This document shows, one piece after another, positions 1-64,000 of a DNA stretch of 64,000 nt. Where the stretch lies: IMG/VR virus record IMGVR_UViG_3300020577_007794; one strand, 5' to 3'. Positions within the stretch are counted from its first letter, which is position 1. Each line of letters opens with the position of its first letter. This stretch comes from a virus (Duplodnaviria > Caudoviricetes). The notes beneath the pieces are model-generated. The model saw only the letters and a list, made by a program, of their open reading frames with translations, ran no database searches and was not told the DNA's origin. Both the position numbers and the translations under genes were made by a program.

Positions 1-48
1 CATTTTGTTTACCTTGGGCTTAGTTACCCCGCTAATCAGGCAAGGGTT

Positions 49-78
49 AAAAAAAGGGGACCTTTCGGTCCCCTTCTT
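49..78 (-). terminator. Rho-independent terminator
   Basis: On the minus strand the AAGGGGACC-GAAA-GGTCCCCTT hairpin runs into a T7 tract, directly after the stop of the 82-528 ORF. Confidence 0.85.
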
Positions 79-81
79 GGT

Positions 82-528
82 TTACGGTTGGTACATTGGG
101 TAGTATTTATTTACCCATTCATTTACCTCTTTGTGTGAGGTAAACACGGGAGAAGGTGTTTTTATCAACTTCTCTGCAGGATAAAATCCCTTGCTTGCAT
201 CTGGAATGACGCGTATATCAGCCATCCTTAGTTCCCTCTTCCCAAGGGATATAGATGCGACTAGCTTCCACTCCTTCTTGAATGTGACCCACTCTCCATC
301 AATGTAGTCTAGCTCACCTAAGAAGACAGCATAATCCTCCTCCGCAGATATGTGTCTGCCAGGACAATGTGTGGTCATCCTTTTATAATTGGTTCTACTA
401 CCACACTTCGTGCAGACAGTGTATACCCCGTTTTCTGTCTTCCCAAGTGAATTATGTTTCAACCCTAACGCCGTCAGTTTCTCTTTGATTTCTGAAAGAG
501 ACATAGTGTTTTCTTCGATTTTTCTCAT
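82..528 (-). CDS. hypothetical phage protein with CxxC motif
   Basis: Open frame; ATG at 528 preceded by AAGGAAAAACAA; CTKC...HCPG motif. Confidence 0.6.
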   Translation of the reverse strand: MRKIEENTMSLSEIKEKLTALGLKHNSLGKTENGVYTVCTKCGSRTNYKRMTTHCPGRHISAEEDYAVFLGELDYIDGEWVTFKKEWKLVASISLGKRELRMADIRVIPDASKGFYPAEKLIKTPSPVFTSHKEVNEWVNKYYPMYQP

Positions 529-646
529 TTGTTTTTCCTTGTGTGTTACTTGGTTTCTTCTTCCTTTTCTCTCAGAAAGAATTCCCATAATAGGATGTCA
601 AGAACATCCTTGTTCTCTTCTGTTGGTTGTGGTAATGTTGTTGTGC

Positions 647-1138
647 TCATCTTGTTTGCTCCTCAAGTCGTTTGAGACTTAGCTCAATACCTTTTGCTGG
701 ATTTTCCAACATTGTTTTGTAGATGCAGAGTGTTTTCTTCATTTCTTCCACCTCTTTATCTAGTTTACCTGTAAGTACGGAAGAAAGTTGTTCTGTTCGT
801 TTCTTTTCTTCCAAAGCTGCAAGGTGTGCTTCTGCAAGGGTTATTGCAAAGTCTACCCCGTTTGTAAAGTTTTCTGTGTAAAACCACCAATCAGTGGTTA
901 CCAGTAGGACAGAGAAGGCCCTAAAGTTTTTGTACTTCATAAACAGCTTTAGAAAGACGAAGATAATCCCCTTTCCAATCAAGAAGATTATTGTCCAGTA
1001 CAAGGCGAATTCTCCCATAAGCTTCACCCAGGAAGCTTGCCCAGTAAGTGTGTACCCAAGAGTGGGTGCTGCTATGAAGATCCCAAGTCCCAGAAGGAAT
1101 TGGAGGAATTGAGCGATGTTGTGTGTTTTGTTTTTCAT
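647..1138 (-). CDS. hypothetical membrane protein (2 TM helices plus coiled coil)
   Basis: ATG at 1138 preceded by AAGGAAAAC; two hydrophobic stretches, then a charged helical tail. Confidence 0.65.
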   Translation of the reverse strand: MKNKTHNIAQFLQFLLGLGIFIAAPTLGYTLTGQASWVKLMGEFALYWTIIFLIGKGIIFVFLKLFMKYKNFRAFSVLLVTTDWWFYTENFTNGVDFAITLAEAHLAALEEKKRTEQLSSVLTGKLDKEVEEMKKTLCIYKTMLENPAKGIELSLKRLEEQTR

Positions 1139-1194
1139 TAGTGTGTTTTCCTTGTTTGTTTTCTGTGTAGTGTATGGTCTGTAGTACCCCACCC

Positions 1195-1728
1195 TTAGGC
1201 CACCCTGCCCTTGGTTACTACTACTGTACGTCGTATGCGATGTAGTGTGTATACTACACTACCATCTGTGTTCACAGTGCCTGTGCCTAGTATCTTGGTA
1301 ATCTCCCTTACCTTATCTTCCATGTTGTGTGGTGATACATACACATGTAGTGGTGTATCGTTACCATCAGCATATGTAGTTATGGTACAGTGTGTGTGCT
1401 GTGTATCTGTGGTAGGTGTAGTAGGTACACATGGTGTGTGTGTTGGCTGTGTGTACACATAGATGATCTGCAATCCAAATCTCTTATCATTCAATACATC
1501 TACTGTGTGTGTAGTGTACTGTATGGTAGTAGTGTGGTATATGTCTTGATTCATCTCACTCTTCTTCAACATGTCTGCTGCTGTGGCTGTCATGTACTGT
1601 GTGGACAGATGCTTGTTGCCTGTCTTATCACATGATATCACTATTCTTGCTACAGTAACATCATTATTCATAGATGTCATGTCAATAAGTGTAGTGATGT
1701 CAATGTTGTTCTTAATTGTGTTTTTCAT
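1195..1728 (-). CDS. hypothetical Thr/His-rich protein in compositionally skewed DNA
   Basis: Open frame with an AAGGT RBS like its neighbours; the composition reflects CA-rich minus-strand DNA. Confidence 0.45.
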   Translation of the reverse strand: MKNTIKNNIDITTLIDMTSMNNDVTVARIVISCDKTGNKHLSTQYMTATAADMLKKSEMNQDIYHTTTIQYTTHTVDVLNDKRFGLQIIYVYTQPTHTPCVPTTPTTDTQHTHCTITTYADGNDTPLHVYVSPHNMEDKVREITKILGTGTVNTDGSVVYTLHRIRRTVVVTKGRVA

Positions 1729-1845
1729 TTGTGTTACCTTTGGGGCTTTCTTACCCCGCAAAAAGGACCGGGGTCCAGATTTTAGACCTACCCCCTACTT
1801 ATATCTTGATTACATCTGAAATTTGTCTTTGTTTCCTACATTGGA

Positions 1846-1883
1846 TTCTAATACGTTTGTGTTTCTAATTCGTTTGTGTTTCT
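1846..1883. repeat. 17-bp imperfect tandem repeat (TTCTAATWCGTTTGTGT x2)
   Basis: Read directly from the sequence. Confidence 0.8.
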
Positions 1884-2009
1884 TGCAGTGGGTGATTTTT
1901 TTCCTATAGAAAAGACCGGGGGTATAATTCCACATTTCCCTTTTACTATACTTTGGTTTTTTGAAAAAAGTACAAAAAGATTTTTCACCACCTATAAAGG
2001 GGCTTGTTC

Positions 2010-2109
2010 CATTGGCTGAAAGACAATAGATGAAAACATTGGCTGAAAGACAATAGATGAAAACATTGGCTGAAAGACAATAGATGAAAACATTGGCTGA
2101 AAGACAATA
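2010..2109. repeat. 27-bp perfect tandem repeat, 3.7 copies (CATTGGCTGAAAGACAATAGATGAAAA)
   Basis: Copies start at 2010, 2037 and 2064, with a 19-bp partial copy at 2091. Confidence 0.97.
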
Positions 2110-2117
2110 CTTATAGT

Positions 2118-2522
2118 ATGGACCAAGAATTAGGTAAAGGATATAGCTTTGATCTTAGTGGTGATCTAGAAGTAGACACTGTTACGGTTGATGTAGATTT
2201 ACCAAAAGATGTTGAGACGGCATTGAATGAGTTTTTCAACATGCTTTCTTCCAAACTCGAGGTGTATATGAAATTGCCAACCGAATTAGGAATATACACA
2301 AGTAATAAACTCTTTGTTATTGTTGATACACAGAGTTATATGAGTCTGGATTCTGTAGAAAGAGAAGACTACTGCATAAATGCGGTTGATAGTATTCTTT
2401 CATATTTAAAAGAAACAGGGGGAGTTATTCATAAGTTGGTGGCTGAGGAGGCTGTACATGATTATAAGTATGATTCTTACCTTGCAAAATTTGCTGTGTA
2501 TGTACTTGTTATTAAGGAGTAG
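2118..2522 (+). CDS. hypothetical protein
   Basis: 134-aa ORF, first of the rightward block. Confidence 0.65.
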   Translation: MDQELGKGYSFDLSGDLEVDTVTVDVDLPKDVETALNEFFNMLSSKLEVYMKLPTELGIYTSNKLFVIVDTQSYMSLDSVEREDYCINAVDSILSYLKETGGVIHKLVAEEAVHDYKYDSYLAKFAVYVLVIKE

Positions 2523-2528
2523 GCTCTA

Positions 2529-2960
2529 ATGGATTTGAGTGGTATATTTTTACAGCACTTCTTAAGGGGATTGGAAGGGAAGGGGATCTGTCTTGAGGTT
2601 CCCGACGTTATTTTAGATGAAGAATACGTTTCTGGTGGCTGCAGACCTGATTGGATTAACATTATTTTGGACGATGCGATTGAATTTGTGGACAAAAACC
2701 CGATTTACAACAAAAATGGGCTCCTAAAACCTGTTTTAATAGTAATTTCTTCGTCTACTTTGTCTAGATACAAGTTTCGGGCAGCTATTTTAAGAAAAAA
2801 AGCTTCAAATAAAGTGGAAGTGGTGTCAAAAATGGCGGATGCGTTCTCTTACGACCCCTGTTTGCTTGTGTTTTTTGGGGAAAATCCCTCTTTTACAGCA
2901 AATTGTGCCACTTTAGCTATTAAAATCGTGAAACAAGACCTAGGTACAAGCCATTCTTGA
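2529..2960 (+). CDS. hypothetical protein
   Basis: 143-aa ORF, 6 nt after the previous stop. Confidence 0.6.
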   Translation: MDLSGIFLQHFLRGLEGKGICLEVPDVILDEEYVSGGCRPDWINIILDDAIEFVDKNPIYNKNGLLKPVLIVISSSTLSRYKFRAAILRKKASNKVEVVSKMADAFSYDPCLLVFFGENPSFTANCATLAIKIVKQDLGTSHS

Positions 2961-3047
2961 GGTATTATACGTTTTGACCTCTCTAAAAAAAATTTGCTTT
3001 TACAAGCAGACGCTCCCTGGGGGTCGGAGTTAAGGAAAATGACAAAT

Positions 3048-3875
3048 ATGTACAATCAAAAGTTCGTTGCAACTATCGTGGTTAACGGCCACATTGTTCC
3101 AGAGAGAGAAGACGGGGTAGTTTTCCTCGATGCTGGCACAGAATATAAGATCAGGCTTAGAAATAAGAATGATAGAAGAGCTGTTGCCTCCATTTCTATT
3201 GATGGAGAGAATGTAACAGATGGTGGTGTTGTTATTAATGCTGATTCTGTTGTAGAAATTGAGAGAAGTGTGCAGAAAGCTTTCAAATTTAAGTTTGTTG
3301 CACTAGACAGTGAAGCTGCCCAGGATTTTGGAAAGGACCAGGCTAATAAGTCTGGTGCAATGGGTGTTATTGCTGTAGAATTCAGACTTGAAAAGCAAAG
3401 AAATATTGTTGAATCTGCCAAAAACTACAGAGGTATTGGCAGCACTTCCACTACTTTGCAGGATATTTTAAGCAAAGATCTACACAATCCAAAGATTTGT
3501 GGGCCATTGAATGGAGCCTTAGGGTCACCTAGGAGAATCACTACTGGACCTATTAGCGGAATGTCAATGGCAGCTTCCGCAGGTGCCCAGTGCATGAATA
3601 CATCCTATAGCAATGTTTCCTTGGGCTGCGGAAGTCAATCCTCTTCTGCCCCGAAATCGGATCTATCTGATTTAGGCTGCACAGTAGAAGGAGAGTATTC
3701 TTCACAAAAATTCAAAGAAACTTACTTAGACGTGGAACCAGTTGGGTACACCGTGCATCTAACATTAAGACAGAAGGATAATTCTAAGGAATTAGAAATA
3801 CGAAAGCAGATCGAACAATTGGAAAAGGAAACTAGAGAAAAGATTAATGAATTGAAGAAGCAGTTGTCTAGGTAG
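3048..3875 (+). CDS. hypothetical protein (beta-rich N-terminal domain, low-complexity linker, C-terminal coiled coil)
   Basis: Long ORF; TAAGGA RBS (alternative ATG at 3039); EYKIRLRN...ISIDG beta-strand pattern. Confidence 0.75.
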   Translation: MYNQKFVATIVVNGHIVPEREDGVVFLDAGTEYKIRLRNKNDRRAVASISIDGENVTDGGVVINADSVVEIERSVQKAFKFKFVALDSEAAQDFGKDQANKSGAMGVIAVEFRLEKQRNIVESAKNYRGIGSTSTTLQDILSKDLHNPKICGPLNGALGSPRRITTGPISGMSMAASAGAQCMNTSYSNVSLGCGSQSSSAPKSDLSDLGCTVEGEYSSQKFKETYLDVEPVGYTVHLTLRQKDNSKELEIRKQIEQLEKETREKINELKKQLSR

Positions 3876-3931
3876 AATATTCTAGACTTTGTTAAGCGTG
3901 TTTTCTAACGAAAGCTCTATTAGGATACAGT

Positions 3932-4024
3932 ATGTTAAATCTAACTGGAATTAAGGCTGGAATCACCAATAATCCGTTTACCGGGTTTATTGGTGGCCCT
4001 GCCACACCAACAGGTGGGTCTTAA
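3932..4024 (+). CDS. 30-aa peptide MLNLTGIKAGITNNPFTGFIGGPATPTGGS
   Basis: Lies between a CTCTATT motif with AGGA and a downstream terminator; below the ORF-track size cutoff. Confidence 0.45.
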   Translation: MLNLTGIKAGITNNPFTGFIGGPATPTGGS

Positions 4025-4361
4025 GTACCAGGAGTTTTCTTTCATTTTGTTTTCCGCAAGAACCCTGGTCAAAAGCCGGGGTTTTTTTTGTTCTAAATCC
4101 TGCGCAACATCTTTAAATAATAGGAGGTACAAGACAGGGGAAAGTCATCCTAATTTTGCCGATATGGAGTATAGAACAAAAGCATTGACTTTTTATAAGC
4201 CAAAATGCGAAATCTGTGGATACTCTACAATTGAATGCCTCCAGATTCAACATATTAATGGAAACAGAAAAGATAATAGACTAGAAAATCTAGTAGTACT
4301 TTGCCCTACCCACCATGTTGAGGTACATAAAGGTATAATTAAAGTTAGAGAAAATATATAA
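3990..4361 (+). pseudogene. HNH endonuclease, probably N-terminally decayed
   Basis: FCSKSC, CEICG, QHINGNRKDNRLENLVVLCPTHH; no good start codon, and a terminator overlaps its 5' part. Confidence 0.7.
4061..4090 (+). terminator. Rho-independent terminator
   Basis: ACCCTGGT-CAAAA-GCCGGGGT hairpin followed by a T tract. Confidence 0.6.
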
Positions 4362-4370
4362 TCGGTTTAT

Positions 4371-4448
4371 CTGGGTATAGTGTAGTTTGTTTACCACGCC
4401 TACTTTGGGAGTAGGAGATCGGGGGTTGGAATCCCTCTACCCAGACCA
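4371..4448 (+). tRNA. tRNA-Pro(TGG)
   Basis: CTGGGTA/TACCCAG acceptor stem, CCTAC-TTTGGGA-GTAGG anticodon arm, encoded CCA. Confidence 0.92.
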
Positions 4449-4463
4449 ATTTAATAAGATAGC

Positions 4464-4539
4464 GGGGCGATAGTTCAGTTGGTAGAACATTTCACTGAAA
4501 ATGAAGAGGTCCCTGGTTCGATCCCAGGTTGCCCCACCA
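4464..4539 (+). tRNA. tRNA-Phe(GAA)
   Basis: GGGGCGA/TTGCCCC acceptor stem, CTGAAAA loop, TTCGA T-loop, CCA. Confidence 0.95.
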
Positions 4540-4543
4540 AAAT

Positions 4544-4631
4544 GCGGGGTTTGCTTTAGAGGCCGAAAAGTCCGGGCTGTTAACCCGGTGGAGAAATCCC
4601 ATCGCAGGTTCGAATCCTGCACCCCGCTCCA
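4544..4631 (+). tRNA. tRNA-Asn(GTT) with long variable arm
   Basis: GCGGGGT/ACCCCGC acceptor stem, CCGGG-CTGTTAA-CCCGG anticodon arm, 15-nt variable region, CCA. Confidence 0.9.
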
Positions 4632-4636
4632 ATAAT

Positions 4637-4711
4637 ACCAGGCTAGCTCAACGGTAGAGCATGTGCTTGATAAGCGCAGGGTTTGAAGTTCGATTCTTCA
4701 GCCTGGTACCA
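4637..4711 (+). tRNA. tRNA-Ile(GAT)
   Basis: ACCAGGC/GCCTGGT acceptor stem, TTGATAA loop, CCA. Confidence 0.93.
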
Positions 4712-4722
4712 ATATTTAATAT

Positions 4723-5508
4723 GTGGTCTTTAAGTTCTACATTCAATCTTCTATAAATATAGAAGCTCATGATCAAATTTTTGAGGCATGTGAAGAATTA
4801 GGTTTTGATTTTGAATCTGTGCCTATTATTCCATTCAGTGATAAGCTGCCTGATGACATAGATTTTTCTAAACCAGGAATGCCATATGGATCAACTACAT
4901 TTGTAAGATTGTCAGGCGAACATCCCAGTCTTCAAAAGTACACTTATCAATCTAAAGAGAAACTAAATCCACAGACTTACTTTGAAAAACTCGGAGAGCT
5001 GTATCTTAATGAACCTATATATGTAGGCTCAATAAGAGACATACCTGATTTCGATGAAGTTTTTATGAAATGTAACTCTGATGGAAAGGATATTACTGGT
5101 CGGGTGTACACGTTAAGTGAAATTCAGGAACTTAGAAGAATCACGACAACTCATTATGAAGCTGGAAACATAGTGTCACCTGATTTAGAGGTCTTCTGTT
5201 CTACTACAAAAGATTTAGCTTTCGAAACGAGAAACATTTTTATTGGTGGTGAGTGGGTAGATGGTTCTTATTATAGAAAGAAAGGAAGAACATGTCGAGA
5301 TAGAATGACTTCCGAGGATCAGGATATCATTGATTTTGCGAAGAAATGCATATCAACGTATGAACCTTTTGATATGAATGTAGTGGACATAGGTCTTTCT
5401 TATGATGGGCTAAAATGTATTGAGTATAATTGTTTTAATGCTAGTGGGTGGTATGCTTGTGATCACAAGTTAATAATTCAGAAAGCAAAAGAGTGGTGTT
5501 TAAAGTAA
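4723..5508 (+). CDS. ATP-grasp domain protein (DUF4343/R2K-like)
   Basis: PYGS, VFMK, ETRNIF..GEWVDGSYY and VVDIG....KCIEYNCFNASGWY motifs. Confidence 0.85.
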   Translation: MVFKFYIQSSINIEAHDQIFEACEELGFDFESVPIIPFSDKLPDDIDFSKPGMPYGSTTFVRLSGEHPSLQKYTYQSKEKLNPQTYFEKLGELYLNEPIYVGSIRDIPDFDEVFMKCNSDGKDITGRVYTLSEIQELRRITTTHYEAGNIVSPDLEVFCSTTKDLAFETRNIFIGGEWVDGSYYRKKGRTCRDRMTSEDQDIIDFAKKCISTYEPFDMNVVDIGLSYDGLKCIEYNCFNASGWYACDHKLIIQKAKEWCLK

Positions 5509-5756
5509 TGCATTATTGGTATTTAGCTTATAACCCGAAAACTAATATGGGTTGTTACATTCAAGTCGTTGGTTCTTCAGGAGAGTCATTATTGTCAGAA
5601 GATAGGGAGTTAATTAGAGCTTTCCTTAGAAAAAACGCTGGTTACGTCTTAGATTTTTCTTGTGAAGATGAACTTCTTGATAAATTACATGATAATCATG
5701 GTATTATTTTGAATAAACTACCACAAAGTCTAAAAGAAAAATACATTAATGAGTGA
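5508..5756 (+). CDS. hypothetical protein
   Basis: ATG overlaps the previous TAA (TAATG coupling). Confidence 0.6.
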   Translation: MHYWYLAYNPKTNMGCYIQVVGSSGESLLSEDRELIRAFLRKNAGYVLDFSCEDELLDKLHDNHGIILNKLPQSLKEKYINE

Positions 5757-6144
5757 CGAAGAATTAAAGGCCACATTTGAAAGTGGAAATTACAAAATAA
5801 TTGTACACAAAATTACTGAGGAAATGGCAGCACTACTTGACAATGCTGTAGGGGAACCTCTGATATTTGTGAATGGAAAACTTATGAAGGAAAAAGACAT
5901 AAAAGAAAATTTTTTAACAGTAATTACATATTATCACCCAGATGATAAAGAATTTATGGGAGATTATCATTCTATCGAAATTCTTGATAGTACTGGAGTT
6001 GTGGTAATGAATTATGGTGATCACTACCATGATAAAGGTAGTGAAAGAGCACAAGGATTTATTGAAGGAATCCTCTGGGTCTATCCGCAATACAGAGACA
6101 GAATAGGGTACATTCAAAAGAATTTGGAGGAAGATAGTGGTTAA
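5749..6144 (+). CDS. hypothetical protein
   Basis: 131-aa ORF overlapping its neighbours. Confidence 0.65.
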   Translation: MSDEELKATFESGNYKIIVHKITEEMAALLDNAVGEPLIFVNGKLMKEKDIKENFLTVITYYHPDDKEFMGDYHSIEILDSTGVVVMNYGDHYHDKGSERAQGFIEGILWVYPQYRDRIGYIQKNLEEDSG

Positions 6145-6493
6145 GATTTTAAAGTTTGATGAAAAAGATTGTTTAAATTTCAGATTTGGTGTGGAACTAA
6201 TATCCCCCGTTTCTGAATTACAGATTGAAGAAGCGGAATATAAGGTTCCTAATTATATGGGAGCTAAACATGTTGGGTATACTACTGCAAAAATTACCTG
6301 CCAGGGTCATGCAGTTCTCGATATCCCTTATGAGAAGTTGATTGAAAAGAATGTTGACTGGGAAAGAGAAGTAACAGCCAATTTCTCTTCAAAAACCAAA
6401 CCTGGTCTAGTGTTGAATAACTTTAGCATTACGCAATTCAAGAAGAATAACGATAAAACTATTGTAAGTTTTTATTGTGCGCCTTCTAAGTAA
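6137..6493 (+). CDS. hypothetical beta-rich protein
   Basis: GGAGG RBS plus GTG start; 118 aa. Confidence 0.65.
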   Translation: MVKILKFDEKDCLNFRFGVELISPVSELQIEEAEYKVPNYMGAKHVGYTTAKITCQGHAVLDIPYEKLIEKNVDWEREVTANFSSKTKPGLVLNNFSITQFKKNNDKTIVSFYCAPSK

Positions 6494-6600
6494 TAGTTTG
6501 CCCTAATTGTGACGCTCAGTTACCTACGTATAAAGCTAAAAACCTAGGTAATGGTAGGGCGTTTAGGCGACAAAGATACGCAGAAGGGAAATCTTTCTAA
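6490..6600 (+). pseudogene. C-terminal remnant of an HNH endonuclease
   Basis: Start-less frame VIVCPNCDAQLPTYKAKNLGNGRAFRRQRYAEGKSF*, resembling the CPNC-x-x-Q tail of phage HNH proteins. Confidence 0.7.
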
Positions 6601-6603
6601 TTT

Positions 6604-6679
6604 GCCCCGGAAGTTCATGAGATTGAACGTCGCACTTGTAATGCGAATGCAGCAGGTTTGAATCCTGTCCGGGGCTCCA
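6604..6679 (+). tRNA. tRNA-Thr(TGT)
   Basis: GCCCCGG/CCGGGGC acceptor stem, TCGCA-CTTGTAA-TGCGA anticodon arm, CCA. Confidence 0.92.
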
Positions 6680-6698
6680 TTTTAACTAGTGAAATAAC

Positions 6699-6777
6699 GG
6701 GCTGTGGGACTGCTAGCGGTGGTCACTTCATTTGCACTGAAGAAGTCAGCAGGGTTGGAATCCCTGACGGTCCACCA
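6699..6777 (+). tRNA. tRNA-Ala(TGC)
   Basis: GGGCTGT/ACGGTCC acceptor stem with G3:U70, CTTCA-TTTGCAC-TGAAG anticodon arm, CCA. Confidence 0.9.
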
Positions 6778-6788
6778 ATATTATTAGT

Positions 6789-6948
6789 ATGAGTTACGGA
6801 GTTGGAGGGGGACCTACAGGGCCGGAACCAGATAGTGTTCCCCCAGATTCACCTATAGAATGTCATTATTCTTATTGCGAGTATTGTAAATCGAAACAAA
6901 AAAAGTAAAGAGATTAAATGCCCTAATTGCGGTGCCCCTTTAAAATGA
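6789..6948 (+). pseudogene. small zinc-ribbon protein split by a frameshift in an A7 tract
   Basis: CEYC lies in one frame and CPNCGAPL in another; deleting one A from 6898-6904 joins them. Confidence 0.6.
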
Positions 6949-7097
6949 AAGGAAGAATATCTAAAGAATTCCAGGAAATACTACACAATCCTGAAACTAG
7001 GAAGAAACTAAGGGAGATTGTGGATGGTGTCCTGAAGAGTGGGACTATTACCCTCCCGAATGGGAAAGTGGTTAAAATTAGGAGATGGGGGCAATAG
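6945..7097 (+). CDS. 50-aa hypothetical protein
   Basis: ATGA overlap with the previous stop; MKGRISKEFQEILHNPETRKKLREIVDG... Confidence 0.55.
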   Translation: MKGRISKEFQEILHNPETRKKLREIVDGVLKSGTITLPNGKVVKIRRWGQ

Positions 7098-7104
7098 TAT
7101 TAAT

Positions 7105-7530
7105 ATGGATTATTGTGCCATCGGTTCGACCAGTCTTAGAAACGTAAGTACTGTTGCGGGTTACGATCTAGATCTAACCAGTTTTAAAGACGTAAGTATT
7201 ATCGTGTACTGTGATAAACTTATTGGAGATGTTGAGTGTGCGACGTGGACAAGAAGCGTCGAAGTCTACCCGATTCCAGGTGAAGAGGATTGCGGTGTAC
7301 GAGTAGATATGGATTCCCTACTTATTGTTGGTTCTATGGTTATTAAACCTAAAACAGGGTGTCTAGTGTCTGGGGATTCGGTTAAGGAACTTAATCTCTT
7401 CGGTAGGAGCTCAAAAGGTGTAGGTGAGTATAAATTCAAAAATGTAAAGATATACGGCACCTCTTGGAACCCCAAAACTAAAGAAATGGGTATAAGCTTC
7501 TCTTGTGATTCAATTAAAGAACCACACTAA
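7105..7530 (+). CDS. tail-tube-like paralog outside the structural module
   Basis: Shares K(L)IGDVECATWTRSVE / KVGNLESVTWTVSTE and an identical LIVGSMV with the 34874-35671 tube protein. Confidence 0.7.
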   Translation: MDYCAIGSTSLRNVSTVAGYDLDLTSFKDVSIIVYCDKLIGDVECATWTRSVEVYPIPGEEDCGVRVDMDSLLIVGSMVIKPKTGCLVSGDSVKELNLFGRSSKGVGEYKFKNVKIYGTSWNPKTKEMGISFSCDSIKEPH

Positions 7531-7539
7531 TTATGAATT

Positions 7540-7567
7540 ACCCCGCTTCGGCGGGGTTTTTTTTATT
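7540..7567 (+). terminator. Rho-independent terminator
   Basis: ACCCCGC-TTCG-GCGGGGT hairpin followed by a T tract. Confidence 0.92.
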
Positions 7568-7589
7568 TATGGGGCAATATTATCTAGGT

Positions 7590-7811
7590 ATGGCTATAGA
7601 AAAGAAGTATTGGGTGGCGTCCATAAGAACATCTGATGGAAGACATGTGTTCATGAGAGATTCTAGCCTTGATAGTCTAAAAGAAAGGTTGGACCAATAT
7701 ACGTTAGCTAGGGAGATCAGTATAGAGACCGCTATTTTCCTAGAAGATGAAGGCGATGTAGTCGAACCATCTTCAGCGAAGCCTGGGAGACCAAAGAAGA
7801 GCTCTATTTAA
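7590..7811 (+). CDS. hypothetical protein
   Basis: ATG after the terminator; MAIEKKYW...KPGRPKK. Confidence 0.6.
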   Translation: MAIEKKYWVASIRTSDGRHVFMRDSSLDSLKERLDQYTLAREISIETAIFLEDEGDVVEPSSAKPGRPKKSSI

Positions 7812-7826
7812 TTAAGGTGAACCACT

Positions 7827-8108
7827 ATGGCACAACCAGATACATTTAAGGAAACTTTATCCTCTCTGCGCTCGCAGATGACGGATAATTATAAAAACGC
7901 TAAGCCTAAAAGGTTTGCAGGACTTCTTCAACTTCATGGAGAAATTCAAGTTAATCTAGCCTCTGGAGTAACACACTCTGTACACATGGGAGACAGAGGT
8001 TTGCTAACAGAAGACGAATTGATTTATGAAGACAGATCAGGGCAGTTAATCTGTCTCTTTTGGGATCAAGTTGAATCCGTTTGGTTCCACATTGGCTATA
8101 TAGACTAA
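7827..8108 (+). CDS. hypothetical protein
   Basis: AAGGTG RBS and upstream CTCTATTT motif; 93 aa. Confidence 0.7.
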   Translation: MAQPDTFKETLSSLRSQMTDNYKNAKPKRFAGLLQLHGEIQVNLASGVTHSVHMGDRGLLTEDELIYEDRSGQLICLFWDQVESVWFHIGYID

Positions 8109-8128
8109 GAAGAAATCAAAAAGTCTTA

Positions 8129-11100
8129 TTAAAGATAGCCCTCTTTTTTTCTCCTACTATTAGCTAGTCCATACCCCGCTAGTCCCAAACCACCAACAAT
8201 TGGGATTGCGGGGTTTATTTTTCCAGTTTTAACAGCATGTTCAGCCGCAGCTTGGCCACTATTCATAACAGCACCTACCGCTGATTTAGGGGCATTCATA
8301 CCCGTAGAAGCTTGCTCAACCGCTGTCTCAGCCAAAGCTGCAGCTTTACCAGTTGCTTCAGCCATTATTCTTCTTGAGGAAGCCATAAAACTGGCATGGG
8401 TCATCGTCTGGTTAGAGTGTCCTATAACTTGTGATGCACCTTTTTGCAATTGCTGCGCCACTGTAGCAACCGCAATTTGCAGACCAGCTCCCACAACTCC
8501 CTGACCTACGTCTGAAGAGGCTAATGTTTCAGCTATGTGAGACATCTGCCCCATTACTTTAAGGGCTGAGTTTGATCTCAGGAATGTGTTTACTTCCTTA
8601 GTTGCGTACTTGTCAGCATGAACTGCTGAAACAGCTATATCGTCCATGTATGCGTGGAACATATTAACTGCATTATGTTCACCACCAAAGGAGATAGTGG
8701 CACCATAACGGGCTTTCTCCAGAGCATCAGCGTACACATTCTCCAATCCTTCAACAGATTCTCGAGCGATAACTCTCCAATCCCCACCAGACTGCTCAAA
8801 GATTTCTGGGTATTGAGTAGGATCCAGTCTTCCAGATCTAACAGCAGTTTCGAGGACAGCTCCGTAAGTCTGTCCCACGGATTCCCTAGACCTAACTTGG
8901 TTCATGCTTACAAAGATATCAATAGGTCTTCCTGTAGGGTCAACACCAAAATCACCGTGGACAACAGAGACAGCTTTGTTACCCCATAGTGAATCAAGTT
9001 TCAGGGTTTGTGATGTATGGAAATTCTTTCCCTCTTCAGTAAGAACGTATCTTACTTTGTCGCCATTCTCAACCCGTTCGTACATCCTGTCAAAAAGGGA
9101 ACTATAGCTGTCTGCAGAGGCTGCTCTTTGCTCACCCTCTGTTAGGAAGCTATCTGGCGATGCTTCGAACCCAGACATCATATTTTTTACAAAGCTTTCC
9201 CGGCCTGTAGTAAAATACTCTTCCTCTGTTAAGTTGGGGCCTATTTTGTTGGCTGACATTACCTTTTCTAGAAGTTTATCTCTAAAAGATTCAGAAACAA
9301 GAATAAGGCCTTCATCCGCTCTTTTAGTTCCAACGTCTGCTGTTAGATCATACATGCTGAAGAGGGGGTGAGCTACTTGGCTGTCCCCGAAAGCTACGTT
9401 CAGCTCTCCAAGCATAATACCGCCACCACCTATCTGTTTAGATATGTTGGCAGCTCTTGATGCAGATTTAGCAGATATAACTCCGATACCTTGATTCAAC
9501 CCTATAGGAGCAAATGACCCGGCGGCGGCACCTAGCCTAAACTGCATGACCCTGTTATTCATGGAGCTTGTTGACTTCATGTGGATGCCACCCACCTCTT
9601 CTGCGTAGTTGGCCGCTGTATCAGCCATCATTTCCAGATTAGGGTCAGTAACTCTTAAATCAACACCAACAGTTGTAGCGGCCCGCATCATGTCAGCCTC
9701 CCCAATATCAACTATGTTTCCGTCTATTATTCTCACAGGATTCATGGTTTTGAAACCATGGGCTTCTAAAATCTTATCGGTTTGCTGTTTAATAGCTGAA
9801 AAGGCACTTTGATTGTGCATCAAGTTGAACCTTTTTATAATTTCCATGTGCTGGGCTGATTCGTGACCACCCGCTAATATCTCTCTCCCCAATGCAGAGG
9901 CGTCAACCTCATTGGTCAGACCGTATGCACTCATTAACTGCTCCCTGAATACCTGGGATTTACCATTATGTCCGTTTATTAGGGCGTTTCCGATACTTGT
10001 GTGGGAGTAAAAACCTGTTGTTGACATGAAGGAGCGCATACTATTAGTAGAAGATTCTTCTAATAGCTGTTCAATATGCTCTATAGGATTTCTAAACTTA
10101 ATTCTGTTCCCCTCTTCTCTGATACCCATATTGCCTATTAATGGTATCTCAAATACGTTGTCAGCTCCAAATGGGTGGTCAATAACACCATCTAACCCAC
10201 GGAACATCAGTCCATGAACTTCGTTAGTATATCCTGTACCTAAAAGATCTTGTCTTGCGTATTTTGAAGGGATGTTGATTGATTCTAGGTCAACAACACC
10301 AGCTTTCATCAATCTTTTTAGAATTGTGTTGGCTGGGTCATATTCAATTTGTTCTACAGCTTTGGTTTTCTTATTAAGAACAGCCTCAGCTAGTGTTCTG
10401 GTTCTTTTTTGGAAGTCATCAATGGAGGCTGCACCAAACACGTCTCTCATGGTGTTTTCAGTGCTTCCACCTATACTTGTCAAAGTGTTTAGTAAATCAA
10501 GGGAGTCAGCATGACTCATATTAGATATGCTGTTTGTTTTGAAGAGTAGTTGGTTGTGCTTCAACATCATGTTGAAGGTGTCTAAAATACCTCTATCCTG
10601 TATGTTGCCTTGACCACCTCTCAAGGCTTTCATTCGAATTTCAACGTCGAAAAGTCTGTTTGGGTTGGACGCATCAACCATTTTTTTAGCAACAGCGTCA
10701 GTTTGGAGGAGGAGCTCTAGGGATTGATTATAAGATCCGTTTCTATCTACGATATCTCCCATTGCTGATTCGTAGAAATCGAAGAATTTTTTGTGGGTAG
10801 CCCTTTTTTTTCCAGAATTTTTAGCGTTTTCTAGCTGCTCAGCTGCCATTTTTTGGGTTAAAAGAAGCCTTTCCTGGAACTTTGCTGGGTCGTTAGTTTT
10901 CAGGTCATTGACCTCAATAGCAGCAGCATACATAGCCTGTAAGTCATGCAGGTTTGTAATGATACCGGTAAGCGGGTCTTGAAGTTCTTTTGTGGCTATA
11001 TCTCTTACAGCCTCTACATTAGAGAGTTTTGACCCCCTTAACCTATAAAGGTCTCCAAGAACACTAAATTGACCAGCAGCCTCTTCTGAGGAGAAGATTC

Positions 11101-11947
11101 GTGTCCCCAACTTGCCAGGTGCCACTTCCCTGAAATTATGGGGATCCAACTTCCTTCCAATATCTATACTGGATATATTAAAGAGATCCTTCTTATTGAA
11201 ATCACCTACCCCAGGAGCTGTCTGTAGACTTCTAAATCTGAACATTGCCTGTGTAATAGGTTCTTTTAGAGATATTAACTCCTCTCTTACAATCTTGCCG
11301 TCAGCCGCACGTTGACGCATAATTAGTACGTTGGCTTCGTCAGCGTCCATGTCTGTTACAATACTGCCACCCATAACATCGTTTATATACAGAATGTTAT
11401 GTGTGCCTTCCTTGCCACGTTCTAAATGATAATACCCAGTAAGATCAGTATCAACCTGTTTAATAACACCTTTCTTTGCGTCGAAGTTAGTGAAGGGAGA
11501 TCTTGCATTCTTGGCTCTATCCCCTCCAGCTGCCTGATCCAACAGATACTGTGTATGTCTGTCTATAGCCTTTTGATCAAGAGGGATGTTTGAAGAGGTT
11601 ACGAATCTAACTCGCATACTCTCAAATTCATTAAAACCTAGTCTCCTAAATGTATCTTCGGCAGCGGAAACAGGGTCAATTCTCTTATTTTCAGCAGCAA
11701 GAATGAATCCCTGCTTAAGAATGGTATGTTGGTGCCTTCTAAGGTAAAGTTCCCAGGCTCTTGGATCTCTGTTTCCCTTAGCAGCAGCTTCTACAAGTTT
11801 TCTAAATTCTGTGACATGAACTTGTTCTTGCTGACCAATACTTATATATGGGAGCTTAACCTTAGACAGCCCACTGTTTGTAAAAACCGTGCCGCTAAGG
11901 AAAGATTTTTTCCCAGCTATATTCTCATTAGAAAAGTCAAGATCCAT
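8129..11947 (-). CDS. single-chain two-barrel (DPBB) RNA polymerase with beta'-then-beta domain order, probably virion-associated
   Basis: beta'-like GKKSFLSG, LRRHQH and TDMDADEANV; beta-like GELNVAFG, DEGLILVSE, KLDSLWGNKAV and GRPIDIFVSMNQVRSRESVGQ. Confidence 0.8.
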   Translation of the reverse strand: MDLDFSNENIAGKKSFLSGTVFTNSGLSKVKLPYISIGQQEQVHVTEFRKLVEAAAKGNRDPRAWELYLRRHQHTILKQGFILAAENKRIDPVSAAEDTFRRLGFNEFESMRVRFVTSSNIPLDQKAIDRHTQYLLDQAAGGDRAKNARSPFTNFDAKKGVIKQVDTDLTGYYHLERGKEGTHNILYINDVMGGSIVTDMDADEANVLIMRQRAADGKIVREELISLKEPITQAMFRFRSLQTAPGVGDFNKKDLFNISSIDIGRKLDPHNFREVAPGKLGTRIFSSEEAAGQFSVLGDLYRLRGSKLSNVEAVRDIATKELQDPLTGIITNLHDLQAMYAAAIEVNDLKTNDPAKFQERLLLTQKMAAEQLENAKNSGKKRATHKKFFDFYESAMGDIVDRNGSYNQSLELLLQTDAVAKKMVDASNPNRLFDVEIRMKALRGGQGNIQDRGILDTFNMMLKHNQLLFKTNSISNMSHADSLDLLNTLTSIGGSTENTMRDVFGAASIDDFQKRTRTLAEAVLNKKTKAVEQIEYDPANTILKRLMKAGVVDLESINIPSKYARQDLLGTGYTNEVHGLMFRGLDGVIDHPFGADNVFEIPLIGNMGIREEGNRIKFRNPIEHIEQLLEESSTNSMRSFMSTTGFYSHTSIGNALINGHNGKSQVFREQLMSAYGLTNEVDASALGREILAGGHESAQHMEIIKRFNLMHNQSAFSAIKQQTDKILEAHGFKTMNPVRIIDGNIVDIGEADMMRAATTVGVDLRVTDPNLEMMADTAANYAEEVGGIHMKSTSSMNNRVMQFRLGAAAGSFAPIGLNQGIGVISAKSASRAANISKQIGGGGIMLGELNVAFGDSQVAHPLFSMYDLTADVGTKRADEGLILVSESFRDKLLEKVMSANKIGPNLTEEEYFTTGRESFVKNMMSGFEASPDSFLTEGEQRAASADSYSSLFDRMYERVENGDKVRYVLTEEGKNFHTSQTLKLDSLWGNKAVSVVHGDFGVDPTGRPIDIFVSMNQVRSRESVGQTYGAVLETAVRSGRLDPTQYPEIFEQSGGDWRVIARESVEGLENVYADALEKARYGATISFGGEHNAVNMFHAYMDDIAVSAVHADKYATKEVNTFLRSNSALKVMGQMSHIAETLASSDVGQGVVGAGLQIAVATVAQQLQKGASQVIGHSNQTMTHASFMASSRRIMAEATGKAAALAETAVEQASTGMNAPKSAVGAVMNSGQAAAEHAVKTGKINPAIPIVGGLGLAGYGLANSRRKKEGYL

Positions 11948-11976
11948 GTTTCAAAGAAACCTCTAACAAATAGTGC

Positions 11977-12009
11977 CTCTATTTGCGTAGAGACTATCTA
12001 AAAATAGAG
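11977..12009. promoter_or_regulatory. divergent pair of CTCTATTT motifs (candidate phage promoters)
   Basis: CTCTATTT at 11977-11984 (+) and 12002-12009 (-), between two divergent genes. Confidence 0.5.
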
Positions 12010-12018
12010 GAGGCTGTT

Positions 12019-12108
12019 ATGGGAAAAGGCAAAGGAAAGGCAACCAAGGGCAAGGGTCAAAAACCTGCCCCGCAACCAGCAACACAACCAAAGAAAAAGA
12101 AGAAATAG
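12019..12108 (+). CDS. 29-aa Lys-rich peptide
   Basis: GAGGAGG RBS; MGKGKGKATKGKGQKPAPQPATQPKKKKK. Confidence 0.65.
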   Translation: MGKGKGKATKGKGQKPAPQPATQPKKKKK

Positions 12109-12114
12109 TTAGTT

Positions 12115-12525
12115 ATGGATATTACCTATCTACCGGTTCCTTATAGTCAAGTAGAAGCTCTTACTGGAAATAAGTATTCAATACTTATTGCCAATGAGGA
12201 TTCTGTTCTCTTCGACTCTTCTGTGCTAACACTTGTAAAAGCTGTTGTCTACGATGACGTGTATTACGATCAGGAAGATGAACTTGATCCCCAAAAACAG
12301 ATGTTCAGTTTTAATATGGACATTAGGTATATACGGGAAACAAGGCTGCAAGATGTAGTGAAAGGAGAGTGGGAGATGTCTTGTGGACCAGCGGATATAG
12401 AAGAATTCCTAAAGCATTACGAAGATGTTAATCCCTACTCCATAGTCAAGGTTTTGGCCTTGCAACCAGTTAGTTATGACCTCAGAGCACTCAGAAAATC
12501 CTTTAGAGAGATACGAAACAAATAA
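12115..12525 (+). CDS. hypothetical protein
   Basis: 136-aa ORF. Confidence 0.65.
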   Translation: MDITYLPVPYSQVEALTGNKYSILIANEDSVLFDSSVLTLVKAVVYDDVYYDQEDELDPQKQMFSFNMDIRYIRETRLQDVVKGEWEMSCGPADIEEFLKHYEDVNPYSIVKVLALQPVSYDLRALRKSFREIRNK

Positions 12526-13222
12526 ACTTGTTAATGAGCAGACAGCTTTTAACATATCTGCCCCTATTTCTGAAGATGAGTTCGAGGACTCCCTGCAAAA
12601 ATTAGGTGCTTTTCTACTCTCCAACACACAATGGAATAACACTGTACGCGGAAGACAGACGTTAAAAAACCTTCCCATAGTCAGTGACGTTGTTCTATTA
12701 TGTAAGGGTGCTCTCTGCGAGTACCACGATCTTTGCCCCATAATGAAGAATATGTCTCCAGAAGACAAGGAAAAAATCATAGGAACACCTTGTAGGGCAG
12801 AAAGAATCTACGGTGTTACCCTGTTTTCCGATCTTGTTAGAGACTTAAGCATAGACCCTGATCAAACTATTGACCTTATTGACGCAGCTAATGTAGTGAG
12901 ACTGATGATCTATAGGAGAAGGCTGGACTGGATGATGAATATTCAGGGCATCAGTATAGAAGGTATTGTAGCAGTTGACCCTATTAACGGCTCCCCTTAC
13001 ACTGAAACTAAGGGACACCCCCTCCTCAAAGAGATAGAGAGAATTGATAAAATGATCTCTAATGCTCGAAAAAATCTTGTGGCAAGTAGAAAAGACAGAA
13101 TACAACTAGCCTCACAGCTTGGAAAGGGCCAAAATGTCCTAAAAAGTCTGTTTTCAAGATCAGATGCAATTGTTGTAGAAGCGGAAACCCTTCCACCCGC
13201 AGAAGAAGAGAAGGAAGAATAA
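12476..13222 (+). CDS. putative terminase small subunit
   Basis: Upstream of TerL; Cys cluster CKGALCEYHDLCP...C; helical C-terminus HPLLKEIERIDK...LVASRKDR. Mostly positional evidence. Confidence 0.5.
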   Translation: MTSEHSENPLERYETNKLVNEQTAFNISAPISEDEFEDSLQKLGAFLLSNTQWNNTVRGRQTLKNLPIVSDVVLLCKGALCEYHDLCPIMKNMSPEDKEKIIGTPCRAERIYGVTLFSDLVRDLSIDPDQTIDLIDAANVVRLMIYRRRLDWMMNIQGISIEGIVAVDPINGSPYTETKGHPLLKEIERIDKMISNARKNLVASRKDRIQLASQLGKGQNVLKSLFSRSDAIVVEAETLPPAEEEKEE

Positions 13223-13225
13223 TAA

Positions 13226-14200
13226 ATGGACAGCACCAATATCTTTTATGATAGATTAATACCTGGATTAGCTGCTGGTGCAGCCGGTGCTGCTTTAGGT
13301 GCTGCACCAGGTGCTTTGACAGGACATTGGGGAGTTGCTGCTGTAGGGGCCGTAGGGGGCGGTATTATGCTTGGCACTCCTTGGGGCCGTGAATTGATCG
13401 GGAACGGCTTTAAACGGGCATTTGGGGGCCTTCGTGGGGGTGCTGTAGGTTTAGGGAAGGGTGCTTTAGCTGGTGGAGCAGCATTAGGTGCCGCTGGGTT
13501 GGCCGGTGTTGGAAACTTTTTCAAAAACGGAGGTGCGGCTAATCTTGGGAAAAACTTGGGTTATATGGGAGCCCAGTCCGCTGGTAAATTAGGTATTGGT
13601 GGATTAAAACTTCTTGAACACGCTATAGGTGCTGCAGAGGCTTCATTTATTGGGGCAGCTAATCTTCTTGCTGGGAACCCGTTTGGTGGGGTTAATAAGG
13701 CCCGTAATACTTCAGAAGCTTTCAACTTACTATTTCCGTACAGGAACAACCCAGACCTCTTCAATCCCCTTACTAAATCCAAGCTTATGGGAAGCCTTAA
13801 ACCTAACGCTGGGAAGGCTGGGAGAAAGTTTATAAGTGAGCTTAAAGAAAACAACGGTGTGCTTAATATCACAGGTAAGACCCTAAAAGATAATATGAAC
13901 CATTTTGATCCTGAGGCTAAGTTGTTTGAAGGGATGGTTGAGGGTCATATTGGTGGTACAGCCACTCTTGGCCACGCTACTAGTGATGCAAGACGTGTTG
14001 GATTGAACCCCAAAGTTGTTAGAAGGCTGACCGCAGGTGCTTTTGCAGCTTCGACGTTAACTGGCCTAATGGGTGCTATGGGAAATGACTCCCCTGAACC
14101 CACTGTCTACTACTCTGGTGGGAATATACGCCACATGAATGATATGGGGGCTGATGCACACTATGCAAAATCTTTAATGGGTAGGGGAACTAGAAGATAA
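13226..14200 (+). CDS. Gly/Ala-rich (glycine-zipper) putative virion/ejection protein
   Basis: Repeated GxxxG hydrophobic helices. Confidence 0.6.
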   Translation: MDSTNIFYDRLIPGLAAGAAGAALGAAPGALTGHWGVAAVGAVGGGIMLGTPWGRELIGNGFKRAFGGLRGGAVGLGKGALAGGAALGAAGLAGVGNFFKNGGAANLGKNLGYMGAQSAGKLGIGGLKLLEHAIGAAEASFIGAANLLAGNPFGGVNKARNTSEAFNLLFPYRNNPDLFNPLTKSKLMGSLKPNAGKAGRKFISELKENNGVLNITGKTLKDNMNHFDPEAKLFEGMVEGHIGGTATLGHATSDARRVGLNPKVVRRLTAGAFAASTLTGLMGAMGNDSPEPTVYYSGGNIRHMNDMGADAHYAKSLMGRGTRR

Positions 14201-14679
14201 TGAACCCATTTAAAGTTCTATTTGGCGGCACTGCTGCCGGTATGAAAACTGTTTTCTCGTCTGCAGAGAACAAAGTTTTACACAATTTTAGAGGTTTGGG
14301 ACTTAACGCTGTTCTAAACCTTGTTGTACCAAGTGCTATTACCTTAATGACTGCCCCGCCACAGGAGAGGGGTAGAGAATTAGCTGCGAATGCTGGTTTG
14401 TTTCTTTTAACAGCTGGCATGGCCCCTGGAAGAGCGTTTGTTGCCCAAGTTGGCCTACAAGCAGCATCCCATTCAGGGGACTTAATCCGCTTAGTTTCAA
14501 ACTCTAACCGTTCCGCATTAGAGGCTAGAACCATGGCTATGGTGCCATTTTCTTACTCAACTGCGCCTATGGATTTGGCGTTTGCTTCTATGCAGTATTC
14601 TAGTCAACAGGTAAATCAAGCATACGGTACTGTAGGTAATGAGGCAGCATTTATGGCTGCTAGGTACCTACAACGCTAA
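14200..14679 (+). CDS. Ala-rich hydrophobic putative virion protein
   Basis: Translationally coupled; hydrophobic helices. Confidence 0.6.
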   Translation: MNPFKVLFGGTAAGMKTVFSSAENKVLHNFRGLGLNAVLNLVVPSAITLMTAPPQERGRELAANAGLFLLTAGMAPGRAFVAQVGLQAASHSGDLIRLVSNSNRSALEARTMAMVPFSYSTAPMDLAFASMQYSSQQVNQAYGTVGNEAAFMAARYLQR

Positions 14680-14685
14680 TAAATC

Positions 14686-17600
14686 ATGGATATTTTCGAC
14701 CCAACAGCACTACCGCCAGATCTTAGAAGAAAGCTTCAGAAAGCAAAAGAAGATCCCAGGTTTTTTACAGAAAACTTTTTAACGGACCCAAATTCCGATA
14801 AGGGGGAAAAACTTTTCCAAGCAAATACCCCTCAAAAAGAAATATTTGCGTCTAAAAAGTTAAGTACCTGGATCTGTGTTCACCGTCGAGCTGGTAAAGA
14901 GCTCCCGCACTACGAAGTAGTTTACACGCCCAGTGGCCCCGTAAAAGTTGGTGAGTTAAACGTCGGGGATAGAGTCTGTATTCCTTCTGGAGGAACTGCA
15001 GAGATAATTGATATCACAGAACCAAATCTTTCTGAAGTTTGGCGGCTTACCTTATCAGACAATACCCACATTGACTGCAACAAAGAGCACGAATGGTTTG
15101 TATTTCTCCCAGAAAGATCTGAAAGTGTTACAGTAACCACAAAACAACTCTCAGAGATTCTGAAAGAGACCCCTGCCCGAATTTACAACGTAAAACCTGC
15201 TTTTGGTGATGAGCGTGATCTAAAAATTGATCCCTATAAATTCGCTTTCACAGCTAAAGGGTTCATTCCCCAGGATTACTTATACAGTTCAGTCAATCAA
15301 AGAGCACTTCTCTTGAAGGGGTTCGTGGATGCCCAGTCCGCCAAGGTTGTTGATGACAGACTTAACCTTAAATTTCACTGTAGCAGATTATCCTGGTCAG
15401 TAGCAGAATTGGCTAGAACTCTGGGTGCTGTGGTGTTTGTAAAGGGTGGGGATTTGGAAATAATTCTTCCAAAAGATCTTCCAGGATTTTCAGGGGTTGG
15501 TAAAAAAGTACTTTTTAGGGATGTTGTATCCGTAGAAAGGACTAGAAACGAAACAGTAATGAGCTGTATTACTGTTGACCACAAAGATCACCTTTTTATT
15601 ACAAGCGGGCATACACCAACACACAACTGCCTAACTTACGATAACTATGTTCTAAATCCAGAAACTCTGCGGCCTATTAGAATAAACGAAGCGGAGAACT
15701 TTGAAAAAACCTTAGCTTTTGACTTTGATACCAATAAAGTTGAGGAAACTGAGTGTTCGTGGAACTTTAATGGGGTTAAGACCTGTGTCAAACTGTATTT
15801 GGGGACAGGTGTCGCAATAGGTTTATCTACAGATCACGAAATTTTTGAGCATAAAAAGGGTTGGATCCCTGCTGGGGAACTAAAAATAGGCGATAAAATT
15901 CTAGCCCCGTCAAAAATGCCTTGTGGTGTAGAGGAGGCAGGGGAAGGAAGCTGCAGCCTGTTTGCAAAGATAACAATGCAGGATGACCGAGTACCTGACG
16001 AAGTTTTCAAGTTGAATGAGAAATCTCTCAGCCTCTACCTTAAAGAATTATTTGGGGTGTTTGGGAAGGTTCTTTCTAGGCGGTGTGAGTACAGACTTCT
16101 CAAAAAATCATTAGCTTTTGACGTTCAACATCTTCTTCTAAGGCTCGGTATTGAATCCAGGGTTGATAAGTGCGGTATTCTCAACATAGAGAATTCAATA
16201 GATACTAATACCTTCCTAGTTAAAGTACTTAACTTAGATGTTCCACTCCTAGATGTAAGATCTTCAAGGCGTTGGGAAATCGTAGTGGATATCCAGAATT
16301 TGGGTAGCAGGAAGGTTTTTGACCTCTCTGTCTTCCACCCAGACTTTAACTTTATCAGCAACAACACAGTTGTTCATAATTCCTACTCCTTTACTGCATT
16401 GGCTTTATGGTACGCAGTAACCCAAGAAAATAAGCAAATTATCATCTTTTTCCCTGGTACTAAGCAGGAAAAAGAATTCTTTGACATTATTGACAAGTGG
16501 ATTAACGTAAATGAACTGCTTCAGGCTTTCAAGTCTCCCACAGGCAACACAAAAGATCCTCAACAACGATCCTTCATAACAGGCACCACAATAACTGGGC
16601 AGATCCTATCCGGTACAACTATCCGAGGTTTGACGGCAGATATTGTTTTTGTTGACGAGGCTCAGGAGCTTGATGAGGATGATTGGAGACAGGTTGACCC
16701 TATTATTCTTGGTGACTTTACCAGAAGAGGGAAGGTCAAAGCTTGGATTGCTGGCACCCTTTACGCCCCAGAAGGAAAGTATTACGAAACAATTAGAGAC
16801 TTCAAGAATTCTGGTAAGAAGCCACCTAATTCTGATGTTATTTTCCTTCCAATAACACAAAACGCAGACTACCTTCCTGAAGACATTGAGGAAATGCAAG
16901 CTAAGGTAACTCCAGGAAGCTGGAGAACTGAATACCTTCTTGAAGTTGGTGATGCGGATACCTCAGTTTTCTCGGTAGATACACTTAACGATGCTTTCTT
17001 CCAGGACTACGAACCTGGACCCCATATGATTAGGGAGAATTGTGTAAGGTTTCTCACTATTGACTGGGATAAGTATCAGTGTGGAACCAACATACTAATC
17101 ACACAATACGACCCTAATTCCAAGACCCTTGAACTTCTTCATCATGAAGAGGTAAAAGACCCAATATTTACATATATCACAGCTGTAAACCGCGCTGTAG
17201 CACTATGGCAGGAATTTAGATGCAGACTTCTGATAGCTGATAAGGGTGCTGGTGAAGGACAGCTTGAAATGTTGATGGAAGCTGGGATGAAAAATCCTGG
17301 AATTGAACTTCTAGAAAACATAGTTCCAGTCTCTTACAGACAGAATGTAGAACTGCAAGACCCCAATTCCGAAGAGGTTTTGAAGGAGAACATAAAGTCC
17401 TTCCTGGTGGGTAGATTAAAACTTAAATTACAGAGAAATCAAGTTAGAATCCCGCACCACAAGAAAGAGATATATGACCAATTTCTCGGGTTTAAGGTTG
17501 TTAAACAGACGGATAACACTGTAACATATAGCAAAAAGAACGAACACATTGTTGACTGTTTCTTGTTCGCTGTGTACGGTGTTCACCTTATGTACGAAGA

Positions 17601-17772
17601 TGAGTTCTTGGATTACCATGATGCTTCGATGAGTGGTGAAATAATGACCTATTCTCACCAACCTGCTCTTCACAGAGGTTTCGAGGTGATAGAGGATGAT
17701 GATGGTAATGTTATGTCCTCTTTCCCCCTTAGAAGCAATATAAATGTACCCTATAGAAGGAGTCTGTTTTAA
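14686..17772 (+). CDS. terL: terminase large subunit with two tandem inteins
   Basis: Walker A HRRAGK/S split by the inteins, IRGLTADIVFVDEAQ (Walker B), LTIDWD and EHIVDC (RNase H-type nuclease); spliced product about 534 aa. Confidence 0.93.
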   Translation: MDIFDPTALPPDLRRKLQKAKEDPRFFTENFLTDPNSDKGEKLFQANTPQKEIFASKKLSTWICVHRRAGKELPHYEVVYTPSGPVKVGELNVGDRVCIPSGGTAEIIDITEPNLSEVWRLTLSDNTHIDCNKEHEWFVFLPERSESVTVTTKQLSEILKETPARIYNVKPAFGDERDLKIDPYKFAFTAKGFIPQDYLYSSVNQRALLLKGFVDAQSAKVVDDRLNLKFHCSRLSWSVAELARTLGAVVFVKGGDLEIILPKDLPGFSGVGKKVLFRDVVSVERTRNETVMSCITVDHKDHLFITSGHTPTHNCLTYDNYVLNPETLRPIRINEAENFEKTLAFDFDTNKVEETECSWNFNGVKTCVKLYLGTGVAIGLSTDHEIFEHKKGWIPAGELKIGDKILAPSKMPCGVEEAGEGSCSLFAKITMQDDRVPDEVFKLNEKSLSLYLKELFGVFGKVLSRRCEYRLLKKSLAFDVQHLLLRLGIESRVDKCGILNIENSIDTNTFLVKVLNLDVPLLDVRSSRRWEIVVDIQNLGSRKVFDLSVFHPDFNFISNNTVVHNSYSFTALALWYAVTQENKQIIIFFPGTKQEKEFFDIIDKWINVNELLQAFKSPTGNTKDPQQRSFITGTTITGQILSGTTIRGLTADIVFVDEAQELDEDDWRQVDPIILGDFTRRGKVKAWIAGTLYAPEGKYYETIRDFKNSGKKPPNSDVIFLPITQNADYLPEDIEEMQAKVTPGSWRTEYLLEVGDADTSVFSVDTLNDAFFQDYEPGPHMIRENCVRFLTIDWDKYQCGTNILITQYDPNSKTLELLHHEEVKDPIFTYITAVNRAVALWQEFRCRLLIADKGAGEGQLEMLMEAGMKNPGIELLENIVPVSYRQNVELQDPNSEEVLKENIKSFLVGRLKLKLQRNQVRIPHHKKEIYDQFLGFKVVKQTDNTVTYSKKNEHIVDCFLFAVYGVHLMYEDEFLDYHDASMSGEIMTYSHQPALHRGFEVIEDDDGNVMSSFPLRSNINVPYRRSLF
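14899..15627 (+). mobile_element. class 3 intein (243 aa, Glu at position 1) with degenerate LAGLIDADG domain
   Basis: ELPHYEVVYTPSG start, block B HEW, block F SCITV, THN end (WCT triplet). Confidence 0.88.
15628..16380 (+). mobile_element. class 1 intein (251 aa) with degenerate LAGLIDADG domain
   Basis: CLTYDN start, STDHEIF block B, VFDLSV block F, VVHN/S end. Confidence 0.92.
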
Positions 17773-19043
17773 TGTCAAGCCTATTCTCTAAACTTATAGA
17801 TCAAAGGGAGATCAAGAAGCATGTTGATCAAAGTCTAAGTGGGTCTAACGATCAGACACTGCCACAGATCACTATAAAAGAGGCTATATTACGAGGTAGG
17901 ATAAAACCCACTGATACAGTTCAACGAGTCCAAGATAATCTAGACTTTGCTGCGTCTGCTCAAAGACAGATAGAGTTGATCATAAATGAGGTTACACAAA
18001 CTAACTCTACAAACCCAGTTTACACTGCATATTTTAACGCAGTAAAACTGGCCAACTTTAATCCAGCAGAGATGTTGTCTGGGGGTACACCTCCACCCCC
18101 CCTTCCACCTGCAAATGCATTGAAGGTTGTAGAGAGGGCTGTTTTTAGAACTCAAACCGATCCTAGGGCTATCCTTGTAAAGGATTTGTACAGGACACAG
18201 GCACAGGCTGGCGTTGTTCAATATGTTTATGACAGAACTTGGTCAAAAGCAGCCGCCCCTAACAATCTGTTTTCTGAGATTCCAACTTCTTCGCTAAGCA
18301 ATCTTCTTTTCTCTAAGGATAAGCAATTTGTAGAACTGGCCCTTTCTCAGGCAAAAACTATAGGTGAGTTGACTGTTCCAGGATTAACAGAGGGTTTCTT
18401 TGACAATATAGCAGAGATGATATATGCGACCACCAATTCTGTTCAACAACTTGGTGCTCAAATTGATTTTCTCTCCCAAGGTAGGATAAATGATCAGTTC
18501 GATCAATATTATTCTTTAGACCAATCTGTTGAAACTATCCTTGGCAGTATGGTTGATTACTCCTACTATAAAATGATTTCAGCTAAAGAAGCTGCAATCT
18601 ATTTTGGTGTCTCACCCTCCCTTCTTAGAAGTACAGATAACCTAGAGCTTCTGTCAAATCCTGTAAAACCTGTACAAGAACTTTACACTTTCAGAAAAGA
18701 AATAGATGAAAGGCTTTTAAACAGCTTGAGAAGAGTTGAGGAAGAACTTTTGACTTTAGAGGGCAAAGTGATTCAGGTTTTTGAAGTAAGAGCTGAAATC
18801 ATAAATACAATCAACAGAGCTTGGGTTATAAAGGATATGGTGTCAGCAGCCAGCTCATTTTCCAACTTCACTAACCTTGATTTTTCAAATCCTGAAAAAG
18901 TTGCAAACAGCCTCCTGCATGTGGTTGATAGGGTTAGAAGTGCTATTTCGTTGTCTAGGAAAATCAAAGTTCCCACATTCTCAGAAAAAGAAATATCTGC
19001 AGCTGATGCGTTAAATAAGTGGTCGTTCAGCATAAAAAACTAA
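17772..19043 (+). CDS. hypothetical virion-module protein
   Basis: 423-aa ORF coupled to TerL. Confidence 0.7.
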   Translation: MSSLFSKLIDQREIKKHVDQSLSGSNDQTLPQITIKEAILRGRIKPTDTVQRVQDNLDFAASAQRQIELIINEVTQTNSTNPVYTAYFNAVKLANFNPAEMLSGGTPPPPLPPANALKVVERAVFRTQTDPRAILVKDLYRTQAQAGVVQYVYDRTWSKAAAPNNLFSEIPTSSLSNLLFSKDKQFVELALSQAKTIGELTVPGLTEGFFDNIAEMIYATTNSVQQLGAQIDFLSQGRINDQFDQYYSLDQSVETILGSMVDYSYYKMISAKEAAIYFGVSPSLLRSTDNLELLSNPVKPVQELYTFRKEIDERLLNSLRRVEEELLTLEGKVIQVFEVRAEIINTINRAWVIKDMVSAASSFSNFTNLDFSNPEKVANSLLHVVDRVRSAISLSRKIKVPTFSEKEISAADALNKWSFSIKN

Positions 19044-19044
19044 C

Positions 19045-19542
19045 ATGAAAAATTTACTAATAAAATTCTTTAGAAAATGTTTAACCCATCTCCTAAGATC
19101 AGAGTGGGAATTAGAACACAAAAAGAGGGTAGAGATCGTGGGTAATGTGTTGTACAAGAACGCAGCAGACCTTTTGAATTATGGAAGGGAGGTTGATGAC
19201 CACCAATCAATACAGGTTATCGAGAGTGCTTCTTTTAACTATTTTTCGTTTAAAGACTCTACTATACCTAAGTTTGATTTTGTTTTGAGCAATACACCGC
19301 TCTATATTATTGTAGGAACCCCATTCAATTCTTCCAAATCTACGGCCATAAACTACGGTATTACAGAAGAAGAATGGGCTGAGAACATAAATAAGATAGC
19401 TATAATCAAAACAGCTTTACCTAAACTAGAACAAATCAACTTACCCGCTGCAGCTAAATTTCTCTTTTTAGATTGGGACAATCCAGTCTCTGAGGAAATT
19501 GTCTACTTGAAACTCGTTGATATGCTCGTTGACCAACACTAA
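19045..19542 (+). CDS. hypothetical protein
   Basis: 165-aa ORF in the operon. Confidence 0.65.
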   Translation: MKNLLIKFFRKCLTHLLRSEWELEHKKRVEIVGNVLYKNAADLLNYGREVDDHQSIQVIESASFNYFSFKDSTIPKFDFVLSNTPLYIIVGTPFNSSKSTAINYGITEEEWAENINKIAIIKTALPKLEQINLPAAAKFLFLDWDNPVSEEIVYLKLVDMLVDQH

Positions 19543-19559
19543 TTTATTAAGCCAGGGAT

Positions 19560-21194
19560 ATGATAGAAAGAATTTACTCAAACAATACGGGCTTTACTCC
19601 CCCAAAAAAGACCGCTAGCTCTCCAACAACTATAAAGGCAGCAGCTAATCCGCTAGAATCAGAGACGGATTACGCTAGAGTTTTTGATTCTTTCTCAAAG
19701 AAAGATGGGCAGCTTAAGCGGGCTATTGGTATGGCTATCAACGCCTACATGGTTGATGGGTTTATCCGAAACGCAGTTGATAGACACGCAGAGCTTTTTA
19801 AGGACTTTGAACTTCAAGGTGAACCTGAAGTTGTTAGATATGTTCAAAAAAGACTTTCTGTTATGAGTCTTAGATCTGGTGAACACTGGAAAACCACCTT
19901 CTCCAGATATATAAACGAGTATTTCAAGCACGGTAATCCCTTTATCTTAAAAGTAAGAGATAGTGAGCAGAACCTAGGTTCTATACCTATGTTTGCAGAT
20001 AGACCCTTTCCAATATCTGCTATGTTTGTTATTTCTCCTGAAAAATTAGAACCTGTTATCAAAGGTCAGCGATTTCTTGGATGGTCTGTTCAGGGCAGAG
20101 AGAAAGAGGGATTAAATATAACAAAAGGAAAACCCCTAACTAACACCTCTAAATCTCTGGTTATTATGAACACAGATAAAGATTTGCCAGGTGTTCTTTA
20201 CCCAGGGATGGATATCCTCCACACAGCTTACAAGAAACCAAGCGATGCCCATTATGGAGTCGGACTTACTTTTGCTGCTTTAGAGGATGTAGCACTGCTT
20301 AGAAACGTAGAACACACAATAGCTGTGATGATCAAAAAGAACTCTATGCCTATTTTGTGGCATAAAATTACCAGACCTGGATATCCTGGTAATATTCAGA
20401 GTGATATCAATCAAGCTGTGCGACTTCACGAAACAATGTCTCCTGATGGTGTAATTGTCACACCTTCAACACATGAACTCAAATTTCTTGGCTCAGAGAG
20501 CCTTGCAATGAGAAATGAAGGGTATCTTAAATACTTTGCATACAGAAGCTTTGCAAGTATGGGCGTTTCTCCATTTCTTATGGGATTTGAAGCTGCTTCC
20601 ATGGGCGCAGTAGATGCTGCCATGGAAATCTTGATGCAGAGAATTAGATTCTGTCAAGAAGAACTTTCTCGAGATATAGAAATGTTTCTTCTTAACGAAC
20701 TTCTGTGGGAGGGGGGCTTCGATCCATTTAATAATGAAAAACACGTAGTTAAATTCGTTGTTAAAGATATTGACGAAGCTAGAAGAATCAAACTTCAAAA
20801 CCATTTCTCCGATCTTTACAACAAAAATATACTTACTTTTGAAGAAAGTAGATCTAATTCTGGTTTCTTTGGCGAGGTTAGCGATGAAGACCTCTATTTG
20901 AACAGGGTGACCTTACCCATAGAAAGGGAAAAGGCTAAAGCTAAGGCAGAAGCCAATCCATTATCCGGTTCAAGTACCACCAAGAAACCAAAGTTGTCTA
21001 AAGAGTTCCTAGCAGAGATTTCTCCTTTAACGGAGACGGATCTGGTGGACTTTGTAGACCTTTGTTTTACTAAATTTGGGCTTGATCTAACACCTTACTA
21101 CTTGGAGATGAAAAATCTTCTACACGACGAGATTGCTCTTGTAGAGTACATCTTTTCTAAGGCGCAAGACCAAAATGGCAGTACACAACAATAA
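19560..21194 (+). CDS. portal protein
   Basis: Follows TerL; EYFKHGNPFILK, ILHTAYKKP...YGVG, MGVSPFLMG and GILT-like NILTFEESR portal-type motifs. Confidence 0.85.
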   Translation: MIERIYSNNTGFTPPKKTASSPTTIKAAANPLESETDYARVFDSFSKKDGQLKRAIGMAINAYMVDGFIRNAVDRHAELFKDFELQGEPEVVRYVQKRLSVMSLRSGEHWKTTFSRYINEYFKHGNPFILKVRDSEQNLGSIPMFADRPFPISAMFVISPEKLEPVIKGQRFLGWSVQGREKEGLNITKGKPLTNTSKSLVIMNTDKDLPGVLYPGMDILHTAYKKPSDAHYGVGLTFAALEDVALLRNVEHTIAVMIKKNSMPILWHKITRPGYPGNIQSDINQAVRLHETMSPDGVIVTPSTHELKFLGSESLAMRNEGYLKYFAYRSFASMGVSPFLMGFEAASMGAVDAAMEILMQRIRFCQEELSRDIEMFLLNELLWEGGFDPFNNEKHVVKFVVKDIDEARRIKLQNHFSDLYNKNILTFEESRSNSGFFGEVSDEDLYLNRVTLPIEREKAKAKAEANPLSGSSTTKKPKLSKEFLAEISPLTETDLVDFVDLCFTKFGLDLTPYYLEMKNLLHDEIALVEYIFSKAQDQNGSTQQ

Positions 21195-21777
21195 TAATGA
21201 TTTCTGGTCGGTAATCATCCAGTTAATAACTGGTGGCAGTTTAGTCGCTCTCTTAAGGGCTGGTATAGACATTATATCAACCTTAAGGGAAAAAGGTCCT
21301 GTTAATGTCTTTAAAAACATTTCCCAGATCTATGATGAGCTTTCAAGTTTGAAGCGTAACCTAAATTGTGATAGGATTCACATTTCATACACCTCTAATG
21401 GCGGTGGTGTCCCCTCACCGGGGGTTCAATTGTACACAACAGTTTTGTATGAAGTTTATTCAGATGATTTGGTATCCCTAAGAGAACGAATTCAAAATCT
21501 CCGTATAGATGAAGCCTACTCACGTATGCTGGTCCAAGTAATTGCTTTGGATACGTGGGAAAGCAGAGTTGCGAAGATGGAGAAGGGATTTTTCAAAGAT
21601 ATTTGCCTTGCTAATCACATTTCATTTGTGAAAAAACAAAAAATCAAGGTGTCTAAAAATAAGTTTTTCTATCTCAGCTGCATATGGAATGAGGGATCAG
21701 TTATTCCAACCAAAGAAGCAATAGATTCAGAAATTTTCTTACTAAGCACCAAATTGAGGGGTTTATTGAAGAAATGA
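21175..21777 (+). CDS. putative holin (single N-terminal TM plus GAF-like domain, T4 gp t-like architecture)
   Basis: Hydrophobic N-terminal helix; LNCDRIHISYTSNGG pattern. Confidence 0.45.
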   Translation: MAVHNNNNDFWSVIIQLITGGSLVALLRAGIDIISTLREKGPVNVFKNISQIYDELSSLKRNLNCDRIHISYTSNGGGVPSPGVQLYTTVLYEVYSDDLVSLRERIQNLRIDEAYSRMLVQVIALDTWESRVAKMEKGFFKDICLANHISFVKKQKIKVSKNKFFYLSCIWNEGSVIPTKEAIDSEIFLLSTKLRGLLKK

Positions 21778-22040
21778 ACACAAAAAAGAATAAAAAGTTA
21801 ATTATGTTTTTTGTTGATGCAGCATTGTATGTTGTAATCACAGGACTTACTTTTGTTTATGCCCATGAAGGGGTTTTTGATTTTAAATTTTGGATTGGCT
21901 TATCAACTGTATCTGCTGTAGCTTTAAAGGCTAAGTTATCAGGTGGTAAGGAAAGTTTAGTTTCTATCAACCCTAATACAGGAATTGTCGAAGTAGAAGC
22001 TTCGTTAAAGGACGAAGATAAGAAAGAAGGAGAAGAATAA
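21774..22040 (+). CDS. small 2-TM membrane protein (holin-like)
   Basis: Basic N-terminus, two TM helices, charged tail. Confidence 0.5.
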   Translation: MNTKKNKKLIMFFVDAALYVVITGLTFVYAHEGVFDFKFWIGLSTVSAVALKAKLSGGKESLVSINPNTGIVEVEASLKDEDKKEGEE

Positions 22041-22042
22041 TA

Positions 22043-22342
22043 ATGCCAACAGTACGACTAGGTGGTCACGGTTTTGGATTGAGAAGTAGTATAAATGCCC
22101 TAGGACATGGTAACGCTAGGTTAATAACTGCTGGGGTCATGGGTGGTGCAGCTTTAATGGGCGGTGCTTCATCCATGCAGAGATTGCGGGAACAGCGGTA
22201 CGGAAGTGCAGCTCTTAGTGCAGGTCTAGCTGCAGGAGCTGGTTATGTAGGTTACATGGCTGCTTTTCAAAAACAAGCCTTTAGAGCCAATCTGCGTAAC
22301 ATGGGATCTTTCGCAGCCAGAGTATACAACAGTGTTTGGTAA
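22043..22342 (+). CDS. Gly/Ala-rich small protein
   Basis: Two Gly/Ala hydrophobic helices. Confidence 0.6.
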   Translation: MPTVRLGGHGFGLRSSINALGHGNARLITAGVMGGAALMGGASSMQRLREQRYGSAALSAGLAAGAGYVGYMAAFQKQAFRANLRNMGSFAARVYNSVW

Positions 22343-22357
22343 ATAATATTGAATAGT

Positions 22358-23896
22358 ATGTTTTATTTCAAAGAATCCATAACACTTTCAGTAGATAATA
22401 GACCTGATGTAGAAGACGGTCAACCTATCTCTGAAAGTGTGGTGGCGGGGAACATACCTCTAAAGAATATTAGAGCGGTGTATCCTCTTGTTAGGGCCAT
22501 GCACTCTAACAAAGTTACAGGCAATAGCACCCTGTATTTGCCAGAAACCTTAATAGGAAGCAAGAAAAAGCAGAACCCCACTGGATACTGCAGCTTTGTA
22601 ACACCCTACGCTAAGCCTGTTATACGGGAACATAATCTTCAAGGAGATATGTTCAACCCCGCAGACACGCCCATGGGTAGGATTATCTGTGCTGCCTATT
22701 CACGAAAGAAAATGGAGGAATTAGTTCCTTCAGAGACAGGTATTGGCTTCTTAGAGGGGGATGGATGTATGAAATTCGTACTTTCTATCACAGAAGCAGA
22801 AGCTATCAACAGAGTTATGGGAGGACAGTACCACACTGTTTCTATAGGTTCTATTGTTGACAGCGTTATCGAATCAATTAGTGGACAAGACCTGATTCAA
22901 CTTAGGAAGCAAGGTAAAGAGATGCCTCCTTATGAAAAAGGTTCCTATTACGAGGTTGATGGGAAATCCAGGCTCTGCTACTGGACTATGAAAGGTATGC
23001 GTGGCAGAGAAATCTCCTTTGTCAACAACCCTTCAGATATCCATGCAGGGGTCGAAGATACTGACATTGGGGAGAACGGAATCAGTCTTCTTTTGGGTGA
23101 AAAACCTGTGGGAAGAAAGGAATTTGTGTTCTACGACATTAAGACTGAGCAAAAAGTCCTAGAGATGACACAAGAAGAATTTTTTGCTTTTGCTCCAGGT
23201 GTCCCCCTTATTGATTCAACTAAGATTAAAGAATACTACTGGTTTGACAGCAATGACCAAGCAGTAGCAGAAAGTTTGGATGCAGATTCTTGGGTAGTAG
23301 CTACAGAGTCTGAGAAACCCACCGAAACTGACGAACCTAAATTTAAGAAAGGTGAAATAGTTAGTTGGGAAATTAACGGTGAAACGAGATTTGGAAGGAT
23401 TTCTGTACTCAAATTAGACTCCGCCGTGATCAGGCCTCTATCTTTAATCAAGAATAAGGATATCAAAGAAGCAAGTTTTCTTTATAACTCAAGACTGGAA
23501 AAGCTTCTTCCAAGTACAGAAGAAGAGCTAATCAAATGTCTCACTGAAGAAGAAAAACCAAAAGAAGAAAGTAAGACAACACAGCCTCTGGAGACTGATA
23601 AGTTTATTGGAGAGTCTGTGAAAAATCTTTGCATTAGTGAACTGGATTCATTAAAAACCTTCTTTTTAGAGAATCTTTTTGTTAATAAGACTAACAAAGA
23701 AAAGATTGCTCCTCTATTAGTGTTGAAAGAAAAAAATACTTGGACTATTTCTGATTATGAAATAGCCTACTCTTTCAAAAAAGCCAGTGAAAAGTTAAAA
23801 GAAGACACTGACAGAATTCTCTGGGGTCTCCGACCGATGAGTACTGTGGAAATGAGAGTTTCCAAAATAATTTCCGAGGTTATTAATGGCGAATAA
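22358..23896 (+). CDS. prohead maturation protease with C-terminal extension
   Basis: KPVIREHN, PMGRI, YHTVSIGS and EISFVNNPSD (HK97/herpes-type protease His/Ser pattern); lies between portal and MCP. Confidence 0.75.
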   Translation: MFYFKESITLSVDNRPDVEDGQPISESVVAGNIPLKNIRAVYPLVRAMHSNKVTGNSTLYLPETLIGSKKKQNPTGYCSFVTPYAKPVIREHNLQGDMFNPADTPMGRIICAAYSRKKMEELVPSETGIGFLEGDGCMKFVLSITEAEAINRVMGGQYHTVSIGSIVDSVIESISGQDLIQLRKQGKEMPPYEKGSYYEVDGKSRLCYWTMKGMRGREISFVNNPSDIHAGVEDTDIGENGISLLLGEKPVGRKEFVFYDIKTEQKVLEMTQEEFFAFAPGVPLIDSTKIKEYYWFDSNDQAVAESLDADSWVVATESEKPTETDEPKFKKGEIVSWEINGETRFGRISVLKLDSAVIRPLSLIKNKDIKEASFLYNSRLEKLLPSTEEELIKCLTEEEKPKEESKTTQPLETDKFIGESVKNLCISELDSLKTFFLENLFVNKTNKEKIAPLLVLKEKNTWTISDYEIAYSFKKASEKLKEDTDRILWGLRPMSTVEMRVSKIISEVINGE

Positions 23897-25139
23897 ATCA
23901 CAGAATAATCCAGAACTGATAAAGCAGGTTTTGGAGGATGTTTCTAAAATTAAAGATATTGCCAACAAGTTGTCTGAGGTTGGAGATGAGGGTGAAGAAC
24001 TATTTAAGACCAGTCTTAATGAGCAGATTAATTCTGCCATAACTGAGTTTACAGGTTCTGATCAACTTATAGAACAAATCTCTGGCGGTGAACCACCGTC
24101 TGCAACAGTTCTCAATATTGAAGCTTTTACCAAGTGTCAAGATTCCGTCACTGAATGGTTGGGAGAATGGAACAAGGAGTCTGCAAAGGCTGCTGTTGGT
24201 CTGTATCTCTTAATGGGTGAAAAGTTTGAGCTTTCGGCTGAAGAGTTGGAAACTAAATGCACTGTAGGTGAACTCTTCAACTACGAAGGAGAAGGTGCAG
24301 ATCTTGAGACTAAGTACACCAAGAAGGTTCGAGAAGGTCTTCCTGATACCGTTTTCTGCGGCGAAGGCAAAACAATCCCTGTAACTGACAAAGTTGAAGC
24401 AATTAATGCTTTTCTGCTTGCTCCTAAAGAGTCTGACTCTATTTTAGAGAGTATTAGTGAAAAAGCTGCTAATTTCGGTGTGTTCTCTGAAGGAGATAAG
24501 GTTGTTTTTGCACCTATAATCATCGAAGGTAGTACACCTTTCTTACCAATTAAGATTTCGAGTGTAGACGAAGCTAAGGAAAATCTAGAAAATCTTGATC
24601 TAATTGCTAAGTCTTACGGCCTATCGAAAGAAGACAGAACTTCAGTTCAAACCTTCATTCAAGAGGCTATTGATAGAGGTGAAGAGTACTTCAATAGAAC
24701 CTCCCCTCTATTAGAGTACGAGAGCGATTTTTCAAATCCTCTCCGACTAGGTAACGAATTTCTTTTTGAGTATTTCAAGAGACACGAGTTCTCAGATCCT
24801 TCTAAGGAATATCTGGCTCAGATTGTCGGTATGGTACGAAAAGAGAAAGTCTCTCTAGAGACAATTCAGGAGGCTGGAAAGCCATACAACGTTTTCGGTG
24901 TATCAGTGCTTAAAAGTCTTTTGCTAGCCCCCGTAGAGGATTCAAGTAAAAATGAATCAACCCCACAAGAGCAGTCAACTCCAGGCAGCCTTGAGCATGT
25001 GGACAACCCAATCCCAATCTCTACCGAAGAAGAAAAACCTTCAGTAGATGTTAAGAAAGGGCAGGAGGCAATCAGGACAGCAGAACTCTTTGTTAAGAGG
25101 AGTGCTGATAAGAAACCCCCAACTAGGAGAAACAAGTAA
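23886..25139 (+). CDS. acidic putative scaffold/head protein
   Basis: Very acidic and helical; lies between the protease and capsid genes. Confidence 0.5.
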   Translation: MANKSQNNPELIKQVLEDVSKIKDIANKLSEVGDEGEELFKTSLNEQINSAITEFTGSDQLIEQISGGEPPSATVLNIEAFTKCQDSVTEWLGEWNKESAKAAVGLYLLMGEKFELSAEELETKCTVGELFNYEGEGADLETKYTKKVREGLPDTVFCGEGKTIPVTDKVEAINAFLLAPKESDSILESISEKAANFGVFSEGDKVVFAPIIIEGSTPFLPIKISSVDEAKENLENLDLIAKSYGLSKEDRTSVQTFIQEAIDRGEEYFNRTSPLLEYESDFSNPLRLGNEFLFEYFKRHEFSDPSKEYLAQIVGMVRKEKVSLETIQEAGKPYNVFGVSVLKSLLLAPVEDSSKNESTPQEQSTPGSLEHVDNPIPISTEEEKPSVDVKKGQEAIRTAELFVKRSADKKPPTRRNK

Positions 25140-25145
25140 CAAAAA

Positions 25146-26609
25146 ATGAATATCAGCGATTTCTACGGCTCGTTTTTGAGCACAAATAAAAGGTGGACGC
25201 CCTTTGTTGAGGTTTCTGGTCCCAACGTTGGTCAGACTCCTCCAGAGCCTCTGCGTGTTGACCCATTTCTGTCTGCAATTGCTGTAGACCCATATGATCC
25301 TGCAGGTGGTATTGCTATCCCAGCTGGACGATTTGTGGGTGTTGGCTATCAGCAAGGCGTTGGTGGTAACGTATACAGCACAGCAGGTGTGTCCTCAACT
25401 CCTAACACTAACAGAATGGCTCTTGGTGACAGAGGTAAGACTGTTTTGACTCTCCACGATGGTAAGAATATTACCCCAGCTGGTATGTCAGTCAACAACA
25501 TCTTCCGATCAGCTACGACCTATTCTTCTAACAACCCAGTCTCAACTGGTCCTTTCCAGCTCTCAGGTAATACATTTGGTATTGACAGCTCAAACGATGC
25601 TTCTGACGTTAAGTTCCGAAGAGGTTTTGTTGCTGAAGTTCCTTATGTTCTAACTGTTAACAGTGCTCACGGTGGCCTCGCTGCAGGTGACAGAGTTACC
25701 GGTTTCTGGGGATCTATCACTTCAACCAGCAATATTGGTTGGATGCATAGAGGTAAGCCAGTTAAGTGGAAGGCTAAGCAGCTAAACTACCAGTCCTTCA
25801 CAGCTTCTGGTACAGTTGTTCTGACTTCTGCTGTCTACCCAGGTATTCAGCCACGGGTAGTTGCTCTCTGGAACTCCACAACCCCTGTTTCAACTTCCTC
25901 AGTTAACCTGTACTTTAACGGTACTGCATGGGAAGCTACACTTCCTTCAAGCTGCACCCAGGTTCTGTACGAATACGGTCAGGATGCTGACCAGGTTGCT
26001 GGTGAAGTTCTTCGAATCCAGTCAATCACTGACGTTGCCCAGCAAGACTATATCAAGAAGTTCGTTGAACTTTCTAGAGAAAGCATGGACTGGCCACCAG
26101 CTGCTCAGATGACAAACGTCACCCTGAGAACAGATGAAACTCCATCCACTGTTACAGCCAACCTGGTCTATCGAGTCCAGAACTGGCCAATCTCAGTGAA
26201 CCATGCTATTGTTATCAAGATTCAGGGTACTGTTATTGATGACACAGGCACTTCCACAACTTACAGCTCATCTAGCTGGTACACACTACCTGCAGGTAAC
26301 CCAACAAACGTTACCGGTCAGTTCGTAGGAAAGTACCACACAGTGAACTGGAGATCAGGAATCATCGAACTCTCTGCAAACATCACATCTGTTACAGCCA
26401 TCACGGTGACCTACTCATCGTTTGGTTCTAAGGATGCTGTTCTGTGGGGTCAGGGTGTCCTTGGTCTTACTGATGGTAGAAACCTTACCACACCGTCAAG
26501 TGACGCTGCAAGCCTGGTTCCTAGCACAAACATTGGTAGAACAGGTGTCCCATCGCACTTGAACTACGCAGACGTTATCGGAGGAATGAGGATCATCGTT
26601 GCTGACTAA
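25146..26609 (+). CDS. head decoration/minor capsid protein
   Basis: Ser/Thr/Gly beta-rich, high-expression codon usage, directly before the MCP. Confidence 0.6.
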   Translation: MNISDFYGSFLSTNKRWTPFVEVSGPNVGQTPPEPLRVDPFLSAIAVDPYDPAGGIAIPAGRFVGVGYQQGVGGNVYSTAGVSSTPNTNRMALGDRGKTVLTLHDGKNITPAGMSVNNIFRSATTYSSNNPVSTGPFQLSGNTFGIDSSNDASDVKFRRGFVAEVPYVLTVNSAHGGLAAGDRVTGFWGSITSTSNIGWMHRGKPVKWKAKQLNYQSFTASGTVVLTSAVYPGIQPRVVALWNSTTPVSTSSVNLYFNGTAWEATLPSSCTQVLYEYGQDADQVAGEVLRIQSITDVAQQDYIKKFVELSRESMDWPPAAQMTNVTLRTDETPSTVTANLVYRVQNWPISVNHAIVIKIQGTVIDDTGTSTTYSSSSWYTLPAGNPTNVTGQFVGKYHTVNWRSGIIELSANITSVTAITVTYSSFGSKDAVLWGQGVLGLTDGRNLTTPSSDAASLVPSTNIGRTGVPSHLNYADVIGGMRIIVAD

Positions 26610-26611
26610 GC

Positions 26612-26633
26612 GGTTGGGGGATTACCCCCAACC
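26612..26633 (+). promoter_or_regulatory. perfect 9-bp hairpin upstream of the MCP gene (no U tail; mRNA stabiliser or processing site)
   Basis: GGTTGGGGG-ATTA-CCCCCAACC. Confidence 0.55.
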
Positions 26634-26668
26634 CTATGTCCCTACACGGAGACCTTAAGACTAAAAAA

Positions 26669-27898
26669 ATGAAGAATACTATTTTCAACAAAATTCAGTC
26701 CGCAACTGAGGCTCAAATTCGCCCGCAGGTGGAAGAGTTCGCTAAAGTTAATGATTGGACGATTGGTGAAGGGGATACTCAAGTCAGCTATGATGAAGCA
26801 CTAACCAGAATGGACAAGGCAACTGAGTTTGCCTACGCCCAGTTTACAGGTTACAACTACTCAGGCGAACGATGCGATGTTCCTGAAATACCATTCACAG
26901 AAATGCTCCACTCGAGCGACGCACCTGTGCTGCTTCGAAGGGTTATTTCTGAGATCATGGTTGAGCCTAAAGAGCCAGCTCTGTTCCTTAGCAACAATGT
27001 TGCTCAGGAAATCAAGATGGATCCGAAGTCACCACTGTTCATCACGTTCCCAACTGTAGATGCCCTTTCAGCAGCTGAAATTGCTGAAGGTGGAGAATAT
27101 CCTAACCGATCATTCTCCGTGCAGGAGCACCAAATCAGCATTAGACTGAAGAAGTACGGTCTTCAGACTTCGCTGACAGAAGAAATTCGAAACCACTCAA
27201 TCTACCAGCTTGTTACTCTGTACATGAGACAGATGAACAACGCAGTTAACCGAGTTGGAGAATCTCTTTGCTACACAGCAATGACTGAAAGAGCTATTGA
27301 AGTTTTCAATAACAACACAGACGTAACTGCAGACAGAACTTCCGGTGTTGGCACAGGCCAGACTTGGAATGCTTCTCTTGCTTTGAAGGACATCCTTCGA
27401 ATGTGCGGTGTTGTTGTTGGTAACAGATATGAGCCCAGCCATATCCTGGTTCACCCTCTAGCCTGGTTCGTGATCTTCCAAGACCCACTTATCAGAGCGA
27501 CCTTCTTCCATCAGGGTCAGATGGGTGGTAACATCTACAGCCAGAAGCCTGACTTCAACCAGAACGTAAACATGCCATTCGGTATTTCCTACGTTCCTTA
27601 CTACGCCCTGCCTTACGTAGAGAACGCTGCTCTCAGCTCAACCCAGGCTTCCGGTCTTGGTTCTTCTCTCTACACCGACGTATACGTGATTGATGCTAAG
27701 AACTCTCTTTACATGGCCACACGAGGTGATGCTCAGATGGACGAAATGGAAGACTGGTTCAAGGATGCTACTGTTATGAAGATCAAGAAGCACATGGGCT
27801 GCTCGGTCAAAGACGGTGGTAAAGCGATCACAGTTGCCCGAAACGTTAGAGTGGTTGAAAACTATCAGCCAGTTATGACAGTTCGAACAACTACCTAA
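26669..27898 (+). CDS. major capsid protein (HK97-like fold)
   Basis: AAEIAEGGEYP, IRLKKYGLQTSLTEE and PSHILVHPLAW motifs; position; codon bias. Confidence 0.9.
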   Translation: MKNTIFNKIQSATEAQIRPQVEEFAKVNDWTIGEGDTQVSYDEALTRMDKATEFAYAQFTGYNYSGERCDVPEIPFTEMLHSSDAPVLLRRVISEIMVEPKEPALFLSNNVAQEIKMDPKSPLFITFPTVDALSAAEIAEGGEYPNRSFSVQEHQISIRLKKYGLQTSLTEEIRNHSIYQLVTLYMRQMNNAVNRVGESLCYTAMTERAIEVFNNNTDVTADRTSGVGTGQTWNASLALKDILRMCGVVVGNRYEPSHILVHPLAWFVIFQDPLIRATFFHQGQMGGNIYSQKPDFNQNVNMPFGISYVPYYALPYVENAALSSTQASGLGSSLYTDVYVIDAKNSLYMATRGDAQMDEMEDWFKDATVMKIKKHMGCSVKDGGKAITVARNVRVVENYQPVMTVRTTT

Positions 27899-27920
27899 TC
27901 TAGACAAACAGGTGGGTAAA

Positions 27921-27962
27921 GGGCCTCGATCCGCATATCGCGGCGAGGCCCATTCTTTCTTA
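27921..27962 (+). terminator. terminator after the MCP gene
   Basis: GGGCCTCG..CCGC/GCGG CGAGGCCC long hairpin followed by a T-rich tail. Confidence 0.75.
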
Positions 27963-27974
27963 GGGTGAAGAAAA

Positions 27975-29564
27975 GTGGCAGGATATCCAGAACTACGAGA
28001 AACATTTCCAAAAACCGGAGAAACTGATGTTTTAACATCAAGAAGCATTATCCTTGACTTCTCAGAGGATATGGCTGCTGCTCAGTTTCAAGACAGCAAC
28101 CAACTATCAAGCTTTATGGTGCTGCTTGATGAAAGCACCAATACACCTATAACAATTTCCTACTCTGACTACACAACAAGGCAGAGAAGATTAACATTAA
28201 CCGCCTCTCTTCAACCCAATAGAAGTTATCGCCTTATCGTTAAGAAGGGGATTAGAAGTTCCTTTGGTAGAGCCACCCTTAACGATTACACAATTTTCTT
28301 TTCTACAGCAGCTTCCCCAGTAAGTTCTGTTTCTCTGCTTAATCCTTCTGACAGTATCTCTCTTGAAGCAGAGCCATTCGTTTTTAACTGGACTCAAGCT
28401 ACTAGTACTGGAAGTGTTCTCTATGATGTTAACTTCTATGAGAACTCCTCCCTTGCTGGCACCTTCACAACGGCCGCTACAGGCCTCTCTCTGGTCTCTG
28501 CGAGCTATTTAGGGGTATTGGGTACCCTAACAGGTAGAAGGCTCACATGGGACGTTACAGCGCGTGTTCCATCCGGTACCGGTTTTGTATATGCTGCGCC
28601 ATCATCTAGACGAAGCATTTATTTTGGTGCTTACGAAGAAGAACCAGATATAACTAGTGCAAGAACATACATACATCCTTCCCAGACTGTACCTTTGCAA
28701 TTTTCTGTGGAAGATTTTACACCAGAGAACCTGGCTACCAATTTAACTACGTTCCCTACAGTAGAATTAATTTTTACTGAAGCTCCGGCTACTGGGACTA
28801 TGTTAAATTACATATCATTCACAAAGAAGGATCAACTTCCCAGGAATGATGTAGGGTCTTCATACTCTACAGGGGCAGTTTCAGGTTCTTGGGTGCTATC
28901 TGGTAGGACATTAACCTTTGTTCCAACAGAAAACATAGCCTTTAACACTAGATATGAAGTAAGTCTTGCAAAGGGTATGAGATCTGTAAGTGGACAGAGA
29001 CTTGCCCAGGCAACTTCCTTCCAATTCTGTAGTATGTACAACCCATACTATGTAGACATACGGGCAGTTAAAGCTACTCTAAGATCAGAGTCAGCTACAA
29101 TGTCCGATGACTTCATAAACTACCATATATTCATTGCCAGTCTCGAAGCTAAAGCAAGATACTATTCCTGGATTTACGGTATTCCTGACGCAGTTATGTT
29201 CGGTGACATGCTTCAGGAAGTGTGGGTTAGGGACTCAAATAACCTTAAATCTTTCGGTGCATTAAAGTGGACAGAAGCTTGCACCCTTTACAACATCTAT
29301 AACTCTATCTTAGTAGACGAACTTAGGAATGTTGGAAGGAGCAGGAGTCTGGCAGATTACAAAGAATCATTAAGCAAAGACTTTATTGATGCTATTGAGT
29401 TGGCTAAAAAGGATGCTAAAGAAGAGATGGACTACTGGGATAACTACATCAACAATGATGGTGTTCCTGGTTTTGGGACCAGACAGTACAACTATGATAG
29501 GCATCTTAACAATAGGGATAGCAGCATACCGCCAAGTATTAGAAGGAGGGATGACGGTCTATGA
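27975..29564 (+). CDS. Ig-like (Big_5-type) repeat virion protein, possible head-tail adaptor
   Basis: Two Big_5-like units (P..GET.V....I.L.FS...L.PN..Y.L.V..GIRS..G) and a helical C-terminus. Confidence 0.7.
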   Translation: MAGYPELRETFPKTGETDVLTSRSIILDFSEDMAAAQFQDSNQLSSFMVLLDESTNTPITISYSDYTTRQRRLTLTASLQPNRSYRLIVKKGIRSSFGRATLNDYTIFFSTAASPVSSVSLLNPSDSISLEAEPFVFNWTQATSTGSVLYDVNFYENSSLAGTFTTAATGLSLVSASYLGVLGTLTGRRLTWDVTARVPSGTGFVYAAPSSRRSIYFGAYEEEPDITSARTYIHPSQTVPLQFSVEDFTPENLATNLTTFPTVELIFTEAPATGTMLNYISFTKKDQLPRNDVGSSYSTGAVSGSWVLSGRTLTFVPTENIAFNTRYEVSLAKGMRSVSGQRLAQATSFQFCSMYNPYYVDIRAVKATLRSESATMSDDFINYHIFIASLEAKARYYSWIYGIPDAVMFGDMLQEVWVRDSNNLKSFGALKWTEACTLYNIYNSILVDELRNVGRSRSLADYKESLSKDFIDAIELAKKDAKEEMDYWDNYINNDGVPGFGTRQYNYDRHLNNRDSSIPPSIRRRDDGL

Positions 29565-30175
29565 ACTCAGGTTGGGATTCTAGTAAAGCAAGTTGGAAAG
29601 ATGTTCACCCTATAGGACACCACGCTGAGCAATTTCTTCTTGAAAATGCTGACTGGGCAGTTTATGTCAGGCTTTTACCTGATGAATACTGTCCAGACCA
29701 TTGGAACTTCACCTCTGGAGTTACAGCTGCTAGGAGTGATGGACCCCTATGTCCTTATTGCTGGGGCACTGGTAGAAAGGTTATTCCTAAAATTGTGCCG
29801 GTAAGAATCTTCCAAGGCTCAGTTGATACACAATCAGATATCAGGCTTCAACCAGGCTATACTTTGAATTGGGAGATAGGTGCAATCCTTCCGAGGGATA
29901 TTAAGCCAAACTATCAAGATCTAGTAATCTTGGTTGAGTGGAATGTTCCTGTAAAAGATGTACCTAAAAACCCCTCAAGAAGACCAGTTCGAATCACAGA
30001 TGTCACACAGGTTGAAGCTGTATTTGACAGATTTGAGAGAGAAGTAGCATTTATTGGTGCTGCCTTAAAATCCTACTCAGTATCGGATGCATTGTTCTAC
30101 AATGCACTGCCTTTAATGATAGGATTAGACATATACGACCCGAGTAATAAATGGCCTCAAACATTGTATTGGTAG
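29561..30175 (+). CDS. neck/head-closure protein
   Basis: Position; CPYCWGTG zinc motif. Confidence 0.55.
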   Translation: MNSGWDSSKASWKDVHPIGHHAEQFLLENADWAVYVRLLPDEYCPDHWNFTSGVTAARSDGPLCPYCWGTGRKVIPKIVPVRIFQGSVDTQSDIRLQPGYTLNWEIGAILPRDIKPNYQDLVILVEWNVPVKDVPKNPSRRPVRITDVTQVEAVFDRFEREVAFIGAALKSYSVSDALFYNALPLMIGLDIYDPSNKWPQTLYW

Positions 30176-32079
30176 GATTGGCTTCTGACGGCCCAGCGAA
30201 TCAAGCTGTTACAGTTTCATCTTTAAGGGACCTGTACAGAACATTTGGTGGCAACTACACAGAAAGAGTTTTCTTAACTCCGACTGCCTCTGCCATGTCG
30301 CTTCAGTTCACACCCCTAAATACTGTTTCGTCTTCTTGGAATAATAAGAAGATACTGTACAATCCATATTCAGATAATAGCACTTTCTACTTTGGGCAGG
30401 TTGGCGGCTCAGGTATGTGGGTTGATTTAACGTACACCCCGTATCTTGGAATGTCAGATATAGTAGCTGCTGGTCAGTACATTCTAGAAAATGGAGCTGA
30501 CTCTGTTACGATATGTAGGGTAGGTGGGGAGAAGGCCAGGCTTCTAACCAGTGATAATTGGTACTTTGAGTCTATAAATCGTGGAGATAAGTATAACAAT
30601 GTTGTTGTCTCCTCTACAGGTAGTGGGATTAGTATCTATGGTTTAGAGCCTAATTTTGGAAGGAGAGATTATTCCGGTATTCCTTCCAGAATAGCTGCAC
30701 AAATTAACCAAGATGCCAGATTAGGTGCTTGCCCAGTTCAGGTTCGAGAATTTAGTGAAACAATGTCAACTATTACTGCTACGTTGAGTGGTGGTTCAAA
30801 CGGCACACTTTCTTCCGCAGAATTCTCTGAATTCATATCTGTTGACTGTCTCCCAACTGCAACTAGCCATGTTGCAGTTCTGGCACCTGTTACAGAAAAT
30901 TTAATGACCGTTATTTTGAATGAACTAGACGAAGAGCTTTCTCAGCCTAGAATGTTCATTTTCAACAACCCACCTACGTTAGCTCCGATTAATTTTGTAG
31001 GTGCTACAACTTCGGAGGCAGCACTTAATACATACTTCGGAGCTGTTAGCACAGACCCCTTCTCAACCAGTATATACACTAACAACCAAACTGTTACTGG
31101 TACCTTGGGTCTGCAAATTGCATCAACAAGCACACCACCAGTTTTCTTCACGAGGGCCGCAACAGGCAATCTATCTACTGCAGTTTACTCCTTAAGTGGG
31201 GCACTGCATATGTCTCCAGCTTCTTCGGGCACTGTGACCTTTTCTGCCCTGAATAATAAGAAGATAAGAGCCTTTGGCTTCTGGGTGACTGAGGGTGATA
31301 GAAGTGTGCGGATTCAAGGATACGACGGTGCTGAAGCGTACACACCTGTTGTTGGCCCCACAACTTTAGGGTCTGGTACACCCTATTTTATAGGTCTAGG
31401 GGTCGAAAGACCTATGACCCATATTGATGTAACTTTAGATAGTGGAAGTTATAACCATTTTGCTATAGATAACCTACAAGTTAGGTTGATTGATACAGCG
31501 GGTGGGAATATGGATCAGGTATTTGCATCAATAAGAATGCTTCCTGAGAGAAGCCCGTATGTTTGCAGCATTTATGGTGATGTAGACGTGTCTATAGCCG
31601 GAAATAGGTACAGAAGATACGGTGTTGAAGCTGTAGCTGAACTTATAAATAGAGAGGGTGGTTCTTTAACTAACAAAGGACTGAAAGCCATCACCTACCG
31701 CCCACAGCTTAACGAAAATGAAGTTTTTGCAGCTAAAGCGAACGGTTTCTGCCCAATTGTTAGAAAAATTGGTTCAGGGGTCTCAATTTATCAAGGTGTT
31801 ACTACAGACCCAGATAGCGACTATTTAGTGACAGCAAAGACTTCAGAAATCATGTCTGTAGGAAACGAGTACTTACTTCAGTTTATGGGTAGGCCATTAA
31901 AAGAGGGGACTCAAACTTTCTTAGCCCAAGAGCTGAAAAAGAAGCTTTCTTCAAAAGTTTCTGGAGTCGCTATTGAGAATGTACTTATAGACTTAGTAGA
32001 TGAGGTATTGAGAGTTCTGGTGGAATGTGTGATAGATAATGAAATAATGAGTATTTCATTTGCTGCTCAAACAAGATAG
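30151..32079 (+). CDS. tail sheath-like protein 1
   Basis: VLVGLASDGP..RTFG N-terminus, ESINRGDKYNN, LSGGSNG; similar to 33071-34852. Confidence 0.75.
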   Translation: MASNIVLVGLASDGPANQAVTVSSLRDLYRTFGGNYTERVFLTPTASAMSLQFTPLNTVSSSWNNKKILYNPYSDNSTFYFGQVGGSGMWVDLTYTPYLGMSDIVAAGQYILENGADSVTICRVGGEKARLLTSDNWYFESINRGDKYNNVVVSSTGSGISIYGLEPNFGRRDYSGIPSRIAAQINQDARLGACPVQVREFSETMSTITATLSGGSNGTLSSAEFSEFISVDCLPTATSHVAVLAPVTENLMTVILNELDEELSQPRMFIFNNPPTLAPINFVGATTSEAALNTYFGAVSTDPFSTSIYTNNQTVTGTLGLQIASTSTPPVFFTRAATGNLSTAVYSLSGALHMSPASSGTVTFSALNNKKIRAFGFWVTEGDRSVRIQGYDGAEAYTPVVGPTTLGSGTPYFIGLGVERPMTHIDVTLDSGSYNHFAIDNLQVRLIDTAGGNMDQVFASIRMLPERSPYVCSIYGDVDVSIAGNRYRRYGVEAVAELINREGGSLTNKGLKAITYRPQLNENEVFAAKANGFCPIVRKIGSGVSIYQGVTTDPDSDYLVTAKTSEIMSVGNEYLLQFMGRPLKEGTQTFLAQELKKKLSSKVSGVAIENVLIDLVDEVLRVLVECVIDNEIMSISFAAQTR

Positions 32080-32081
32080 CC

Positions 32082-32089
32082 CTCTATTT
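32082..32089 (+). promoter_or_regulatory. CTCTATTT candidate promoter
   Basis: Intergenic, 16 nt upstream of the ATG at 32106. Confidence 0.45.
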
Positions 32090-32105
32090 GAACGAAAAGA
32101 TAATA

Positions 32106-33014
32106 ATGTCCAACCTTCCAACACTTAATGAGGATACTCAATCTAATACTAACCCTTATGATTTCTTCAATGAGGTGTACAAATTAGTTGAGCCTTATTT
32201 TGTAAACAAGTACAATCTCCAAGTGTTGCAACAATTTCCTACCACAACTTGTGATGGTCCTTCTATAACATGGAGAATACTGTCAAGAGTCCCTGGTGGT
32301 GGAAAGAGTGGCCATTTACAGGCTACAGGCCCTTCATATTCTCATCCAAGAAGTAATGATGAATTTGGGCAGTTCACAGAAATTTATACACAGCACCACA
32401 AAATAATTTATGAATTTGCGCTATTTAGTACATCTAATGCAGAAGTGAATGAATTAGCTTGGGATTGGGAACAAGCTCTACTTAATGTTATAGGTCCGTT
32501 ACAGATTAAATTTCCTGGATTGACTATGGCATTTGACAGTCAGTACTCTGACGGAGCTTTATCTTGGAGAACTCAGGATGAACTAATGATGCGGACTCTG
32601 AGATTCCAAGTTGTTCTTCCAATTAGGTACAAGCATATCTTGAAGGAACTCAGAACAGTGATTATTAATCCTATAATCCACTCTAAGGGTTCAACAACAG
32701 GACGTGTGGTACGACAGGCAGGGGATAACAACCTCTATTTTATAAGTAACGCCCCTAGTGGTTGTTTAGCTTATAGTATCTCTGTAGTACAGAGACAGAA
32801 AATTTCAGAACTTGATCCTGTTATGCTAACCGCTGGTGTTGATTACAGAATCAGGAGAAGAAAGGATAGATCAGTTTATGTGGAGTGGATCCCTGAAGGT
32901 GCCCCGCCTTCTGTCGGAGACGCATTCTGCATTTATTATACTTATGGGCCTGGACACACAGGTAGAGCAATTAGCGGGGCAAATGCTGTAGGAGATATTT
33001 TGGTTAATGACTAA
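32106..33014 (+). CDS. tail terminator/completion-like protein
   Basis: Lies between the sheath genes; IYEFALFSTSNAEVNELAWDWE pattern. Confidence 0.55.
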   Translation: MSNLPTLNEDTQSNTNPYDFFNEVYKLVEPYFVNKYNLQVLQQFPTTTCDGPSITWRILSRVPGGGKSGHLQATGPSYSHPRSNDEFGQFTEIYTQHHKIIYEFALFSTSNAEVNELAWDWEQALLNVIGPLQIKFPGLTMAFDSQYSDGALSWRTQDELMMRTLRFQVVLPIRYKHILKELRTVIINPIIHSKGSTTGRVVRQAGDNNLYFISNAPSGCLAYSISVVQRQKISELDPVMLTAGVDYRIRRRKDRSVYVEWIPEGAPPSVGDAFCIYYTYGPGHTGRAISGANAVGDILVND

Positions 33015-33070
33015 GTTATCTTCTTCACGACCCGCATCTCTTATAAAACAGGAGCTTAATTAAACAGCCA

Positions 33071-34852
33071 ATGTACGCAGGAACTATATTTACAACTATA
33101 GGCGGCAAGATCAAGCAGATCGTTCAAGGCCCTACCACAGAAACACTTCTGATTATTGGTACGGCTCAGGACGGCCCTCTCAACAAGCCTGTTCGCATCG
33201 AGGATGCGGCTCAGGCTGAGAGGATCTTTGGTCCCGCCAAATATTCAGCAGAATTTCTTGATCCCAACACTTCGACGGAATCAGGCAAGCCCGCTGGTGC
33301 CACTATTCCTCTAGCCATCTCTCAAGCTTTGGCTGCAGGAAACAGATCTTTGTACGCAGTTAGGGCTGCTGGCACTTTTGCTACAGGGACACTTGGTACC
33401 TCAGGTCTTCTTTACTTTAGGTCGCTAAACCCAGGCCGACTATACAACCAAGCTACAGTAACAACCAGTCTTTCTGGTGGTATGTTCATTCTTTCTTTAG
33501 GTCAGCCTAAGAGAAAGGGTGGCACTGTCGAACTCATTAGAGAAGTTGCTTCCACTACTACTCTATCAGAATTGATGGATAAGATTAATGGTACAACGAA
33601 GAATAAGGTAGCTAGTGTTAGCAGAACTCTTTCTGTTGCACAAAACTACATGGCCTACACACTGGATACCCTAGCAGTAGGTATGACAGGAACGGTTACA
33701 CTTTCTGGTGGAACCAATGGCTGCTTCGCTAAGGGTGACGACTACGGTCCAGAATTGATGACATCAGCTGGGTCCGGTCTTGCTGGTTTTGCTAGAGCTC
33801 TTGTTGGAACAATGGATGATGATGGTTTTAGCGGAACCTTCGAAACCCTTCAAGATGACGAATTTAACGCAGATATCATCGTTCTTGATGGAATTTGCGT
33901 TGACGACCAGATCTATACAACTGGAAACGCAGCAACTAACGGTTCGTACACTATAGCTGCTGACTTTTCTGATTTTATTGACAGGCTATCAACAGACACA
34001 AACCCATGTCACGGTATTATCGCAACTAGGCTCCATAATCTGACAGAAGCTAGTGACCTTGTTAACTATGTTAACAACAACCTTCTAGCTACAGATTTTG
34101 GATACTACGATCAAGGTAAGAAGTGGCTTAAGTCTGGTCCATTCCTTCTGAACGGAAGGCTTCGAGCAGATGCTATGGGCGGTGTTAAGGACCTTTTCAC
34201 CAACATTTCAGTCTGTGCTGGACCAGGTGTTGTGTACAATCACCCAGATATGGGCGGTGACTACATCTACAACTTCCACGTTGGCTACGCAGCGTTGCTG
34301 ACAACTATTCCACCGGAAAGATCTGCAACGTTTGTTAAGATTCCAGGTGTTAGAGCCTACGGAACTCCATACCCAGCTTCAGCAGCTAGAAAGCTTCTGG
34401 ATGGTGTTGGTGCCAACTTAGCTAACAACACTCCTGGTAAGGGTGCCTACGTTATTCTCTCCAGGGATCCAAACTCAAGAGGAAATACAGCTCCGCTTAT
34501 TGTTTGGGATGACCCAACTGCAGCTGCTAGAGACGACGTATTCAGAAACTACCAGACACTGCACCTTGTTAACTCAGTCCACAAAGACCTCAAAGCTGTT
34601 CTGTTCCCATTCCTTGGTGGACCGACTTCAGCAGGTGTCTTGGCTACAATGGAAGCCGCAGCACAGAACGTTCTTGACGGCTACACAAACAGTCAGGCAC
34701 TTAGAGGTGGAAAGGGGCAGGGTTACACATTCAAGATAACTATGGATGGTACTGATATGGATCTCGGTACTGCCAACGTTTTCGTTGAACTTGTACCAGC
34801 TACCTCACTTCGAAGGATTAACTTCATCGTATCCGTGAGACGAGGCGGCTAA
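33071..34852 (+). CDS. major tail sheath protein
   Basis: IIGTAQDGPLNKP...RIFG N-terminus, C-terminal VELVPATSLRRINFIVSV; high-expression codons. Confidence 0.88.
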   Translation: MYAGTIFTTIGGKIKQIVQGPTTETLLIIGTAQDGPLNKPVRIEDAAQAERIFGPAKYSAEFLDPNTSTESGKPAGATIPLAISQALAAGNRSLYAVRAAGTFATGTLGTSGLLYFRSLNPGRLYNQATVTTSLSGGMFILSLGQPKRKGGTVELIREVASTTTLSELMDKINGTTKNKVASVSRTLSVAQNYMAYTLDTLAVGMTGTVTLSGGTNGCFAKGDDYGPELMTSAGSGLAGFARALVGTMDDDGFSGTFETLQDDEFNADIIVLDGICVDDQIYTTGNAATNGSYTIAADFSDFIDRLSTDTNPCHGIIATRLHNLTEASDLVNYVNNNLLATDFGYYDQGKKWLKSGPFLLNGRLRADAMGGVKDLFTNISVCAGPGVVYNHPDMGGDYIYNFHVGYAALLTTIPPERSATFVKIPGVRAYGTPYPASAARKLLDGVGANLANNTPGKGAYVILSRDPNSRGNTAPLIVWDDPTAAARDDVFRNYQTLHLVNSVHKDLKAVLFPFLGGPTSAGVLATMEAAAQNVLDGYTNSQALRGGKGQGYTFKITMDGTDMDLGTANVFVELVPATSLRRINFIVSVRRGG

Positions 34853-34873
34853 TTTTAGGAGAAATTAAAAGAA

Positions 34874-35671
34874 GTGGCACAAAATCCTTTTTCTAGATAC
34901 GCCTACGCAGAGTACAAATCCAACCAGATTACAACTCCAAGTCAGTACACACTGCCTGAAGAGAATCTGCAGGTTTTTGCTGGCTGCGACCTACACGCAT
35001 ACATTAACAATACGAAGGTTGGAAACCTGGAATCAGTTACCTGGACAGTCTCTACGGAGGCTGTAGGTAACTACGTAATGGGTCGAAGAAACCCGGTTGC
35101 AATTGTAACTGGTAAGAGACTTATTGTTGGTTCAATGGTTTTTGCTCAGTATGACAGACACGCCATCCTTCAGCAAGTCTTCAGACTTAAGGAAAGAGGT
35201 ATTGAAACTGTCTCCCAGCTTTGGGATGCTGACTTGTCAACTCAGGCTGTGAATAACAGAATCGAGAACACAGCTAATGCTGTTAAGAGTCTTGGTTCTG
35301 CTAACAAACAGGGCCAGAGTCCGAGAATTGAGTACACCTACAACAACATGAGGGGTCTGACACAAGAACAGTACTACACTCAGTTGTCTGATCAGGTTCG
35401 CTACACTTCTCAGCTTGTTGGTGCTTACAGAGTTGAACACACAGACCAGCTACCTCCTTTTAACCTAACTCTTGTTGGTGTTAACAAGGCTGGTGCAGCT
35501 GCTAAGTTGACAATCTTTGGAATGCAGATCACACAGGAAACTGGTGGCTACTCGCAGAACGATATGGGTACAAACGTTGGTGTTTCATACTACGCTATGA
35601 ACATTTCACACCTTGAACCTCTTAACGAAGATACTGCAAATAGCTTCTACCCTGGCTCCCTACCTTCCTAA
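34874..35671 (+). CDS. tail tube protein
   Basis: Follows the sheath; GKRLIVGSMVF and DQLPPFNLTL; high-expression codons. Confidence 0.85.
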   Translation: MAQNPFSRYAYAEYKSNQITTPSQYTLPEENLQVFAGCDLHAYINNTKVGNLESVTWTVSTEAVGNYVMGRRNPVAIVTGKRLIVGSMVFAQYDRHAILQQVFRLKERGIETVSQLWDADLSTQAVNNRIENTANAVKSLGSANKQGQSPRIEYTYNNMRGLTQEQYYTQLSDQVRYTSQLVGAYRVEHTDQLPPFNLTLVGVNKAGAAAKLTIFGMQITQETGGYSQNDMGTNVGVSYYAMNISHLEPLNEDTANSFYPGSLPS

Positions 35672-35736
35672 CTAAGTTAGGACTGACAATTAAATACCTT
35701 TGATGGCAGTACAGGAGACTGCACTAGTTTAAGTCC

Positions 35737-36675
35737 ATGGCTGACGAACCAATCACTAACAGAGACACAATAAAGCGTACTCCCCGAACAGACTCAAGAA
35801 GTTTTGTCTGGGCTAGAGATAGGAAAGTACCAAAAGACTTCTCAGGTGCTAAGGATTTATCCTTTGCCAATCTTCATGCTTACGCTGTAATTCCCGCAAG
35901 GATTGCTGGAAAGATACAGATGGCTGAAGTTGAACTGCCATCACTGACCCTTGTCGGCCTGTCTACACACCGGGATACTTTTCCTGTTGTGTCGTCAGGC
36001 CGTCGTGGTATTAAGGGCTTCACAACTGGACACGCAGTAGTTGCTGGTTCTCTTGGATTCACCATAACTGATGAAGCCCCTTTTGCTCCACTTCTCAGGG
36101 CATACGCAACCTATATAGGTAATGCAACTTACGCTGAGAGTTTTATGCCAAATGAACTTCCCCCATTTGATCTTGTTTGCGTATTTAAAGATGACAAGAT
36201 AAGAGATGGGGCCATGGGGTTTAAAATTAGTGGAATTAAGATTCTTGACAGCTCAACTGTTATAGGGGTTGATAATTTAGTCATCAACTACACCTACTCA
36301 TTTATGGCTATGAGAGTAACGGAAATGATGAACTTAGACCAAGTTCAAATATCCTATGAAGAGAATCCTAACTATATAAATCAGGACAGAGTAAGTAGGA
36401 GATCTAATCCCCCCAGGTTAAAACTTTCCTTTAACTGGGTTAGCAGCAACTCCGATACCTTCGAAAACTACGATTTTGGTTTCAATGACGACATAGTAAC
36501 TATCCCAGATGATGAAGATTCTTCCTCAGATAGTGACTATGAGTTCGGCATTATATCAGCAGACCCAGGAGTCAACAGATCTCTAAGTGGTTCAAGTGGT
36601 GCTGCTACAGCTGCAGACTCAGGCAGCAGCACTGATTTAGGGGCAGCGGCCCCAGGAGCTGTTTATCCATGGTAG
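35737..36675 (+). CDS. tube-like protein 2 (baseplate/tube initiator)
   Basis: GHAVVAGSLGF and NELPPFDLV, paralogous to the tube. Confidence 0.75.
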   Translation: MADEPITNRDTIKRTPRTDSRSFVWARDRKVPKDFSGAKDLSFANLHAYAVIPARIAGKIQMAEVELPSLTLVGLSTHRDTFPVVSSGRRGIKGFTTGHAVVAGSLGFTITDEAPFAPLLRAYATYIGNATYAESFMPNELPPFDLVCVFKDDKIRDGAMGFKISGIKILDSSTVIGVDNLVINYTYSFMAMRVTEMMNLDQVQISYEENPNYINQDRVSRRSNPPRLKLSFNWVSSNSDTFENYDFGFNDDIVTIPDDEDSSSDSDYEFGIISADPGVNRSLSGSSGAATAADSGSSTDLGAAAPGAVYPW

Positions 36676-37514
36676 ATTCATCTTACGGCAGGTCTTCTTT
36701 TAACTACCCACAAAATCCTCTCTCAGGTGAGGAATGGAGTATTGTTGATAGATTTGATTCCAGCTATTGGAGTGGAAGGGAGGTTGTTTATTACTTTGAC
36801 AATGTAAGACTAGATGAAGTAATACAGCTTTCCTACCAAGTAGTTGAGAGAGCCACACCATTCTACGGCTACGCCAGTTATGTAGCTGATGTCATTGTTC
36901 ACGGTCAACGACTAATAAGTGGGGAAATTACCATGAACTTTAAGCGGGATGGCTATATTTTCAGCCTTCTTAACCTTCTCAGAAGTGAAGATCCTGGCTC
37001 AATCTGGGCAAACTTAGGGCAAGCTTCCGACCAGACAGGTAAGAAAACAGATTGGGGTAACAATACCTCCCCTTCCGCAGCAGCAGCTTCCCTTAAGTCG
37101 GGGAGCCTTAGCCCAGCGCAGTTGAAGAAGGTTGTTCAGGAAAGATACCAACAAGAGATTGGTTCTGGTTCTGCCAGCAACTATCCTTCTGTAGTAGAGA
37201 CAGCAGGTGGCCTTTATGCTACAAGGAAAAAAGGTTTTGACATCAATATTATATTTGGAGCAGATCTTAGAAGTGAACTTGCTCTACGATATGATGGGAA
37301 CTCCGGGGCATACGCTGATATTATCAGAGTACCCTCAGAACAAGTGACTGATAACATTGCTACTGGTGTAAAGATTATTGGGGCTAGTATTTCTGGTAAG
37401 GGTAGAACTATTTCTGATGATGGTAGACCTGTAGCAGAAACTTTCACTTTTACTGCTAGAGATCTCGTTATACTGAACCCTGAAGATATTGACTCCCAAA
37501 GTATTTCACCTTAA
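36669..37514 (+). CDS. tube-like protein 3
   Basis: GQRLISGEITMNF, GFDINIIFG and ETFTFTARD. Confidence 0.72.
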   Translation: MVDSSYGRSSFNYPQNPLSGEEWSIVDRFDSSYWSGREVVYYFDNVRLDEVIQLSYQVVERATPFYGYASYVADVIVHGQRLISGEITMNFKRDGYIFSLLNLLRSEDPGSIWANLGQASDQTGKKTDWGNNTSPSAAAASLKSGSLSPAQLKKVVQERYQQEIGSGSASNYPSVVETAGGLYATRKKGFDINIIFGADLRSELALRYDGNSGAYADIIRVPSEQVTDNIATGVKIIGASISGKGRTISDDGRPVAETFTFTARDLVILNPEDIDSQSISP

Positions 37515-37525
37515 GGTAAATTTCC

Positions 37526-38215
37526 ATGCACAGAAAAGGCAAAATTACAGAAAAAGAAATTACAGAACTAAAAAGAGCGTGGCCAGGTGTGCCTTTGTTT
37601 AAGTTCGCTCTCCCTCAAGCACCGAATGATGAGTTTGTGTGCAGCACAATTTCTACTAAAACAGCTGGAAAGATTGCTGTTCTACGCGATGATGCTGCTA
37701 GGCAAAATAAACCTATCCCAGTTGACGATATTAATAGAAAGCTGTACGATGAGTGTGTTTTTTGGCCAAGTTTGACTCTCGAAGAAATCGAAGGTCTGCC
37801 AGTAGGTGTTATTCCGAGTCTATGTAAGATAGTTCAGGAAAGATCTGGTTATATAAGCATTGACATTCATGGAAGAATCTTGGCACCAGACTTCTCTTCC
37901 ACTAACGTAGCACCTTTCCCAGGTTGGGGAGATATATCCAAGGAAGAACTAGAAGAAGTCAAGAAGATTTTTCCGTACTCTCTTTATAGAGTTAAGCTCG
38001 AGCACTTAGTCTTTCTTATCAGACCTATGACTAGAACAGACCTCAGGATATCTATGCAAGCAGTAGATGATCAGATATCTTTGATTAAATCAATCACTGT
38101 TTGGCCTAAGGAAGTTGACTGGGAAAACATGCCGTCTGGTTGGATTGAAACACTAGGAAAAGTAGCAACTGAGATTAGTGGTTGGGAAGCTAACGTTTCT
38201 GTAGAAGAAATCTAA
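37526..38215 (+). CDS. tail assembly chaperone with internal duplication
   Basis: Position; two repeats of I.EKE..E.K...P...V.WP......P.G....L.......SG. Confidence 0.65.
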   Translation: MHRKGKITEKEITELKRAWPGVPLFKFALPQAPNDEFVCSTISTKTAGKIAVLRDDAARQNKPIPVDDINRKLYDECVFWPSLTLEEIEGLPVGVIPSLCKIVQERSGYISIDIHGRILAPDFSSTNVAPFPGWGDISKEELEEVKKIFPYSLYRVKLEHLVFLIRPMTRTDLRISMQAVDDQISLIKSITVWPKEVDWENMPSGWIETLGKVATEISGWEANVSVEEI

Positions 38216-38219
38216 GAGA

Positions 38220-38792
38220 ATGAATCTCGATAGAAGATATAGATGGTTTAAGGTAAATCTTCTTGGACCTAATCGGGAACGAAAAGATTACGTCTTTAGG
38301 GGGATGACTTCTGGAGAACTAACCATTGCTGGCTCTAAAGAGGGGGAGTTTGAAGCTGAGAGCTTTATTCTCTCCCAATGCGTTGTAAATTACAACGAAG
38401 ACATTGAATGGGCTGGAACTTCTAAGACTCTCTATGATCTGATAATGAACATATCAGGTCTAGATGAGGATTGTAGAACTCTAAGGGAAGCACAGAAATG
38501 GATGCATCACGAAGAGGGTAAATATGAAGCTGTAGCTATTTCTATGATACCCAGCTGTACCCCAGAGATAATGAGAAATTGTGACCCCAGTGATAGAGCA
38601 AAATATCTTCTTCTTGGCAAGTTTATGTTTACATCAATTTACGGGAAAGAAGTTGATGAATTGTTTGGGGAAGCTGCTACAGCTCCTAACAATCTAGAAG
38701 ATGCGTTCTTTACAAATCCTGAAGTGCCTACTCCAGGAAGAAATGAAAAAGTTACTTTTGTAGAAGGTGGCTTCAATTGGAAGAAGTCATAG
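38220..38792 (+). CDS. tail assembly chaperone 2
   Basis: YVFRGMT...CVV...AG...L...I..ISG, related to the previous gene. Confidence 0.6.
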   Translation: MNLDRRYRWFKVNLLGPNRERKDYVFRGMTSGELTIAGSKEGEFEAESFILSQCVVNYNEDIEWAGTSKTLYDLIMNISGLDEDCRTLREAQKWMHHEEGKYEAVAISMIPSCTPEIMRNCDPSDRAKYLLLGKFMFTSIYGKEVDELFGEAATAPNNLEDAFFTNPEVPTPGRNEKVTFVEGGFNWKKS

Positions 38793-38801
38793 TAACGGAC
38801 A

Positions 38802-41800
38802 ATGTACCATAACGAGAAAGGTGAAGGGTTTACCGGTAAATTAGCAACCTTTGCTACTTTTGCAGGAATAACCGCAATAGCTCTAGGCTCCGCTCCTACA
38901 ATTGGGCGGAGCCTAGGACGTATTGGTGTATCACTAGCAAAGGATATTGCTGATAATCCTAGCATGTTTAAGTCAGTTCTAGGCCATGGTTCAGGCCTGA
39001 ACGAATCTAAACATGTTTTCTCAGATGTCTTCAACTTCATAGCAGATGAGCTTCCAAGATTAGATAACGTAATATACAGTGGTAATGCTCACACCACTAG
39101 AATGGAATCCATGCTTGACTCGTTAGCTTCTCATGTAGATGAAGCTAGTCAAGATATATTTAAATCAAAGAGGGGTGAAATTGGGGACGCTCTGCATAGT
39201 TTGGTCAAAGGTGTTGAAAAAGACAACATTGATAAACTTATGTCGGACACCCTTTTTAACAGATTTATAGAATCTTCTCAAGGGGTCCAATTCAAGTTCA
39301 TGGACCAAAAAGCTGCCACTGCTGGGGAGAAGATACTCAAGCAAAGACAGGAACTCACCCAAATCTTATCAGGTGCGTTGGAACGTGCAGAAACTGCGAG
39401 ATTCACAGCTAGTAGAACCTCAAAACAAATACTTAATACTGACAACAATCTGAATGTTGTCATGGATGCAGTCCACTCACATGTTGATCAATTAGAATCT
39501 ATAGGTTTAAGAAATCACCGGTGGATGGGTGATCAAGGGTTGACAAGACTCACAATTGGTGACATAACTATGGGTGGTGATGCTCATGATGCAGTAACTG
39601 AGTATCTCAAAAAGATTGGGGTGGATCATGAATACCACGGTAAAGCCCACCAATCACTTTTAGGGTTCATGGATGAACTAGATTTTAGTACCCTTGGTGC
39701 CAACGCAAAGTCAGATCTTATCTCTAAAATACACTCCCTAGATAGTGGGCTTGTTATGGATAAAGGGGGTAAGGTCTTTTCTATGGCCCACCCATTTAAC
39801 ATAGCAAAGGCCACTGCCTCTAGAACCTTACAAAATTTCCAAATACCACTAGTTCCAGGTGTCTTTAATATTCCAGGAACCCTTGGTAAATTCATGGCAC
39901 CAGATCTCGAAGGTATTAAATACCTTGGTAAAATGGGTATGCAGGGTGAGTTGAGAAGGGCTGGGGCGTTGTCTGGTCTCTCAGAAGATGCGTTTGGTGT
40001 AGCAATTGGTGACAGACTTATTGCCTTTGATGGTGATACAGCAAAGCATATAAATATAAAGGCCAACTTTATTAACACCTCTGCCTCAGAACATGCTAAA
40101 GAATTCGCTAGAAGTAGGGGTCAGGATGTTGAAGATCTTTTCGGTTCGTTTAAGGATTCTGTTGATGATGATGGAATTCTAAAAGCTGCATGGAATTACG
40201 TAAAGAAGAACGACGAACATTCTCACACCTTCCTTCAAAAAACATTGTTCGGTAGACAGAATGAGCTTTTTGACTTAGCATATACTGACAATGGGTTCAC
40301 ACTAGTTCCAAAAAATAATATTGGGGATGCAGGTGTGGCGGCAGCTCTTCATTCTGTCGGCAAGCTATCTGGGCTTGACTCTTCGGCCATAAACCCAATT
40401 TTGATGTCACGGTTCTTGGAGAACGGTGGGGTAGAAAATCTTCCTGGTTCAGCTTTACAAGATGCCTACAGACAGGTTTTCACACATGCATCAGCAGCAA
40501 ATGTTGACAGCAGTGCTTTTCTTAAACAAGCTGCTGATAAACTAAATTTCGATTCGTATGGTGAGTATGGCTCCCAGATTCAAGAACTGCTTAAAAACTC
40601 TAATGACCCAGCAGCTTTGCTTCATGCCATCACTACAGATAGCGGTAATGGCAGTCTTTTAGATAACTATAGCACCATCTCAAAGAACATCTCTCCAGAA
40701 TTATCAAGAGCTATAGCTGCAGTTGGGGAAAACAGTGATAGGCTTATGCAAATTGGTCCTAACCCTTCGGGACTGTTTGATAAGCTGAGAGATGGTGTAA
40801 TAGGTACAGACACACTTTCATCTCTCCACCTTCAGTTGCAGAAAGGTTTGGTTTCAGAAACTGTTCGACTTTCTGGTATTAATGAACTCACAACTCTATC
40901 AGGAAAGTCTCTCAATGAAACCTTAGACATACTGCACACCAACTCTGACCCTGCCTTAAGAAGAGCAGTCGCAGAAAAATTAGGATTAAAGTCATCATCT
41001 GATATTGGCTCTATAATTGACACCCTTAAAGAGGGGTTGGGAAGTGACACTTATGGAGATATTGGAAGACTTGTTTCTCCTATGGCGGATTTTGAGTCCC
41101 TGTTCGGAATGTCAAACGAACCTCTTGTTAAGGCTAAAATAGCTGAAGCAGCTAGAGTAGACTCTGTACTGGCAGCATATTACAGCAAGAATTACGAATC
41201 TCATAGTAAGATCATGGAAGGGTTGGCAAGGGGTGCCAATGTATCTGAGGCTGTGGCTAAGAGATTTGGTCTAGGTGGCGCAAACTTTACACCGGCAGAG
41301 TTTGATAATGTTCCTAAATTCTACGCTACAATCAAGACAGGTGATTTTGGGCCAGTGGAGCCTGGGTTTGGTTTCCTAAATCAACTAAAAGATTATGCCT
41401 CCAGTATAAATGCAGGTAGTTTTGCTCGTGGACTAGTTGACCCTAACGAGCCTATGTCTCACGCAGGGTTTGTGACTAATATTCTAATGCACATGCCTCA
41501 ATCTGTAGGTAATGCTGTAGGGCTTGGTCTTAGTTCACAAGAAGGTTTAACAGTAGGTAGATCTGTAGCAGGATTTGCTGTAAAAAGAGTTCTCCCTGCT
41601 TTTGTAGCATTAGAGATTTACAAAAACTACAATGCAGACATGCACAATATGGGTATGCCTGGTGTTGATGATATGGCTGGCAATGCGTATGCTAATGTAG
41701 GTTTAGCAAAAGCCAGAGTATTCGATGCTTTAGGTTTGACTGGTGCTTTAAAAGGATTAGTTGGAGCAGTGCCAGGTCTTGACCAATACGGCCACCCTAA

Positions 41801-44800
41801 ATCAGAAGAAGAGTTCAATGAAGAATTGTTTTACGGAGATGAGGCTGTACGTCGAGGAAGATTCTTTGTCATTGGCAGTAGAACCCCATTCACTGGTGGT
41901 GCAGTAGAGTATTTAAGACCCAACTTCTATAGAAGAATGAAGGCTCACTGGACAGAAGCTAGCAACGTCCAGCTTTCTAATCCCAAATACTCATTCCTTC
42001 CAACAATAACAAACCCACTTGCACCAATAAACAGGCTTCTCCATTCTGATTGGCAGGAGGAGTTAACTGAAGAAGATAGGCCTTATATGACAGGCAATCA
42101 ACTTCATGAGTTCCTTAACAACCAGCATCCTGGAGTTTATTTTGAGAATGCTCCGGTCGGTGGAGACGGTAATATTGGTTATATCAGTTACGGGGCTGGC
42201 CTACCAACCACTGTAAAGGCGTTTAGAGGCCTTTCTGGGGGCTTTAGCGGGGCGGGGGGTCCTGGAGGACCTGATTCTGGTTTTGGTGGCTCTACGGGCT
42301 TCTCAGGGGGCAGTGGGGGCGGCTCTGGTGGCAATACCCTAGGTAATGCTTATTATGAGCCTGGCACTGCTAAAATCAAGATTGGTAACAGAAAAGATAT
42401 ACCAGTAGATGCCCTTGAGAGAGATGGACTTCTATCTTATCTAGGAAGTATGGGTGAGGAGGCTACCAGACACATGGGGCTGTATGGTGGTATTCTAAGA
42501 AACTCCCCACTCAAATATGAACATGAAGGTATAGAAGTACAGGACCCAGAAGTAGCCTTTTCTAATAAAAGACTGTTCTTTAGTGGAGAATTTGGTGAAC
42601 TTACTGGCCCTGTTGGTGAATTTTACAGAAGGTTTATCTCAGAAGAGCATCAGTCTTTTGATGCGTTTAACCCTCTCCCAAACAGAATGCCAAGCTGGGT
42701 GCCTCAAAGATTCAGAACTGGTGACCCGTATATGCGAGTCTCTCATGGTGAATTCAATCTCCCAGGCGATGCCTATGAGCGACTCCACCCATACACTAGA
42801 CCTTTAAAAGCTAGAGGCTCTATGATTGGTCTTGAAAAGGATGAGATTGTAGCTAAAATGCTTGACCCAGTTGGTGCATACGAATCCGAGTCAGCAGAAG
42901 ACATAATGGGTTATGGTACGGCTACGCACAAACGTATCATGAGACAGCTTAGCAAGACTGGGATGATGGTGGGTGCTGAAGTTGCTGGATACGATCCAGT
43001 GCATAATATTTCAGCTACAATCGAAACTGTTATGAGAGGGCAGTCTGGTCTTGAAGTTGTAGAAATTAAAACCAGAGGTAATGAAACATTTAACACAGAC
43101 CCTGAAAAGTACGTTGATCAGTTGATGTTTTACATGTACCTTACCGGTGCAAAGCAAGGAAAAATTGCTCACGTTAATCGTGACAACCCCAACCAAGTCA
43201 GATTTGCAACATACAAATATGATGAAAATAGGATGCAAGCTGTTTTTGAAAGGGTGGAAGAGGCAAGGGGTGAGATCAGGGAAATGGTAGAAAAGGGGAT
43301 AGTTTCCCCCTACGAAACCTACGATCTTCTTTCTAGAATTGAAATCTTAGCTAAGACAGCCCCAGACTCTCCTGAATTTAGGGAGTATGTACACCATGCG
43401 CAGACTAAGGGTGGCTTTGGTGGTATGGAACAGGTTCGATTTGAACGTGCTATAAAATCGGCTCAACTTCTTAGAGAAGACTTTAACATCTATCCGTATA
43501 GAAACGTACCTACTGAAACTCGTGCTGCTAGAGTTAGGGGATTTACGGATGAAGGTGAAATTGTCACCAATATGGGTGTCATTAAGCTCGCCGGTGTGAA
43601 GTGGGATAAACAAGCTTTTACCATGCAAGACCCTGAAGATCTTATGTCTCAGTATGGAATTGTAGCAGGAAAAAGCATAAACATCACCCTTCCACAAGGA
43701 GGTTTTAATCCTGAGGTTATGGAAGATGTTACTACGTCTGCTTTGGTGGGTAATGTAAATAGCCGATTGATTCATTCCCAATATGCAGACCCAGACTATG
43801 CCGATAAATCAGCCATGGGTTCCCTTGCTAGGCAGGACAAATTAAACAGTCTTTTAGAGAAACTCCTTCACTCAGATAATGTTATCAGCAATAAATGGCT
43901 GAGGGTGAGGAGTGGTCTTGAGCAGTTTGAGCGAGGTGAAGTTTTCGGCACTGAGAACCAATCTTATAGAGATCTTTGGGGCAATTATATAGAACCAACA
44001 TTCAATATGGTCGTCTCCAAGAACCCTATTACTGCTGCTCTTCAAGGCGGTATTGTTACCTCTTTCTTCGTTAAAGGAAGGGCGGCGAAGGGTAAAGCTG
44101 CTTTGATTGGTGGTGCAGTAGCAGGATTGATATCTACAGGTAGGTTGGCCTATCAAGCTGTGACTGGAGAGACCCAAGTACCCCATAGATACAGGGCTCA
44201 GACAGAATTTGATGAGTACTACGACCTATTAAATTACATAAAACAGGCATCTCTGGGGGCGTCTGCGCAAAATCATGTCTATAAAAAGGATAAAACAATG
44301 AAAGATCAATTGGATTATTCAAATGTAAGTAGAACAAGAGAACAGGTGGATGCCTTCGGGGTGCTGGCTCTAGAGGCAGAAAGAAAAGCTAGACAAACTA
44401 TGTATGGCTTCGATGTAGTGAAAGGCACGTTGCAGGACGCACTAGCTGCTATACCACGACGACATAGACAGATAGCTGAGTCTGTAATTGTTGACGGGAC
44501 ACAGAGTGAAAAAGCTAAGTTCTATAACCTCCTTCCAAATTCGGAAAGAAGAGTATTAGGTAAGTTTCTCGGTAAACCACAAAGCTCTCTACCAAGTAAG
44601 CCTAGTCTCAATAACTACTTCAAGAATCACTTCCTTCCTGACGCTGACTGGTTGGGTTGGCACCGAAATGTTGACTTAGAAGACATAAAGACAAGAGCCG
44701 CAGCTTTAGAGAAGATGAAGATTGATCAACCATCAAGATCAAGAGTCAGTAAGGCTAGAGCTTATACCAGAGACATCCCAGTACCCAAAATGCACTCGAG

Positions 44801-44975
44801 TTCCCACAGCAGTATTAGTGGTCTACTACAGAGACTTTCTGCTTCAGGGAACATTGGAAGTACCAGGTTCACAACCTCATACCTTCCGACAACAGAAAGT
44901 GCGGTGACTGTGAACATGAAGTTCATAGACCAAAATACCCAAAAAACAGATGAACAAATAACATCACTGCTCTGA
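38802..44975 (+). CDS. giant tape-measure-position protein with TM segments and a PD-(D/E)XK-like domain
   Basis: Follows the chaperones; hydrophobic helices; GTATH...ATIET...VVEIKT...QLMFY. Confidence 0.7.
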   Translation: MYHNEKGEGFTGKLATFATFAGITAIALGSAPTIGRSLGRIGVSLAKDIADNPSMFKSVLGHGSGLNESKHVFSDVFNFIADELPRLDNVIYSGNAHTTRMESMLDSLASHVDEASQDIFKSKRGEIGDALHSLVKGVEKDNIDKLMSDTLFNRFIESSQGVQFKFMDQKAATAGEKILKQRQELTQILSGALERAETARFTASRTSKQILNTDNNLNVVMDAVHSHVDQLESIGLRNHRWMGDQGLTRLTIGDITMGGDAHDAVTEYLKKIGVDHEYHGKAHQSLLGFMDELDFSTLGANAKSDLISKIHSLDSGLVMDKGGKVFSMAHPFNIAKATASRTLQNFQIPLVPGVFNIPGTLGKFMAPDLEGIKYLGKMGMQGELRRAGALSGLSEDAFGVAIGDRLIAFDGDTAKHINIKANFINTSASEHAKEFARSRGQDVEDLFGSFKDSVDDDGILKAAWNYVKKNDEHSHTFLQKTLFGRQNELFDLAYTDNGFTLVPKNNIGDAGVAAALHSVGKLSGLDSSAINPILMSRFLENGGVENLPGSALQDAYRQVFTHASAANVDSSAFLKQAADKLNFDSYGEYGSQIQELLKNSNDPAALLHAITTDSGNGSLLDNYSTISKNISPELSRAIAAVGENSDRLMQIGPNPSGLFDKLRDGVIGTDTLSSLHLQLQKGLVSETVRLSGINELTTLSGKSLNETLDILHTNSDPALRRAVAEKLGLKSSSDIGSIIDTLKEGLGSDTYGDIGRLVSPMADFESLFGMSNEPLVKAKIAEAARVDSVLAAYYSKNYESHSKIMEGLARGANVSEAVAKRFGLGGANFTPAEFDNVPKFYATIKTGDFGPVEPGFGFLNQLKDYASSINAGSFARGLVDPNEPMSHAGFVTNILMHMPQSVGNAVGLGLSSQEGLTVGRSVAGFAVKRVLPAFVALEIYKNYNADMHNMGMPGVDDMAGNAYANVGLAKARVFDALGLTGALKGLVGAVPGLDQYGHPKSEEEFNEELFYGDEAVRRGRFFVIGSRTPFTGGAVEYLRPNFYRRMKAHWTEASNVQLSNPKYSFLPTITNPLAPINRLLHSDWQEELTEEDRPYMTGNQLHEFLNNQHPGVYFENAPVGGDGNIGYISYGAGLPTTVKAFRGLSGGFSGAGGPGGPDSGFGGSTGFSGGSGGGSGGNTLGNAYYEPGTAKIKIGNRKDIPVDALERDGLLSYLGSMGEEATRHMGLYGGILRNSPLKYEHEGIEVQDPEVAFSNKRLFFSGEFGELTGPVGEFYRRFISEEHQSFDAFNPLPNRMPSWVPQRFRTGDPYMRVSHGEFNLPGDAYERLHPYTRPLKARGSMIGLEKDEIVAKMLDPVGAYESESAEDIMGYGTATHKRIMRQLSKTGMMVGAEVAGYDPVHNISATIETVMRGQSGLEVVEIKTRGNETFNTDPEKYVDQLMFYMYLTGAKQGKIAHVNRDNPNQVRFATYKYDENRMQAVFERVEEARGEIREMVEKGIVSPYETYDLLSRIEILAKTAPDSPEFREYVHHAQTKGGFGGMEQVRFERAIKSAQLLREDFNIYPYRNVPTETRAARVRGFTDEGEIVTNMGVIKLAGVKWDKQAFTMQDPEDLMSQYGIVAGKSINITLPQGGFNPEVMEDVTTSALVGNVNSRLIHSQYADPDYADKSAMGSLARQDKLNSLLEKLLHSDNVISNKWLRVRSGLEQFERGEVFGTENQSYRDLWGNYIEPTFNMVVSKNPITAALQGGIVTSFFVKGRAAKGKAALIGGAVAGLISTGRLAYQAVTGETQVPHRYRAQTEFDEYYDLLNYIKQASLGASAQNHVYKKDKTMKDQLDYSNVSRTREQVDAFGVLALEAERKARQTMYGFDVVKGTLQDALAAIPRRHRQIAESVIVDGTQSEKAKFYNLLPNSERRVLGKFLGKPQSSLPSKPSLNNYFKNHFLPDADWLGWHRNVDLEDIKTRAAALEKMKIDQPSRSRVSKARAYTRDIPVPKMHSSSHSSISGLLQRLSASGNIGSTRFTTSYLPTTESAVTVNMKFIDQNTQKTDEQITSLL

Positions 44976-45049
44976 CGAGCAAACCATGCCTATGATATAT
45001 ATAGATACAACTAATTTTAATCAGCACAAAATTAAGTTAAGAAAAGCCT

Positions 45050-46192
45050 ATGTTAAATATTAAAACACCTAACCAATTTTTAGATCTAGCACTACAAAAC
45101 GGTATCCCCGATACCTTAGCTCATGATATTTATCAGAGAAAAGCTGCTAGCAAAACAGTAGATGACGTTCTAGCCAATGCAGTGCTTACAGGTTACTTCG
45201 ACAATATTGCTGAAGCAAGAAAGGCATATGCTTTAGTTTGGCGAGATTGGGTCCTACTAACAAAGTCTTCTGCTATTATGGAGGCTGGAAGTATCAAGAC
45301 ATCTTCTAGTTCCCAATCTTATATGGTTGCTGTCGAACCTGACAAGGAAAGTATTCTTGAAAGAGCTTACTCTGCATTAGAATCAATGATCGGCCCTTGT
45401 GGAACCACAGCTAAATCAAAGACAACTGCCAACAATAAGATTATTCTGGCATCAGACTTTCATTTACCATTTCTGCACAAGCCAACCCTTAATGCAATAA
45501 TGGCCTCGGATTCTGACCACTTAATCATAGCTGGTGACTTTATGGATATGTACTCTGCTTCGTCTCACAGACCAAGTATTGACTATCTAACAGCTACGGA
45601 AGAGATAGCTATTGCCAGAGCTACTCTTGAAATGTTGGCTAAGAAATTTAAGACTATCAAAATGATTTCAGGTAACCACGAGAATAGAGTTGTGAAAAAG
45701 ATTCAAAATCTTGCTCCACAACTTCAGCCTCTAGTTATCCACCCATTAAAGTTGATTAGCTACGGATTGGATAATGTTTCAGTTGAAAATCTAACAATCC
45801 CTAATACAGCACCTATGTCAGCTTTTGCAACAGACATTGACCTAGACTTCGCAATGGTTGAAAGCAATATGTTGGTGGGTCACTTTGAGGAGTTCTGTGG
45901 TGATGATGCCCCAGTTAAGTTGGAAGAGTGGTTGAATAAATTCTCTCACAAGCTTCCGTTTAAGGTATCTGACATCAAAGCAGTTTTTCAAGCGCATACA
46001 CATAGGCTAAATATGCGATACACCGCAACTGGTAGATTGCTGATTTCTACAGGTTGTGCTTGCGGAGTTCAGGAGTATGTGTGGAGACAGCATAGCAAGT
46101 ATTCTCCACCTACTCCAGGCTTCGTGGAACTTTTTTACGATGAAAAGGGAAATATTGACTTCCCCCAGACAAAACTAGTATATACAGGCTAA
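45050..46192 (+). CDS. calcineurin-like metallophosphoesterase
   Basis: SDFH, GDFMD, GNHE, VGH and AHTHR motifs. Confidence 0.92.
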   Translation: MLNIKTPNQFLDLALQNGIPDTLAHDIYQRKAASKTVDDVLANAVLTGYFDNIAEARKAYALVWRDWVLLTKSSAIMEAGSIKTSSSSQSYMVAVEPDKESILERAYSALESMIGPCGTTAKSKTTANNKIILASDFHLPFLHKPTLNAIMASDSDHLIIAGDFMDMYSASSHRPSIDYLTATEEIAIARATLEMLAKKFKTIKMISGNHENRVVKKIQNLAPQLQPLVIHPLKLISYGLDNVSVENLTIPNTAPMSAFATDIDLDFAMVESNMLVGHFEEFCGDDAPVKLEEWLNKFSHKLPFKVSDIKAVFQAHTHRLNMRYTATGRLLISTGCACGVQEYVWRQHSKYSPPTPGFVELFYDEKGNIDFPQTKLVYTG

Positions 46193-46503
46193 TGGAATCT
46201 ATAAGACAAGCACAGAAAGTGATTACCCCTGGAGAGAAATCTTCAGGGTATAATCGAAAATTCAACAACAGGTATGGTAGGTTGGATCAAAAGATCCCAG
46301 AATCAATAACAGAGAAAGCTATTTTGGACTCAATCGAACAAGATTTTAAGGACGGAAAGATCACAGAGAATGTGTATCTAAGAAAAAAGATTCTAGCCCA
46401 GGGAAAGGTTGCCAGCCTTTTATGGATTGCAACCACCAACAATATGGGGAAGAGCCCATATCCTAAACTATCTGGGAGACCAGTAAGGAATAGATCGCGC
46501 TAA
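46192..46503 (+). CDS. basic hypothetical protein
   Basis: TAATG coupling; 103 aa. Confidence 0.6.
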   Translation: MESIRQAQKVITPGEKSSGYNRKFNNRYGRLDQKIPESITEKAILDSIEQDFKDGKITENVYLRKKILAQGKVASLLWIATTNNMGKSPYPKLSGRPVRNRSR

Positions 46504-46533
46504 GTTTGCTCCTGTGTTATTGTTGTTCATGGT

Positions 46534-46560
46534 AAGGCCACCTTCGGGTGGCCTTTTTTC
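46534..46560 (+). terminator. Rho-independent terminator
   Basis: AAGGCCACC-TTCG-GGTGGCCTT followed by TTTT. Confidence 0.93.
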
Positions 46561-46564
46561 GTAG

Positions 46565-46572
46565 CTCTATTT
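46565..46572 (+). promoter_or_regulatory. CTCTATTT candidate promoter
   Basis: Directly after a terminator and 11 nt upstream of the next start codon. Confidence 0.5.
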
Positions 46573-46583
46573 GATAGAAAATA

Positions 46584-49500
46584 GTGGCTAGACTGGATAG
46601 AATAACCAATCTGCCTACCGAACCAGGCGATACGGTTCGAGATAAGAAAACTAAGACCGATTACATAGTCCAGTCTATAGTCCCCTATGTTGTGGGTGGA
46701 GCTAGCTTATACTACCTACTTAACGCCTATACCGGCAAATTAGAACAAGTTATAGCTAATGATTTAAAAGACAGAGACTTTCAACCAACAAGAAAGAATG
46801 TGGAGAGAATGACCCCAGAACAGGTCAGAGAATCTAGATTAGATACGTTGGTACGTGGAATGAAAGGCAACGAAGATCTTCTTCGGAAACTAGAAACACC
46901 AGAAGGCTCAGTATTTCGGGACCTGCTTCTTCTCATAGATGATATGGATGATAGTCAGGTTAAAGAGAAGTTTAGAAAATTTGGAGAAACCTTAGTTAGT
47001 GTAACTGACAGGGTGTATAACTCTACCGAGATTCTCGAGTTGATGCAGCAATCACTTGGGGACTCGGCTTCTTTTTATGGACATGAGTACCTTTCAGATT
47101 TAGCAGAAGAACTCAGTGAATACACTTCTGCAAGAACAGGCACTAATAAACTTTCTACTTACGCTGTTCCAAGATTCAACGCAACCAGAGATATTGCCGG
47201 ATTTGAAAAAGTCAACGGTAAACAGGGTTTTGTAGATAGGGCACTTCAGTACTCACTCAGTAAAAGTGAGAGATCCCTTTCTTCAAGAAAAGAGTTTGTA
47301 AATACAGTAAGACAGACTGTTTTTAATAGAGAAGGTTTCTCTTCCCCAGCTATCAGAAGATCAGCTGGAATGAACGAACTGTTTGATAATATTACCGACC
47401 CATATTCCAGAGTTGCTAAAATGGTAGCTGCGTCTCTTGGGGGGAAAGCTACTGAAGAGACCAGAATTGTAAGGAACATCACCAATAAAATTCTGAATGG
47501 GGACGAAGCTTTAACTGCTGCCCTTATTGACTCAGATATAAACGGTATCTTCTCTAATCTCTATCGTCAAACAACATTTAGAACTAGAGCTGGATTAGCT
47601 AATAAACTCTCAGCTAGAAGAACATCTAGCGCGGCCAGGAGAGCTAGACCTACAAAAAGATTAAATGTATCAAGTCTTTTGAAGGGTATGGACAGAGTTG
47701 GGGATACTGAGAAGTACATATCTATAAGCAAGAGTTCATTAATAAATGATGTTATAGGCTCAAAAAGTGTATCTGTAAATTCTTCTAAAGGTATTGTTGG
47801 GACCCTTAGACAAGACGCAGTTCGCAAGAAAATGGAATCTCTTCCAGAGGTTATTACAATGCCAGCCTCTGTGTTAAGAAAACAGGTGGATTCTAACATT
47901 GTCTCCATTGAAGAGATAGAACTGGCACATAACCAAACACCACAACAAATAAGCAGAGAACTTCGTGGAAAGATGGGTGGAAGAGGTGCTGCGGTTGGAT
48001 ATGCTGGGGCGTTTAACCACAATGCGAAGGCTGCATTTTTCGAGGTCAATGATAAAAAATTTGACACACTAGAAAAGGCTAGAACCAACCTCCTTCCAGA
48101 TCAGAGCATCTATAGTATAAAGGCTTTCAACAAAATGGGGAATGAAATACCTCTTTTCCCCCAGGTAATAAAAGTTGAAACTGATATGGACTTGGTAAAT
48201 GAAAGCTACCACCAAGCCAAAGATGAATCAAGGCTGGCTTATTATACTATACAAAATTCTTCTGGAGAGAAAAGTGTTAATCTAATTGGTTCGTCAATGA
48301 ATGTTTCTATTGATGACCAGATTGACAGAGCCTTCGCAGCTGCTAATACCAGAGGTAGAAGTTCCCTATCTTTGGATATTGAAAACAACCCAGAAACAGG
48401 TGCTATCACAGAGATAGGCGTAAGCTTTAGAGATACCGAAGGTGGTTACAAACCTCACTTCAATTTTGTGGCTGGGAATGGAGAATCTGAATCTAATGCT
48501 ATTCTAAGACTTGTAGGTAGATTGGAAAATGCTGATTATGTCGGCACTATGACAGCCCATGACTTCAGTACACTAGCTTCTAGAGCCATGGCCTTATCCA
48601 AAACCTCACAGAGCCCAACAATGCAGAAGAACTTGGAGGCGGCATACTATAAGCTTCTAGAAATTGAGCAAAAAGCTGGGTATGACTTTACTGTAGGTTT
48701 GACAGCTGCTGGGCAGTTTGGGGATACCCCCTTGACACTTGGTAACATAAGCCAGGATTACCTTTCCCCCAAAATCCTAGGCAGGGCTGAAACTCATACT
48801 GCTATGCAAGATAGTATGGACGCTCTTGAAATCCAAGATAAAATACGGGTTGGAGAGCTTCAAGCAAGCAAAGCAGAACTCGGAACAATCTTCCAAGTAA
48901 GATCAACCAGAGTTAATAGAGACGGTTCTTTTGGGAGATTGACAGGCTTCGAAAGACGTGGTGAAGGAAGTTCAGCCTTATTTGAAGAAATGGTTTTCAA
49001 TGAAGGCCGATTTACCACAACTGGTTCTTTATTTGAGCTTCAAGCTGACGGTACTTCACAGCTTGGTGCTGCTATGCGTGGCCTCATTCCAGTAGGTCAT
49101 GGGGAAGCTGTTGCCCCCAATGTTGATATAAATGAAATGGTTCAATTCACTTCCAGGAGAATGGAAGAAAGAGGTTCCAGAATTATTAGAGGCATCAACC
49201 CGCTTAACACGTCCTATTACGATGCTACAACTAGATTTGGAATTGAAGGTGGAAATCTTTTTGGTCTACACGAACTTTCAGTGGTTCAACAAACCAGAAG
49301 TCTTTTAGGCAGCGAGAAGGCTCAGGAAATTCTTAAAAATGTTGGAAGTATGCAGTTTGATCAGATAGAAGAAGCTGCTAGAGACTTGGCATCAACTGTT
49401 CAACTTGGAGATGACGCATCCAAACCTGGATACCAGGCAAGACTTGTAGAGAGTGTGACAAATGCTTTTACGGATGCACAGTACCGACAATCCTTGACTA

Positions 49501-51089
49501 AATCTTCCCTAACTGATCTTCTTGACTCAGCTGCTGGTAAGTCTTTAGTTGGGATGGCAGAAAAAGGAATAGATGGAAACTTTATTGAACAGTACGCTGC
49601 TCCTGCGTTGAGCCTTTCCTTTATGGGAGAAGTTGCCGGTATTCAGGCACCAACATCGTTTGTTTCCGACCCGAGACTGCGACTTCAAACCTTTGACAGA
49701 TCGGGACCTTTCCAAGGTGCAGTGACAAACGTTCTTGGCTACAATACTACTGAAAGAGAGGTAGAAAACTCTGTCAAGAGTTTGATAGGTCAAACTATGC
49801 TAGCTACCACTTCCAGCAAAGCCCCTGGAGCGGGTGCCTTTATAGAGAATGCAATCGGCCCAGAGGGACTGAACAAAGTAATTGAAAGTGTTTCCTTACT
49901 GAGACAATCAAAAGAGATCAAGGATGACATCCATGCACTCGATGCCCTCTCTACCACACTTTATAGTGACCCCTCTATAAAAAGGTTAGCTGATGCTATA
50001 GATGAATCGGATTTCTTCCACGGAAACATTAAAGAACAGCTTCTTCGTAGAAATGATCTTCTAAGAGAACACAAAGATGCACTAGGTGTTCATGATGTAG
50101 ATATTATTACTGAACGATTTAAAAACATAGTAGAAGAGGAGTTTGCTAAAACTAGTTCTGCATCTTCTGCAACTGCCGCATCTATAAAGAGAGCACAAAA
50201 TCAACTAGGTGATGCCGCACACACTCTATTCTCTGACGTAACACCTGACTCCTTAGATTTTAATGCCATCTCTAAATTAGGTTCAGAGAAGGTTGATGAA
50301 TTAACAAATGATGCACTGAGAAGAATACATGAAATGACCACTCAAGGTACAGGTGGTTCGGATGTATTGCAACATATTTTTGATAAAACAGGTGAACTGA
50401 GAAATGTATACTTTAAGTCTGGTTTATCGCCAAGAGATCAAGCCATAGCCTTAAATGCATTTGTTAAAGAATCTGAAGAAGTCGTTAAATTGGGTTCTCA
50501 GACAACTAACCCTATTGAACTGGTTCATTCAGTGTTCTTGAAGTACCAGAATGCTGCTCAAACAGCAAAAGCTTCCGCCCCAACGTTGACTGAAATGCAA
50601 AGCACTATAGTCAACCAAGCTACCTCACTTGCAGCTAATGCTTCTGAGGATATATCGTTGAAGGAAGTACAACATACTGTTCTTCTTGGCAACAAGATTG
50701 CCAGTGAAATGGAACTCAAAAAAGTTACGGTACCTCTACTAGCTGTAGGAGGTTTGTTAGCTCTTATTGCAGGAAGCAGCAGACCTAAAGAGGAGTATAG
50801 TGGTGGATACGCCAGCAAACAGTCTCCAGGGGTCATAGCGGCCCATTCAGAGATACCCGGCACTGGATCTGGTACCAGAGTCTTTATGGGTCAGGAAGCC
50901 CCCTTCCAAACAACAGTGAATATGACATCCTATGTTCAGTCTGAAAGAGAGAAACAAGCTATACAAACCAAAGTGTACGATATGATTACTGGAACAGCTA
51001 GACCAGTTCAAGTACGAGTAGACAATAAAGACTTTAGAAAGAATGATCACAGAGAAACAGCTATGGAGCAACTAAGACAGGCATTGTAA
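46584..51089 (+). CDS. giant putative ejection protein with a DEDDh 3'-5' exonuclease domain and a C-terminal hydrophobic helix
   Basis: SLDIE (ExoI), AHDF (ExoII), HTAMQD (ExoIII); VPLLAVGGLLALIAG. Confidence 0.72.
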   Translation: MARLDRITNLPTEPGDTVRDKKTKTDYIVQSIVPYVVGGASLYYLLNAYTGKLEQVIANDLKDRDFQPTRKNVERMTPEQVRESRLDTLVRGMKGNEDLLRKLETPEGSVFRDLLLLIDDMDDSQVKEKFRKFGETLVSVTDRVYNSTEILELMQQSLGDSASFYGHEYLSDLAEELSEYTSARTGTNKLSTYAVPRFNATRDIAGFEKVNGKQGFVDRALQYSLSKSERSLSSRKEFVNTVRQTVFNREGFSSPAIRRSAGMNELFDNITDPYSRVAKMVAASLGGKATEETRIVRNITNKILNGDEALTAALIDSDINGIFSNLYRQTTFRTRAGLANKLSARRTSSAARRARPTKRLNVSSLLKGMDRVGDTEKYISISKSSLINDVIGSKSVSVNSSKGIVGTLRQDAVRKKMESLPEVITMPASVLRKQVDSNIVSIEEIELAHNQTPQQISRELRGKMGGRGAAVGYAGAFNHNAKAAFFEVNDKKFDTLEKARTNLLPDQSIYSIKAFNKMGNEIPLFPQVIKVETDMDLVNESYHQAKDESRLAYYTIQNSSGEKSVNLIGSSMNVSIDDQIDRAFAAANTRGRSSLSLDIENNPETGAITEIGVSFRDTEGGYKPHFNFVAGNGESESNAILRLVGRLENADYVGTMTAHDFSTLASRAMALSKTSQSPTMQKNLEAAYYKLLEIEQKAGYDFTVGLTAAGQFGDTPLTLGNISQDYLSPKILGRAETHTAMQDSMDALEIQDKIRVGELQASKAELGTIFQVRSTRVNRDGSFGRLTGFERRGEGSSALFEEMVFNEGRFTTTGSLFELQADGTSQLGAAMRGLIPVGHGEAVAPNVDINEMVQFTSRRMEERGSRIIRGINPLNTSYYDATTRFGIEGGNLFGLHELSVVQQTRSLLGSEKAQEILKNVGSMQFDQIEEAARDLASTVQLGDDASKPGYQARLVESVTNAFTDAQYRQSLTKSSLTDLLDSAAGKSLVGMAEKGIDGNFIEQYAAPALSLSFMGEVAGIQAPTSFVSDPRLRLQTFDRSGPFQGAVTNVLGYNTTEREVENSVKSLIGQTMLATTSSKAPGAGAFIENAIGPEGLNKVIESVSLLRQSKEIKDDIHALDALSTTLYSDPSIKRLADAIDESDFFHGNIKEQLLRRNDLLREHKDALGVHDVDIITERFKNIVEEEFAKTSSASSATAASIKRAQNQLGDAAHTLFSDVTPDSLDFNAISKLGSEKVDELTNDALRRIHEMTTQGTGGSDVLQHIFDKTGELRNVYFKSGLSPRDQAIALNAFVKESEEVVKLGSQTTNPIELVHSVFLKYQNAAQTAKASAPTLTEMQSTIVNQATSLAANASEDISLKEVQHTVLLGNKIASEMELKKVTVPLLAVGGLLALIAGSSRPKEEYSGGYASKQSPGVIAAHSEIPGTGSGTRVFMGQEAPFQTTVNMTSYVQSEREKQAIQTKVYDMITGTARPVQVRVDNKDFRKNDHRETAMEQLRQAL

Positions 51090-51799
51090 TGGAAGATATT
51101 ACTGATCAATTAGCAGATGCGGGAAATGCGTTAAACCCGCTTTCTGAGGATAAAGCAGAACAAAGATCTCACCTATTTACGGCCAGTATGGTGTCTGCCG
51201 CCGCCAGTATAGGAACAGGTTTTCTAACTAAAGATAAGTTGAAGTCAAGAATGATCAGGAATTCAACATTTTTCACCGCAACATTCGCTGCGGGAATGTA
51301 CTCCGATATTGACCATGGTGACAGTCCTAGTACAGCTATCCTTGTTAACTCTCTAACTGCTGTAGCGGGTATTGTTGCGTTTACTGCGGCAAAAAAATTA
51401 GTACCTTCTGGATTTAGAGCTCTTGCTGGCGCAATTGAAGAACACACAGGAAATAGATCACTCAGCCTGTTATCTGAAAGATTCGCTCAAGCAGTTAAAA
51501 ATGTACCACAGATCGAGTATTTTTTAAACAAGGACACAATTGGACTAGCTGGTTCTTCTGTAACTATTCCAGTAGCTCACTCCTTGGTGCATAGAATAGT
51601 TGCAGACGGACATAGAAGAAGAATCAATTCTGCGCCTATGGCCCACCAATCTTTTAAAGTGGAAAACCAAGCCGGTGATTCAGGTGATCAGACAGAGATG
51701 TCTGGTGAAAGACCTGTAGGAACAAATGAAATAAAGAAAGCGACATTTAACACTGTGATGGTACGGTCCAGTGTTTCGAATTTAACAAGAATGGTTTAA
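51089..51799 (+). CDS. Ala-rich membrane-like virion protein
   Basis: Translationally coupled; several hydrophobic helices. Confidence 0.6.
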   Translation: MEDITDQLADAGNALNPLSEDKAEQRSHLFTASMVSAAASIGTGFLTKDKLKSRMIRNSTFFTATFAAGMYSDIDHGDSPSTAILVNSLTAVAGIVAFTAAKKLVPSGFRALAGAIEEHTGNRSLSLLSERFAQAVKNVPQIEYFLNKDTIGLAGSSVTIPVAHSLVHRIVADGHRRRINSAPMAHQSFKVENQAGDSGDQTEMSGERPVGTNEIKKATFNTVMVRSSVSNLTRMV

Positions 51800-51800
51800 C

Positions 51801-54800
51801 ATGCTGTCAGCCTCACTCTCAAATCTTATCAAATCAACAACCAACACTGTTAAGGGTCAGTTGGTTAATATAGGTAGATCAGGTACTAAAGTTGTCTTTG
51901 AAATAAAGACTGCTGATAGTAAGATTTATAAGGTATCAGCAACAAGCAGTCAAGCTGCCATAATTGTTAAGACACTTAATCTGTCTCAAAATATCGTGGC
52001 CGCAGCTTTGGGGCCTGGAATAAGTGATGAACTAAGAAGCAACCTTATCTCTGATAAAATTTTTGTTGAGATTCCAGTAGAGAAGTCAATATCAGGCTCT
52101 GAAGCTTCTGTGTTGTCTGGTGGAGAAAGAAAGTCTAGTAGAATAGAAAATCCCACTACAACCAAAGGAAAGGCTGAAGATGAGAAGAAAGAAAAGGAAG
52201 ACTTAACTACAGTCTATCCTACAGATAATTGGCCTGGATTGATGGAAGAATCGAGGTTTTTACCTGTTAAAGTTCCAGGCATACTGGGAACCTCCAACAC
52301 AAGAATAGGTCATGCTGTATTCTCAGCACCAATTCAGTTCTTTACATCTCAAAGAACCAGCTATATAGAGCAGAGCCCCACTCTTAGAGAATCTGGGTCC
52401 ATTAAGAAAGGTACGGGATTAGCCTTTCAAACGTATACCATTAACTATTTTGCTACAGATGCTGAGGAAGTAAGAACCTCTGTAAAGGAGGTTTTTGATC
52501 AACTATTGTTACTGCCGTTTATATCGTGCCAAGGTGGTCCATTTGGGTTTACCCCAGGGGATGGGGACATCCCGTACCACGATTTTGCAGTGAGATCTTA
52601 CTCACTTGCTACTGTGCCTGGGCACCCATCAGTCTTGAATGTGCAGATTTCTCTAGAACCACTGCTATTCGATATTTACTGCCAGGTCAAAGACTGCAAA
52701 GAGAGCCAGTCTGGTTATCAAGTAACCATGGATGACATTGTTTGCTGGCCTCTGGTTAAACTTTGGACAGGTTCTAACGAAAAGTCAACCTATAACCCAA
52801 TTCTAACAACGCTCAACGGCTCACTTAGAATGTCTCTCCCATCTAAAAAGGTTATTAACAGAATTGTAGATGAGGCTGATAAGTTTAAATCAACCTTATT
52901 AAACACAGAGGTTGATACACTAGAGACATTAAAAATTCTCATAACAGAACCTAGAGGTGCTGCTATTTCTTCTAACAATGCTAAATTGGTAGAGTCGGAA
53001 GTACTGGCTGGTTCTGGCAGAAAGATCGCTGTAGTTAAATTTGAAGACCAATTTAACTATTCTAGTCTCCAGCAAAACAGTCAATTTTTAGGACTAGTTA
53101 GATGGGAAAAGTTTTCAGGAAACCGATTCTCCAGTAACGGAACATTCCTTCCACAAAGTGGTACCGTTAATCTTGACAGATCAAGCAGCTTTGTAACAAA
53201 TCAAGTTGGGATAACTAACTATAAAACACGAGGGTCTAACGAGTTTAGTTGGATTGACGTTGTGGCCAGTAAGGGAGACATTTCAACCCTAATTGATCAG
53301 TTCTTGAAAGATGAACAAAAACAAAGAGCTGAACCAACTAGTCAGTTAGGGACGCTGCCCTCAATCAACCCACTAACTGATGACATGATTACCCATATCA
53401 AGAACAACCCATGGGAATACTTTGCACTAGTTCTCGATGTTAAGGTAGAAAATGAATCATCGCTATTAAGATCAATTAATCAGCTTTTGAATCAAGCTAA
53501 AACAAAAGCCACTATTCCGTCTATGTCAGAGAGAAAGAACTTTGATAGGATTTTAGCGGAAGAAGATTTAGTAGATTCTGAAGTCTTTATGGATACAGGG
53601 ATAGGGAATACTGACCTAATAATTGAATCCATAATGTCCACTAGGACTAATAATCTTTCTACACAACATGTTCAGGGATGTCATATACCTAAGCATCAAT
53701 TCTTAGGCGGTGGTACTGCAGAGTTTTCTATAAAAGGAAAATGTCTGTCAAAGACTGCCAAAGAAAGATTAGAGGCACTAAAACTGGAATTTGATAGGAG
53801 ATGTCATCTAACTTTTTCTGGCCCCTCCGCAGGTTCTATAAAGAATAATCCAGATAGCACACCATTTGTACGAGTGGTAAATGAAGTATTCCAACTCATG
53901 GGTGTTGACTTTGTTATGCCTGTATCATTGCGGGTTGACTCTATCCCAGAACAACCTAATGTGTGGGAATTCGAAATGGCACTCCTTGAGTTCAATCCTA
54001 AGACTCAGGCATCTGAAAGAGTTAAATTCTTAGAAACAACTCTTCAAACACAGGCAGCAGTTCTAAATTACCAAGCCCCAGGAGATCTAACCCCAGACCC
54101 TCTCATACAAAAGGCTCAGGAATATTTCTCTTTAGAAGATTCTTTGAAGAGTCTTGAGATACTGCCTGACATGGGTCTCCCTACTAAAACTATTCTTGAT
54201 AAGTGGATAGATATTATTAGAGAAGAGGCTATTTACAGGAAGATCAATAAAGTACCTAGACCTAAATCAACACTCTCAGCCACTGAAGCTGAGGTAGTTG
54301 ACCACCTAGAACACTTCTTCCAAAATAATGACTGCCTTACTATAATGTCCCACTTTAAGGAGAGGGATACTACTAAAAGAACTTCTTACACTGGATCATT
54401 TGTAGACCCGGATTTCTACTTCTTCTATGACCCTAATAAAACTTGGGGAGCATTGCTCGATAAGTTGGCTATGCAGGAATTTGGAAGAAGGCTTCCTGGT
54501 TTCTCCTCCGATAAGGTAGAGGAAAATGGTTTAGAAGCGTTCTATCAAGAATTCTCTCCACTCTTCGGCACCACAACCATGTTCTCTTCAGACTACCTTT
54601 CATCTAGGGCGTCTACCACTGAAGATGAATTGATAAGTGCTGCTAAGAACTCATACCCACCATCTCTAGCAAAACAAGCACATGATGCCACAATGTCTCA
54701 GGTTGAGGGTGCTAAATTTGAACAGTATCCGGGAGCATGGTGGACAACACCAACCAATGTCTCACCTGTTGATGAAACAAAGACATTTGAAGACAGCAAC

Positions 54801-57800
54801 CCAGAATACTTAAAGGGTCCTTACATTAATCCTAATGTTAAGGTATCTGCCTTTGACAGTAATGCTGCTAACACAGGGGTTACCCCAGCTGAGTTTGACG
54901 GAAGTTTAGAAGAGTTTCTTTCTATCGCATGGAGACGAAAACGAGCTGAAGTTAACACTTCATATGCCTTAAAGGATTCTAATATTAGACTTAATGGTGG
55001 CAGTGGTATAGGGTTTGCTTCTAAAGACGGTATTAGTTTCTACAAGAGTTTAATAAACTCAGGCTTCCTCTTTACTGCACAACCTGTGTCAACCTACTCT
55101 GCTATTGGGGGAAGTGTTGGAGACTTTGGAAAGTATAACTATCTTGCTGACAATCTTCCCATGGATGCCAGCTATATCTCTGCACGATTAAACGGAGTCC
55201 TTCCAGTAGGTGGTAAATCCCTAAAAGAGATAGAAGAGGAATCAAAGATAGCCCTCCTTCAGACAGGACATGACGACCTGGTTTCTGAATGGGGATATAT
55301 TCCACGATCAATCCATGCTACAAGAAAATACGCAATCCGATATGGTGGTACAGAGATTGTGGCAACACCATTGGCGGCTTTGGGTGCCACCACTACTGAA
55401 GCTTTGGTTAACACCCAGGATATGTTTAACTCCATTGCTGGTAAATACAGAATTGATCCAAATATTGCTAGAGCTTTCTTCCTAAGAAGAACTGGATTTG
55501 GCACTATAAAGAACGAAACTGTTGACAGCAACGGTGTGGGTTTTGGTGACCTGTCGGTGGATATAGCTTCTAAATTATCAAATGCAGAACAAGTAGAATT
55601 ATTCTGTGAGAAATTTAGAAGAAACTTAGACAGACTTAACAACGTTCCAACACTAGCCTTAGCTGCTACAGTAGCTCAGCTTACATATAAAGGAAGAGCA
55701 CTGTATGTTACTGGTACAGATGGTATAGGTACATCAGAGCCAGGTGGTTCGTCTGATAAGTTTAGACTTAACAAACAGACTTTCTACAACGTCTTGAAAG
55801 AGGCAGCTAGCAAGCTTAATAGTCCAGAAACCAAGTTCTCTATTAAAGGTGCTGAAATCATAACTAATGCTTTGGCCAAGACTGCTTTAGCGTCAGATAT
55901 TGATACGTATTGGACAGCATATATTGAGGTCTGCAGAGTCTTAGGATCAGTGAGACTTCCTGGACAATATCTAAGTAAGGTGGATGCCTACTTCGATCCC
56001 TTCAACGCATTGATTCTTACTGACAGTGAAACTAACACTGAATATGCAAACACCTCCCTTACTCCTTCAGGAAATAAGATAAGGGTATCAATGTCCAGAG
56101 GAGAAGTAACACAAACTACAGCTGACATACAAGTATTGGGTGACCCTAATAATCCTGTCTCAGCTGAGCAGGATGCAGAACTCAGGGTAAGGTTAAAGTT
56201 CGGTCTTGAACCTCATTCAGAAGCTTCTGCATGGGGCTCCATGTTTGACTGTAGACGGTATTCTGTGTTTGGTAGGTTTGTCCAAGCCTATCCGTCATTC
56301 TGTGTTCTCCTTGTAAACGAAGGTTTCTACTTTGCGGAAGGTTCTGTTAAATTGTGGGACCAATTCTACACACGAGCTGGCATCACAAATATTGAAGTAT
56401 TTAAGAGTAGGAAAGACCCTGCGCATAGCTGTTCTGTAACATACTCTAATATGTTCTACTCCATCTCTAGATACACACAAATGGAGGCATTGAGGCAGGA
56501 AATAGCTGTGGATTCTAATAATAGATTCCAGAGTACTTTTGGTCTTGGAGCAGGAACACCGCTCGAGTCTATCGAGGGCGCACTAAGACGTTTCTGGGCC
56601 GCAGCTATTTCTAAGGAACCTGACCCAAGACTCTTGAAGACTTGGGCCACGAACCATCTTAATCAACTAGCACTTACTGCTGGAGCGAGAATCCAAGTAA
56701 GAATGGGTTATGGGTCCAACGCCTCAACCCTTCCAGTAGTATTTAACGGTACAATTATTGATGCACCAATTGGTGGACAAGGAGAAGTAACTATTAAAGC
56801 AGCTGGGGATGGCTTTGAGCTTAATAACCCAGTTACTGATAGACTTGTAAAAGTTGATAATGGTTTTGCATACAGAAGTCAAGAAGGATTTTTAGGGGCT
56901 GGTACCGAACCCAGCCAAATCGTTGTTCAGAGTATGATTCCCAACTCGATGTTCGTAGCTGCTTTAACACAAGGTAGATATGGAGTAACAAGAGTTGCCC
57001 CGCACTTCGGAGAGATAATCTTCGGTGGTACGTCATACTCCATTCCTGAAGTTATGATGAATATGTATGGTGCGTCAAGAAAACACTTGTCACAGTCATT
57101 CAACTTCATCAAGAATACCTTTAACAAAAACGCACTGTACAACTGGGATGACACTACACTAATTAGTGTCTCTGTACATGAACCTACAGTTTGGAAGACT
57201 GCACAAGTCTGCGCCCAAGCTGTTATGGATTACGTCACATCACCAGAACCCTTCCATACAAGATCAACTCTCTTTTTTGGAAGGTGGTGGTACCCATTTA
57301 ACTACGCGTACTCTCCATCTATACTAGGACAAAATAATGTTTCCTCTCTTTACACAGCATCTAGATCTACTACTGCTAACAGCGTACCATCTATTGATGG
57401 CTCTACCCCACGCAATACCTCTCCTAAAGGGTTTCCTACGCAAGAAGCCAAAGGAGTCGAACTTAAGTTCGAAATCCTCCCAGACGGCCCATTTAAGGAA
57501 ACTCTCGAAAATGAGAAAAATGTAGCTACTCTTGTAGACCTTAATGTGTTTGATAAAAAGGAAGACACAGCTACAATCATTGCAGGAGTAGCTGGCCTAT
57601 TCGGACAATCCTTAGCTGCTAATCTTTTAGCAGAACTGAAGAAAAAATATCTAGGGTCCGATGAAAAAGCAAAGTGGGGCTTTGGTATATTCAATCCAAA
57701 GAATGGAGGCCCTACATATGCGCTAGTCATGACCTTAGGTGATGATGGTATTTTACGAACACAAAAACTAAAAGACTTCACGTACACCCCAAGCAGTGCT

Positions 57801-59771
57801 GGTGCTATTTTGACTACAAATGATCAAACAATAGTGGACAATGCAGACCCAACAATGTTGAGGGATGTTGAAAATTTCGTAAAACACCTTTATTGGAAAC
57901 CATATATTCAAGCATGGCCAGCAGTAACAGGACTCAACCTCCTTTCCAACAACATTGTTCCATCTCAAAAAGATGTGTACACTGATGCTAAAGGGCAACA
58001 TACGTTTAATGGTTGGATATCTAGAGATACCCCTGTAAAAACAATCACGTATTGTGTGGACAGTGATATATCACCAAGTACTCGAAGAACTATGTTGGTT
58101 GATACCGGTCTTCTTGTAACAACCGTTCAAAGAGGTTTCACAAATACAGTTGCAAAGGGTGCAGCTAATATAGCTAACTCAGTTCTAGGTTGGACTCCAT
58201 GGACTCCGGTAATTTCTGAGTTTATAAATGAAACTCCAGATACCCCTGCTATCGAAAACTCTGTTGTTAATGCTTTGTGTAATTCTGTTAAGGAAATGTA
58301 TCAAGGATGGTTTTCTATTTCTGGTCAATCAGCTATGAAACCAAACGATCTAGTTCTCCTTAACGATGCCTACAACGGTATGGAGGGGCCTGTTTTTATA
58401 GGGGATGTTATTCATAGAATGGATTCCTCTACAGGCTTTGTTACCTTAATTTCTCCAGACTGTGTAGCTCTCCCACACTCAGCAATTATCGGCCAGAGGT
58501 TGATTGTGGCGCATTCAAGTGGGCCGTTAGCTAAGGCTGGTCAGTATGTAATAGGTTCAGCTGCCTGGGCTGCTATGGCTTTTTCACTTAAAAAGCTTTC
58601 TTCAAATCCATTCTCAGCAAGGATATTGGAGTTAAAAGAGTTAACAAATAGGTACACAGTAGCTGAGGCTTTGGGTTCTAAAAATCTTACTAACACTGTA
58701 AAGACGCAAATTCTTTCTGCTATTGATGCTAGAATGGCGGCAATAGCAGAAGCAAGTAAAAAGGGATTATTCTCGTCTCTACGAATAGAACAACTTAAGA
58801 AAACAAGACAGGCAATCGAGGCCTCAGAAAATCTTTCTGCAGTCTTCCTTTATGCTAATGAGTCTGGTATAAACGTTGGACAGATTCTCAGGGATATTCC
58901 AGGTGTTAGCCTTGATTTTGAGAGATTGGTTTCTATTATCCATAATTCTCAAAATCTTTACATAGAGATGTTGAGAGAACTAAAAGCAAACCCAGCTACA
59001 TCTCAGCTATCTGAGCAGGAAATTATTAGGCTAGTAGAAAATAAGGTAGTAAAACAGCTAAATCAAACTTTGATTGATGCTGATCTAGCTGTTGCAGGAG
59101 ATTCTGCAACTGATGGGCTATCTGAAATATCTGCTCTCCTAAGAAATGAATCAAAACTGAGACCATTAATTGATCCAGGAACTATCCAAGTTACCGATGA
59201 AGTTATTGAAGAAGCCTGGGCAGCTGCTAGATTCAAAGCAGCTACATCACCTGTTAGACTTGTAAATATGTTGAAGGGGGCAGAGGTTGCGCTGTCTGAT
59301 AGTGTCAGATTGAGGCGAGCAACAAAACTTCTTTCCAAATCTATATCAGGATTGTCATTGGCTTTGTCAGCAATTGGTCCCGGAGTAATTGCTAGACTAG
59401 CATTTGAAGTGGTGAGATTTAGCATCGGTCAAACAGTTATACAAGGTATTAACTCTAGACTTATGGCTAGACAGGCTGTAAAAATATTTCCACTTAGAAG
59501 TATTCAATCCAATGGTACCTCAATTCCGTTTGTAGCTGGAATTAGAGGACATCAAGGAGCAGTAGTTGGGGACGACCCAGGCTACTTCGATAAACTTCTC
59601 AGTGGTAAATTTGAACCCAGCATCCCCTTTACAGATGGTTTGAAGCTTTCATTCATTCTGTCTGCTCTACTTGGTGTTGAGATACCTGAGTACGGTAATA
59701 CGGATGTTGACAATCTTTACATCCAAAAGATGAAAGAAGTGGAGGATAAGAGAGTAAATGGAAGAAGGTAA
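51801..59771 (+). CDS. 2656-aa baseplate hub-like structural protein with a degenerate SLT-like domain
   Basis: GARIQVRMGYG...VFNGTI and GQSAMKPNDLV...VIHRMD hub-type motifs; precedes the hydrolases and baseplate genes. Confidence 0.62.
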   Translation: MLSASLSNLIKSTTNTVKGQLVNIGRSGTKVVFEIKTADSKIYKVSATSSQAAIIVKTLNLSQNIVAAALGPGISDELRSNLISDKIFVEIPVEKSISGSEASVLSGGERKSSRIENPTTTKGKAEDEKKEKEDLTTVYPTDNWPGLMEESRFLPVKVPGILGTSNTRIGHAVFSAPIQFFTSQRTSYIEQSPTLRESGSIKKGTGLAFQTYTINYFATDAEEVRTSVKEVFDQLLLLPFISCQGGPFGFTPGDGDIPYHDFAVRSYSLATVPGHPSVLNVQISLEPLLFDIYCQVKDCKESQSGYQVTMDDIVCWPLVKLWTGSNEKSTYNPILTTLNGSLRMSLPSKKVINRIVDEADKFKSTLLNTEVDTLETLKILITEPRGAAISSNNAKLVESEVLAGSGRKIAVVKFEDQFNYSSLQQNSQFLGLVRWEKFSGNRFSSNGTFLPQSGTVNLDRSSSFVTNQVGITNYKTRGSNEFSWIDVVASKGDISTLIDQFLKDEQKQRAEPTSQLGTLPSINPLTDDMITHIKNNPWEYFALVLDVKVENESSLLRSINQLLNQAKTKATIPSMSERKNFDRILAEEDLVDSEVFMDTGIGNTDLIIESIMSTRTNNLSTQHVQGCHIPKHQFLGGGTAEFSIKGKCLSKTAKERLEALKLEFDRRCHLTFSGPSAGSIKNNPDSTPFVRVVNEVFQLMGVDFVMPVSLRVDSIPEQPNVWEFEMALLEFNPKTQASERVKFLETTLQTQAAVLNYQAPGDLTPDPLIQKAQEYFSLEDSLKSLEILPDMGLPTKTILDKWIDIIREEAIYRKINKVPRPKSTLSATEAEVVDHLEHFFQNNDCLTIMSHFKERDTTKRTSYTGSFVDPDFYFFYDPNKTWGALLDKLAMQEFGRRLPGFSSDKVEENGLEAFYQEFSPLFGTTTMFSSDYLSSRASTTEDELISAAKNSYPPSLAKQAHDATMSQVEGAKFEQYPGAWWTTPTNVSPVDETKTFEDSNPEYLKGPYINPNVKVSAFDSNAANTGVTPAEFDGSLEEFLSIAWRRKRAEVNTSYALKDSNIRLNGGSGIGFASKDGISFYKSLINSGFLFTAQPVSTYSAIGGSVGDFGKYNYLADNLPMDASYISARLNGVLPVGGKSLKEIEEESKIALLQTGHDDLVSEWGYIPRSIHATRKYAIRYGGTEIVATPLAALGATTTEALVNTQDMFNSIAGKYRIDPNIARAFFLRRTGFGTIKNETVDSNGVGFGDLSVDIASKLSNAEQVELFCEKFRRNLDRLNNVPTLALAATVAQLTYKGRALYVTGTDGIGTSEPGGSSDKFRLNKQTFYNVLKEAASKLNSPETKFSIKGAEIITNALAKTALASDIDTYWTAYIEVCRVLGSVRLPGQYLSKVDAYFDPFNALILTDSETNTEYANTSLTPSGNKIRVSMSRGEVTQTTADIQVLGDPNNPVSAEQDAELRVRLKFGLEPHSEASAWGSMFDCRRYSVFGRFVQAYPSFCVLLVNEGFYFAEGSVKLWDQFYTRAGITNIEVFKSRKDPAHSCSVTYSNMFYSISRYTQMEALRQEIAVDSNNRFQSTFGLGAGTPLESIEGALRRFWAAAISKEPDPRLLKTWATNHLNQLALTAGARIQVRMGYGSNASTLPVVFNGTIIDAPIGGQGEVTIKAAGDGFELNNPVTDRLVKVDNGFAYRSQEGFLGAGTEPSQIVVQSMIPNSMFVAALTQGRYGVTRVAPHFGEIIFGGTSYSIPEVMMNMYGASRKHLSQSFNFIKNTFNKNALYNWDDTTLISVSVHEPTVWKTAQVCAQAVMDYVTSPEPFHTRSTLFFGRWWYPFNYAYSPSILGQNNVSSLYTASRSTTANSVPSIDGSTPRNTSPKGFPTQEAKGVELKFEILPDGPFKETLENEKNVATLVDLNVFDKKEDTATIIAGVAGLFGQSLAANLLAELKKKYLGSDEKAKWGFGIFNPKNGGPTYALVMTLGDDGILRTQKLKDFTYTPSSAGAILTTNDQTIVDNADPTMLRDVENFVKHLYWKPYIQAWPAVTGLNLLSNNIVPSQKDVYTDAKGQHTFNGWISRDTPVKTITYCVDSDISPSTRRTMLVDTGLLVTTVQRGFTNTVAKGAANIANSVLGWTPWTPVISEFINETPDTPAIENSVVNALCNSVKEMYQGWFSISGQSAMKPNDLVLLNDAYNGMEGPVFIGDVIHRMDSSTGFVTLISPDCVALPHSAIIGQRLIVAHSSGPLAKAGQYVIGSAAWAAMAFSLKKLSSNPFSARILELKELTNRYTVAEALGSKNLTNTVKTQILSAIDARMAAIAEASKKGLFSSLRIEQLKKTRQAIEASENLSAVFLYANESGINVGQILRDIPGVSLDFERLVSIIHNSQNLYIEMLRELKANPATSQLSEQEIIRLVENKVVKQLNQTLIDADLAVAGDSATDGLSEISALLRNESKLRPLIDPGTIQVTDEVIEEAWAAARFKAATSPVRLVNMLKGAEVALSDSVRLRRATKLLSKSISGLSLALSAIGPGVIARLAFEVVRFSIGQTVIQGINSRLMARQAVKIFPLRSIQSNGTSIPFVAGIRGHQGAVVGDDPGYFDKLLSGKFEPSIPFTDGLKLSFILSALLGVEIPEYGNTDVDNLYIQKMKEVEDKRVNGRR

Positions 59772-60438
59772 TCCCCTATCGGCAAACCCCTCAGAAACGA
59801 ATAGAGATTTACTAGATGCTATTTTGGAAAAGCACAGACTAGATGAAATAGATCTATTATCTCTTGACAAAGCTTTGTGGACTGAGACACCTACTTCCCT
59901 AACTGCGGCAACCAACAATCCAACAAGTGACAGCTCATTTTCTGTTAATGTTTCTGCTGATGGTTCTGTAGATAAACCTCTTCCTGGTGGTTCGCCATCA
60001 AGAGGGAGTTTAATGAACAAAGATGGAACTCAGCAGCCTACCAAGATTAGAAGTAAGTACACTGAGTTGATTTACAAAGCTGCTAATGCGCATGGATTGG
60101 ACCCAGTATTATTTGAAGCACTTATTTGGGCTGAGAGTGATTTCAATCCAAAGTGTAGATCTGGAGTTGGTGCTATGGGTTTGGCTCAACTTATGCCCCC
60201 GACAGCCAGAATGTTGGGGGTTAAAGACCCCTGGGACCCAGAACAAAATTTGATGGGTGGGGCTAAATACCTAGCTATGCAATTTAAGACCTTTAAAGAG
60301 GTCAAATTGGCTCTAGCTGCGTACAACGCTGGTCCTGGAAACGTAAGGAAATATAAAGGAATTCCACCTTTTAAAGAGACACAGAATTATGTTACAAAGA
60401 TTCTGAAAAAATATCAGGAGTATAAGAGTGGAAAATAA
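59758..60438 (+). CDS. lytic transglycosylase (SLT)
   Basis: AESDFNP, GAMGLAQLMP, ALAAYNAG and ETQNYV. Confidence 0.96.
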   Translation: MEEGNPLSANPSETNRDLLDAILEKHRLDEIDLLSLDKALWTETPTSLTAATNNPTSDSSFSVNVSADGSVDKPLPGGSPSRGSLMNKDGTQQPTKIRSKYTELIYKAANAHGLDPVLFEALIWAESDFNPKCRSGVGAMGLAQLMPPTARMLGVKDPWDPEQNLMGGAKYLAMQFKTFKEVKLALAAYNAGPGNVRKYKGIPPFKETQNYVTKILKKYQEYKSGK

Positions 60439-61156
60439 AGATGGATTGCCTACTAATTCTGCTGATACTTTGTCTGTAATTTTAGAAACACACAGATTGT
60501 CAGAAATCGAACAACTATCTCTTGATAGATCGTTGTCTTTTGAATTAGTTACACCTATTGCGGGCACACAACAAGAGTCAATAGGTTATTCAGGTGAGCC
60601 TATAGAAACATCTGATGAAGGTGGTTCAGGTGGGCCAGCTGTTTACAGAGCCCCTAGTGGAACTAAAGAATACACAGTTGGCACATTACCTTCTGCATGG
60701 GGTGGCTACAGTAACGGTAAGATACCGTTATCTGCTATGGCCAGTATAGCTAAAAGAGGTGACAAGTGGTATGGAGGATTACACTATCTTCGTCCAGACG
60801 CTGCCGATGCCTGGGTTAAGCTAAAAGCTAGGGCCAGGGCAGAAGGTTATGGTCTGACAGTTTCTTCAGCGTACAGAAGCTACGAACATCAAGCCTCTAT
60901 ACCTGGAAAAAGAAAAGCAAGACCTGGGCACTCCAACCATGGTCTCGGACTAGCTGTTGATATAAGAGAACTATACTTCAACAGCCAGGGCACACAAAGA
61001 GATATACAACAAGCTGCTAAGATGCGTGAAACTAAGTTATACAAGTGGCTAGATAGAGTCGGCCCAGAATTTGGCTGGCATAATCCTGCTAAGATGCGGG
61101 ATGGTCGTGGTTTGGAAGAACCATGGCATTGGGAGTTTTACGGAGTTCCGAAATAA
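60428..61156 (+). CDS. M15B/VanY-like zinc peptidoglycan peptidase
   Basis: SAYRSY, PGHSNHGLGLAVD and EPWHWEF. Confidence 0.94.
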   Translation: MENKDGLPTNSADTLSVILETHRLSEIEQLSLDRSLSFELVTPIAGTQQESIGYSGEPIETSDEGGSGGPAVYRAPSGTKEYTVGTLPSAWGGYSNGKIPLSAMASIAKRGDKWYGGLHYLRPDAADAWVKLKARARAEGYGLTVSSAYRSYEHQASIPGKRKARPGHSNHGLGLAVDIRELYFNSQGTQRDIQQAAKMRETKLYKWLDRVGPEFGWHNPAKMRDGRGLEEPWHWEFYGVPK

Positions 61157-61911
61157 TGGGATACTTATCACAAAAAATAGATGAAATTGCAACCCAAACT
61201 AACAGGCTAAACCCATCTTATTCCTGTGGTCTCTTAGTGGACCCTAAAAGAGTGGTGGGTTCCCTCTTAGACAATCCATGGGTAAAAGCTACTACCAGCC
61301 TCAACGGGTATGAGATGCGAAAGTGGGCTGAAGATGCTGATATGGGAAAAATTGGTACAGCGGTAGTAATCAGAAATCCAGAAGGAACAGACACAAAGAC
61401 TATCATGAACCCGAAAGTTAGTAGTGGGGTGTACTCGGATAATGCTGGGAAAACCTCTGTTGGTTCTACTCATGGAGATAACGCTACTGAAATGGAAGTT
61501 GTTTTCGCAGCTGGGAAAAATATCGCACCAACAGTTGTTGCACAAAGATCAACCTATTTTCCAGGTACGGCTACAGTTCAGTCAAATCCTGACGCGGCTG
61601 TTCCACCTATGATTTCTGGCAGTGGAGCGAAGGTAGAAGAAGACAGACTTAGACAAACTGCAAATGGAACTAACGCAGCTACAGGTACTGCTTTAAAACC
61701 AAGCAGTTCCCTGTCTTTCTTAGATAGGGCTAAACTTGCCTCTCTTGGATTACTTACCCCTAGATCTAAGCCAATTGCCCCATCTCTAAAAGGTGGTTTA
61801 AGTGGTAAAACAGGAGACCCTGGGCAACTTGTAGACAATGGATTTAAAGCCCTTGACCCAACTCTAGGCGGCTTTGGGGTACAAAAAGCTGCACCACCAA
61901 AGGCAAAATAA
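61156..61911 (+). CDS. hypothetical baseplate-region protein
   Basis: TAATG coupling with the peptidase stop. Confidence 0.6.
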   Translation: MGYLSQKIDEIATQTNRLNPSYSCGLLVDPKRVVGSLLDNPWVKATTSLNGYEMRKWAEDADMGKIGTAVVIRNPEGTDTKTIMNPKVSSGVYSDNAGKTSVGSTHGDNATEMEVVFAAGKNIAPTVVAQRSTYFPGTATVQSNPDAAVPPMISGSGAKVEEDRLRQTANGTNAATGTALKPSSSLSFLDRAKLASLGLLTPRSKPIAPSLKGGLSGKTGDPGQLVDNGFKALDPTLGGFGVQKAAPPKAK

Positions 61912-62468
61912 TGGAATCGAATTACTTAGATCAAGTAAGAATAGCAATTGATAGTTATAAAGAGAGGTTTACGAACGAATCTCTTAGACACATTCTGCTC
62001 AATTACTCTGATACAGAAATAGGGCAGAGACACCCAGAACTTCCAATAGGTTCTATGCTTAGAGATCAAGGTCAGTTCGATCTATACGCAGGACCTACAA
62101 GATTAATTGGGAACATGGATGGTGGATTGTATACCATATCCTCAACCCTATCCCTCAATGCAAATTCCATTAATGTTAATTGTGCAACCCCACAATCATT
62201 TGTGCTTAATGGAAAGAGGTTCACTGAGAAAGTTCATAACGGTTCTCTATTCATATCCGCAAAATCCCTTCAAAACCTAGAAGGCATCGGATTTATTAAA
62301 GTTCCTGGTAATAATCAAGGTGAAACCAAAGCATTACAATCAGGTGATCTTATAAATACTTTACCAGCCTCTGAAGTTTTTGAGCTTTTAGGTGTTTTTG
62401 AAGAAGTTGATATACAGGACACCCCAGAATATGACAGCTATTTAGTTTTTGAGGAGTTGATAAGTTAA
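61911..62468 (+). CDS. hypothetical baseplate-region protein (possible spike)
   Basis: Translationally coupled; short beta-strand run. Confidence 0.5.
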   Translation: MESNYLDQVRIAIDSYKERFTNESLRHILLNYSDTEIGQRHPELPIGSMLRDQGQFDLYAGPTRLIGNMDGGLYTISSTLSLNANSINVNCATPQSFVLNGKRFTEKVHNGSLFISAKSLQNLEGIGFIKVPGNNQGETKALQSGDLINTLPASEVFELLGVFEEVDIQDTPEYDSYLVFEELIS

Positions 62469-62878
62469 TGAAAGATCTGAAAATGACTGCAGATGGTGAG
62501 TTTGTCATTGGAGCCAACGGTGACTTTGAGACAGTAGAGGGTGATGAAGCTATCGCCCAACAAATTGTCTTTATACTTAAGACACAAAAAGGGGACTGGA
62601 CTTTAGTCCCGAGAGTGGGTGCTGATTTGGAAAGATTTATCGGTAAACCAAATTCTCGAGAAACTAGAGATATGATAGAAGCTGTTATAAGTACCGAGCT
62701 TATAAATTCACAGCTAATATACAACCCTACAGTAACCTGTATTCAACTATCAGCGGAAGAAGTATTTATAACTGTAGAATTCCCATCAGTCGAAGATAGG
62801 GGTAGAGAAGTTATAGTAACTGCAGAATTAGATCTTAAAACTGGCAATGTTTCTGCAAGATCTATAACTAACGGCTAA
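62468..62878 (+). CDS. baseplate wedge protein (gp25/W-like)
   Basis: GDFETVEGDEAIAQQI..ILKTQKGDW...P..GADL..FIG. Confidence 0.85.
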   Translation: MKDLKMTADGEFVIGANGDFETVEGDEAIAQQIVFILKTQKGDWTLVPRVGADLERFIGKPNSRETRDMIEAVISTELINSQLIYNPTVTCIQLSAEEVFITVEFPSVEDRGREVIVTAELDLKTGNVSARSITNG

Positions 62879-62910
62879 AAAGATTCCAAGCCACCAATAA
62901 TATAATTGAG

Positions 62911-64000
62911 ATGGCTGAAAATTTAGAGAAGGAAGAGCTTCTAAAACAAGTTACAACAACTAGGAAAGCTCTACCTATGAACCGAGTATCTACTAGATAT
63001 TCGTGGCTCAATGTTGCTGGATTAACAGCTGACATTGGTGCTTGTGGGTACTACAGGGTCGTGAATCCCATACACCTACTAATGCAGCATGGCGCAACTG
63101 TTGATTACAGCTCAGTTCAAAATATTACTGGGCTTACAAACTCAGATGTTATAGTTGCACCTAGACAGTGCAGTACGGAGGTGTACGACAATCTTAGAAG
63201 ACTTCAATTTGAAGGGAAAAAAGTTTATTACGAACTTGATGATGACCTGCATAATGTTCTAAGAACCTCTCCGGCATATTCTGTGTACTATAGAAATTCT
63301 GAGAGTTTACTAGCTGTTGAAAAGTTCATCTCTTCTTCTCATGGGTTGACAGTAACCACCCCTGAGTTGGCCAGAGCCTATGCAAGATTCAACACTAACA
63401 TATCTATCATAGAAAACTACATTGACTTTTCGTTAAGAAATTGGAACATAGATGTTGATTGGAATGGGGAGACACCTGTCTTTAAACCACTCCACATTGA
63501 TAGACCTAAGGAGTGGGGTGATTCCATTGTTCTGACATGGGCTGGTGGTGCTACTCACATGGAAGATCTTATTGGGGTATTCCCTCACATTAAGAGAATC
63601 CTTGAGATGTATCCTAAAACAATGTTTGCGTATTATGGTGCCTGGGAGTTGTTTGAGGCAGCTAATGAAAGGGCTAAAATACCACTAGATAGGGTATTCA
63701 AGATCACACCTAGACACTTTTTGGATTATCCAGATGGTTTACGGGGTGATATTGGTTTAGCTCCTATTGTCCCATGCCAATTCAATATTTGTAAGTCAGC
63801 ACTGAAGATAACAGAATACATGGCTGCGGGCATGGCTGTGGTTGCATCCAATGTTGGTCCTTATGCTAGATTTAATAGGCTTTATCCAGATACTGTCAAT
63901 TTAGTTGGTAACGGACGAAACATGCACTCAACCTGGGTTGATGCTGTAGGAGAACTGGTTTCCAACCCAGATAAGTTGCTAGAAAGGAAGGTTAAAGGTA
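62911..64000 (+). CDS. GT-B glycosyltransferase (truncated by window end)
   Basis: Open to the window end; GACGYYRV..P, YELDDDL, WAGGATH and DIGLAP...FN..KS.LK..EY. Confidence 0.88.
   Translation, partial: MAENLEKEELLKQVTTTRKALPMNRVSTRYSWLNVAGLTADIGACGYYRVVNPIHLLMQHGATVDYSSVQNITGLTNSDVIVAPRQCSTEVYDNLRRLQFEGKKVYYELDDDLHNVLRTSPAYSVYYRNSESLLAVEKFISSSHGLTVTTPELARAYARFNTNISIIENYIDFSLRNWNIDVDWNGETPVFKPLHIDRPKEWGDSIVLTWAGGATHMEDLIGVFPHIKRILEMYPKTMFAYYGAWELFEAANERAKIPLDRVFKITPRHFLDYPDGLRGDIGLAPIVPCQFNICKSALKITEYMAAGMAVVASNVGPYARFNRLYPDTVNLVGNGRNMHSTWVDAVGELVSNPDKLLERKVKG

Follow-up and report, generated by a model that had tools for sequence, protein, structure and literature searches.

A small protein encoded outside the tail module of a jumbo myophage and resembling the tail tube family in its N-terminal half

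The DSR2 protein binds the monomeric form of a phage tail tube protein, and the phage-encoded DSAD1 is reported to block DSR2 from an overlapping pocket, thereby 'mimicking' the tube (PMC11087589, PMC10973363). The contacts made by DSR2 involve beta-strands near the N-terminus of the tube protein, and DSAD1 itself consists of three intertwined sheets, with eight strands in all, and a single helix (PMC11263360). A tube-like core has also been described in a second protein of phage phiKZ, in which the core of gp88 aligns with the tube protein gp30 (PMC13250141).

The window analysed here is a whole stretch of 64,000 nucleotides from a jumbo myophage, and contigs carrying the genes of this phage reach 194 kb. 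It encodes a 141-aa protein, P0001 (Table 1), which the initial annotation had taken to be a copy of the tail tube and a possible decoy. The tube family of jumbo myophages similar to Bacillus phage 0305phi8-36 (phrog_9206) has an N-terminal signature of ~55 residues in common with P0001, in the same order and with the same spacing, and both are predicted to be beta-rich. P0001 is, however, half as long as these tubes. It is without the 33-residue N-terminal arm and the ~100-residue helical or disordered insertion, absences which had been claimed by eye and which length and alignment confirm, and it is also without the invariant C-terminal motifs DQ.PPFD and QET. Furthermore, phrog_9206 tubes are widespread and encoded beside a sheath gene, whereas P0001 occurs in three close lineages and is encoded away from the sheath.

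Other described systems also bear comparison with this locus. The P0001 family (118-141 aa) is similar in size to the minimal tube-fold proteins (117-160 residues; Mu trunk, GTA, R4C, monocin, PVC, T4 gp19 and T6SS Hcp), although these gave no sequence matches to P0001. As with tube initiators and terminators such as phiKZ gp88, the phage has, besides its tube, a further protein with a tube-like core that is shorter or otherwise modified; those proteins, however, are constant components of the neck or baseplate, while relatives that share the tail module have no P0001 gene. DSAD1, the DSR2 inhibitor of phage SPbeta, resembles P0001 in being small and encoded by a phage elsewhere than among its tail genes; it has not been reported as homologous to tubes, and its comparison with P0001 is by description only (PMC11263360).

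The explanation preferred here, with a probability of roughly 0.45 as a whole, is that P0001 is the functional product of a clade-restricted accessory gene and a minimal, strongly diverged member of the tail tube fold in a jumbo phage with a contractile tail, and that it acts most probably in the tail or its assembly. That the protein is related to the tube at all, as a minimal tube-fold paralog, is on its own considerably easier to accept and is regarded here as probable.

Table 1. Coordinates of the features discussed, numbered from the first letter of the window
Feature	Position	Strand	Basis
Gene for the 141-aa protein P0001	7105..7530	+	ORF and translation, gene calls, homologues
Tandem duplication, 48 nt (16 codons), near the N-terminus	7129..7198	+	direct repeat
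Tube-like block, residues ~26-82	7180..7350	+	BLASTP, hhalign, Smith-Waterman, HMMs
C-terminal half, residues 83-141, predicted all-beta	7351..7527	+	low-confidence model
Intrinsic-terminator-like hairpin, ACCCCGC-TTCG-GCGGGGT and T-run	7540..7567	+	scan, sequence
Two small genes, 73 aa (ATG 7590) and 93 aa (7827-8108)	7590..8108	+	gene calls, synteny
Tail tube gene, P0002, 265 aa	34874..35671	+	after sheath gene; AlphaFold; Foldseek
Second tube paralog, P0003, 312 aa	35737..36675	+	hhalign against tube family

The tail tube of the phage and its annotation

On the basis of structure prediction and gene order, the comparator protein P0002 is a true tail tube. Its gene comes after a sheath gene (phrog_16991, E 2.4e-30), and an AlphaFold model based on 46 homologues had a pLDDT of 71 overall and of 80-90 in the beta core. 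When this model was searched with Foldseek it matched solved tubes (phage 812, diffocin, phiCD508, PVC and others) at E-values down to 1.5e-7, with TM-scores by target of 0.71-0.75. In the model, strands at residues 40-91 are followed by a helical or disordered insertion at ~93-190 and by further strands at 196-241; the invariant columns of the family (P0002 numbering) are D191, Q192, P194, F196, E222 and T223.

The next gene in the module encodes a second tube paralog, P0003, whose family was matched by the tube family with 98% probability (hhalign, E 6e-14). It is followed by a gene for a 281-aa protein (36669-37514, + strand) that was matched weakly by the tube-family HMM among the window ORFs (E 0.008), and the product is possibly a third tube-like protein of the tail module.

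Bacillus phage 0305phi8-36 and Acinetobacter phage ME3 encode distant relatives of P0002, at 25-30% identity. The family carries the label 'major head protein', both in phrog_9206 and in the RefSeq records of these phages (0305phi8-36, NC_009760.1; vB_AbaM_ME3, NC_041884.1). This label looks wrong, as the predicted structure matches solved tubes at the E-value given above and the gene follows that of the sheath. The phrog_9206 family, for which the head annotation has been propagated, would therefore need to be corrected to one with a predicted tail tube fold.

A clade-restricted gene outside the tail module

The reading frame reported in the initial annotation exists, as a 141-codon open frame confirmed by translation. 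Its ATG start is backed by the N-termini of the homologues, which read MGSC in both and align with MDYC in P0001, and the same ATG was picked by gene callers on five public contigs, all of which encode an identical P0001 protein. A longer gene beginning at GTG 7039 was hinted at by an alignment of the tube HMM to the codons that precede the ATG in frame; the alignment scored 1.4 bits and was judged to be noise, and the longer form was rejected because the homologues begin at the ATG.

Just two relatives of P0001 were found when 1.84 billion representative proteins were searched exhaustively with HMMER, which returned no fused or longer forms, and the same two were recovered by a word-indexed search of 5.8 billion clusters. 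The first, P0004 (122 aa), is 73-75% identical to P0001 and occupies the same genomic position; the second, P0054 (118 aa), is 41% identical. Both are encoded ahead of the same two small genes as P0001. With two relatives a deeper alignment of P0001 could not be built, and with three family members in all the predicted structure was of low confidence.

Comparison of the P0001 gene with its copy in the sister phage L001 gave a dN of 0.165 and a dS of 1.33, the latter near saturation, and a dN/dS of 0.12 that falls inside the range for the neighbouring genes compared with L001 (0.013 to 0.13). The two syntenic homologues and this ratio together show that the reading frame truly codes for a protein, is subject to purifying selection and belongs to a narrow clade. 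It evolves no faster than the tube, with an identity of 75% for P0001 against 78% for the phage's own tube. Near the N-terminus, a direct repeat (7129-7150 and 7177-7198, 86% identical, spacing 48) duplicates 16 residues; the duplication is specific to the lineage of the window, and P0004 and P0054 each have a single copy.

The family is not represented in the reference collections searched. No Pfam match was found for P0001, P0004 or P0054 at E-values up to 10, scans of P0001 and its neighbours against Pfam and PHROGs yielded nothing usable, and P0001 had no match to phrog_9206 in PHROGs. A tblastn search of P0001 against 50,697 phage records gave chance matches only, with E-values of at least 6, and megablast of the region found no matching phage sequence. 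A sequence search of the PDB with the family profile returned only NanoLuc fusion chains (E ~0.05), which were judged to be chance, and the same search with the N-terminal half alone returned nothing. Within the window, a 118-aa ORF at 6137-6493 was considered as a paralog of P0001 and rejected (BLASTP E 2.7).

The surroundings of the gene are accessory in character: five tRNAs lie there, together with genes for an R2K ATP-grasp protein and an HNH protein and the remnant of a second HNH endonuclease. The placement in a tRNA and accessory block is therefore as had been described, 27.3 kb upstream of the tube gene, and the tube's position directly after the sheath gene is not shared by the P0001 gene, which lies ~27 kb upstream. 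The description of the gene as separately terminated also stands. The hairpin and T-run that follow it are GC-rich in the stem, begin ten bases past the stop codon and are kept in three lineages, being present after the homologues in L001 and L008, which represent both sister lineages. The genes for the 73-aa and 93-aa proteins come next in all three lineages (L001 and L005-L008); their products are 78% and 92% identical to the L001 counterparts, and neither was assigned to a family by the Pfam and PHROGs scans.

Relatives whose tubes are 40-46% identical to that of the window have collinear tail modules, with a ~305-aa gene, the sheath, the tube, its paralog and a ~275-aa gene in that order. 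No additional small gene is found in these modules, which argues that the P0001 gene is not a relocated core component. Orthologues of P0001 were also absent from 15 related phage records, and in the relative G001, which is 95% complete, no homologue was found anywhere, including at the syntenic place; the interval in G001 bounded by its counterparts of the 1272-aa and 93-aa genes is instead occupied by unrelated genes and tRNAs. As relatives with collinear tail modules are without the gene, it appears from sequence comparison to be a clade-specific extra tube paralog outside the tail module, and in that sense the term 'orphan' is apt.

In the same variable part of G001, a distant relative (L069, G001:C1:199000-208000), ORFs of 356 and 362 aa lie beside the 1272-aa gene at 1355-3510 on the - strand of that segment, together with tRNA-Cys and tRNA-Ser. 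By eye only, these two ORFs resemble a sugar-nucleotidyltransferase and an NAD-dependent sugar dehydratase/epimerase.

Relationship of P0001 to the tail tube family

The likeness between P0001 and the tube was detected by several methods, all of which place it in the N-terminal half. Pairwise BLASTP aligned residues 14-80 of P0001 with residues 19-90 of the tube (E 5e-4), and the tube was the best non-self BLASTP match of P0001 among the 158 window ORFs (E 0.05). The Smith-Waterman score of the N-terminal half was 54, against 22.9 +/- 4.4 for shuffled sequences, and none of 2000 shuffles reached 54. With hhalign, the P0001 family as a profile of two sequences matched the tube family at E 1.1e-5 with 81% probability; after addition of the third homologue these values became 1.6e-4 and 51%. 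The corresponding hhalign scores were 39.5 and 33.1, and the maximum obtained from shuffled controls, for which seventy column-shuffled versions were made per query profile, was 21.6. The tube-family HMM ranked P0001 third among the window ORFs (E 0.0018), after the tube itself and P0003, and conversely the HMM of the P0001 family had the tube as its best match beyond the family itself (E 0.0027).

The signal also recurs with tubes of other phages. The P0001-family profile, searched in six frames against the 15 related phage records, gave three matches, all of them tube genes of different phages and all in the same N-terminal region (E 0.0026-0.007), and none outside tube genes even at E-values up to 10. 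A further, distant subfamily of tubes, comprising 31 sequences with 25-30% identity to P0002, was matched in the same register (E 0.007-0.025). Since the scores of P0001 against other tube homologues are equal to or above that against its own phage's tube, the likeness is to the tube family and not to one pair of proteins. No likeness between the P0001 family and the family of P0003 was found with hhalign.

The part retained, residues ~26-82, reads F..g.d....n..iG.lE..tWt.s.E...livGS.V and corresponds to the first beta-strands of the tube family. Two of the three matches that had been pointed out by eye, DVSIIVYCDKLIGDVECATWTRSVE and LIVGSMV, belong to this single block, which is above chance and aligns with residues 34-92 of the tube; the LIVGSMV string itself is replaced by FVEGNIV in the third family member. 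On these comparisons, the N-terminal half of P0001 is homologous to the tail tube family.

The third match, of ELNLFGRS...YKFKNVKI with FNLTLVGVN...LTIFGMQI, did not hold up: it scored 24 against 21.6 +/- 4.2 for shuffles, 515 of 2000 of which reached it. The hhalign alignment does not extend into the C-terminal half even when the insertion is deleted from the tube profile; it covers the N-terminal block only, so that no full-length alignment to the phage's own tube family (phrog_9206) was obtained, and statistically supported similarity to the bona fide tube family is confined to the N-terminal half. The C-terminal half is the best conserved part within the P0001 family, and sequence relatives of it outside that family were not found.

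The predicted structure of P0001 is a source of leads only, because the model itself is poor. The AlphaFold2 model, built on an alignment of two sequences, is all-beta with a pLDDT of 39.6, and places strands at residues 28-34, 53-56 and 71-82 in the N-terminal half and at 96-102, 105-122 and 127-138 in the C-terminal half, with no helix predicted at the usual place of tube proteins. As far as so poor a model allows, this pattern of strands would parallel the core of the tube minus its insertion. In an exhaustive alignment to 48,161 PDB representatives, ~47 of the best 50 chains were tube-fold as judged by entry title (GTA, R4C, monocin and PVC tubes, Mu trunk, Hcp, pyocin hub, T4); these aligned over model residues 23-141 with Z-scores of 4.0-5.2, which are below the meaningful level of 8 and represent a weak structural likeness. 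The Foldseek lists for PDB and BFVD were also dominated by tubes, at E-values of at least 1e-3 and below the meaningful level of the tool. A language-model feature search with P0001 pointed to clusters of T6SS Hcp (0.85); this lead was not repeated with P0054, and none of the three family members matched Hcp (PF05638) in Pfam at E-values up to 10.

The claim of a tube paralog is thus upheld by several sequence tests for the N-terminal half, and a low-confidence model agrees with it without proving it; a tube fold for the whole protein is what we infer.

The main alternative is that P0001 is not related to the tube, and is instead another small all-beta barrel, PilZ-like or split-barrel-like, or a new fold, in which case the N-terminal likeness would be a coincidence of strand pattern. 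The ESM Atlas model of P0054 was nearest to clusters of the PilZ domain, a small all-beta barrel that binds c-di-GMP, with TM-scores of 0.55-0.62, and PilZ chains and clusters were also among the matches of the P0001 model (Z 3.9 among the 48,161 PDB representatives, with mixed atlas matches that included PilZ clusters). The missing helix is in keeping with such a barrel, as are the silence of the C-terminal half and of the P0003 family, and after correction for the ~160 window ORFs the E-values for the tube are about 2e-3 to 5e-2. However, these matches to PilZ are weak to moderate and involve low-confidence models, and P0001, P0004 and P0054 all lack the RxxxR and (D/N)xSxxG motifs of PilZ, the last of the three having no arginine at all; nor was there a Pfam match to PilZ (PF07238) at E-values up to 10. 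The barrel of phage tail proteins is described in structure classifications as topologically similar to split barrels, and cross-matches to PilZ would therefore be expected. The sequence evidence, on the other hand, points to the tube only, in that independent targets return the same region of the tube in the same register and the 15 related records held no match of the profile elsewhere. An origin unrelated to the tube is accordingly judged unlikely, though it keeps a real share of the probability.

Possible roles and genomic context

Every tube-fold match in the fold searches was either a particle component (of a phage virion, a tailocin or a contractile injection system) or a T6SS Hcp, and the prior therefore favours a tail-associated role. 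Jumbo phages are known to build special rings from proteins with tube-like cores, as in the case of phiKZ gp88 (PMC13250141), and the pace at which the P0001 gene evolves, no higher than that of the tube, points the same way. P0001 would have kept the first-strand signature of the tube family after loss of the arm and insertion, with a C-terminal half that may have diverged beyond recognition, and the tube-type sheet so retained would dock on a surface to which tube subunits ordinarily bind. The docking partner would most probably lie in the phage's own tail or in its assembly, and less probably be a host protein, and P0001 could then serve as a lineage-specific cap, adaptor or assembly factor that stacks on a tube-type ring. 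The gene is nevertheless located in a variable region (tRNAs, an ATP-grasp gene and HNH endonuclease remnants) and ends at a terminator of its own, and related phages with an equivalent set of tail genes do without it; all of this counts against a role in the tail. A heteromer prediction for the tube and P0001, scored at 0.00 with controls not run, is given no weight in either direction. An accessory role associated with the tail is offered tentatively, at a little under even odds.

The same features of the locus bear on the proposal of the initial annotation, that P0001 is a soluble, non-polymerising protein derived from the tube that blocks a host sensor (a DSR2-like NADase) or poisons the tail assembly of a rival phage. 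In one form of it, argued by analogy, a shortened and soluble tube-derived mimic, still bearing the strands that the sensor would recognise but unable to form a tube itself, would saturate a DSR2-like abortive-infection protein before the real tube accumulates. It would agree with this that the most conserved segment of the tube has been kept while the arm and insertion are lost, and that the gene sits among tRNAs and homing-endonuclease traffic, is closed by a terminator of its own and does not occur in relatives sharing the tail genes; DSR2 and DSAD1 provide a functional precedent (PMC11087589, PMC10973363). DSAD1, however, is not described as a tube homologue (PMC11263360). Moreover, the P0001 gene is not fast-evolving, as its dN/dS and its identity beside that of the tube indicate, the segment from the conserved Trp to the LIVGS strand is nearly as long as in the tube, so that a loss of polymerisation would be a presumption, and this phage group is not known to face a tube-sensing system. 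A decoy, in the general or the sensor-saturating form, is improbable, and an association with the tail is clearly the likelier of the two roles. A decaying and functionless remnant of a tube gene duplication is already disfavoured and very improbable. The truncation relative to the tube, the internal 48-nt duplication and the presence of other gene remnants in the region would fit it, but all three lineages, at 41-75% identity, have kept the frame open, the dN/dS is low, and the start, leader and terminator are conserved.

If the reading of P0001 as a minimal tube-fold accessory protein holds, an unannotated family of three members, without a sequence match in Pfam, PHROGs or PDB, joins the tail tube superfamily, and a lineage of jumbo phages has retained, away from its tail genes, a reduced additional copy of the tube. 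As a result on tail evolution this would be modest, and the copy becomes interesting only if it is non-structural. Were the decoy proposal true, P0001 would be the first anti-defence decoy to have evolved by duplication of the trigger itself, and a new route of counter-defence.

Several further features of the region were recorded. A scan for promoters of the sigma-70 type found sites no more numerous than in shuffled sequences. The motif CTCTATTT, a candidate late promoter, occurs 9 times in the window against 4.4 +/- 2.1 in shuffles, with 3 of 100 shuffles reaching 9, an excess that is suggestive at best; none of the 9 is upstream of the P0001 gene. The ~35 bases before the start codon (aaaattagga.a.tgggg.caatagtatta.t) are kept in three lineages, at 7070-7104 in the window, 9966-10000 in L001 and 114-148 in L008. 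In L001 this leader is the leftover 3' end of a 50-aa upstream gene, which has been replaced there by a 128-aa gene.

The tRNAs differ between the two phages, with Pro, Phe, Asn, Ile and Ala at 4371-6777 in the window and Gly, Pro, Asn, Ile, Thr and Ala at 7185-9564 in L001. A 34-codon open stretch at 6499-6600 (+ strand), CPNCDAQLPTYKAKNLGNGRAFRRQRYAEGKSF followed by a stop codon, is the C-terminal remnant of a gene for a 208-aa HNH-type endonuclease; the sister phage L001 has a complete copy in the corresponding position (8711-9337), and the gene has therefore been either lost in the window or gained in L001. Lastly, at 6789-6948 (+ strand) a 39-codon ORF ends with ...CEYCKSKQKK and a stop codon at an A-run (6893-6907), and the +1 frame then continues with EIKCPNCGAPLK up to its own stop codon. 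Joined together, the two parts would form a zinc ribbon of the type CxxC...CxxC, and the break between them may reflect a frameshift in the homopolymer, decay to a pseudogene or programmed slippage.

Follow-up and report, generated by a model that had tools for sequence, protein, structure and literature searches.

The 1272-aa protein P0001, encoded by an uncultured river phage, is fairly probably the catalytic polypeptide of a phage two-barrel polymerase of the cellular, multisubunit type, most likely a DNA-dependent RNA polymerase (RNAP), in which the barrel carrying the aspartates comes first. Because a beta-like C-terminal fold is combined with a conserved N-terminal Asp motif, P0001 is probably a one-chain RNAP with reversed halves. 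Residues ~100-245 would supply the Asp triad D199/D201/D203 holding the catalytic Mg2+, and residues ~805-1115 would supply K983/K991 and the acidic KR-DEG loop, both in contact with the incoming NTP and the 3' end of the RNA. By packing face to face, the N-terminal and beta-like parts would create a single active site of the beta'/beta kind.

Two-barrel polymerases are responsible for transcription in all cells, and the described fused or single-chain forms that we found all have the Lys barrel followed by the Asp barrel. If our reading is correct, a natural enzyme with the reversed order would indicate that the active site is set by barrel packing and not by chain connection. P0001 would then also testify to a further, independent fusion in the evolution of two-barrel enzymes and provide a core of ~125 kDa for structural and engineering work. 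The phages that carry the P0001 family represent a lineage of large freshwater myoviruses that is unannotated and has a candidate promoter element of its own.

Integrity of the gene and conservation of its family

The features described below are listed in Table 1. The ORF and the motif strings quoted in an earlier note on this DNA, the triad included, were all found where that note had placed them. The ORF is intact, and since contigs from a second study are identical to it, with 0 differences across 4.1 kb, it is not an assembly artefact. Members of the family, 1180-1318 aa in length, form about 10 clusters, every one of them metagenomic, at 25-32% identity. No match to the family was found in Pfam, PHROG, NCBIfam or the PDB (by sequence and profile), nor among GenBank phages (DNA and protein). 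With P0001 as query, a word-indexed homologue search returned only the protein itself and one relative of 87% identity, IMG/VR yielded one relative, a scan of metagenome contigs gave none, and a feature search of the ESM Atlas gave nothing useful. Comparison with the giant tail-module proteins encoded in the window (the whole 64-kb stretch analysed, part of a 194-kb contig) revealed no relation to the family. Protein P0011, which has the beta-like half only, was considered as a split form and rejected, as it is cut by the end of its contig.

Table 1. Features of the P0001 gene and its surroundings.
Feature	Residues	Positions	Strand	Basis or remark
Candidate single-chain two-barrel RNA polymerase P0001		8129..11947	-	ORF, 1272 aa
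Ala/Gly/Gln-rich tail, ending hydrophobic Gly-rich and basic	1136-1272	8132..8542	-	sequence
Domain like the hybrid-binding/double-psi-barrel region of second-largest subunits (beta, Rpb2)	~805-1115	8603..9535	-	
Lysine pair K983-LDSLWGN-K991	983-991	8975..9001	-	K983, G989, K991 invariant
K875-R-A-D-E879-G880, compare beta NFEDS	875-880	9308..9325	-	K875, R876, E879, G880 invariant
Best-predicted alpha/beta region	~530-800	9548..10360	-	full-length model; pLDDT mostly 75-89
Long helices	~310-528	10364..11020	-	full-length model; only generic coiled-coil matches
Candidate beta'-type (Asp-triad) barrel	~100-245	11213..11650	-	full-length model, hhalign
D199-M-D201-A-D203, putative Mg-binding triad	199-203	11339..11353	-	invariant in 9 full-length homologues
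Inverted pair CAAATAGTG / CTCTATTTG		11967..11985	.	divergent intergenic region
Divergent neighbour, 136 aa, no family, opens terminase/head block		12115..12525	+	conserved

Invariance was scored on an alignment of P0001 with nine full-length homologues (25-32% identity). It contains 46 invariant columns, and 11 of these lie in the three motifs DMDxD, KRxxEG and Kx5GxK (D199, M200, D201, D203, K875, R876, E879, G880, K983, G989 and K991).

The two halves of P0001

A model of the C-terminal half was built template-free, from family sequences only, and compared with 48,161 chains. The top nine matches were all of one subunit type, and the next one scored more than 3 Z units lower. In agreement with this, hhalign aligned the Lys-pair block to KMAGRHGNKGV of E. 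coli beta, and a second block (G.P[IV]D...SR.N) also to beta (P 0.011, as against 0.69 for the beta' control). The structural match and the sequence alignment put the invariant lysines at the same place, which bears out the earlier comparison of K983/K991 with K1065/K1073 of E. coli beta. Together these results strongly indicate that the C-terminal half has a beta-like fold, with a predicted beta-type double-psi barrel/hybrid-binding domain. That the resemblance to polymerases is spurious, produced by chance motifs plus a model artefact, is extremely unlikely given the uniform top matches of a template-free model and the agreement of the two methods on the lysine positions.

Conservation in the family is also good across a G-x-[IV]D...N/Q..RSR block. 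By eye, K875-R-A-D-E879-G880 may correspond to E813/D814 of beta. The string VHADK, previously proposed as a beta motif, does contain an invariant residue, D1112, but the model has low confidence around this position, and the motif as such is unsupported.

In the N-terminal half, the D199-x-D201-x-D203 triad singled out earlier is invariant, most homologues having DMDGDE at this site. No second DxD[GAI]D motif occurs in ORFs longer than 150 aa of the window. When compared with a profile of 19 beta' sequences, the helix-DMDGDE-strand segment aligned to NADFDGD (P 0.0033, over 27 motif-centred columns). None of 150 column shuffles reached this score, the beta-like crop used as control gave P 0.76, and the best match of the whole 1244-column family profile was at the same DMDxD spot. 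The diversity of the beta' profile came from phage records, a contig scan with beta' sequences having given close proteobacterial ones only. A P of ~0.003 over 27 columns is in itself weak support for a beta' match. Taken together with the motif invariance and the uniqueness of the motif in the window, it moderately supports a beta'-like half.

Structure prediction was less informative here. The full-length AlphaFold model was poor (pLDDT 58.6, pTM 0.38), and searches with it against the PDB and BFVD (Foldseek) and by wide VIA-align gave coiled-coil or generic matches only, with no polymerase among them. In this model residues ~100-245 (pLDDT 50-79, low confidence) form a strand, a helical insert of ~45 aa, two strands, a helix, the DMDAD motif and a strand hairpin, an order that would be compatible with a barrel. 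A predicted complex of residues 95-260, Mg and residues 790-1135 scored 0.00, 0.49 and 0.00 and was counted neither for nor against a shared site; convergence of the two sites is, like the N-terminal barrel fold, a proposal. For the chain proposed in the earlier note, beta' half first and beta half second, the second half was upheld by structure, and the first has moderate support from motif invariance and the profile, the full-length model giving no fold match.

Several smaller beta' matches found no support. Only G19 is conserved in GKKSFLSG, at most one Arg is conserved in YLRRHQH, and QTDAVAK is not conserved. LTGIITN had been read, with QTDAVAK, as bridge-helix- and trigger-loop-like; G328 and N332 are invariant, yet no profile similarity was found, since hhalign of residues 245-560 with a nine-sequence bridge-helix/trigger-loop profile detected neither element (P 0.72). 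YonO, too, has no detectable trigger-loop homology (PMC5467207). An extension of the beta' alignment made by eye (GRSVI with G19-x-V, NRAPTLH with RAKVV) was dropped because hhalign failed to reproduce it.

As structural proof is limited to the C-terminal half, P0001 might be a beta-like subunit only, with another divergent phage protein supplying the Asp barrel and the N-terminal DMDGD serving, for instance, in assembly or in binding a different metal. Jumbo-phage polymerases are indeed divided among several divergent polypeptides (PMC7824862), and Pfam can miss divergent subunits. We nevertheless consider this rather unlikely, because the invariant DMDxD, with its flanking helix and strand, matches NADFDGD, because there is no second motif of this kind in long ORFs of the window, and because no beta'-type Pfam domain was detected in a near-complete relative (see below).

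The sequence does not reveal template or product, and here, as for the time of expression and for self-sufficiency of the single chain, we infer rather than observe. P0001 could be an active two-barrel enzyme of another specificity, such as a primase-like enzyme, an RNA-dependent RNAP or a DNA polymerase of the PolD kind; QDE-1 is active on both DNA and RNA templates (PMC9508822). We give very little probability to such a specificity and favour a DNA-dependent RNAP.

Order of the halves compared with known enzymes

The systems closest to the beta-like half are cellular beta/Rpb2 and the beta-type subunits of the multisubunit non-virion RNAPs of the jumbo phages phiKZ (PDB 7OGP/8QUE chain C) and AR9 (PDB 7S00 chain C). 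P0001 differs from all of these in not belonging to their sequence family (PF00562 gave no match) and in having a mainly helical insert of ~95 aa at the position of the cellular flap, replacing the flap (SBHM) insert. Moreover, whereas the beta-type protein of phiKZ and AR9 is a separate subunit, the P0001 domain is fused behind an N-terminal part with an Asp triad, and further subunits as in these multisubunit enzymes were not detectable in a near-complete relative.

Single-chain two-barrel enzymes are known from SPbeta (YonO), crAss-like phage phi14:2 (gp66, 6VR4) and Thermus phage P23-45 (gp64/gp96), and include QDE-1 of Neurospora and RDR2 of plants. Like the phage enzymes of this group, P0001 is very divergent and appears to carry both catalytic elements in one chain. 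However, the YonO/QDE-1/gp66/P23-45 clade has DPBB-B (Lys) followed by DPBB-A (Asp), and P0001 has the opposite arrangement (Asp 199-203, Lys 983-991). Large-subunit parts are also joined in one chain, as in P0001, in yeast killer-plasmid Orf6 (Rpb2::Rpb1) and Corynebacterium NCgl1702, again in the opposite order, beta then beta' (PMC2919709). Beta also comes first in the phage beta-beta'N fusions found here, Salmonella phage Arash gp206 and Vibrio phage D69. Hence the earlier statement that known fusions and single-chain enzymes place the Lys barrel first holds for every one that we found described, and the order in P0001 is the reverse of all of them.

The earlier note left a choice between circular permutation and reverse fusion. 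The beta-like half seems to resemble the enzymes of jumbo phages and other multisubunit enzymes more than it does gp66 or RDR2 of plants (a QDE-1-type RdRP), which favours reverse fusion. The likeliest origin would be a fusion of split subunit genes of the jumbo-phage type in the order beta'N then betaC.

Locus and related phages

The P0001 gene and its divergent neighbour have an unchanged arrangement in L001, L002 and L004, the neighbour being 33-42% identical to its counterparts in L002 and L004. In four phage lineages the P0001-type gene is the lone divergent gene adjoining the packaging block. The minus-strand copy CACTATTTG of the inverted pair lies 20 nt upstream of the P0001 ATG, and homologues in L001, L004 and L007 have the same pair upstream. 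A conserved element of the CTCTATTT type is present upstream of the P0001 gene and of virion genes.

The hydrophobic Gly-rich, basic C-terminal end is clear in only two homologues (P0003 and P0010). In P0004 the C-terminus is greatly extended but has no such ending, and the remaining homologues have no tail. The tail of P0001 gives a weak LPXTG-anchor-like match, under the curated cut-off. A hydrophobic C-terminal tail is uncommon for a polymerase and counts against the polymerase reading, as do the undetected bridge helix and trigger loop and the failure of any sequence-family model to recognize the protein.

The position of the gene next to the packaging/head block, behind a motif common to virion genes, together with the hydrophobic tail in some members and the undetected bridge helix and trigger loop, would also fit a virion or ejection protein whose polymerase-derived domain was exapted for non-catalytic nucleic-acid binding or DNA delivery. 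This we consider quite improbable: overall identity is 25-32%, yet the Asp triad, Lys pair and acidic loop, exactly the residues required for catalysis, never vary, which would not be expected of an inactivated domain. A location in the virion is, in addition, compatible with catalysis, as in crAss gp66 and P23-45 gp96. For the preferred reading, an active polymerase, a more far-reaching form can be envisaged, in which P0001 is a self-sufficient minimal single-chain RNAP of the multisubunit lineage with reversed modules that recognizes the CTCTATTT-type element in a sigma-free manner and is tail-anchored or packaged in some lineages; this is possible but somewhat doubtful. In that case either chain topology would be tolerated by the two-barrel active site, and P0001 would offer a new compact model enzyme.

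A related phage whose genome is 95% complete (G001) has a single copy of the P0001-type gene. PF00562, PF00623, PF04997, PF04998 and PF04560 gave no match in it at E <= 1, models that divergent subunits can escape, and no beta, beta' or T7-type polymerase was detectable with Pfam. Since this phage encodes a sigma-70-like protein, a point that weighs against the polymerase reading, the host polymerase probably serves at least part of the phage programme.

Conservation and setting of the P0001 gene

P0001, the 1272-residue protein encoded on the minus strand at 8129-11947, had no meaningful match in Pfam, PHROGs, NCBIfam, PDB sequences or GenBank phages. When 1.84 billion cluster representatives were searched exhaustively with phmmer, ten proteins were recovered: P0001, seven full-length homologues (1181-1318 aa, 27-32% identity) and two fragments. 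An additional member is encoded by a 235-kb IMG/VR phage (G001) that is 95% complete. The possibility that homologue P0011 is a split form was rejected; this fragment ends at a contig end.

The window belongs to a 194-kb contig of the large contractile-tailed phage type, encoding portal, major head protein, sheath, three giant proteins and an intein-bearing large terminase. One study of riverine metagenomes contained near-identical DNA, as did four runs of a second study. The P0001 ORF is genuine and intact, since positions 8000-12100 show zero differences in two contigs from the second study.

Synteny is kept: in each phage the P0001-type gene is solitary, lies on the strand opposite to its neighbours and is divergent from a conserved ~140-aa gene, the first of the terminase/head block. 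This neighbour is more strongly conserved across phages than the polymerase-like protein. The window's giant tail-module proteins showed no kinship to the P0001 family. The large terminase of one relative (locus L001, 3575-7105) has 1176 aa with a Pfam intein-splicing match, and its homologue in another (L002) has 540 aa without insert. The gene for the 2656-aa protein is followed by an SLT-type transglycosylase and tape-measure-like genes.

Coordinates of features in the window and in a related phage
Feature	Position	Strand or source	Remarks
HNH endonuclease	3990-4361	+	upstream of polymerase-like gene
R2K-clade ATP-grasp protein	4723-5508	+	PF14243, E 4e-13; upstream of polymerase-like gene
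Element C[ACT]CTATTT[GA], other sites	7802, 32082, 46565		
Ala/Gly/Gln-rich tail of P0001 (residues 1136-1272)	8132-8542	-	ends in hydrophobic Gly-rich segment and basic residues
Inverted pair AAATAGAG ... C[CA]CTATTT	11967-11985		between polymerase-like gene and divergent neighbour
Tiny ORF, ~29 aa	12019-12108	+	nearly all Lys/Gly/Pro/Gln (MGKGKGKATKGKG...KKKKK); directly behind exact CTCTATTTG
Divergent neighbour, 136 aa	12115-12525	+	no family match; 33-42% identity to counterparts in other phages
Large terminase	14686-17772	+	1028 aa
2656-aa protein	51801-59771	+	strong 'endolysin' PHROG match, phrog_20474, E 4e-85
Sigma-70 region 2 protein	L008, G001:C1:20478-20621	related 235-kb phage	212-aa ORF, E 1.3e-8

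The two halves of P0001

An earlier note had read P0001 as a single-chain two-barrel RNA polymerase with the beta' half first. Every string that it quoted is present in P0001, with D199/D201/D203 at nt 11339-11353. AlphaFold gave a poor model of the full-length protein (pLDDT 58.6, pTM 0.38), for which structure searches returned no useful match. A template-free model of residues 790-1135, built separately from an alignment of 11 family sequences, had pLDDT 68.8 and pTM 0.65. In a Foldseek search of the PDB with this model, all 50 top matches (E 1.3e-4 to 1.5e-3, probability 0.66-1.0) came from multisubunit RNA polymerases, each time the second-largest subunit; they include bacterial, plastid, vaccinia, ASFV and Pol IV enzymes. 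The two nearest ESM Atlas clusters are both viral, and one contains PF00562 in 97% of its members. When the family profile for this region was aligned with E. coli beta (P 0.011; beta' control 0.69), K983...K991 fell on K1065...K1073 and the PID...RSR block on PVDIV...PSRMN. Structure and profile comparisons thus agree on a beta-like C-terminal half, in which K983/K991 are the counterparts of the E. coli lysines. In the model, a mostly helical insert of ~95 residues separates the KR-DEG strand from the lysine strand, at the site where cellular enzymes have the flap instead.

The nine-sequence family alignment contains 46 invariant columns, among them D199, M200, D201 and D203 at the Asp motif (DMDGDE in most members), K875, R876, E879 and G880 in the acidic-loop region, and K983, G989 and K991 at the lysine pair; the block G-x-[IV]-D...N/Q-x-x-RSR-x-N is strongly retained. 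Conservation in homologues, proposed as a check on the motifs, therefore holds for the Asp triad and the lysine pair but not for the other beta' strings: G19 alone is retained of GKKSFLSG, and neither YLRRHQH nor the bridge-helix/trigger-loop-like QTDAVAK is conserved. G328 and N332 of LTGIITN, assigned to the same region, are retained, but a nine-sequence bridge-helix/trigger-loop profile matched nothing in residues 245-560 (P 0.72).

P0001 contains the sole DxD[GAI]D among window ORFs >150 aa. Residues 95-260 of the family profile aligned with a beta' barrel profile of 19 sequences (E. coli, twelve phage records and six other bacteria) at P 0.0033, whereas the beta-like crop used as control gave P 0.76. 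The 27 confident columns ('hn-vymNd--Ag--v-DMDGDEa' on 'tI-i--lv----NADfDGDqm') comprise strand, helix, triad and strand around the catalytic loop, and the whole 1244-column family profile had its best local match at identical columns. None of 150 column shuffles reached the observed 26.6 (mean 11.8, sd 2.4, maximum 23.5). In beta' a helix precedes and a strand follows the Asp triad, and the low-confidence full-length model has both. A broader beta' alignment made by eye over residues 1-100 was not recovered by hhalign and was dropped. Evidence for the putative beta' half is indirect and comes from the invariant DMDxD and its profile alignment.

Chain composition and module order

A beta-type barrel with two intact catalytic lysines would require an Asp-triad partner, and the sole conserved candidate for it is found further upstream in P0001 itself. 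For this reason we rather favour P0001 as a candidate one-chain enzyme, a reading backed by the beta-like half and the invariant triad but not by a bridge helix or trigger loop. The main rival is that a separate, undetected beta'-like subunit supplies the partner barrel. Near-complete G001 has a single P0001-type gene, and no match to PF00562, PF00623, PF04997, PF04998, PF04560 or PF00940 was found in it at E <= 1. It also encodes a sigma-70 region-2 protein, which suggests that its lineage probably uses or redirects the host RNA polymerase as well.

In the single-chain enzymes covered by the literature consulted, the Lys barrel (DPBB-B) precedes the Asp-triad barrel (DPBB-A) (PMC10770324), and the fusions described there have the form Rpb2::Rpb1 or beta::beta' (PMC2919709; PMC7281927). 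The putative barrel order of P0001 is opposite to both. It also differs from the ~1525-aa CDSs of Salmonella phage Arash (gp206; L092) and Vibrio phage D69 (L093), in which the beta' catalytic barrel is C-terminal, as usual. These two, whose records name them beta subunit or hypothetical protein, are beta-beta'N fusions. Literature searches found no report of a permuted order. The P0001 family is new and unannotated and very probably falls within the two-barrel polymerase superfamily, with reversed module order and putative activity.

Either circular permutation or reverse fusion had been proposed as the origin. The beta-like half resembles the beta subunits of multisubunit and jumbo-phage enzymes much more closely than it does gp66 of crAss-like phi14:2 or plant RDR2. 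Reverse fusion of split subunit genes therefore appears a likelier origin than a YonO-like chain that was circularly permuted.

In the family alignment only P0001, P0003 and P0010 clearly have the tail's hydrophobic, Gly-rich and basic ending. The tail weakly resembles an LPXTG anchor, with a score below cut-off.

A candidate promoter element

The motif C[ACT]CTATTT[GA] occurs seven times in the window, five of them 0-35 nt upstream of start codons on their own strand; the genome is 97% coding. The copy CACTATTTG is located 20 nt before the P0001 ATG, and an exact CTCTATTTG copy faces the divergent gene. This inverted pair may serve as a bidirectional promoter or operator specific to the phage. 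Such a pair also precedes the homologues in L001, L004 and L007, which with the window makes four phage lineages. Its recurrence, together with the placement of the motif at P0001 and other same-strand starts, suggests that the P0001 gene is co-regulated with virion genes, which would be compatible with a packaged enzyme or with a promoter read by P0001 itself.

Follow-up and report, generated by a model that had tools for sequence, protein, structure and literature searches.

The window analysed here is a 64-kb stretch from a contig of about 194 kb, and at positions 14686..17772 of its + strand the ORF list and translation give one frame of 1028 aa plus stop, the precursor of a terminase large subunit (TerL) that carries two inteins, I1 and I2. 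The frame reads ...HRRAGK / I1 (aa 72-314) / I2 (aa 315-565) / SYSF.... The N-extein (aa 1-71; 14686..14898, +) closes with HRRAGK of the Walker A motif and was delimited by translation and by alignment with the intein-free relative P0010, which reads AVHRRGGK/TYGI across the insertion site. The C-extein (aa 566-1028; 16381..17769, +) begins at Ser566, in a column occupied by Ser or Thr in 22/22 aligned relatives, and matches the PHROG family phrog_2 'terminase large subunit' (9e-18). Removal of the insert restores the Walker A sequence GK-S, with Ser566 completing the loop, and the Walker B motif VDEAQ is kept among the aligned relatives. Tblastn returned matches to the annotated TerL of jumbo phages, and genes for portal, protease, major head and sheath proteins lie downstream. 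All the features expected of a phage large terminase were therefore found, namely a Walker A/B ATPase, a C-terminal nuclease and adjoining portal and head genes. The Pfam scan of the full TerL protein gave no terminase match, indicating that intein inserts of 500 aa can mask a terminase in domain searches; the four flanking ORFs likewise had no match in PHROG, and no second terL was found within the 64 kb of the window. Three genomes keep the synteny of terL with head and tail genes. The GC content is alike in I1, I2 and the exteins (0.39-0.42) and thus gives no sign of recent intein acquisition.

Two inteins of different classes in the Walker A motif

I1 occupies 243 aa (aa 72-314; 14899..15627, +), from Glu72 to Thr312-His313-Asn314, as judged from its boundaries, its homologues, its AlphaFold2 (AF2) model and Foldseek. 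A search of 1.84 billion proteins yielded 5177 homologues at E<=1e-3, and an alignment of 41 sequences left just seven columns invariant, G31, H64, W66, C223, T241, H242 and N243 (I1 numbering). These columns contain the WCT triplet of class 3 inteins: Trp137 in block B (H64/W66 lie in His135-Glu136-Trp137, 15088..15096, +, kept in all stacked alleles), Cys294 at position 4 of block F (C223; 15565..15567, +, kept in all stacked and I1-only alleles) and Thr312 at position 5 of block G. Class 3 inteins carry out their splicing chemistry via the block F Cys (Tori et al. 2010, PMC2807308), and on the basis of that work Cys294 is predicted to be the initiating nucleophile of I1. The C-terminus is THN in 171/176 members of the I1 family, and here His313-Asn314 is followed by Cys315, in agreement with the terminal Asn and the Ser, Thr or Cys nucleophile typical of the class. 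Residue 1 of I1 is Glu72, again in agreement with the absence of Cys, Ser or Thr from this position in class 3, and the same column in the aligned TerL relatives holds E, Q, M or A. The first-pass annotation had singled out this Glu; it is indeed present, but it is not special, as residue 1 across 176 family members is A in 94, P in 28, E in 12, C in 11 and M in 10. The AF2 model of the isolated I1 was confident through the last residue (pLDDT 97.3, pTM 0.93), and its Foldseek matches included 7qsu (4.9e-10), 6bs8_B (TMt 0.81), 6rix_B (TMt 0.82) and inteins carrying a homing endonuclease; sequence matches in the PDB, in register, were gp41-1 and the class 3 Msm DnaBi1 intein. AF2 and Foldseek hence predict a HINT fold for I1, the absence of which had been named beforehand as an observation that would overturn the double-intein reading, and sequence and model together confirmed its assignment to class 3.

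The insertion domain of I1 (approximately 15139..15498, +), located by alignment, AF2 model and Foldseek and modelled by AF2 as a helical/strand domain, appears to be the remnant of a LAGLIDADG homing endonuclease. Its motif 1 is deleted and its motif 2 is degenerate (GFVDAQSA vs GLMDTDGS in relatives), so that I1 lacks the two motifs, each with a catalytic Asp/Glu, of an active LAGLIDADG enzyme. Both motifs are retained in the I1 relatives P0013, P0035, P0072, P0082, P0019 and P0031, the first four of which present LLGDG and MDTDG.

I2 comprises 251 aa (aa 315-565; 15628..16380, +) and was recognised by Pfam and NCBIfam matches, conserved residues and a tandem AF2 model of both inteins. It scored 41.0 bits against Pfam Intein_splicing (PF14890; cut-off 35.8; 2.1e-10), matched the NCBIfam models of intein-containing DnaB, RtcB and RecA, and carries the catalytic set Cys315, block B Ser381..His384, block F Asp546 and His564-Asn565, with Ser566 as +1 residue. 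These class 1 residues were present in every I2-bearing relative aligned at the TerL site and in P0011; the I2 copies of P0007 and P0008, which sit at an upstream site, failed to align to the class 1 columns. The tandem model matched mini-inteins of class 1, 1mi8 and 4o1r among them, with TMt 0.84-0.85. Sequence comparison thus confirmed I2 as a class 1 intein, and its conservation in the sole terL seen within the window suggests that it splices as a protein. An insertion domain (approximately 15943..16224, +) was delimited in I2 by a weak Pfam match to LAGLIDADG_3 (PF14528; 0.0056, below cut-off), by the tandem model, where helices and strands alternate, and by alignment. It is a single LAGLIDADG-like half domain, and the motif position reads ELFGVFGK and is non-acidic and variable in all relatives, so neither the conserved catalytic acid nor the full size of an active LAGLIDADG enzyme was found.

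The zero-gap junction and its distribution

The junction between both inteins, Thr312-His313-Asn314 / Cys315 (15619..15630, +), holds no extein codon and was placed by the translation, the single-intein alleles and the tandem model. Translation of 14899-16380 reads RRAGK/ELPHY...PTHN/CLTYD...VVHN/SYSF; the I1-only alleles end in THN/S or THN/T, and the I2-only alleles begin with GK/C. Most of what the first-pass annotation had proposed from the letters alone stood up to this scrutiny: the two inteins lie back to back at the junctions it gave, with block B HEW, block F SCITV and THN in place; the signature columns of a class 3 intein starting with Glu are invariant in the 41-sequence alignment; and the downstream intein exceeds the Pfam cut-off and has the class 1 residues. 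The proposal that Cys1 of I2 is the +1 residue of I1 was likewise supported by sequence, in which Cys315 is the sole candidate +1 nucleophile for I1. In the tandem model (pTM 0.52) both domains were folded, with no confident packing of the two HINT domains against each other. Only the chain termini and residues 313-317 had a pLDDT below 50; the final strand of I1 and the initial strand of I2 were less confident (53-77 around residues 310-340).

Stacked inteins could conceivably arise by duplication, an origin that we rejected, as BLASTP of I1 against I2 detected just generic HINT similarity (25% over 51 aa). An assembly artefact was also ruled out, given that the stack of P0004 was present on 6 contigs, with two sequencing runs among the places listed, and that further stacked loci were found in IMG/VR. 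Nor is the stack a chance pattern, in view of the Pfam score of I2, the homologues and invariant columns of I1, the ten stacked representatives and the multiple contigs.

Ten TerL cluster representatives, with C-exteins 33-88% identical to that of the window, carry a zero-gap stack with all the catalytic residues. Fifteen key residues were identical or conservatively replaced in these ten alleles, and Thr312-His313-Asn314 and Cys315 were strictly conserved in 10/10. On this sequence evidence, many distant relatives of the large, uncultured phage studied here keep the two inteins in the same arrangement. The search for alleles with zero or one intein that had been suggested along with the first-pass annotation was fruitful, since four allele states were found at one TerL site: empty (P0010), I1 only (P0019, P0031, P0050 and L023), I2 only (P0009, P0160-P0162 and L006-L010) and the stack. 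Cys occupies the +1 position in 15/176 I1-family inteins (16 with the window's own protein, omitted from the tally), and in 12 of those 16 this Cys also opens an intein that follows without a gap (10 TerL, P0030 and P0085). Zero-gap stacks were also seen in two unrelated helicases, AAA_30 and SNF2, and the downstream intein begins with Cys in every zero-gap stack, whether in TerL or in helicases. I2 was uniform across the stacks, unlike the endonuclease of I1, in which both LAGLIDADG motifs were intact in 4/10, degenerate in 3/10 and half deleted in 3/10. In the extein tree, poorly resolved as 8/19 inner branches were open, stacked and I2-only alleles appeared as sister taxa in P0013/P0006 (99% support) and P0082/P0160 (88%). 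The stacked alleles share just 35-45% identity, too little for correlations between their pairwise identities (rho 0.32 for exteins and I1, 0.14 for exteins and I2, and -0.07 for I1 and I2) to tell vertical from horizontal history.

Splicing of the stacked inteins

The sequence comparisons and predicted models make it highly probable that I1 and I2 are two independent inteins that leave successively, whichever of them goes first, and that both make use of Cys315. Differing in mechanistic class, they would share, head to tail, the Walker A site Lys71/Ser566 of the 1028-aa precursor, each as a self-removing HINT domain of its own, and two successive splicing reactions would lead to a 534-aa enzyme with the loop RRAGK-SYSF. 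If I1 left first, Cys294 would attack the Lys71-Glu72 bond, the thiol of Cys315 would receive the N-extein, Asn314 would then cyclise, and an S-to-N shift would produce GK/Cys315-I2, equal to the natural I2-only alleles, from which I2 would splice onto Ser566 by the standard class 1 route. If I2 left first, Cys315 would form a thioester with Asn314, the acyl group would pass to Ser566 and Asn565 would cyclise, giving GK/I1/Ser566, equal to the natural I1-only alleles, and I1 would splice next. Both orders would be chemically allowed, with Cys315 engaged in one reaction at a time in any given molecule; as natural single-intein alleles mirror both intermediates, neither order seems chemically excluded. 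As for the arrangement of the inteins in the gene, a class 3 intein begins with a non-nucleophilic residue, which could not act as +1 residue for an upstream intein, hence only a class 3 intein followed by one with Cys1 would be workable, and the sequence rule would follow from the chemistry. Among the points against the proposed mechanism, a thioester made by I2 at Asn314-Cys315 could trigger premature cyclisation of Asn314 and dead-end cleavage, and a +1 Cys was rare among the first-described class 3 inteins (1/37; PMC2807308).

Order-dependent splicing, as put forward in the first-pass annotation, would imply that one intein must leave before the other reacts, for example I2 first, giving I1 a flexible extein with Ser at +1, or I1 first, with Cys315 free only before I2 folds. 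The convergence of both active sites on the Asn314-Cys315 dipeptide speaks for such an obligate order, and so does the uncertain AF2 junction (pLDDT <50 at 313-317, pTM 0.52) when set against the isolated I1, confident to its last residue; from the drop in confidence at the adjoining strands, both active sites may not form simultaneously, and in that case the pathway would more probably be ordered or mutually exclusive. AF2 confidence, however, says nothing on kinetics, and the comparison of alleles gave no support to the claim, because relatives of I1 with Ser or Thr at +1 and relatives of I2 with Lys at -1 occur in single-intein alleles, where each family works in the context left by removal of the other. 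An obligate order is rather unlikely, though it merits consideration. Far less probable is the excision of the whole 494-aa insert as one unit, with I1 acting at the N-terminal end in cooperation with I2 at the C-terminal end and the internal junction left uncleaved: a junction never used would have no need of Thr312-His313-Asn314 / Cys315, strictly conserved in all ten stacks, each intein occurs alone at the same TerL site, and the HINT domains showed no confident mutual packing.

A dead or decaying terminase, or one non-splicing intein, in a defective phage would be compatible with the degenerate state of both homing endonuclease domains in this lineage, and the inspection for a second terL covered 64 kb of a contig about three times longer. 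Such decay is nevertheless very hard to reconcile with an intact frame of 1028 codons, with the splicing residues and the ATPase and nuclease motifs of the exteins kept across relatives, with the synteny with head and tail genes held in three genomes, and with strong purifying selection at saturated dS. Among the three closest genomes synonymous sites were saturated in most segments, so the rates of inteins and exteins were compared by dN only. The dN of I2 equalled that of the exteins, as did the dN of its insertion domain taken separately, and the dN of I1 was about twice as high. The saturated dS, this dN pattern and the sole terL seen in the window point to long-term purifying selection on both inteins, and the degenerate state of both endonuclease domains suggests that the stack was inherited vertically in the phage lineage of the window. 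That excision of both inteins might gate packaging post-translationally, as the first-pass annotation had it, is speculation.

Comparison with known inteins and origin of the stack

I1 resembles the inteins of mycobacteriophage Bethlehem DnaB (Tori et al. 2010, PMC2807308), mycobacteriophage TerL1-a (Kelley et al. 2016, PMC5050341) and Msm DnaBi1 / MchDnaB-1 (6bs8, 6rix). It has in common with these class 3 P-loop inteins a non-nucleophilic residue 1, the WCT triplet, the terminal His-Asn, a site between the Walker A Lys and the next Ser/Thr, a LAGLIDADG endonuclease in relatives, and matches in sequence and predicted fold. Unlike them, I1 has a half-deleted endonuclease and its +1 residue is Cys1 of another intein instead of an extein residue. 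I2, for its part, shares Cys1, block B Ser/Thr-x-x-His, block F Asp, His-Asn, Ser+1 and the fold with class 1 inteins with or without LAGLIDADG (Ssp/Npu DnaB, Mtu RecA, PI-SceI, TliVMA), but it is preceded at -1 by the terminal Asn of another intein, and its insert consists of one LAGLIDADG-like half domain without the conserved catalytic acid. As in haloarchaeal MCM-a/MCM-d (PMC10643990) and M. smegmatis DnaBi1/DnaBi2 (PMC6195587), two inteins lie near the P-loop of one ATPase gene, alleles with none, one or both exist, and the same question of co-homing or interference arises. In those two systems, however, extein sequence and separate splice junctions lie between the inteins, whereas in the TerL stack no residue separates them and a single Cys forms part of both active sites. 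A literature search for abutting natural inteins retrieved no description of them, which is absence of evidence only, most subscription journals having been outside its scope.

Both inteins are thus of known classes, and it is the zero-residue stack that has consequences absent from the separated double inteins compared. A single Cys would be acceptor nucleophile in class 3 chemistry and initiating nucleophile in class 1 chemistry, and the "extein" of each intein is a folded HINT domain, which makes the locus a natural test of what inteins need in terms of extein context and flexibility, and of whether competition, cooperation or a set order governs two such splicing reactions. A class 3 / class 1 pair that is naturally compatible at one junction could also serve as a model for engineering splicing systems that are sequential or orthogonal.

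Regarding its origin, we tentatively suggest, as one possible history, that the stack is no accident and that a class 3 P-loop intein colonised a site where an old class 1 intein, its endonuclease dead, was already present, i.e. an intein parasitising an intein. The invader would have taken Cys1 of the resident as its +1 nucleophile and the resident DNA as target half-site and homology arm, and the resident could hitch-hike into empty alleles on the endonuclease of the invader. Such an invasion would fit the finding that the stacked copies of I1 represent all stages of the homing cycle while I2 is uniform, the pairing of stacked and I2-only alleles as sister taxa (99% and 88%), and the recurrence of a Cys-first downstream intein in two unrelated helicases; an occupied homing site would then not necessarily be safe from a second invasion.

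Allele states and boundaries of the inserts

The terL ORF (14686-17772, + strand; 1028 codons by ORF list and translation) ends in 463 residues matching phage large terminase families (phrog_2, 9e-18) and, by tblastn, annotated TerL genes of jumbo phages, and it is followed on its 3' side by portal, head protease, major head and tail sheath genes. A protein identical to the window TerL is on record from a 194,459-base JGI contig, which makes the source a large, uncultured phage with a tail. Translation gave the precursor layout ...CVHRRAGK(71)/ELPHY...PTHN(314)/CLTYD...VVHN(565)/SYSFTALALW... (slashes, splice junctions), and the interval 14899-16380 delimited in the first-pass annotation proved to be exactly the 494 inserted codons. 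Boundary mapping placed the limit between the first insert (I1) and the second (I2) at nt 15627/15628. Base composition was uniform across I1, I2 and the exteins. The ORFs flanking terL (12476-14679 and 17772-19043) had no PHROG match and are syntenic in two related contigs; three very large ORFs lie further along, at 38802-44975 (2057 aa), 46584-51089 (1501 aa) and 51801-59771 (2656 aa).

The alleles with no or one intein that the first-pass annotation had proposed to look for were all found among relatives: I2-only (RRxGK/C...HN/S; proteins P0009, P0160, P0161, P0162 and IMG/VR loci L006-L010), I1-only (RRxGK/x...PTHN/S or T; P0019, P0031, P0050, L023) and empty (RRGGK/TYGI; P0010). Because these alleles fix the boundaries, Cys315 is assigned to I2 and Asn314 to I1, and removal of both inteins would restore GK-S. 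The proposal of two inteins without intervening extein is thereby upheld, as is the identity of the I1 +1 residue with Cys1 of I2, the I2-only alleles starting at the same Cys. Another I2-only allele, P0006 (RRAGN/CLAAN), known from a single 4-kb metagenomic contig, carries Asn in place of the Walker A Lys, and its spliced P-loop would be without lysine. This Asn could have arisen by point mutation, or it could be the scar of an imprecise I1 deletion that took out Lys to His and spared the terminal Asn.

Class 3 and class 1 features of the two inteins

Pfam matched I1 weakly (Hint_2, 0.002), and phmmer against PDB sequences gave in-register alignments, starting at residue 8-9, to the gp41-1 intein (1.5e-4) and to 6bs8, the DnaB intein 1 of M. 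smegmatis, which is class 3 (2.6e-4); the block F Cys and the H-x-W of block B both fall within the aligned part. Among 1.84 billion representatives, an exhaustive HMMER search found 5177 homologues (E<=1e-3). HMMs derived from these matches served to set the boundaries of 176 members of the family, contained in the top 150 proteins: 128 of the 176 directly follow a Lys, mostly that of Walker A GK, 171 end in THN, and the +1 residue is T in 104, S in 56 and C in 15. In a 41-sequence alignment only G31, H64, W66, C223, T241, H242 and N243 were invariant, a set that takes in the block B His and the closing His-Asn along with the Trp/Cys/Thr (WCT) triplet. In class 3 inteins, as described by Tori et al. 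(PMC2807308), the first residue is not a nucleophile and co-varies with the WCT triplet, and most of them sit in the P-loop of a helicase or terminase; by that definition the alignments identify I1 as class 3, as the first-pass annotation had held on the strength of the triplet. The Glu it had read at position 1 was confirmed but is not unusual under this definition, several residues being common there (among the 176: A in 94, P in 28, E in 12, C in 11, M in 10, S in 8 and L in 6). A HINT fold, whose absence from I1 had been named as refuting the proposal, is predicted: the AlphaFold2 model (family alignment as input; pLDDT 97.3, pTM 0.93) retrieved only inteins and Hedgehog domains with Foldseek, with TMt 0.81 to 6bs8_B and 0.82 to MchDnaB-1 (6rix_B). 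The middle of I1 is the remnant of a LAGLIDADG endonuclease; aligned relatives retain the motifs DPYLxGxLLGDG and LLRGLMDTDGS, of which the first is gone from the window I1 and the second reads GFVDAQSA.

For I2, Pfam Intein_splicing scored 41.0 bits against a cut-off of 35.8, and the NCBIfam models matched were those of intein-containing DnaB, RtcB and RecA. With Cys315, block B Ser381-x-x-His384, block F Asp546, His564-Asn565 and +1 Ser566, its sequence marks it as a class 1 intein, in agreement with the earlier assignment. An insert of about 100 residues, modelled as helices alternating with strands, gave a weak LAGLIDADG_3 match, and conservation among the aligned relatives includes no acidic residue at that motif. 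This endonuclease-like half domain (15943-16224) changes as slowly as the terminase (dN 0.075 vs 0.083, and 0.29 vs 0.30) despite the missing conserved catalytic acid, which speaks against neutral decay and suggests a retained role, for instance in binding DNA or as a structural part that splicing requires. The similarity between I1 and I2 does not go beyond what HINT domains have in common, and an origin of the stack by duplication was therefore ruled out.

Recurrence and history of the stack

Searches of protein representatives and IMG/VR supplied further examples of the stack. The same I1-I2 arrangement occurs in P0004 and P0005 (C-extein 88% and 63% identical to the window) and in P0013, P0035, P0044, P0072, P0082, P0089 and P0101 (33-42%), and the fifteen key residues are all kept, identical or conservatively replaced, in these proteins. 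IMG/VR loci L004/L011, L005 and L012 have it too. An assembly artefact was excluded because P0004 was read on 6 contigs, the places shown representing two sequencing runs. Against the two nearest relatives, synonymous sites were saturated and dN of I2 (0.07; 0.29) equalled that of the C-extein (0.08; 0.30), with I1 at about twice the C-extein value (0.15; 0.71). The stack is thus old, and purifying selection acts on it in the one terL that the window shows. Two other enzymes likewise carry zero-gap stacks at a Walker A Lys, an AAA_30/UvrD-type helicase (P0030, GTGK/AIPV...VTHN/CLHED...VVHN/TS) and an SNF2 helicase whose inteins are both of WCT type (P0085, GSGK/FQPL...VTHN/CTTED...VTHN/TY). 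With the window added to the 15 other I1-family inteins that have Cys+1, 12 of the 16 share this Cys with an adjoining intein as its first residue.

Class 3 P-loop inteins are well described in phage terminases and helicases (PMC2807308; PMC5050341; bioRxiv 10.1101/2025.01.02.630785), Lys/Thr being termed the 'classic' P-loop site (PMC5050341). Neighbouring double inteins have also been reported (PMC10643990, PMC6195587), with extein between the two, whereas the window stack has none. No description of natural abutting inteins was found in the literature searched, which lay mainly outside subscription journals.

Allele states were interleaved in the C-extein tree, which has long branches and poor resolution; for instance, the sister of the stacked allele P0013 is I2-only P0006 (99% support), and that of P0082, also stacked, is I2-only P0160 (88%). 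Since I1 is found at every stage of endonuclease decay in stacked alleles and I2 is uniform, the pattern fits I2 as an old resident and I1 as an element that comes and goes. Pairwise identity correlations between extein, I1 and I2 among stacked alleles were uninformative on history. In the window lineage both endonucleases are dead and inheritance appears vertical.

Splicing order and related layouts

Two independent single-turnover splicing reactions are the most likely mechanism. Were I1 to splice first, Cys294 would attack the Lys71-Glu72 bond, the acyl group would pass to the Cys315 thiol, Asn314 would cyclise, and an S-to-N shift would leave GK-Cys315-I2, the natural I2-only precursor. 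Were I2 first, Cys315 would form the thioester with Asn314, the acyl group would move to Ser566 and Asn565 would cyclise, giving GK-I1-Ser566, the natural I1-only precursor. As both intermediates correspond to existing, presumably functional alleles, either order would be workable, with Cys315 limited to one job at a time in each molecule. The data neither support nor contradict the post-translational gate on packaging that the first-pass annotation had suggested. The order of the elements along the chain would be dictated by chemistry: because its first residue offers no nucleophile, a class 3 intein has to stand upstream of its partner, the exception being a Cys-initial one as in P0085. In a tandem AlphaFold2 model (residues 60-580; mean pLDDT 86.9, pTM 0.52) both domains fold, matching class 1 mini-inteins (TMt 0.84-0.85) and class 3 inteins (0.83) with Foldseek, and, chain ends aside, only residues 313-317 have low confidence. 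The model fits two separate domains, with the junction geometry not placed; this may be a sign that the two active sites do not exist at the same time, kinetics not being readable from AlphaFold2 confidence.

Among proteins with mapped I1-family inteins, none clearly showed the two elements in reverse order. Two junctions are borderline, WCT-type inteins in P0071 and P0073 being preceded by ...NYKN and ...IEGN; in both, the stretch before the junction may likewise be an abutting intein, one in which the residue at the penultimate position is unusual. The P0071 intein starts with Asp and, if the upstream stretch is an intein, would break the rule that the downstream intein starts with Cys.

P0007 and P0008 have a third architecture, in which an I2-type class 1 intein at an upstream site (TWF/C...HN/C) is separated by just 8 extein residues (C[IV]HRRAGK) from an I1-type class 3 intein whose LAGLIDADG domain is complete. 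The upstream-site intein occurs alone in P0011 and IMG/VR locus L024, and the I2 family thus uses two sites 8 residues apart. The TerL relatives at L032:1-3402 and L033:2128-5637 carry two class 1 inteins with three extein residues between (GRR/C...VVHN/TGK/C...ISHN/TWTM), and 3-6 residue spacers (CGK, TGK, STKSGK, CKGPGK, SGTGK) separate inteins in other ATPases (P0023, P0054, P0062, P0014, P0036, P0092, P0131). The 1517-aa TerL at L012:3986-8536 combines the zero-gap stack with a third, I2-like intein (ADVTL/C...LVHN/CDEAQ) farther along the protein, in the Walker B region.

Follow-up and report, generated by a model that had tools for sequence, protein, structure and literature searches.

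What happens in the first minutes of an infection is decided by enzymes that accompany the phage DNA into the cell; known examples are virion RNA polymerases (RNAPs), anti-restriction proteins and wall hydrolases. Tape measure proteins help to breach or line the membrane, and those of phage T5 (Pb2) and mycobacteriophage TM4 contain peptidoglycan hydrolase motifs; DarB of phage P1 is an example of the polyvalent type of protein. Polyvalent proteins are large and multidomain, carry nucleic-acid enzymes, and have been proposed to establish infection by entering the host together with the DNA (Iyer et al. 2017, PMC5512222); the text of that paper mentions neither tape measure proteins nor phage 0305phi8-36, and the word "exonuclease" occurs in it once. 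In the Bacillus jumbo myophage 0305phi8-36, the genes follow the order sheath, tube, chaperone pair, gp145, gp146 and hub, and both gp145 and gp146 were seen in virions by mass spectrometry (GenBank notes, NC_009760); a nuclease domain is not mentioned in the description of this phage (Hardies et al. 2007, PMC2147016). In Thermus phage P23-45, gp96 is a virion RNAP fused to the tape measure protein, its proposed site of action being the entry pore, and gp64 is a second, stand-alone, non-virion RNAP (Chaban et al. 2024, PMC10770324). The gp96 precedent for the general idea of a co-ejected nucleic-acid enzyme was not cited in the earlier note on the present DNA. Our search of the literature found no description of nucleases within tape-measure-slot proteins of contractile-tailed phages.

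The sequence analysed here (IMG/VR record IMGVR_UViG_3300020577_007794; Caudoviricetes) is a single stretch of 64,000 nucleotides, hereafter the window. Its features are collected in Table 1, and the sizes and coordinates of the open reading frames were as claimed in the earlier note. Judged by homology and gene order, it contains the tail module of a phage distantly related to 0305phi8-36, and positions 38802-51799 are the tail-core (tape-measure-slot) gene block of this uncultured, contractile-tailed, 0305phi8-36-like jumbo myophage; among phage records, megablast found nothing that matched this region. The genes for the 2057-aa and 1501-aa proteins are both flanked by the tail chaperone pair on one side and the baseplate hub on the other, that is, they are in the tape-measure slot, and the 2057-aa gene is placed directly 3' of the chaperone pair and 5' of the slot giant and the hub. 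The assignment of the 229-aa and 190-aa genes as a gp143/gp144-type chaperone pair is a weak one, suggested by their position, by the similarity of the 190-aa protein to gp144 of 0305phi8-36 (BLASTP, E = 0.007), and by an hhhWRxhoRxE-like motif retained in both small proteins. The 236-aa protein is conserved beside the slot giant, with a counterpart of 241 aa in a distant relative (contig G001). The hydrophobic Gly/Ala helices that had been reported are present but mostly moderate: transmembrane grade was reached only by residues 1381-1397 of the 1501-aa protein (KD 2.24) and residues 84-100 of the 236-aa protein (KD 1.95). The four small proteins that had been described as Gly/Ala-rich have G+A fractions of 0.34, 0.25, 0.35 and 0.19.

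Table 1. Features of the window discussed in the text, in order of position (aa, amino acids; MPE, metallophosphoesterase).
Feature	Position	Strand	Basis or remark
RNAP-like protein, 1272 aa; DMDAD at 199-203, K983..K991	8129..11947	-	motifs
Inverted repeat CCTCTATTT-N17-AAATAGAGG	11976..12010		divergent region between RNAP-like gene and packaging module
Candidate two-gene tail assembly chaperone (229 + 190 aa), gp143/gp144 position	37526..38792	+	synteny with L001
Homologue of 0305phi8-36 gp145 (giant virion protein), 2057 aa	38802..44975	+	tblastn, BLASTP
Inserted RecB-like PD-(D/E)XK nuclease domain (predicted), residues 1354-1504	42861..43313	+	profiles and motifs
Calcineurin-like MPE, 380 aa	45050..46192	+	PF00149, 23.3 bits (cut-off 21.5); phrog_221, 6e-13
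103-aa protein, no family match	46192..46503	+	family searches
Intrinsic terminator (46534-46555) and T-run, then CTCTATTT (46565-46572)	46534..46572	+	11 nt 5' of the GTG of the 1501-aa gene
1501-aa protein, tape-measure slot	46584..51089	+	position between gp145 homologue and hub
DEDDh (DnaQ-like) 3'-5' exonuclease domain (predicted), residues ~590-750	48351..48833	+	motifs, AF2 and VIA, relatives
236-aa protein; hydrophobic helices 30-46, 84-100, 151-167	51089..51799	+	hydropathy
Baseplate hub, gp147 homologue, 2656 aa; closes the module, beyond the present finding	51801..59771	+	phrog_20474, E = 4.4e-85
Separate SLT and VanY hydrolase genes 3' of the hub	59758-61156		SLT, 1.6e-27; VanY, 5.8e-19

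The 2057-aa protein matched gp145 with E values of 2e-47 (tblastn) and 6e-62 (BLASTP) at 25% identity, the homology spanning its conserved middle and C-terminal parts, and homologues of the gp145 family were found at 29 IMG/VR loci. By way of gp145, the homologue detected by mass spectrometry, the 2057-aa protein would itself be associated with the virion; of the two giants, it is the only one with such a link. Hydrophobic Gly/Ala helices were assigned by hydropathy to residues 14-30, 921-937, 977-993 and 1767-1783. Residues 1354-1504 matched the profiles phrog_1706 (E = 4.1e-13) and phrog_434 (4.5e-9), and PF12705 scored 22.5 bits with the isolated domain (cut-off, 22) and 17.7 bits, below the cut-off, with the whole protein. 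The window has the motifs GTATHK, ATIE, VVEIKT and QLMFY, and the general pattern (GTxxHK, hhD, (E/D)IK and QLxFY) aligned across nine homologues; at motif II, Asp is found in seven of the nine, and Glu replaces it in the window and in G001. The profile matches and the aligned motifs confirm the PD-(D/E)XK domain that the earlier note had placed in this protein and mark it as RecB-like; phmmer with the profile of this domain (A4) against PDB sequences gave noise only. We rejected the identification of the nuclease domain as Cas4: residues 1340-1520 contain no cysteine, so that there is no four-cysteine Fe-S cluster, and the label of phrog_1706 ("CRISPR/Cas associated") is for this reason no proof of Cas4.

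The 1501-aa slot protein, the gene of which starts with GTG, is homologous to P0002 (52% identity) and to a 1568-aa protein of G001 (27%). Scans of viral contigs for relatives found G001 only, a scan of metagenome contigs for further relatives found none, BLASTP against gp146 of 0305phi8-36 and Moorella CDS0027 detected no similarity, and tblastn against phages gave no match. The best-conserved part is the C-terminal transmembrane-grade helix, followed by PKEEYSGGYAS.QSPGVI.A.SEIPG, and the slot giants of G002, G003 and G006 end in a similar helix. In the middle of the protein, the DEDDh motifs are found at the usual spacing (ExoI, D598/E600; ExoII, D660; ExoIII, H738..D743) and are conserved in P0002; the slot giants of L014 and L018 have the canonical DIET, HNxxFD and HxxxxD motifs. 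The AF2 model, with an overall pLDDT of 47, has a DEDDh core (pLDDT 55-90) with an RNase H-like fold in the order beta1-3/alpha/beta4/alpha, for which the best VIA matches in PDB were DnaQ-type exonucleases at middling Z values (ExoI 1fxx, Z 8.0, rmsd 2.9, 94 aligned residues; PolC exonuclease 2p1j, Z 7.6). The HMM of the window family matched the L014 giant with E values of 1.3e-5 and 0.0012, and the profile of L014, L018 and L015 matched the archaeal PolB exonuclease domain 2jgu_A with an E value of 2.2e-5. Pfam gave no direct match on the 1501-aa protein, the ESM Atlas search with the DEDDh part gave no usable match, and phmmer of each of the two giants against PDB sequences gave noise only. 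From the motifs, the partial fold match and the PolB link of the relatives, the predicted DEDDh exonuclease domain is confirmed, as it had been read in the earlier note. The sole folded piece in the AF2 model is globular, and a folded globular domain of 150-180 residues may not fit in the lumen of the tail tube.

The MPE gene lies between the two giants in the window, in G001 and in L015, and the MPE is probably next to the gp145 homologue in L014 as well; phmmer of the MPE against PDB sequences gave noise only. The whole order recurs in G001, where identity is 27-40% (2076 aa, MPE of 380 aa, 1568 aa, 241 aa, hub). Homology, synteny, the folds with their motifs, and the co-conservation of the genes in the near clade are direct observations. 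On balance, we hold it probable, though with considerable reservation, that the two giants are tail-core proteins that would be expelled at infection and that carry accessory nucleases for DNA ends. Since giants of the tape-measure slot carry RecB-type and DnaQ-type nucleases, with the MPE gene between them, enzymes for the processing of DNA ends are probably fired into the cell together with the DNA; from the slot position, the gp145 homology, the nuclease folds, the conserved helices, and the gene order in G001, it is reasonable to infer delivery at infection. The 2057-aa and 1501-aa giants would be built into the virion tail and expelled on contraction of the sheath, and their conserved hydrophobic helices would help to breach or line the membrane. 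The RecB-type PD-(D/E)XK domain, the DEDDh 3'-5' exonuclease and the MPE would then act, just after infection, on DNA ends inside the cell, and the targets could be the terminal repeats of the phage itself, or host or defence DNA. Virion presence, ejection, catalytic activity and target are what we infer for both giants. A more extended version, which is possible but which we regard as rather speculative, is that the clade delivers a three-part DNA-end kit via the tail core, for resection of the terminal repeats and rapid circularisation or for destruction of host or defence DNA at entry, and that the RNAP is a detached former passenger of the slot that is still loaded in trans.

The state of the active sites bears on a different reading, in which the nuclease folds are kept mainly as non-catalytic modules that bind DNA ends or have a structural role, for example, holding the leading genome end in the tail. 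Loss of active-site residues is tolerated: the slot protein of G001 has lost three catalytic residues of the DEDDh set (E600G, H738A, D743G), the ExoI motif is degenerate in L015, and in the PD-(D/E)XK motifs of L020, L022 and L023 the catalytic Glu is replaced by Gln and the Tyr by Ala. The whole PD-(D/E)XK domain is dispensable in many gp145 homologues: of about 22 distinct ones only 8 have the insert, and the homologue of Moorella phage MTATph1 has it deleted. However, the DEDDh motifs are intact in the window, P0002, L014 and L018, and the PD-(D/E)XK catalytic residues are retained in six homologues (window, G001, L014, L015, L017 and L018) at 25-40% overall identity, a pattern that fits selection for activity; we consider the non-catalytic reading unlikely. 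The contrast between intact and decayed active sites among the relatives is in itself a natural experiment for the idea of delivery and activity.

The earlier note had included a third large protein, the 1272-aa product of a lone gene on the opposite strand and outside the tail module, as an RNAP. The identity stands at the motif level only. In the family of this protein, D199, M200, D201 and D203 are invariant (consensus, DMDGDE), and a beta-like K983-x7-K991 is followed by D..h.NQ..SR.N; the Asp motif comes before the Lys motif, the reverse of the order in described single-chain enzymes. Sub-profiles aligned to RpoC 447-470 (NADFDGD) and RpoB 1065-1119 (K1065-K1073) with non-significant E values (0.44 and 0.15 among 142 sequences). 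Searches of Pfam, PHROG, PDB sequences and Foldseek gave no match, nor did tblastn against phages, and BLASTP and hhalign detected no relation to gp99 of 0305phi8-36. The AF2 prediction was poor (pLDDT 50.7), and Foldseek and VIA with the 1200-residue model found helical hairpins only. A search for PF00562, PF00623 and PF05183 in G001 and for DxD[GA]D in all other large ORFs of the window and G001 loci found none of them; the slot protein of the window is devoid of the DxDGD motif.

As for the place of this protein, it had been proposed that it is packaged and ejected with both nuclease giants, in a membrane-embedded complex that transcribes early genes during DNA entry. For such a co-ejected polymerase, the tape-measure-fused RNAP of P23-45 is a precedent (PMC10770324). 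At nine more distant gp145-homologue loci, the D.DGD motif is found inside the slot giant itself, and the slot giant of L021 has a sub-threshold PF00623 match at this motif; the wider lineage therefore shows a link between polymerase and tail core, which favours the proposal. The RNAP-like gene adjoins the packaging module in both the window and G001, and the C-terminus of the window protein consists of a Gly-rich hydrophobic helix and RRKK. However, this helix scores only 1.38, and the hydrophobic tail, absent in G001 and most members, was rejected as a trait of the family. Of the 22 records with a gp145 homologue, only 1 has a member of the family, and G002, G003 and G006 have the nuclease-bearing pair and no RNAP of either type. 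An hhalign comparison of the family with the DxDGD-bearing slot regions gave a probability of 0.3%, detection in virions is not recorded in the GenBank note on gp99, and the non-virion RNAP of P23-45 is a simpler analogue for a stand-alone RNAP-like gene.

The element CTCTATTT, reported to lie upstream of the RNAP-like and DEDDh genes, was also in favour of the joint complex, since it is common to the RNAP-like and slot genes of the window and G001. It is a real element by count and conservation: the window has 9 copies (4.4 expected; 9 reached in 3 of 100 shuffles), 5 of which lie 60 nt or less upstream of a start codon, and in the distant relative G001 it stands 9 nt before the GTG of the slot-protein homologue. 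The two copies at the RNAP-like gene, which could be read as independent sites, are the arms of one inverted repeat, and the same repeat with an N28 spacer precedes the RNAP-like gene of G001. Other genes, however, are also preceded by CTCTATTT, and the element is thus unspecific to the RNAP-like and slot genes. What stands of the proposed complex is the pair of nuclease giants in the tail slot, with the gp145 homology; we regard the RNAP-like gene as an accessory gene on its own and did not count it in the tail apparatus, and ejection of its product with the giants is improbable.

The least likely reading is that the enzymes act in the producing cell, trimming or processing DNA at packaging or tail attachment, or are accessory genes at a tail-operon hotspot that tolerates insertions. 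This might be suggested by the unrelated accessory genes (ClpP, RRXRR, amidase and DNA methylase) that L014 and L015 carry 3' of the gp145 homologue and 5' of the slot giant and by the complete family A DNA polymerase gene 3' of the slot giant in G002 and G006, but the PD-(D/E)XK and DEDDh domains are not separate genes and are fused inside giants with flanks of conserved tail-module sequence. Returning to expulsion of both giants with their nuclease domains, if the domains are delivered and active, they would add a new class to the injected effectors and would bear on the survival of long-terminal-repeat genomes against host exonucleases. It would then also be shown that the tail core generally serves to carry nucleic-acid enzymes as cargo, and the P23-45 case would hold for another phage lineage as well.

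The closest known system is 0305phi8-36, which shares with the window the gene order and the homologous pairs (the 2057-aa protein and gp145; the 2656-aa protein and gp147); its gp145 still has two motifs of the nuclease domain, DIK and QQLNFY. Unlike the window, it has no phosphoesterase gene between gp145 and gp146, similarity between gp146 and the 1501-aa protein is undetectable, and its gp99 RNAP belongs to the YonO/RdRP family (PF05183), with no sequence relation to the 1272-aa protein. Polyvalent proteins differ in being packaged in the head or delivered by conjugation, often with metallopeptidase domains (PMC5512222). P23-45 resembles the window in having a nucleic-acid enzyme inside the tape-measure-slot giant and a separate RNAP gene; however, its tail is non-contractile and its slot giant carries an RNAP rather than a nuclease, whereas in the window the RNAP-like protein is encoded by a separate gene and has the Asp motif before the Lys motif. 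T5 Pb2 and the TM4 tape measure protein are similar in that a tail-core protein with hydrophobic C-terminal segments harbours accessory catalytic domains, but those domains target the cell wall, whereas in the window the wall hydrolases (SLT and VanY) are encoded by separate genes and the embedded domains are nuclease folds.

By PHROG and Pfam scans, the block at 38802-51799 is preceded by genes for a large terminase, a portal, and a major head protein, by two sheath genes, and by three tube paralogues; a 2656-aa hub protein and then separate SLT and VanY hydrolases come after it. The only tblastn matches of the 2057-aa and 2656-aa proteins were to Bacillus phage 0305phi8-36 and its relatives MTATph1 (a Moorella phage) and Edson, WH1, and KLEB27-3 (Bacillus phages); the longest contig with the giant proteins of the window was 194 kb. 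The gene order of the annotated region of 0305phi8-36 (sheath, tube, chaperone pair gp143/gp144, gp145, gp146, gp147 hub) is common to the window, and by this synteny the reading of the block as the tail-core/tape-measure-slot genes of a jumbo myophage distantly related to 0305phi8-36 is well supported. In 0305phi8-36, gp146 was assigned as the tape measure (annotated record; PMC2147016), and virion mass spectrometry picked up this protein as well as gp145 (GenBank record note; PMC2147016).

Coordinates of features in the window and in loci (L-numbers) of related phages
Feature	Source	Position	Strand
tRNA-cluster-like stretches	window	4362-4722; 6494-7038	
RNAP-like gene (1272 aa)	window	8129-11947	-
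RNAP-like gene	G001	L010:10233-14015	
29-codon ORF	window	12019-12108	+
gp145 homologue (2057 aa)	window	38802-44975	+
Terminator	window	46534-46555	
Slot giant (1501 aa)	window	46584-51089	+
236-aa protein	window	51089-51799	+
Starts preceded by CTCTATTT	window	7827; 12019; 11947; about 32112; 46584	
Accessory-gene hotspot	L014	L014:15238-19009	
Accessory-gene hotspot	L015	L015:15213-18518	
CDS0026	MTATph1	L002:13808-19657	
Family A DNA polymerase	G002	L044:6984-8960	-
Family A DNA polymerase	G006	L045:6334-8415	-

The 2057-aa protein aligned with gp145 over residues 904-2018 (E = 6e-62), and the PD-(D/E)XK fold that the earlier note had read in it was confirmed: residues 1354-1504 matched phrog_1706 (4.1e-13) and phrog_434 (4.5e-9), the isolated domain passed Pfam PDDEXK_1 (22.5 bits; cut-off, 22), and the motifs GTxxHK, hhD, (E/D)IK, and QLxFY were aligned across nine sequences. 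The Asp of motif II is Glu in the window and in the relative G001 (IMG/VR contig UViG_3300020576_005257; 235 kb; CheckV estimate, 95% complete), and in L020, L022, and L023 the catalytic Glu is replaced by Gln and the Tyr by Ala. A Cas4 identity was rejected; since the domain has no cysteine, it is RecB-like. An IMG/VR scan with the family alignment gave 29 loci of gp145 homologues, and by local HMMs 8 of the homologues (about 22 distinct ones) have the nuclease insert and the rest lack it. In MTATph1 CDS0026, the entire insert is cleanly deleted with both flanking conserved blocks retained; further along, the tail module of this phage is broken by a transposase gene.

The DEDDh exonuclease proposed in the 1501-aa protein is supported by motifs, a fold model, relatives, and profile links, and the observation of both nucleases is regarded as real. 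The protein had no match in Pfam, PHROG, and PDB sequence searches. Its motifs SLDIEN, AHDF, and HTAMQD have DnaQ-like spacing, and they are kept in P0002, the sole close homologue in 5.8 billion proteins. The AF2 model of residues 540-860 was poor overall (pLDDT 47); its core (pLDDT 55-90) has a beta-beta-beta-alpha-beta-alpha topology, and its best rows in an all-against-representatives fold search, with middling Z scores (5.5-8.0), were ExoI, the PolC exonuclease, polymerase B exonuclease domains, Cas2-DEDDh, the epsilon subunit, 3'hExo, and RNase T. The slot giants (large proteins between the gp145 homologue and the baseplate hub) of three more distant relatives have the same domain, with canonical motifs in L014 (YIDIET / GHNIQFD / EEHIGVYD) and L018 (FLDIET / HNMGFD / EEHIGLKD). 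A profile of the relatives' slot giants matched the ExoII region of archaeal PolB (E = 2.2e-5), and the HMM of the window family connected to the L014 giant (E = 1.3e-5). The replacement of E600, H738, and D743 by Gly, Ala, and Gly in the G001 homologue (27% identity) speaks against constant DEDDh activity in the family. The strongest conservation lies at the C-terminus, where a transmembrane-grade helix (KD 2.24) is followed by PKEEYSGGYAS.QSPGVI.A.SEIPG; the slot giants of the relatives G002, G003, and G006 also end in a comparable helix. Hydrophobic Gly/Ala helices, claimed for all three giants, are moderate in the 2057-aa protein (residues 14-30, 921-937, 977-993, and 1767-1783, the region of the last being kept in gp145); in the RNAP-like family the hydrophobic C-terminal tail is limited to the window protein, an 87%-identical relative, and, weakly, two others.

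The 2057-aa gene is followed by a 380-aa calcineurin-like phosphoesterase gene (PF00149 above cut-off), an arrangement that G001 and L015, and probably L014, share at their gp145 homologues. Ahead of the 1501-aa gene, which starts with GTG, come the strongest terminator of the region and a CTCTATTT element. Three hydrophobic helices are present in the 236-aa protein, which has a G001 counterpart. In L014 and L015, an accessory-gene hotspot (ClpP protease, RRXRR protein, N-acetylmuramoyl-L-alanine amidase, N6/N4 DNA methylase) lies between the gp145-phosphoesterase pair and the slot giant. In G002 and G006, a gene for a complete family A DNA polymerase with a 3'-5' exonuclease sits within the tail module, between slot giant and hub; the Pfam matches are those of the G002 copy (PF00476, E = 4.6e-77; PF01612, E = 4.9e-18), and the G006 copy was assigned from C-terminal motifs.

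For the 1272-aa protein, an exhaustive HMMER search gave eight full-length relatives (25-31% identity). D199, M200, D201, and D203 are invariant in the family (consensus DMDGDE), and K983-x7-K991 and D..h.NQ..SR.N follow further along. Sub-profiles aligned exactly to RpoC 447-470 (NADFDGD) and RpoB 1065-1119 (K1065, K1073), ranking first and second among 142 sequences, yet with E of 0.44 and 0.15. All other sequence and fold tests were blank or uninformative, and so the RNAP assignment is retained at the motif level only, as a polymerase that is probably of the two-barrel type, its Asp half coming first. Its inclusion in the giant-protein apparatus was not supported for this phage. In the window and G001 the gene stands alone, with all its neighbours on the other strand, and adjoins the packaging module; gp99 of 0305phi8-36, an unrelated RNAP, likewise adjoins the terminal repeat bordering the structural arm. 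G001 has the whole gene set in unchanged order; among the 22 records with a gp145 homologue the RNAP-like family occurred in one, and a YonO-type RNAP solely in 0305phi8-36; G002, G003, and G006 keep the nuclease-bearing pair with neither RNAP type. Elsewhere in the window, two intergenic stretches resemble tRNA gene clusters by eye.

CTCTATTT, noted earlier upstream of the RNAP-like and DEDDh genes, occurs nine times in the window versus 4.4 expected (3 of 100 shuffles reach nine), and five of these sit no more than 60 nt ahead of a start codon, far above chance by a rough binomial estimate. In G001, the RNAP-like gene is preceded by CCTCTATTT-N28-AAATAGAGG, and the slot gene has CTCTATTT 9 nt ahead of its GTG. 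Enrichment before starts and conservation at both G001 sites argue for a genuine regulatory element that is probably a promoter; since it precedes other genes too, it is a sign of co-regulation and not of a physical complex. The space that separates the RNAP-like gene from the packaging module holds a very basic 29-codon ORF (MGKGKGKATKGKGQKP...KKKKK); the CCTCTATTT inverted repeat includes, in its right arm, an AGGAGG ribosome-binding site.

In nine more distant relatives (L020, L021, L022, L023, L029, L033, L038, L039, and L040), the slot giant, the ORF directly after the gp145 homologue, has D.DGD (for example, KADYDGDFL and HFDFDGDIA), and none of the other large ORFs does; the motif is absent from every slot giant of the near clade of the window. 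Sub-threshold matches were PF00623 at the motif in L021 (E = 0.0043) and a DEDD exoribonuclease in L020 (Rv2179c-like exonuclease, E = 3.5e-4). These giants are candidate tail-core-fused RNA polymerases of contractile-tailed phages; an RNAP link to the tail core, not supported for the window phage, is plausible for the lineage.

Our literature search found no paper on nucleases within tape-measure-slot proteins; work on polyvalent proteins (PMC5512222) treats injected multidomain enzymes in general and makes no mention of tape measure proteins. We infer that the nuclease-bearing giants of the window phage would be ejected and active. [quoted passage not shown] The block of the window is a variant on enzyme-carrying tail-core or injected proteins, a known kind.
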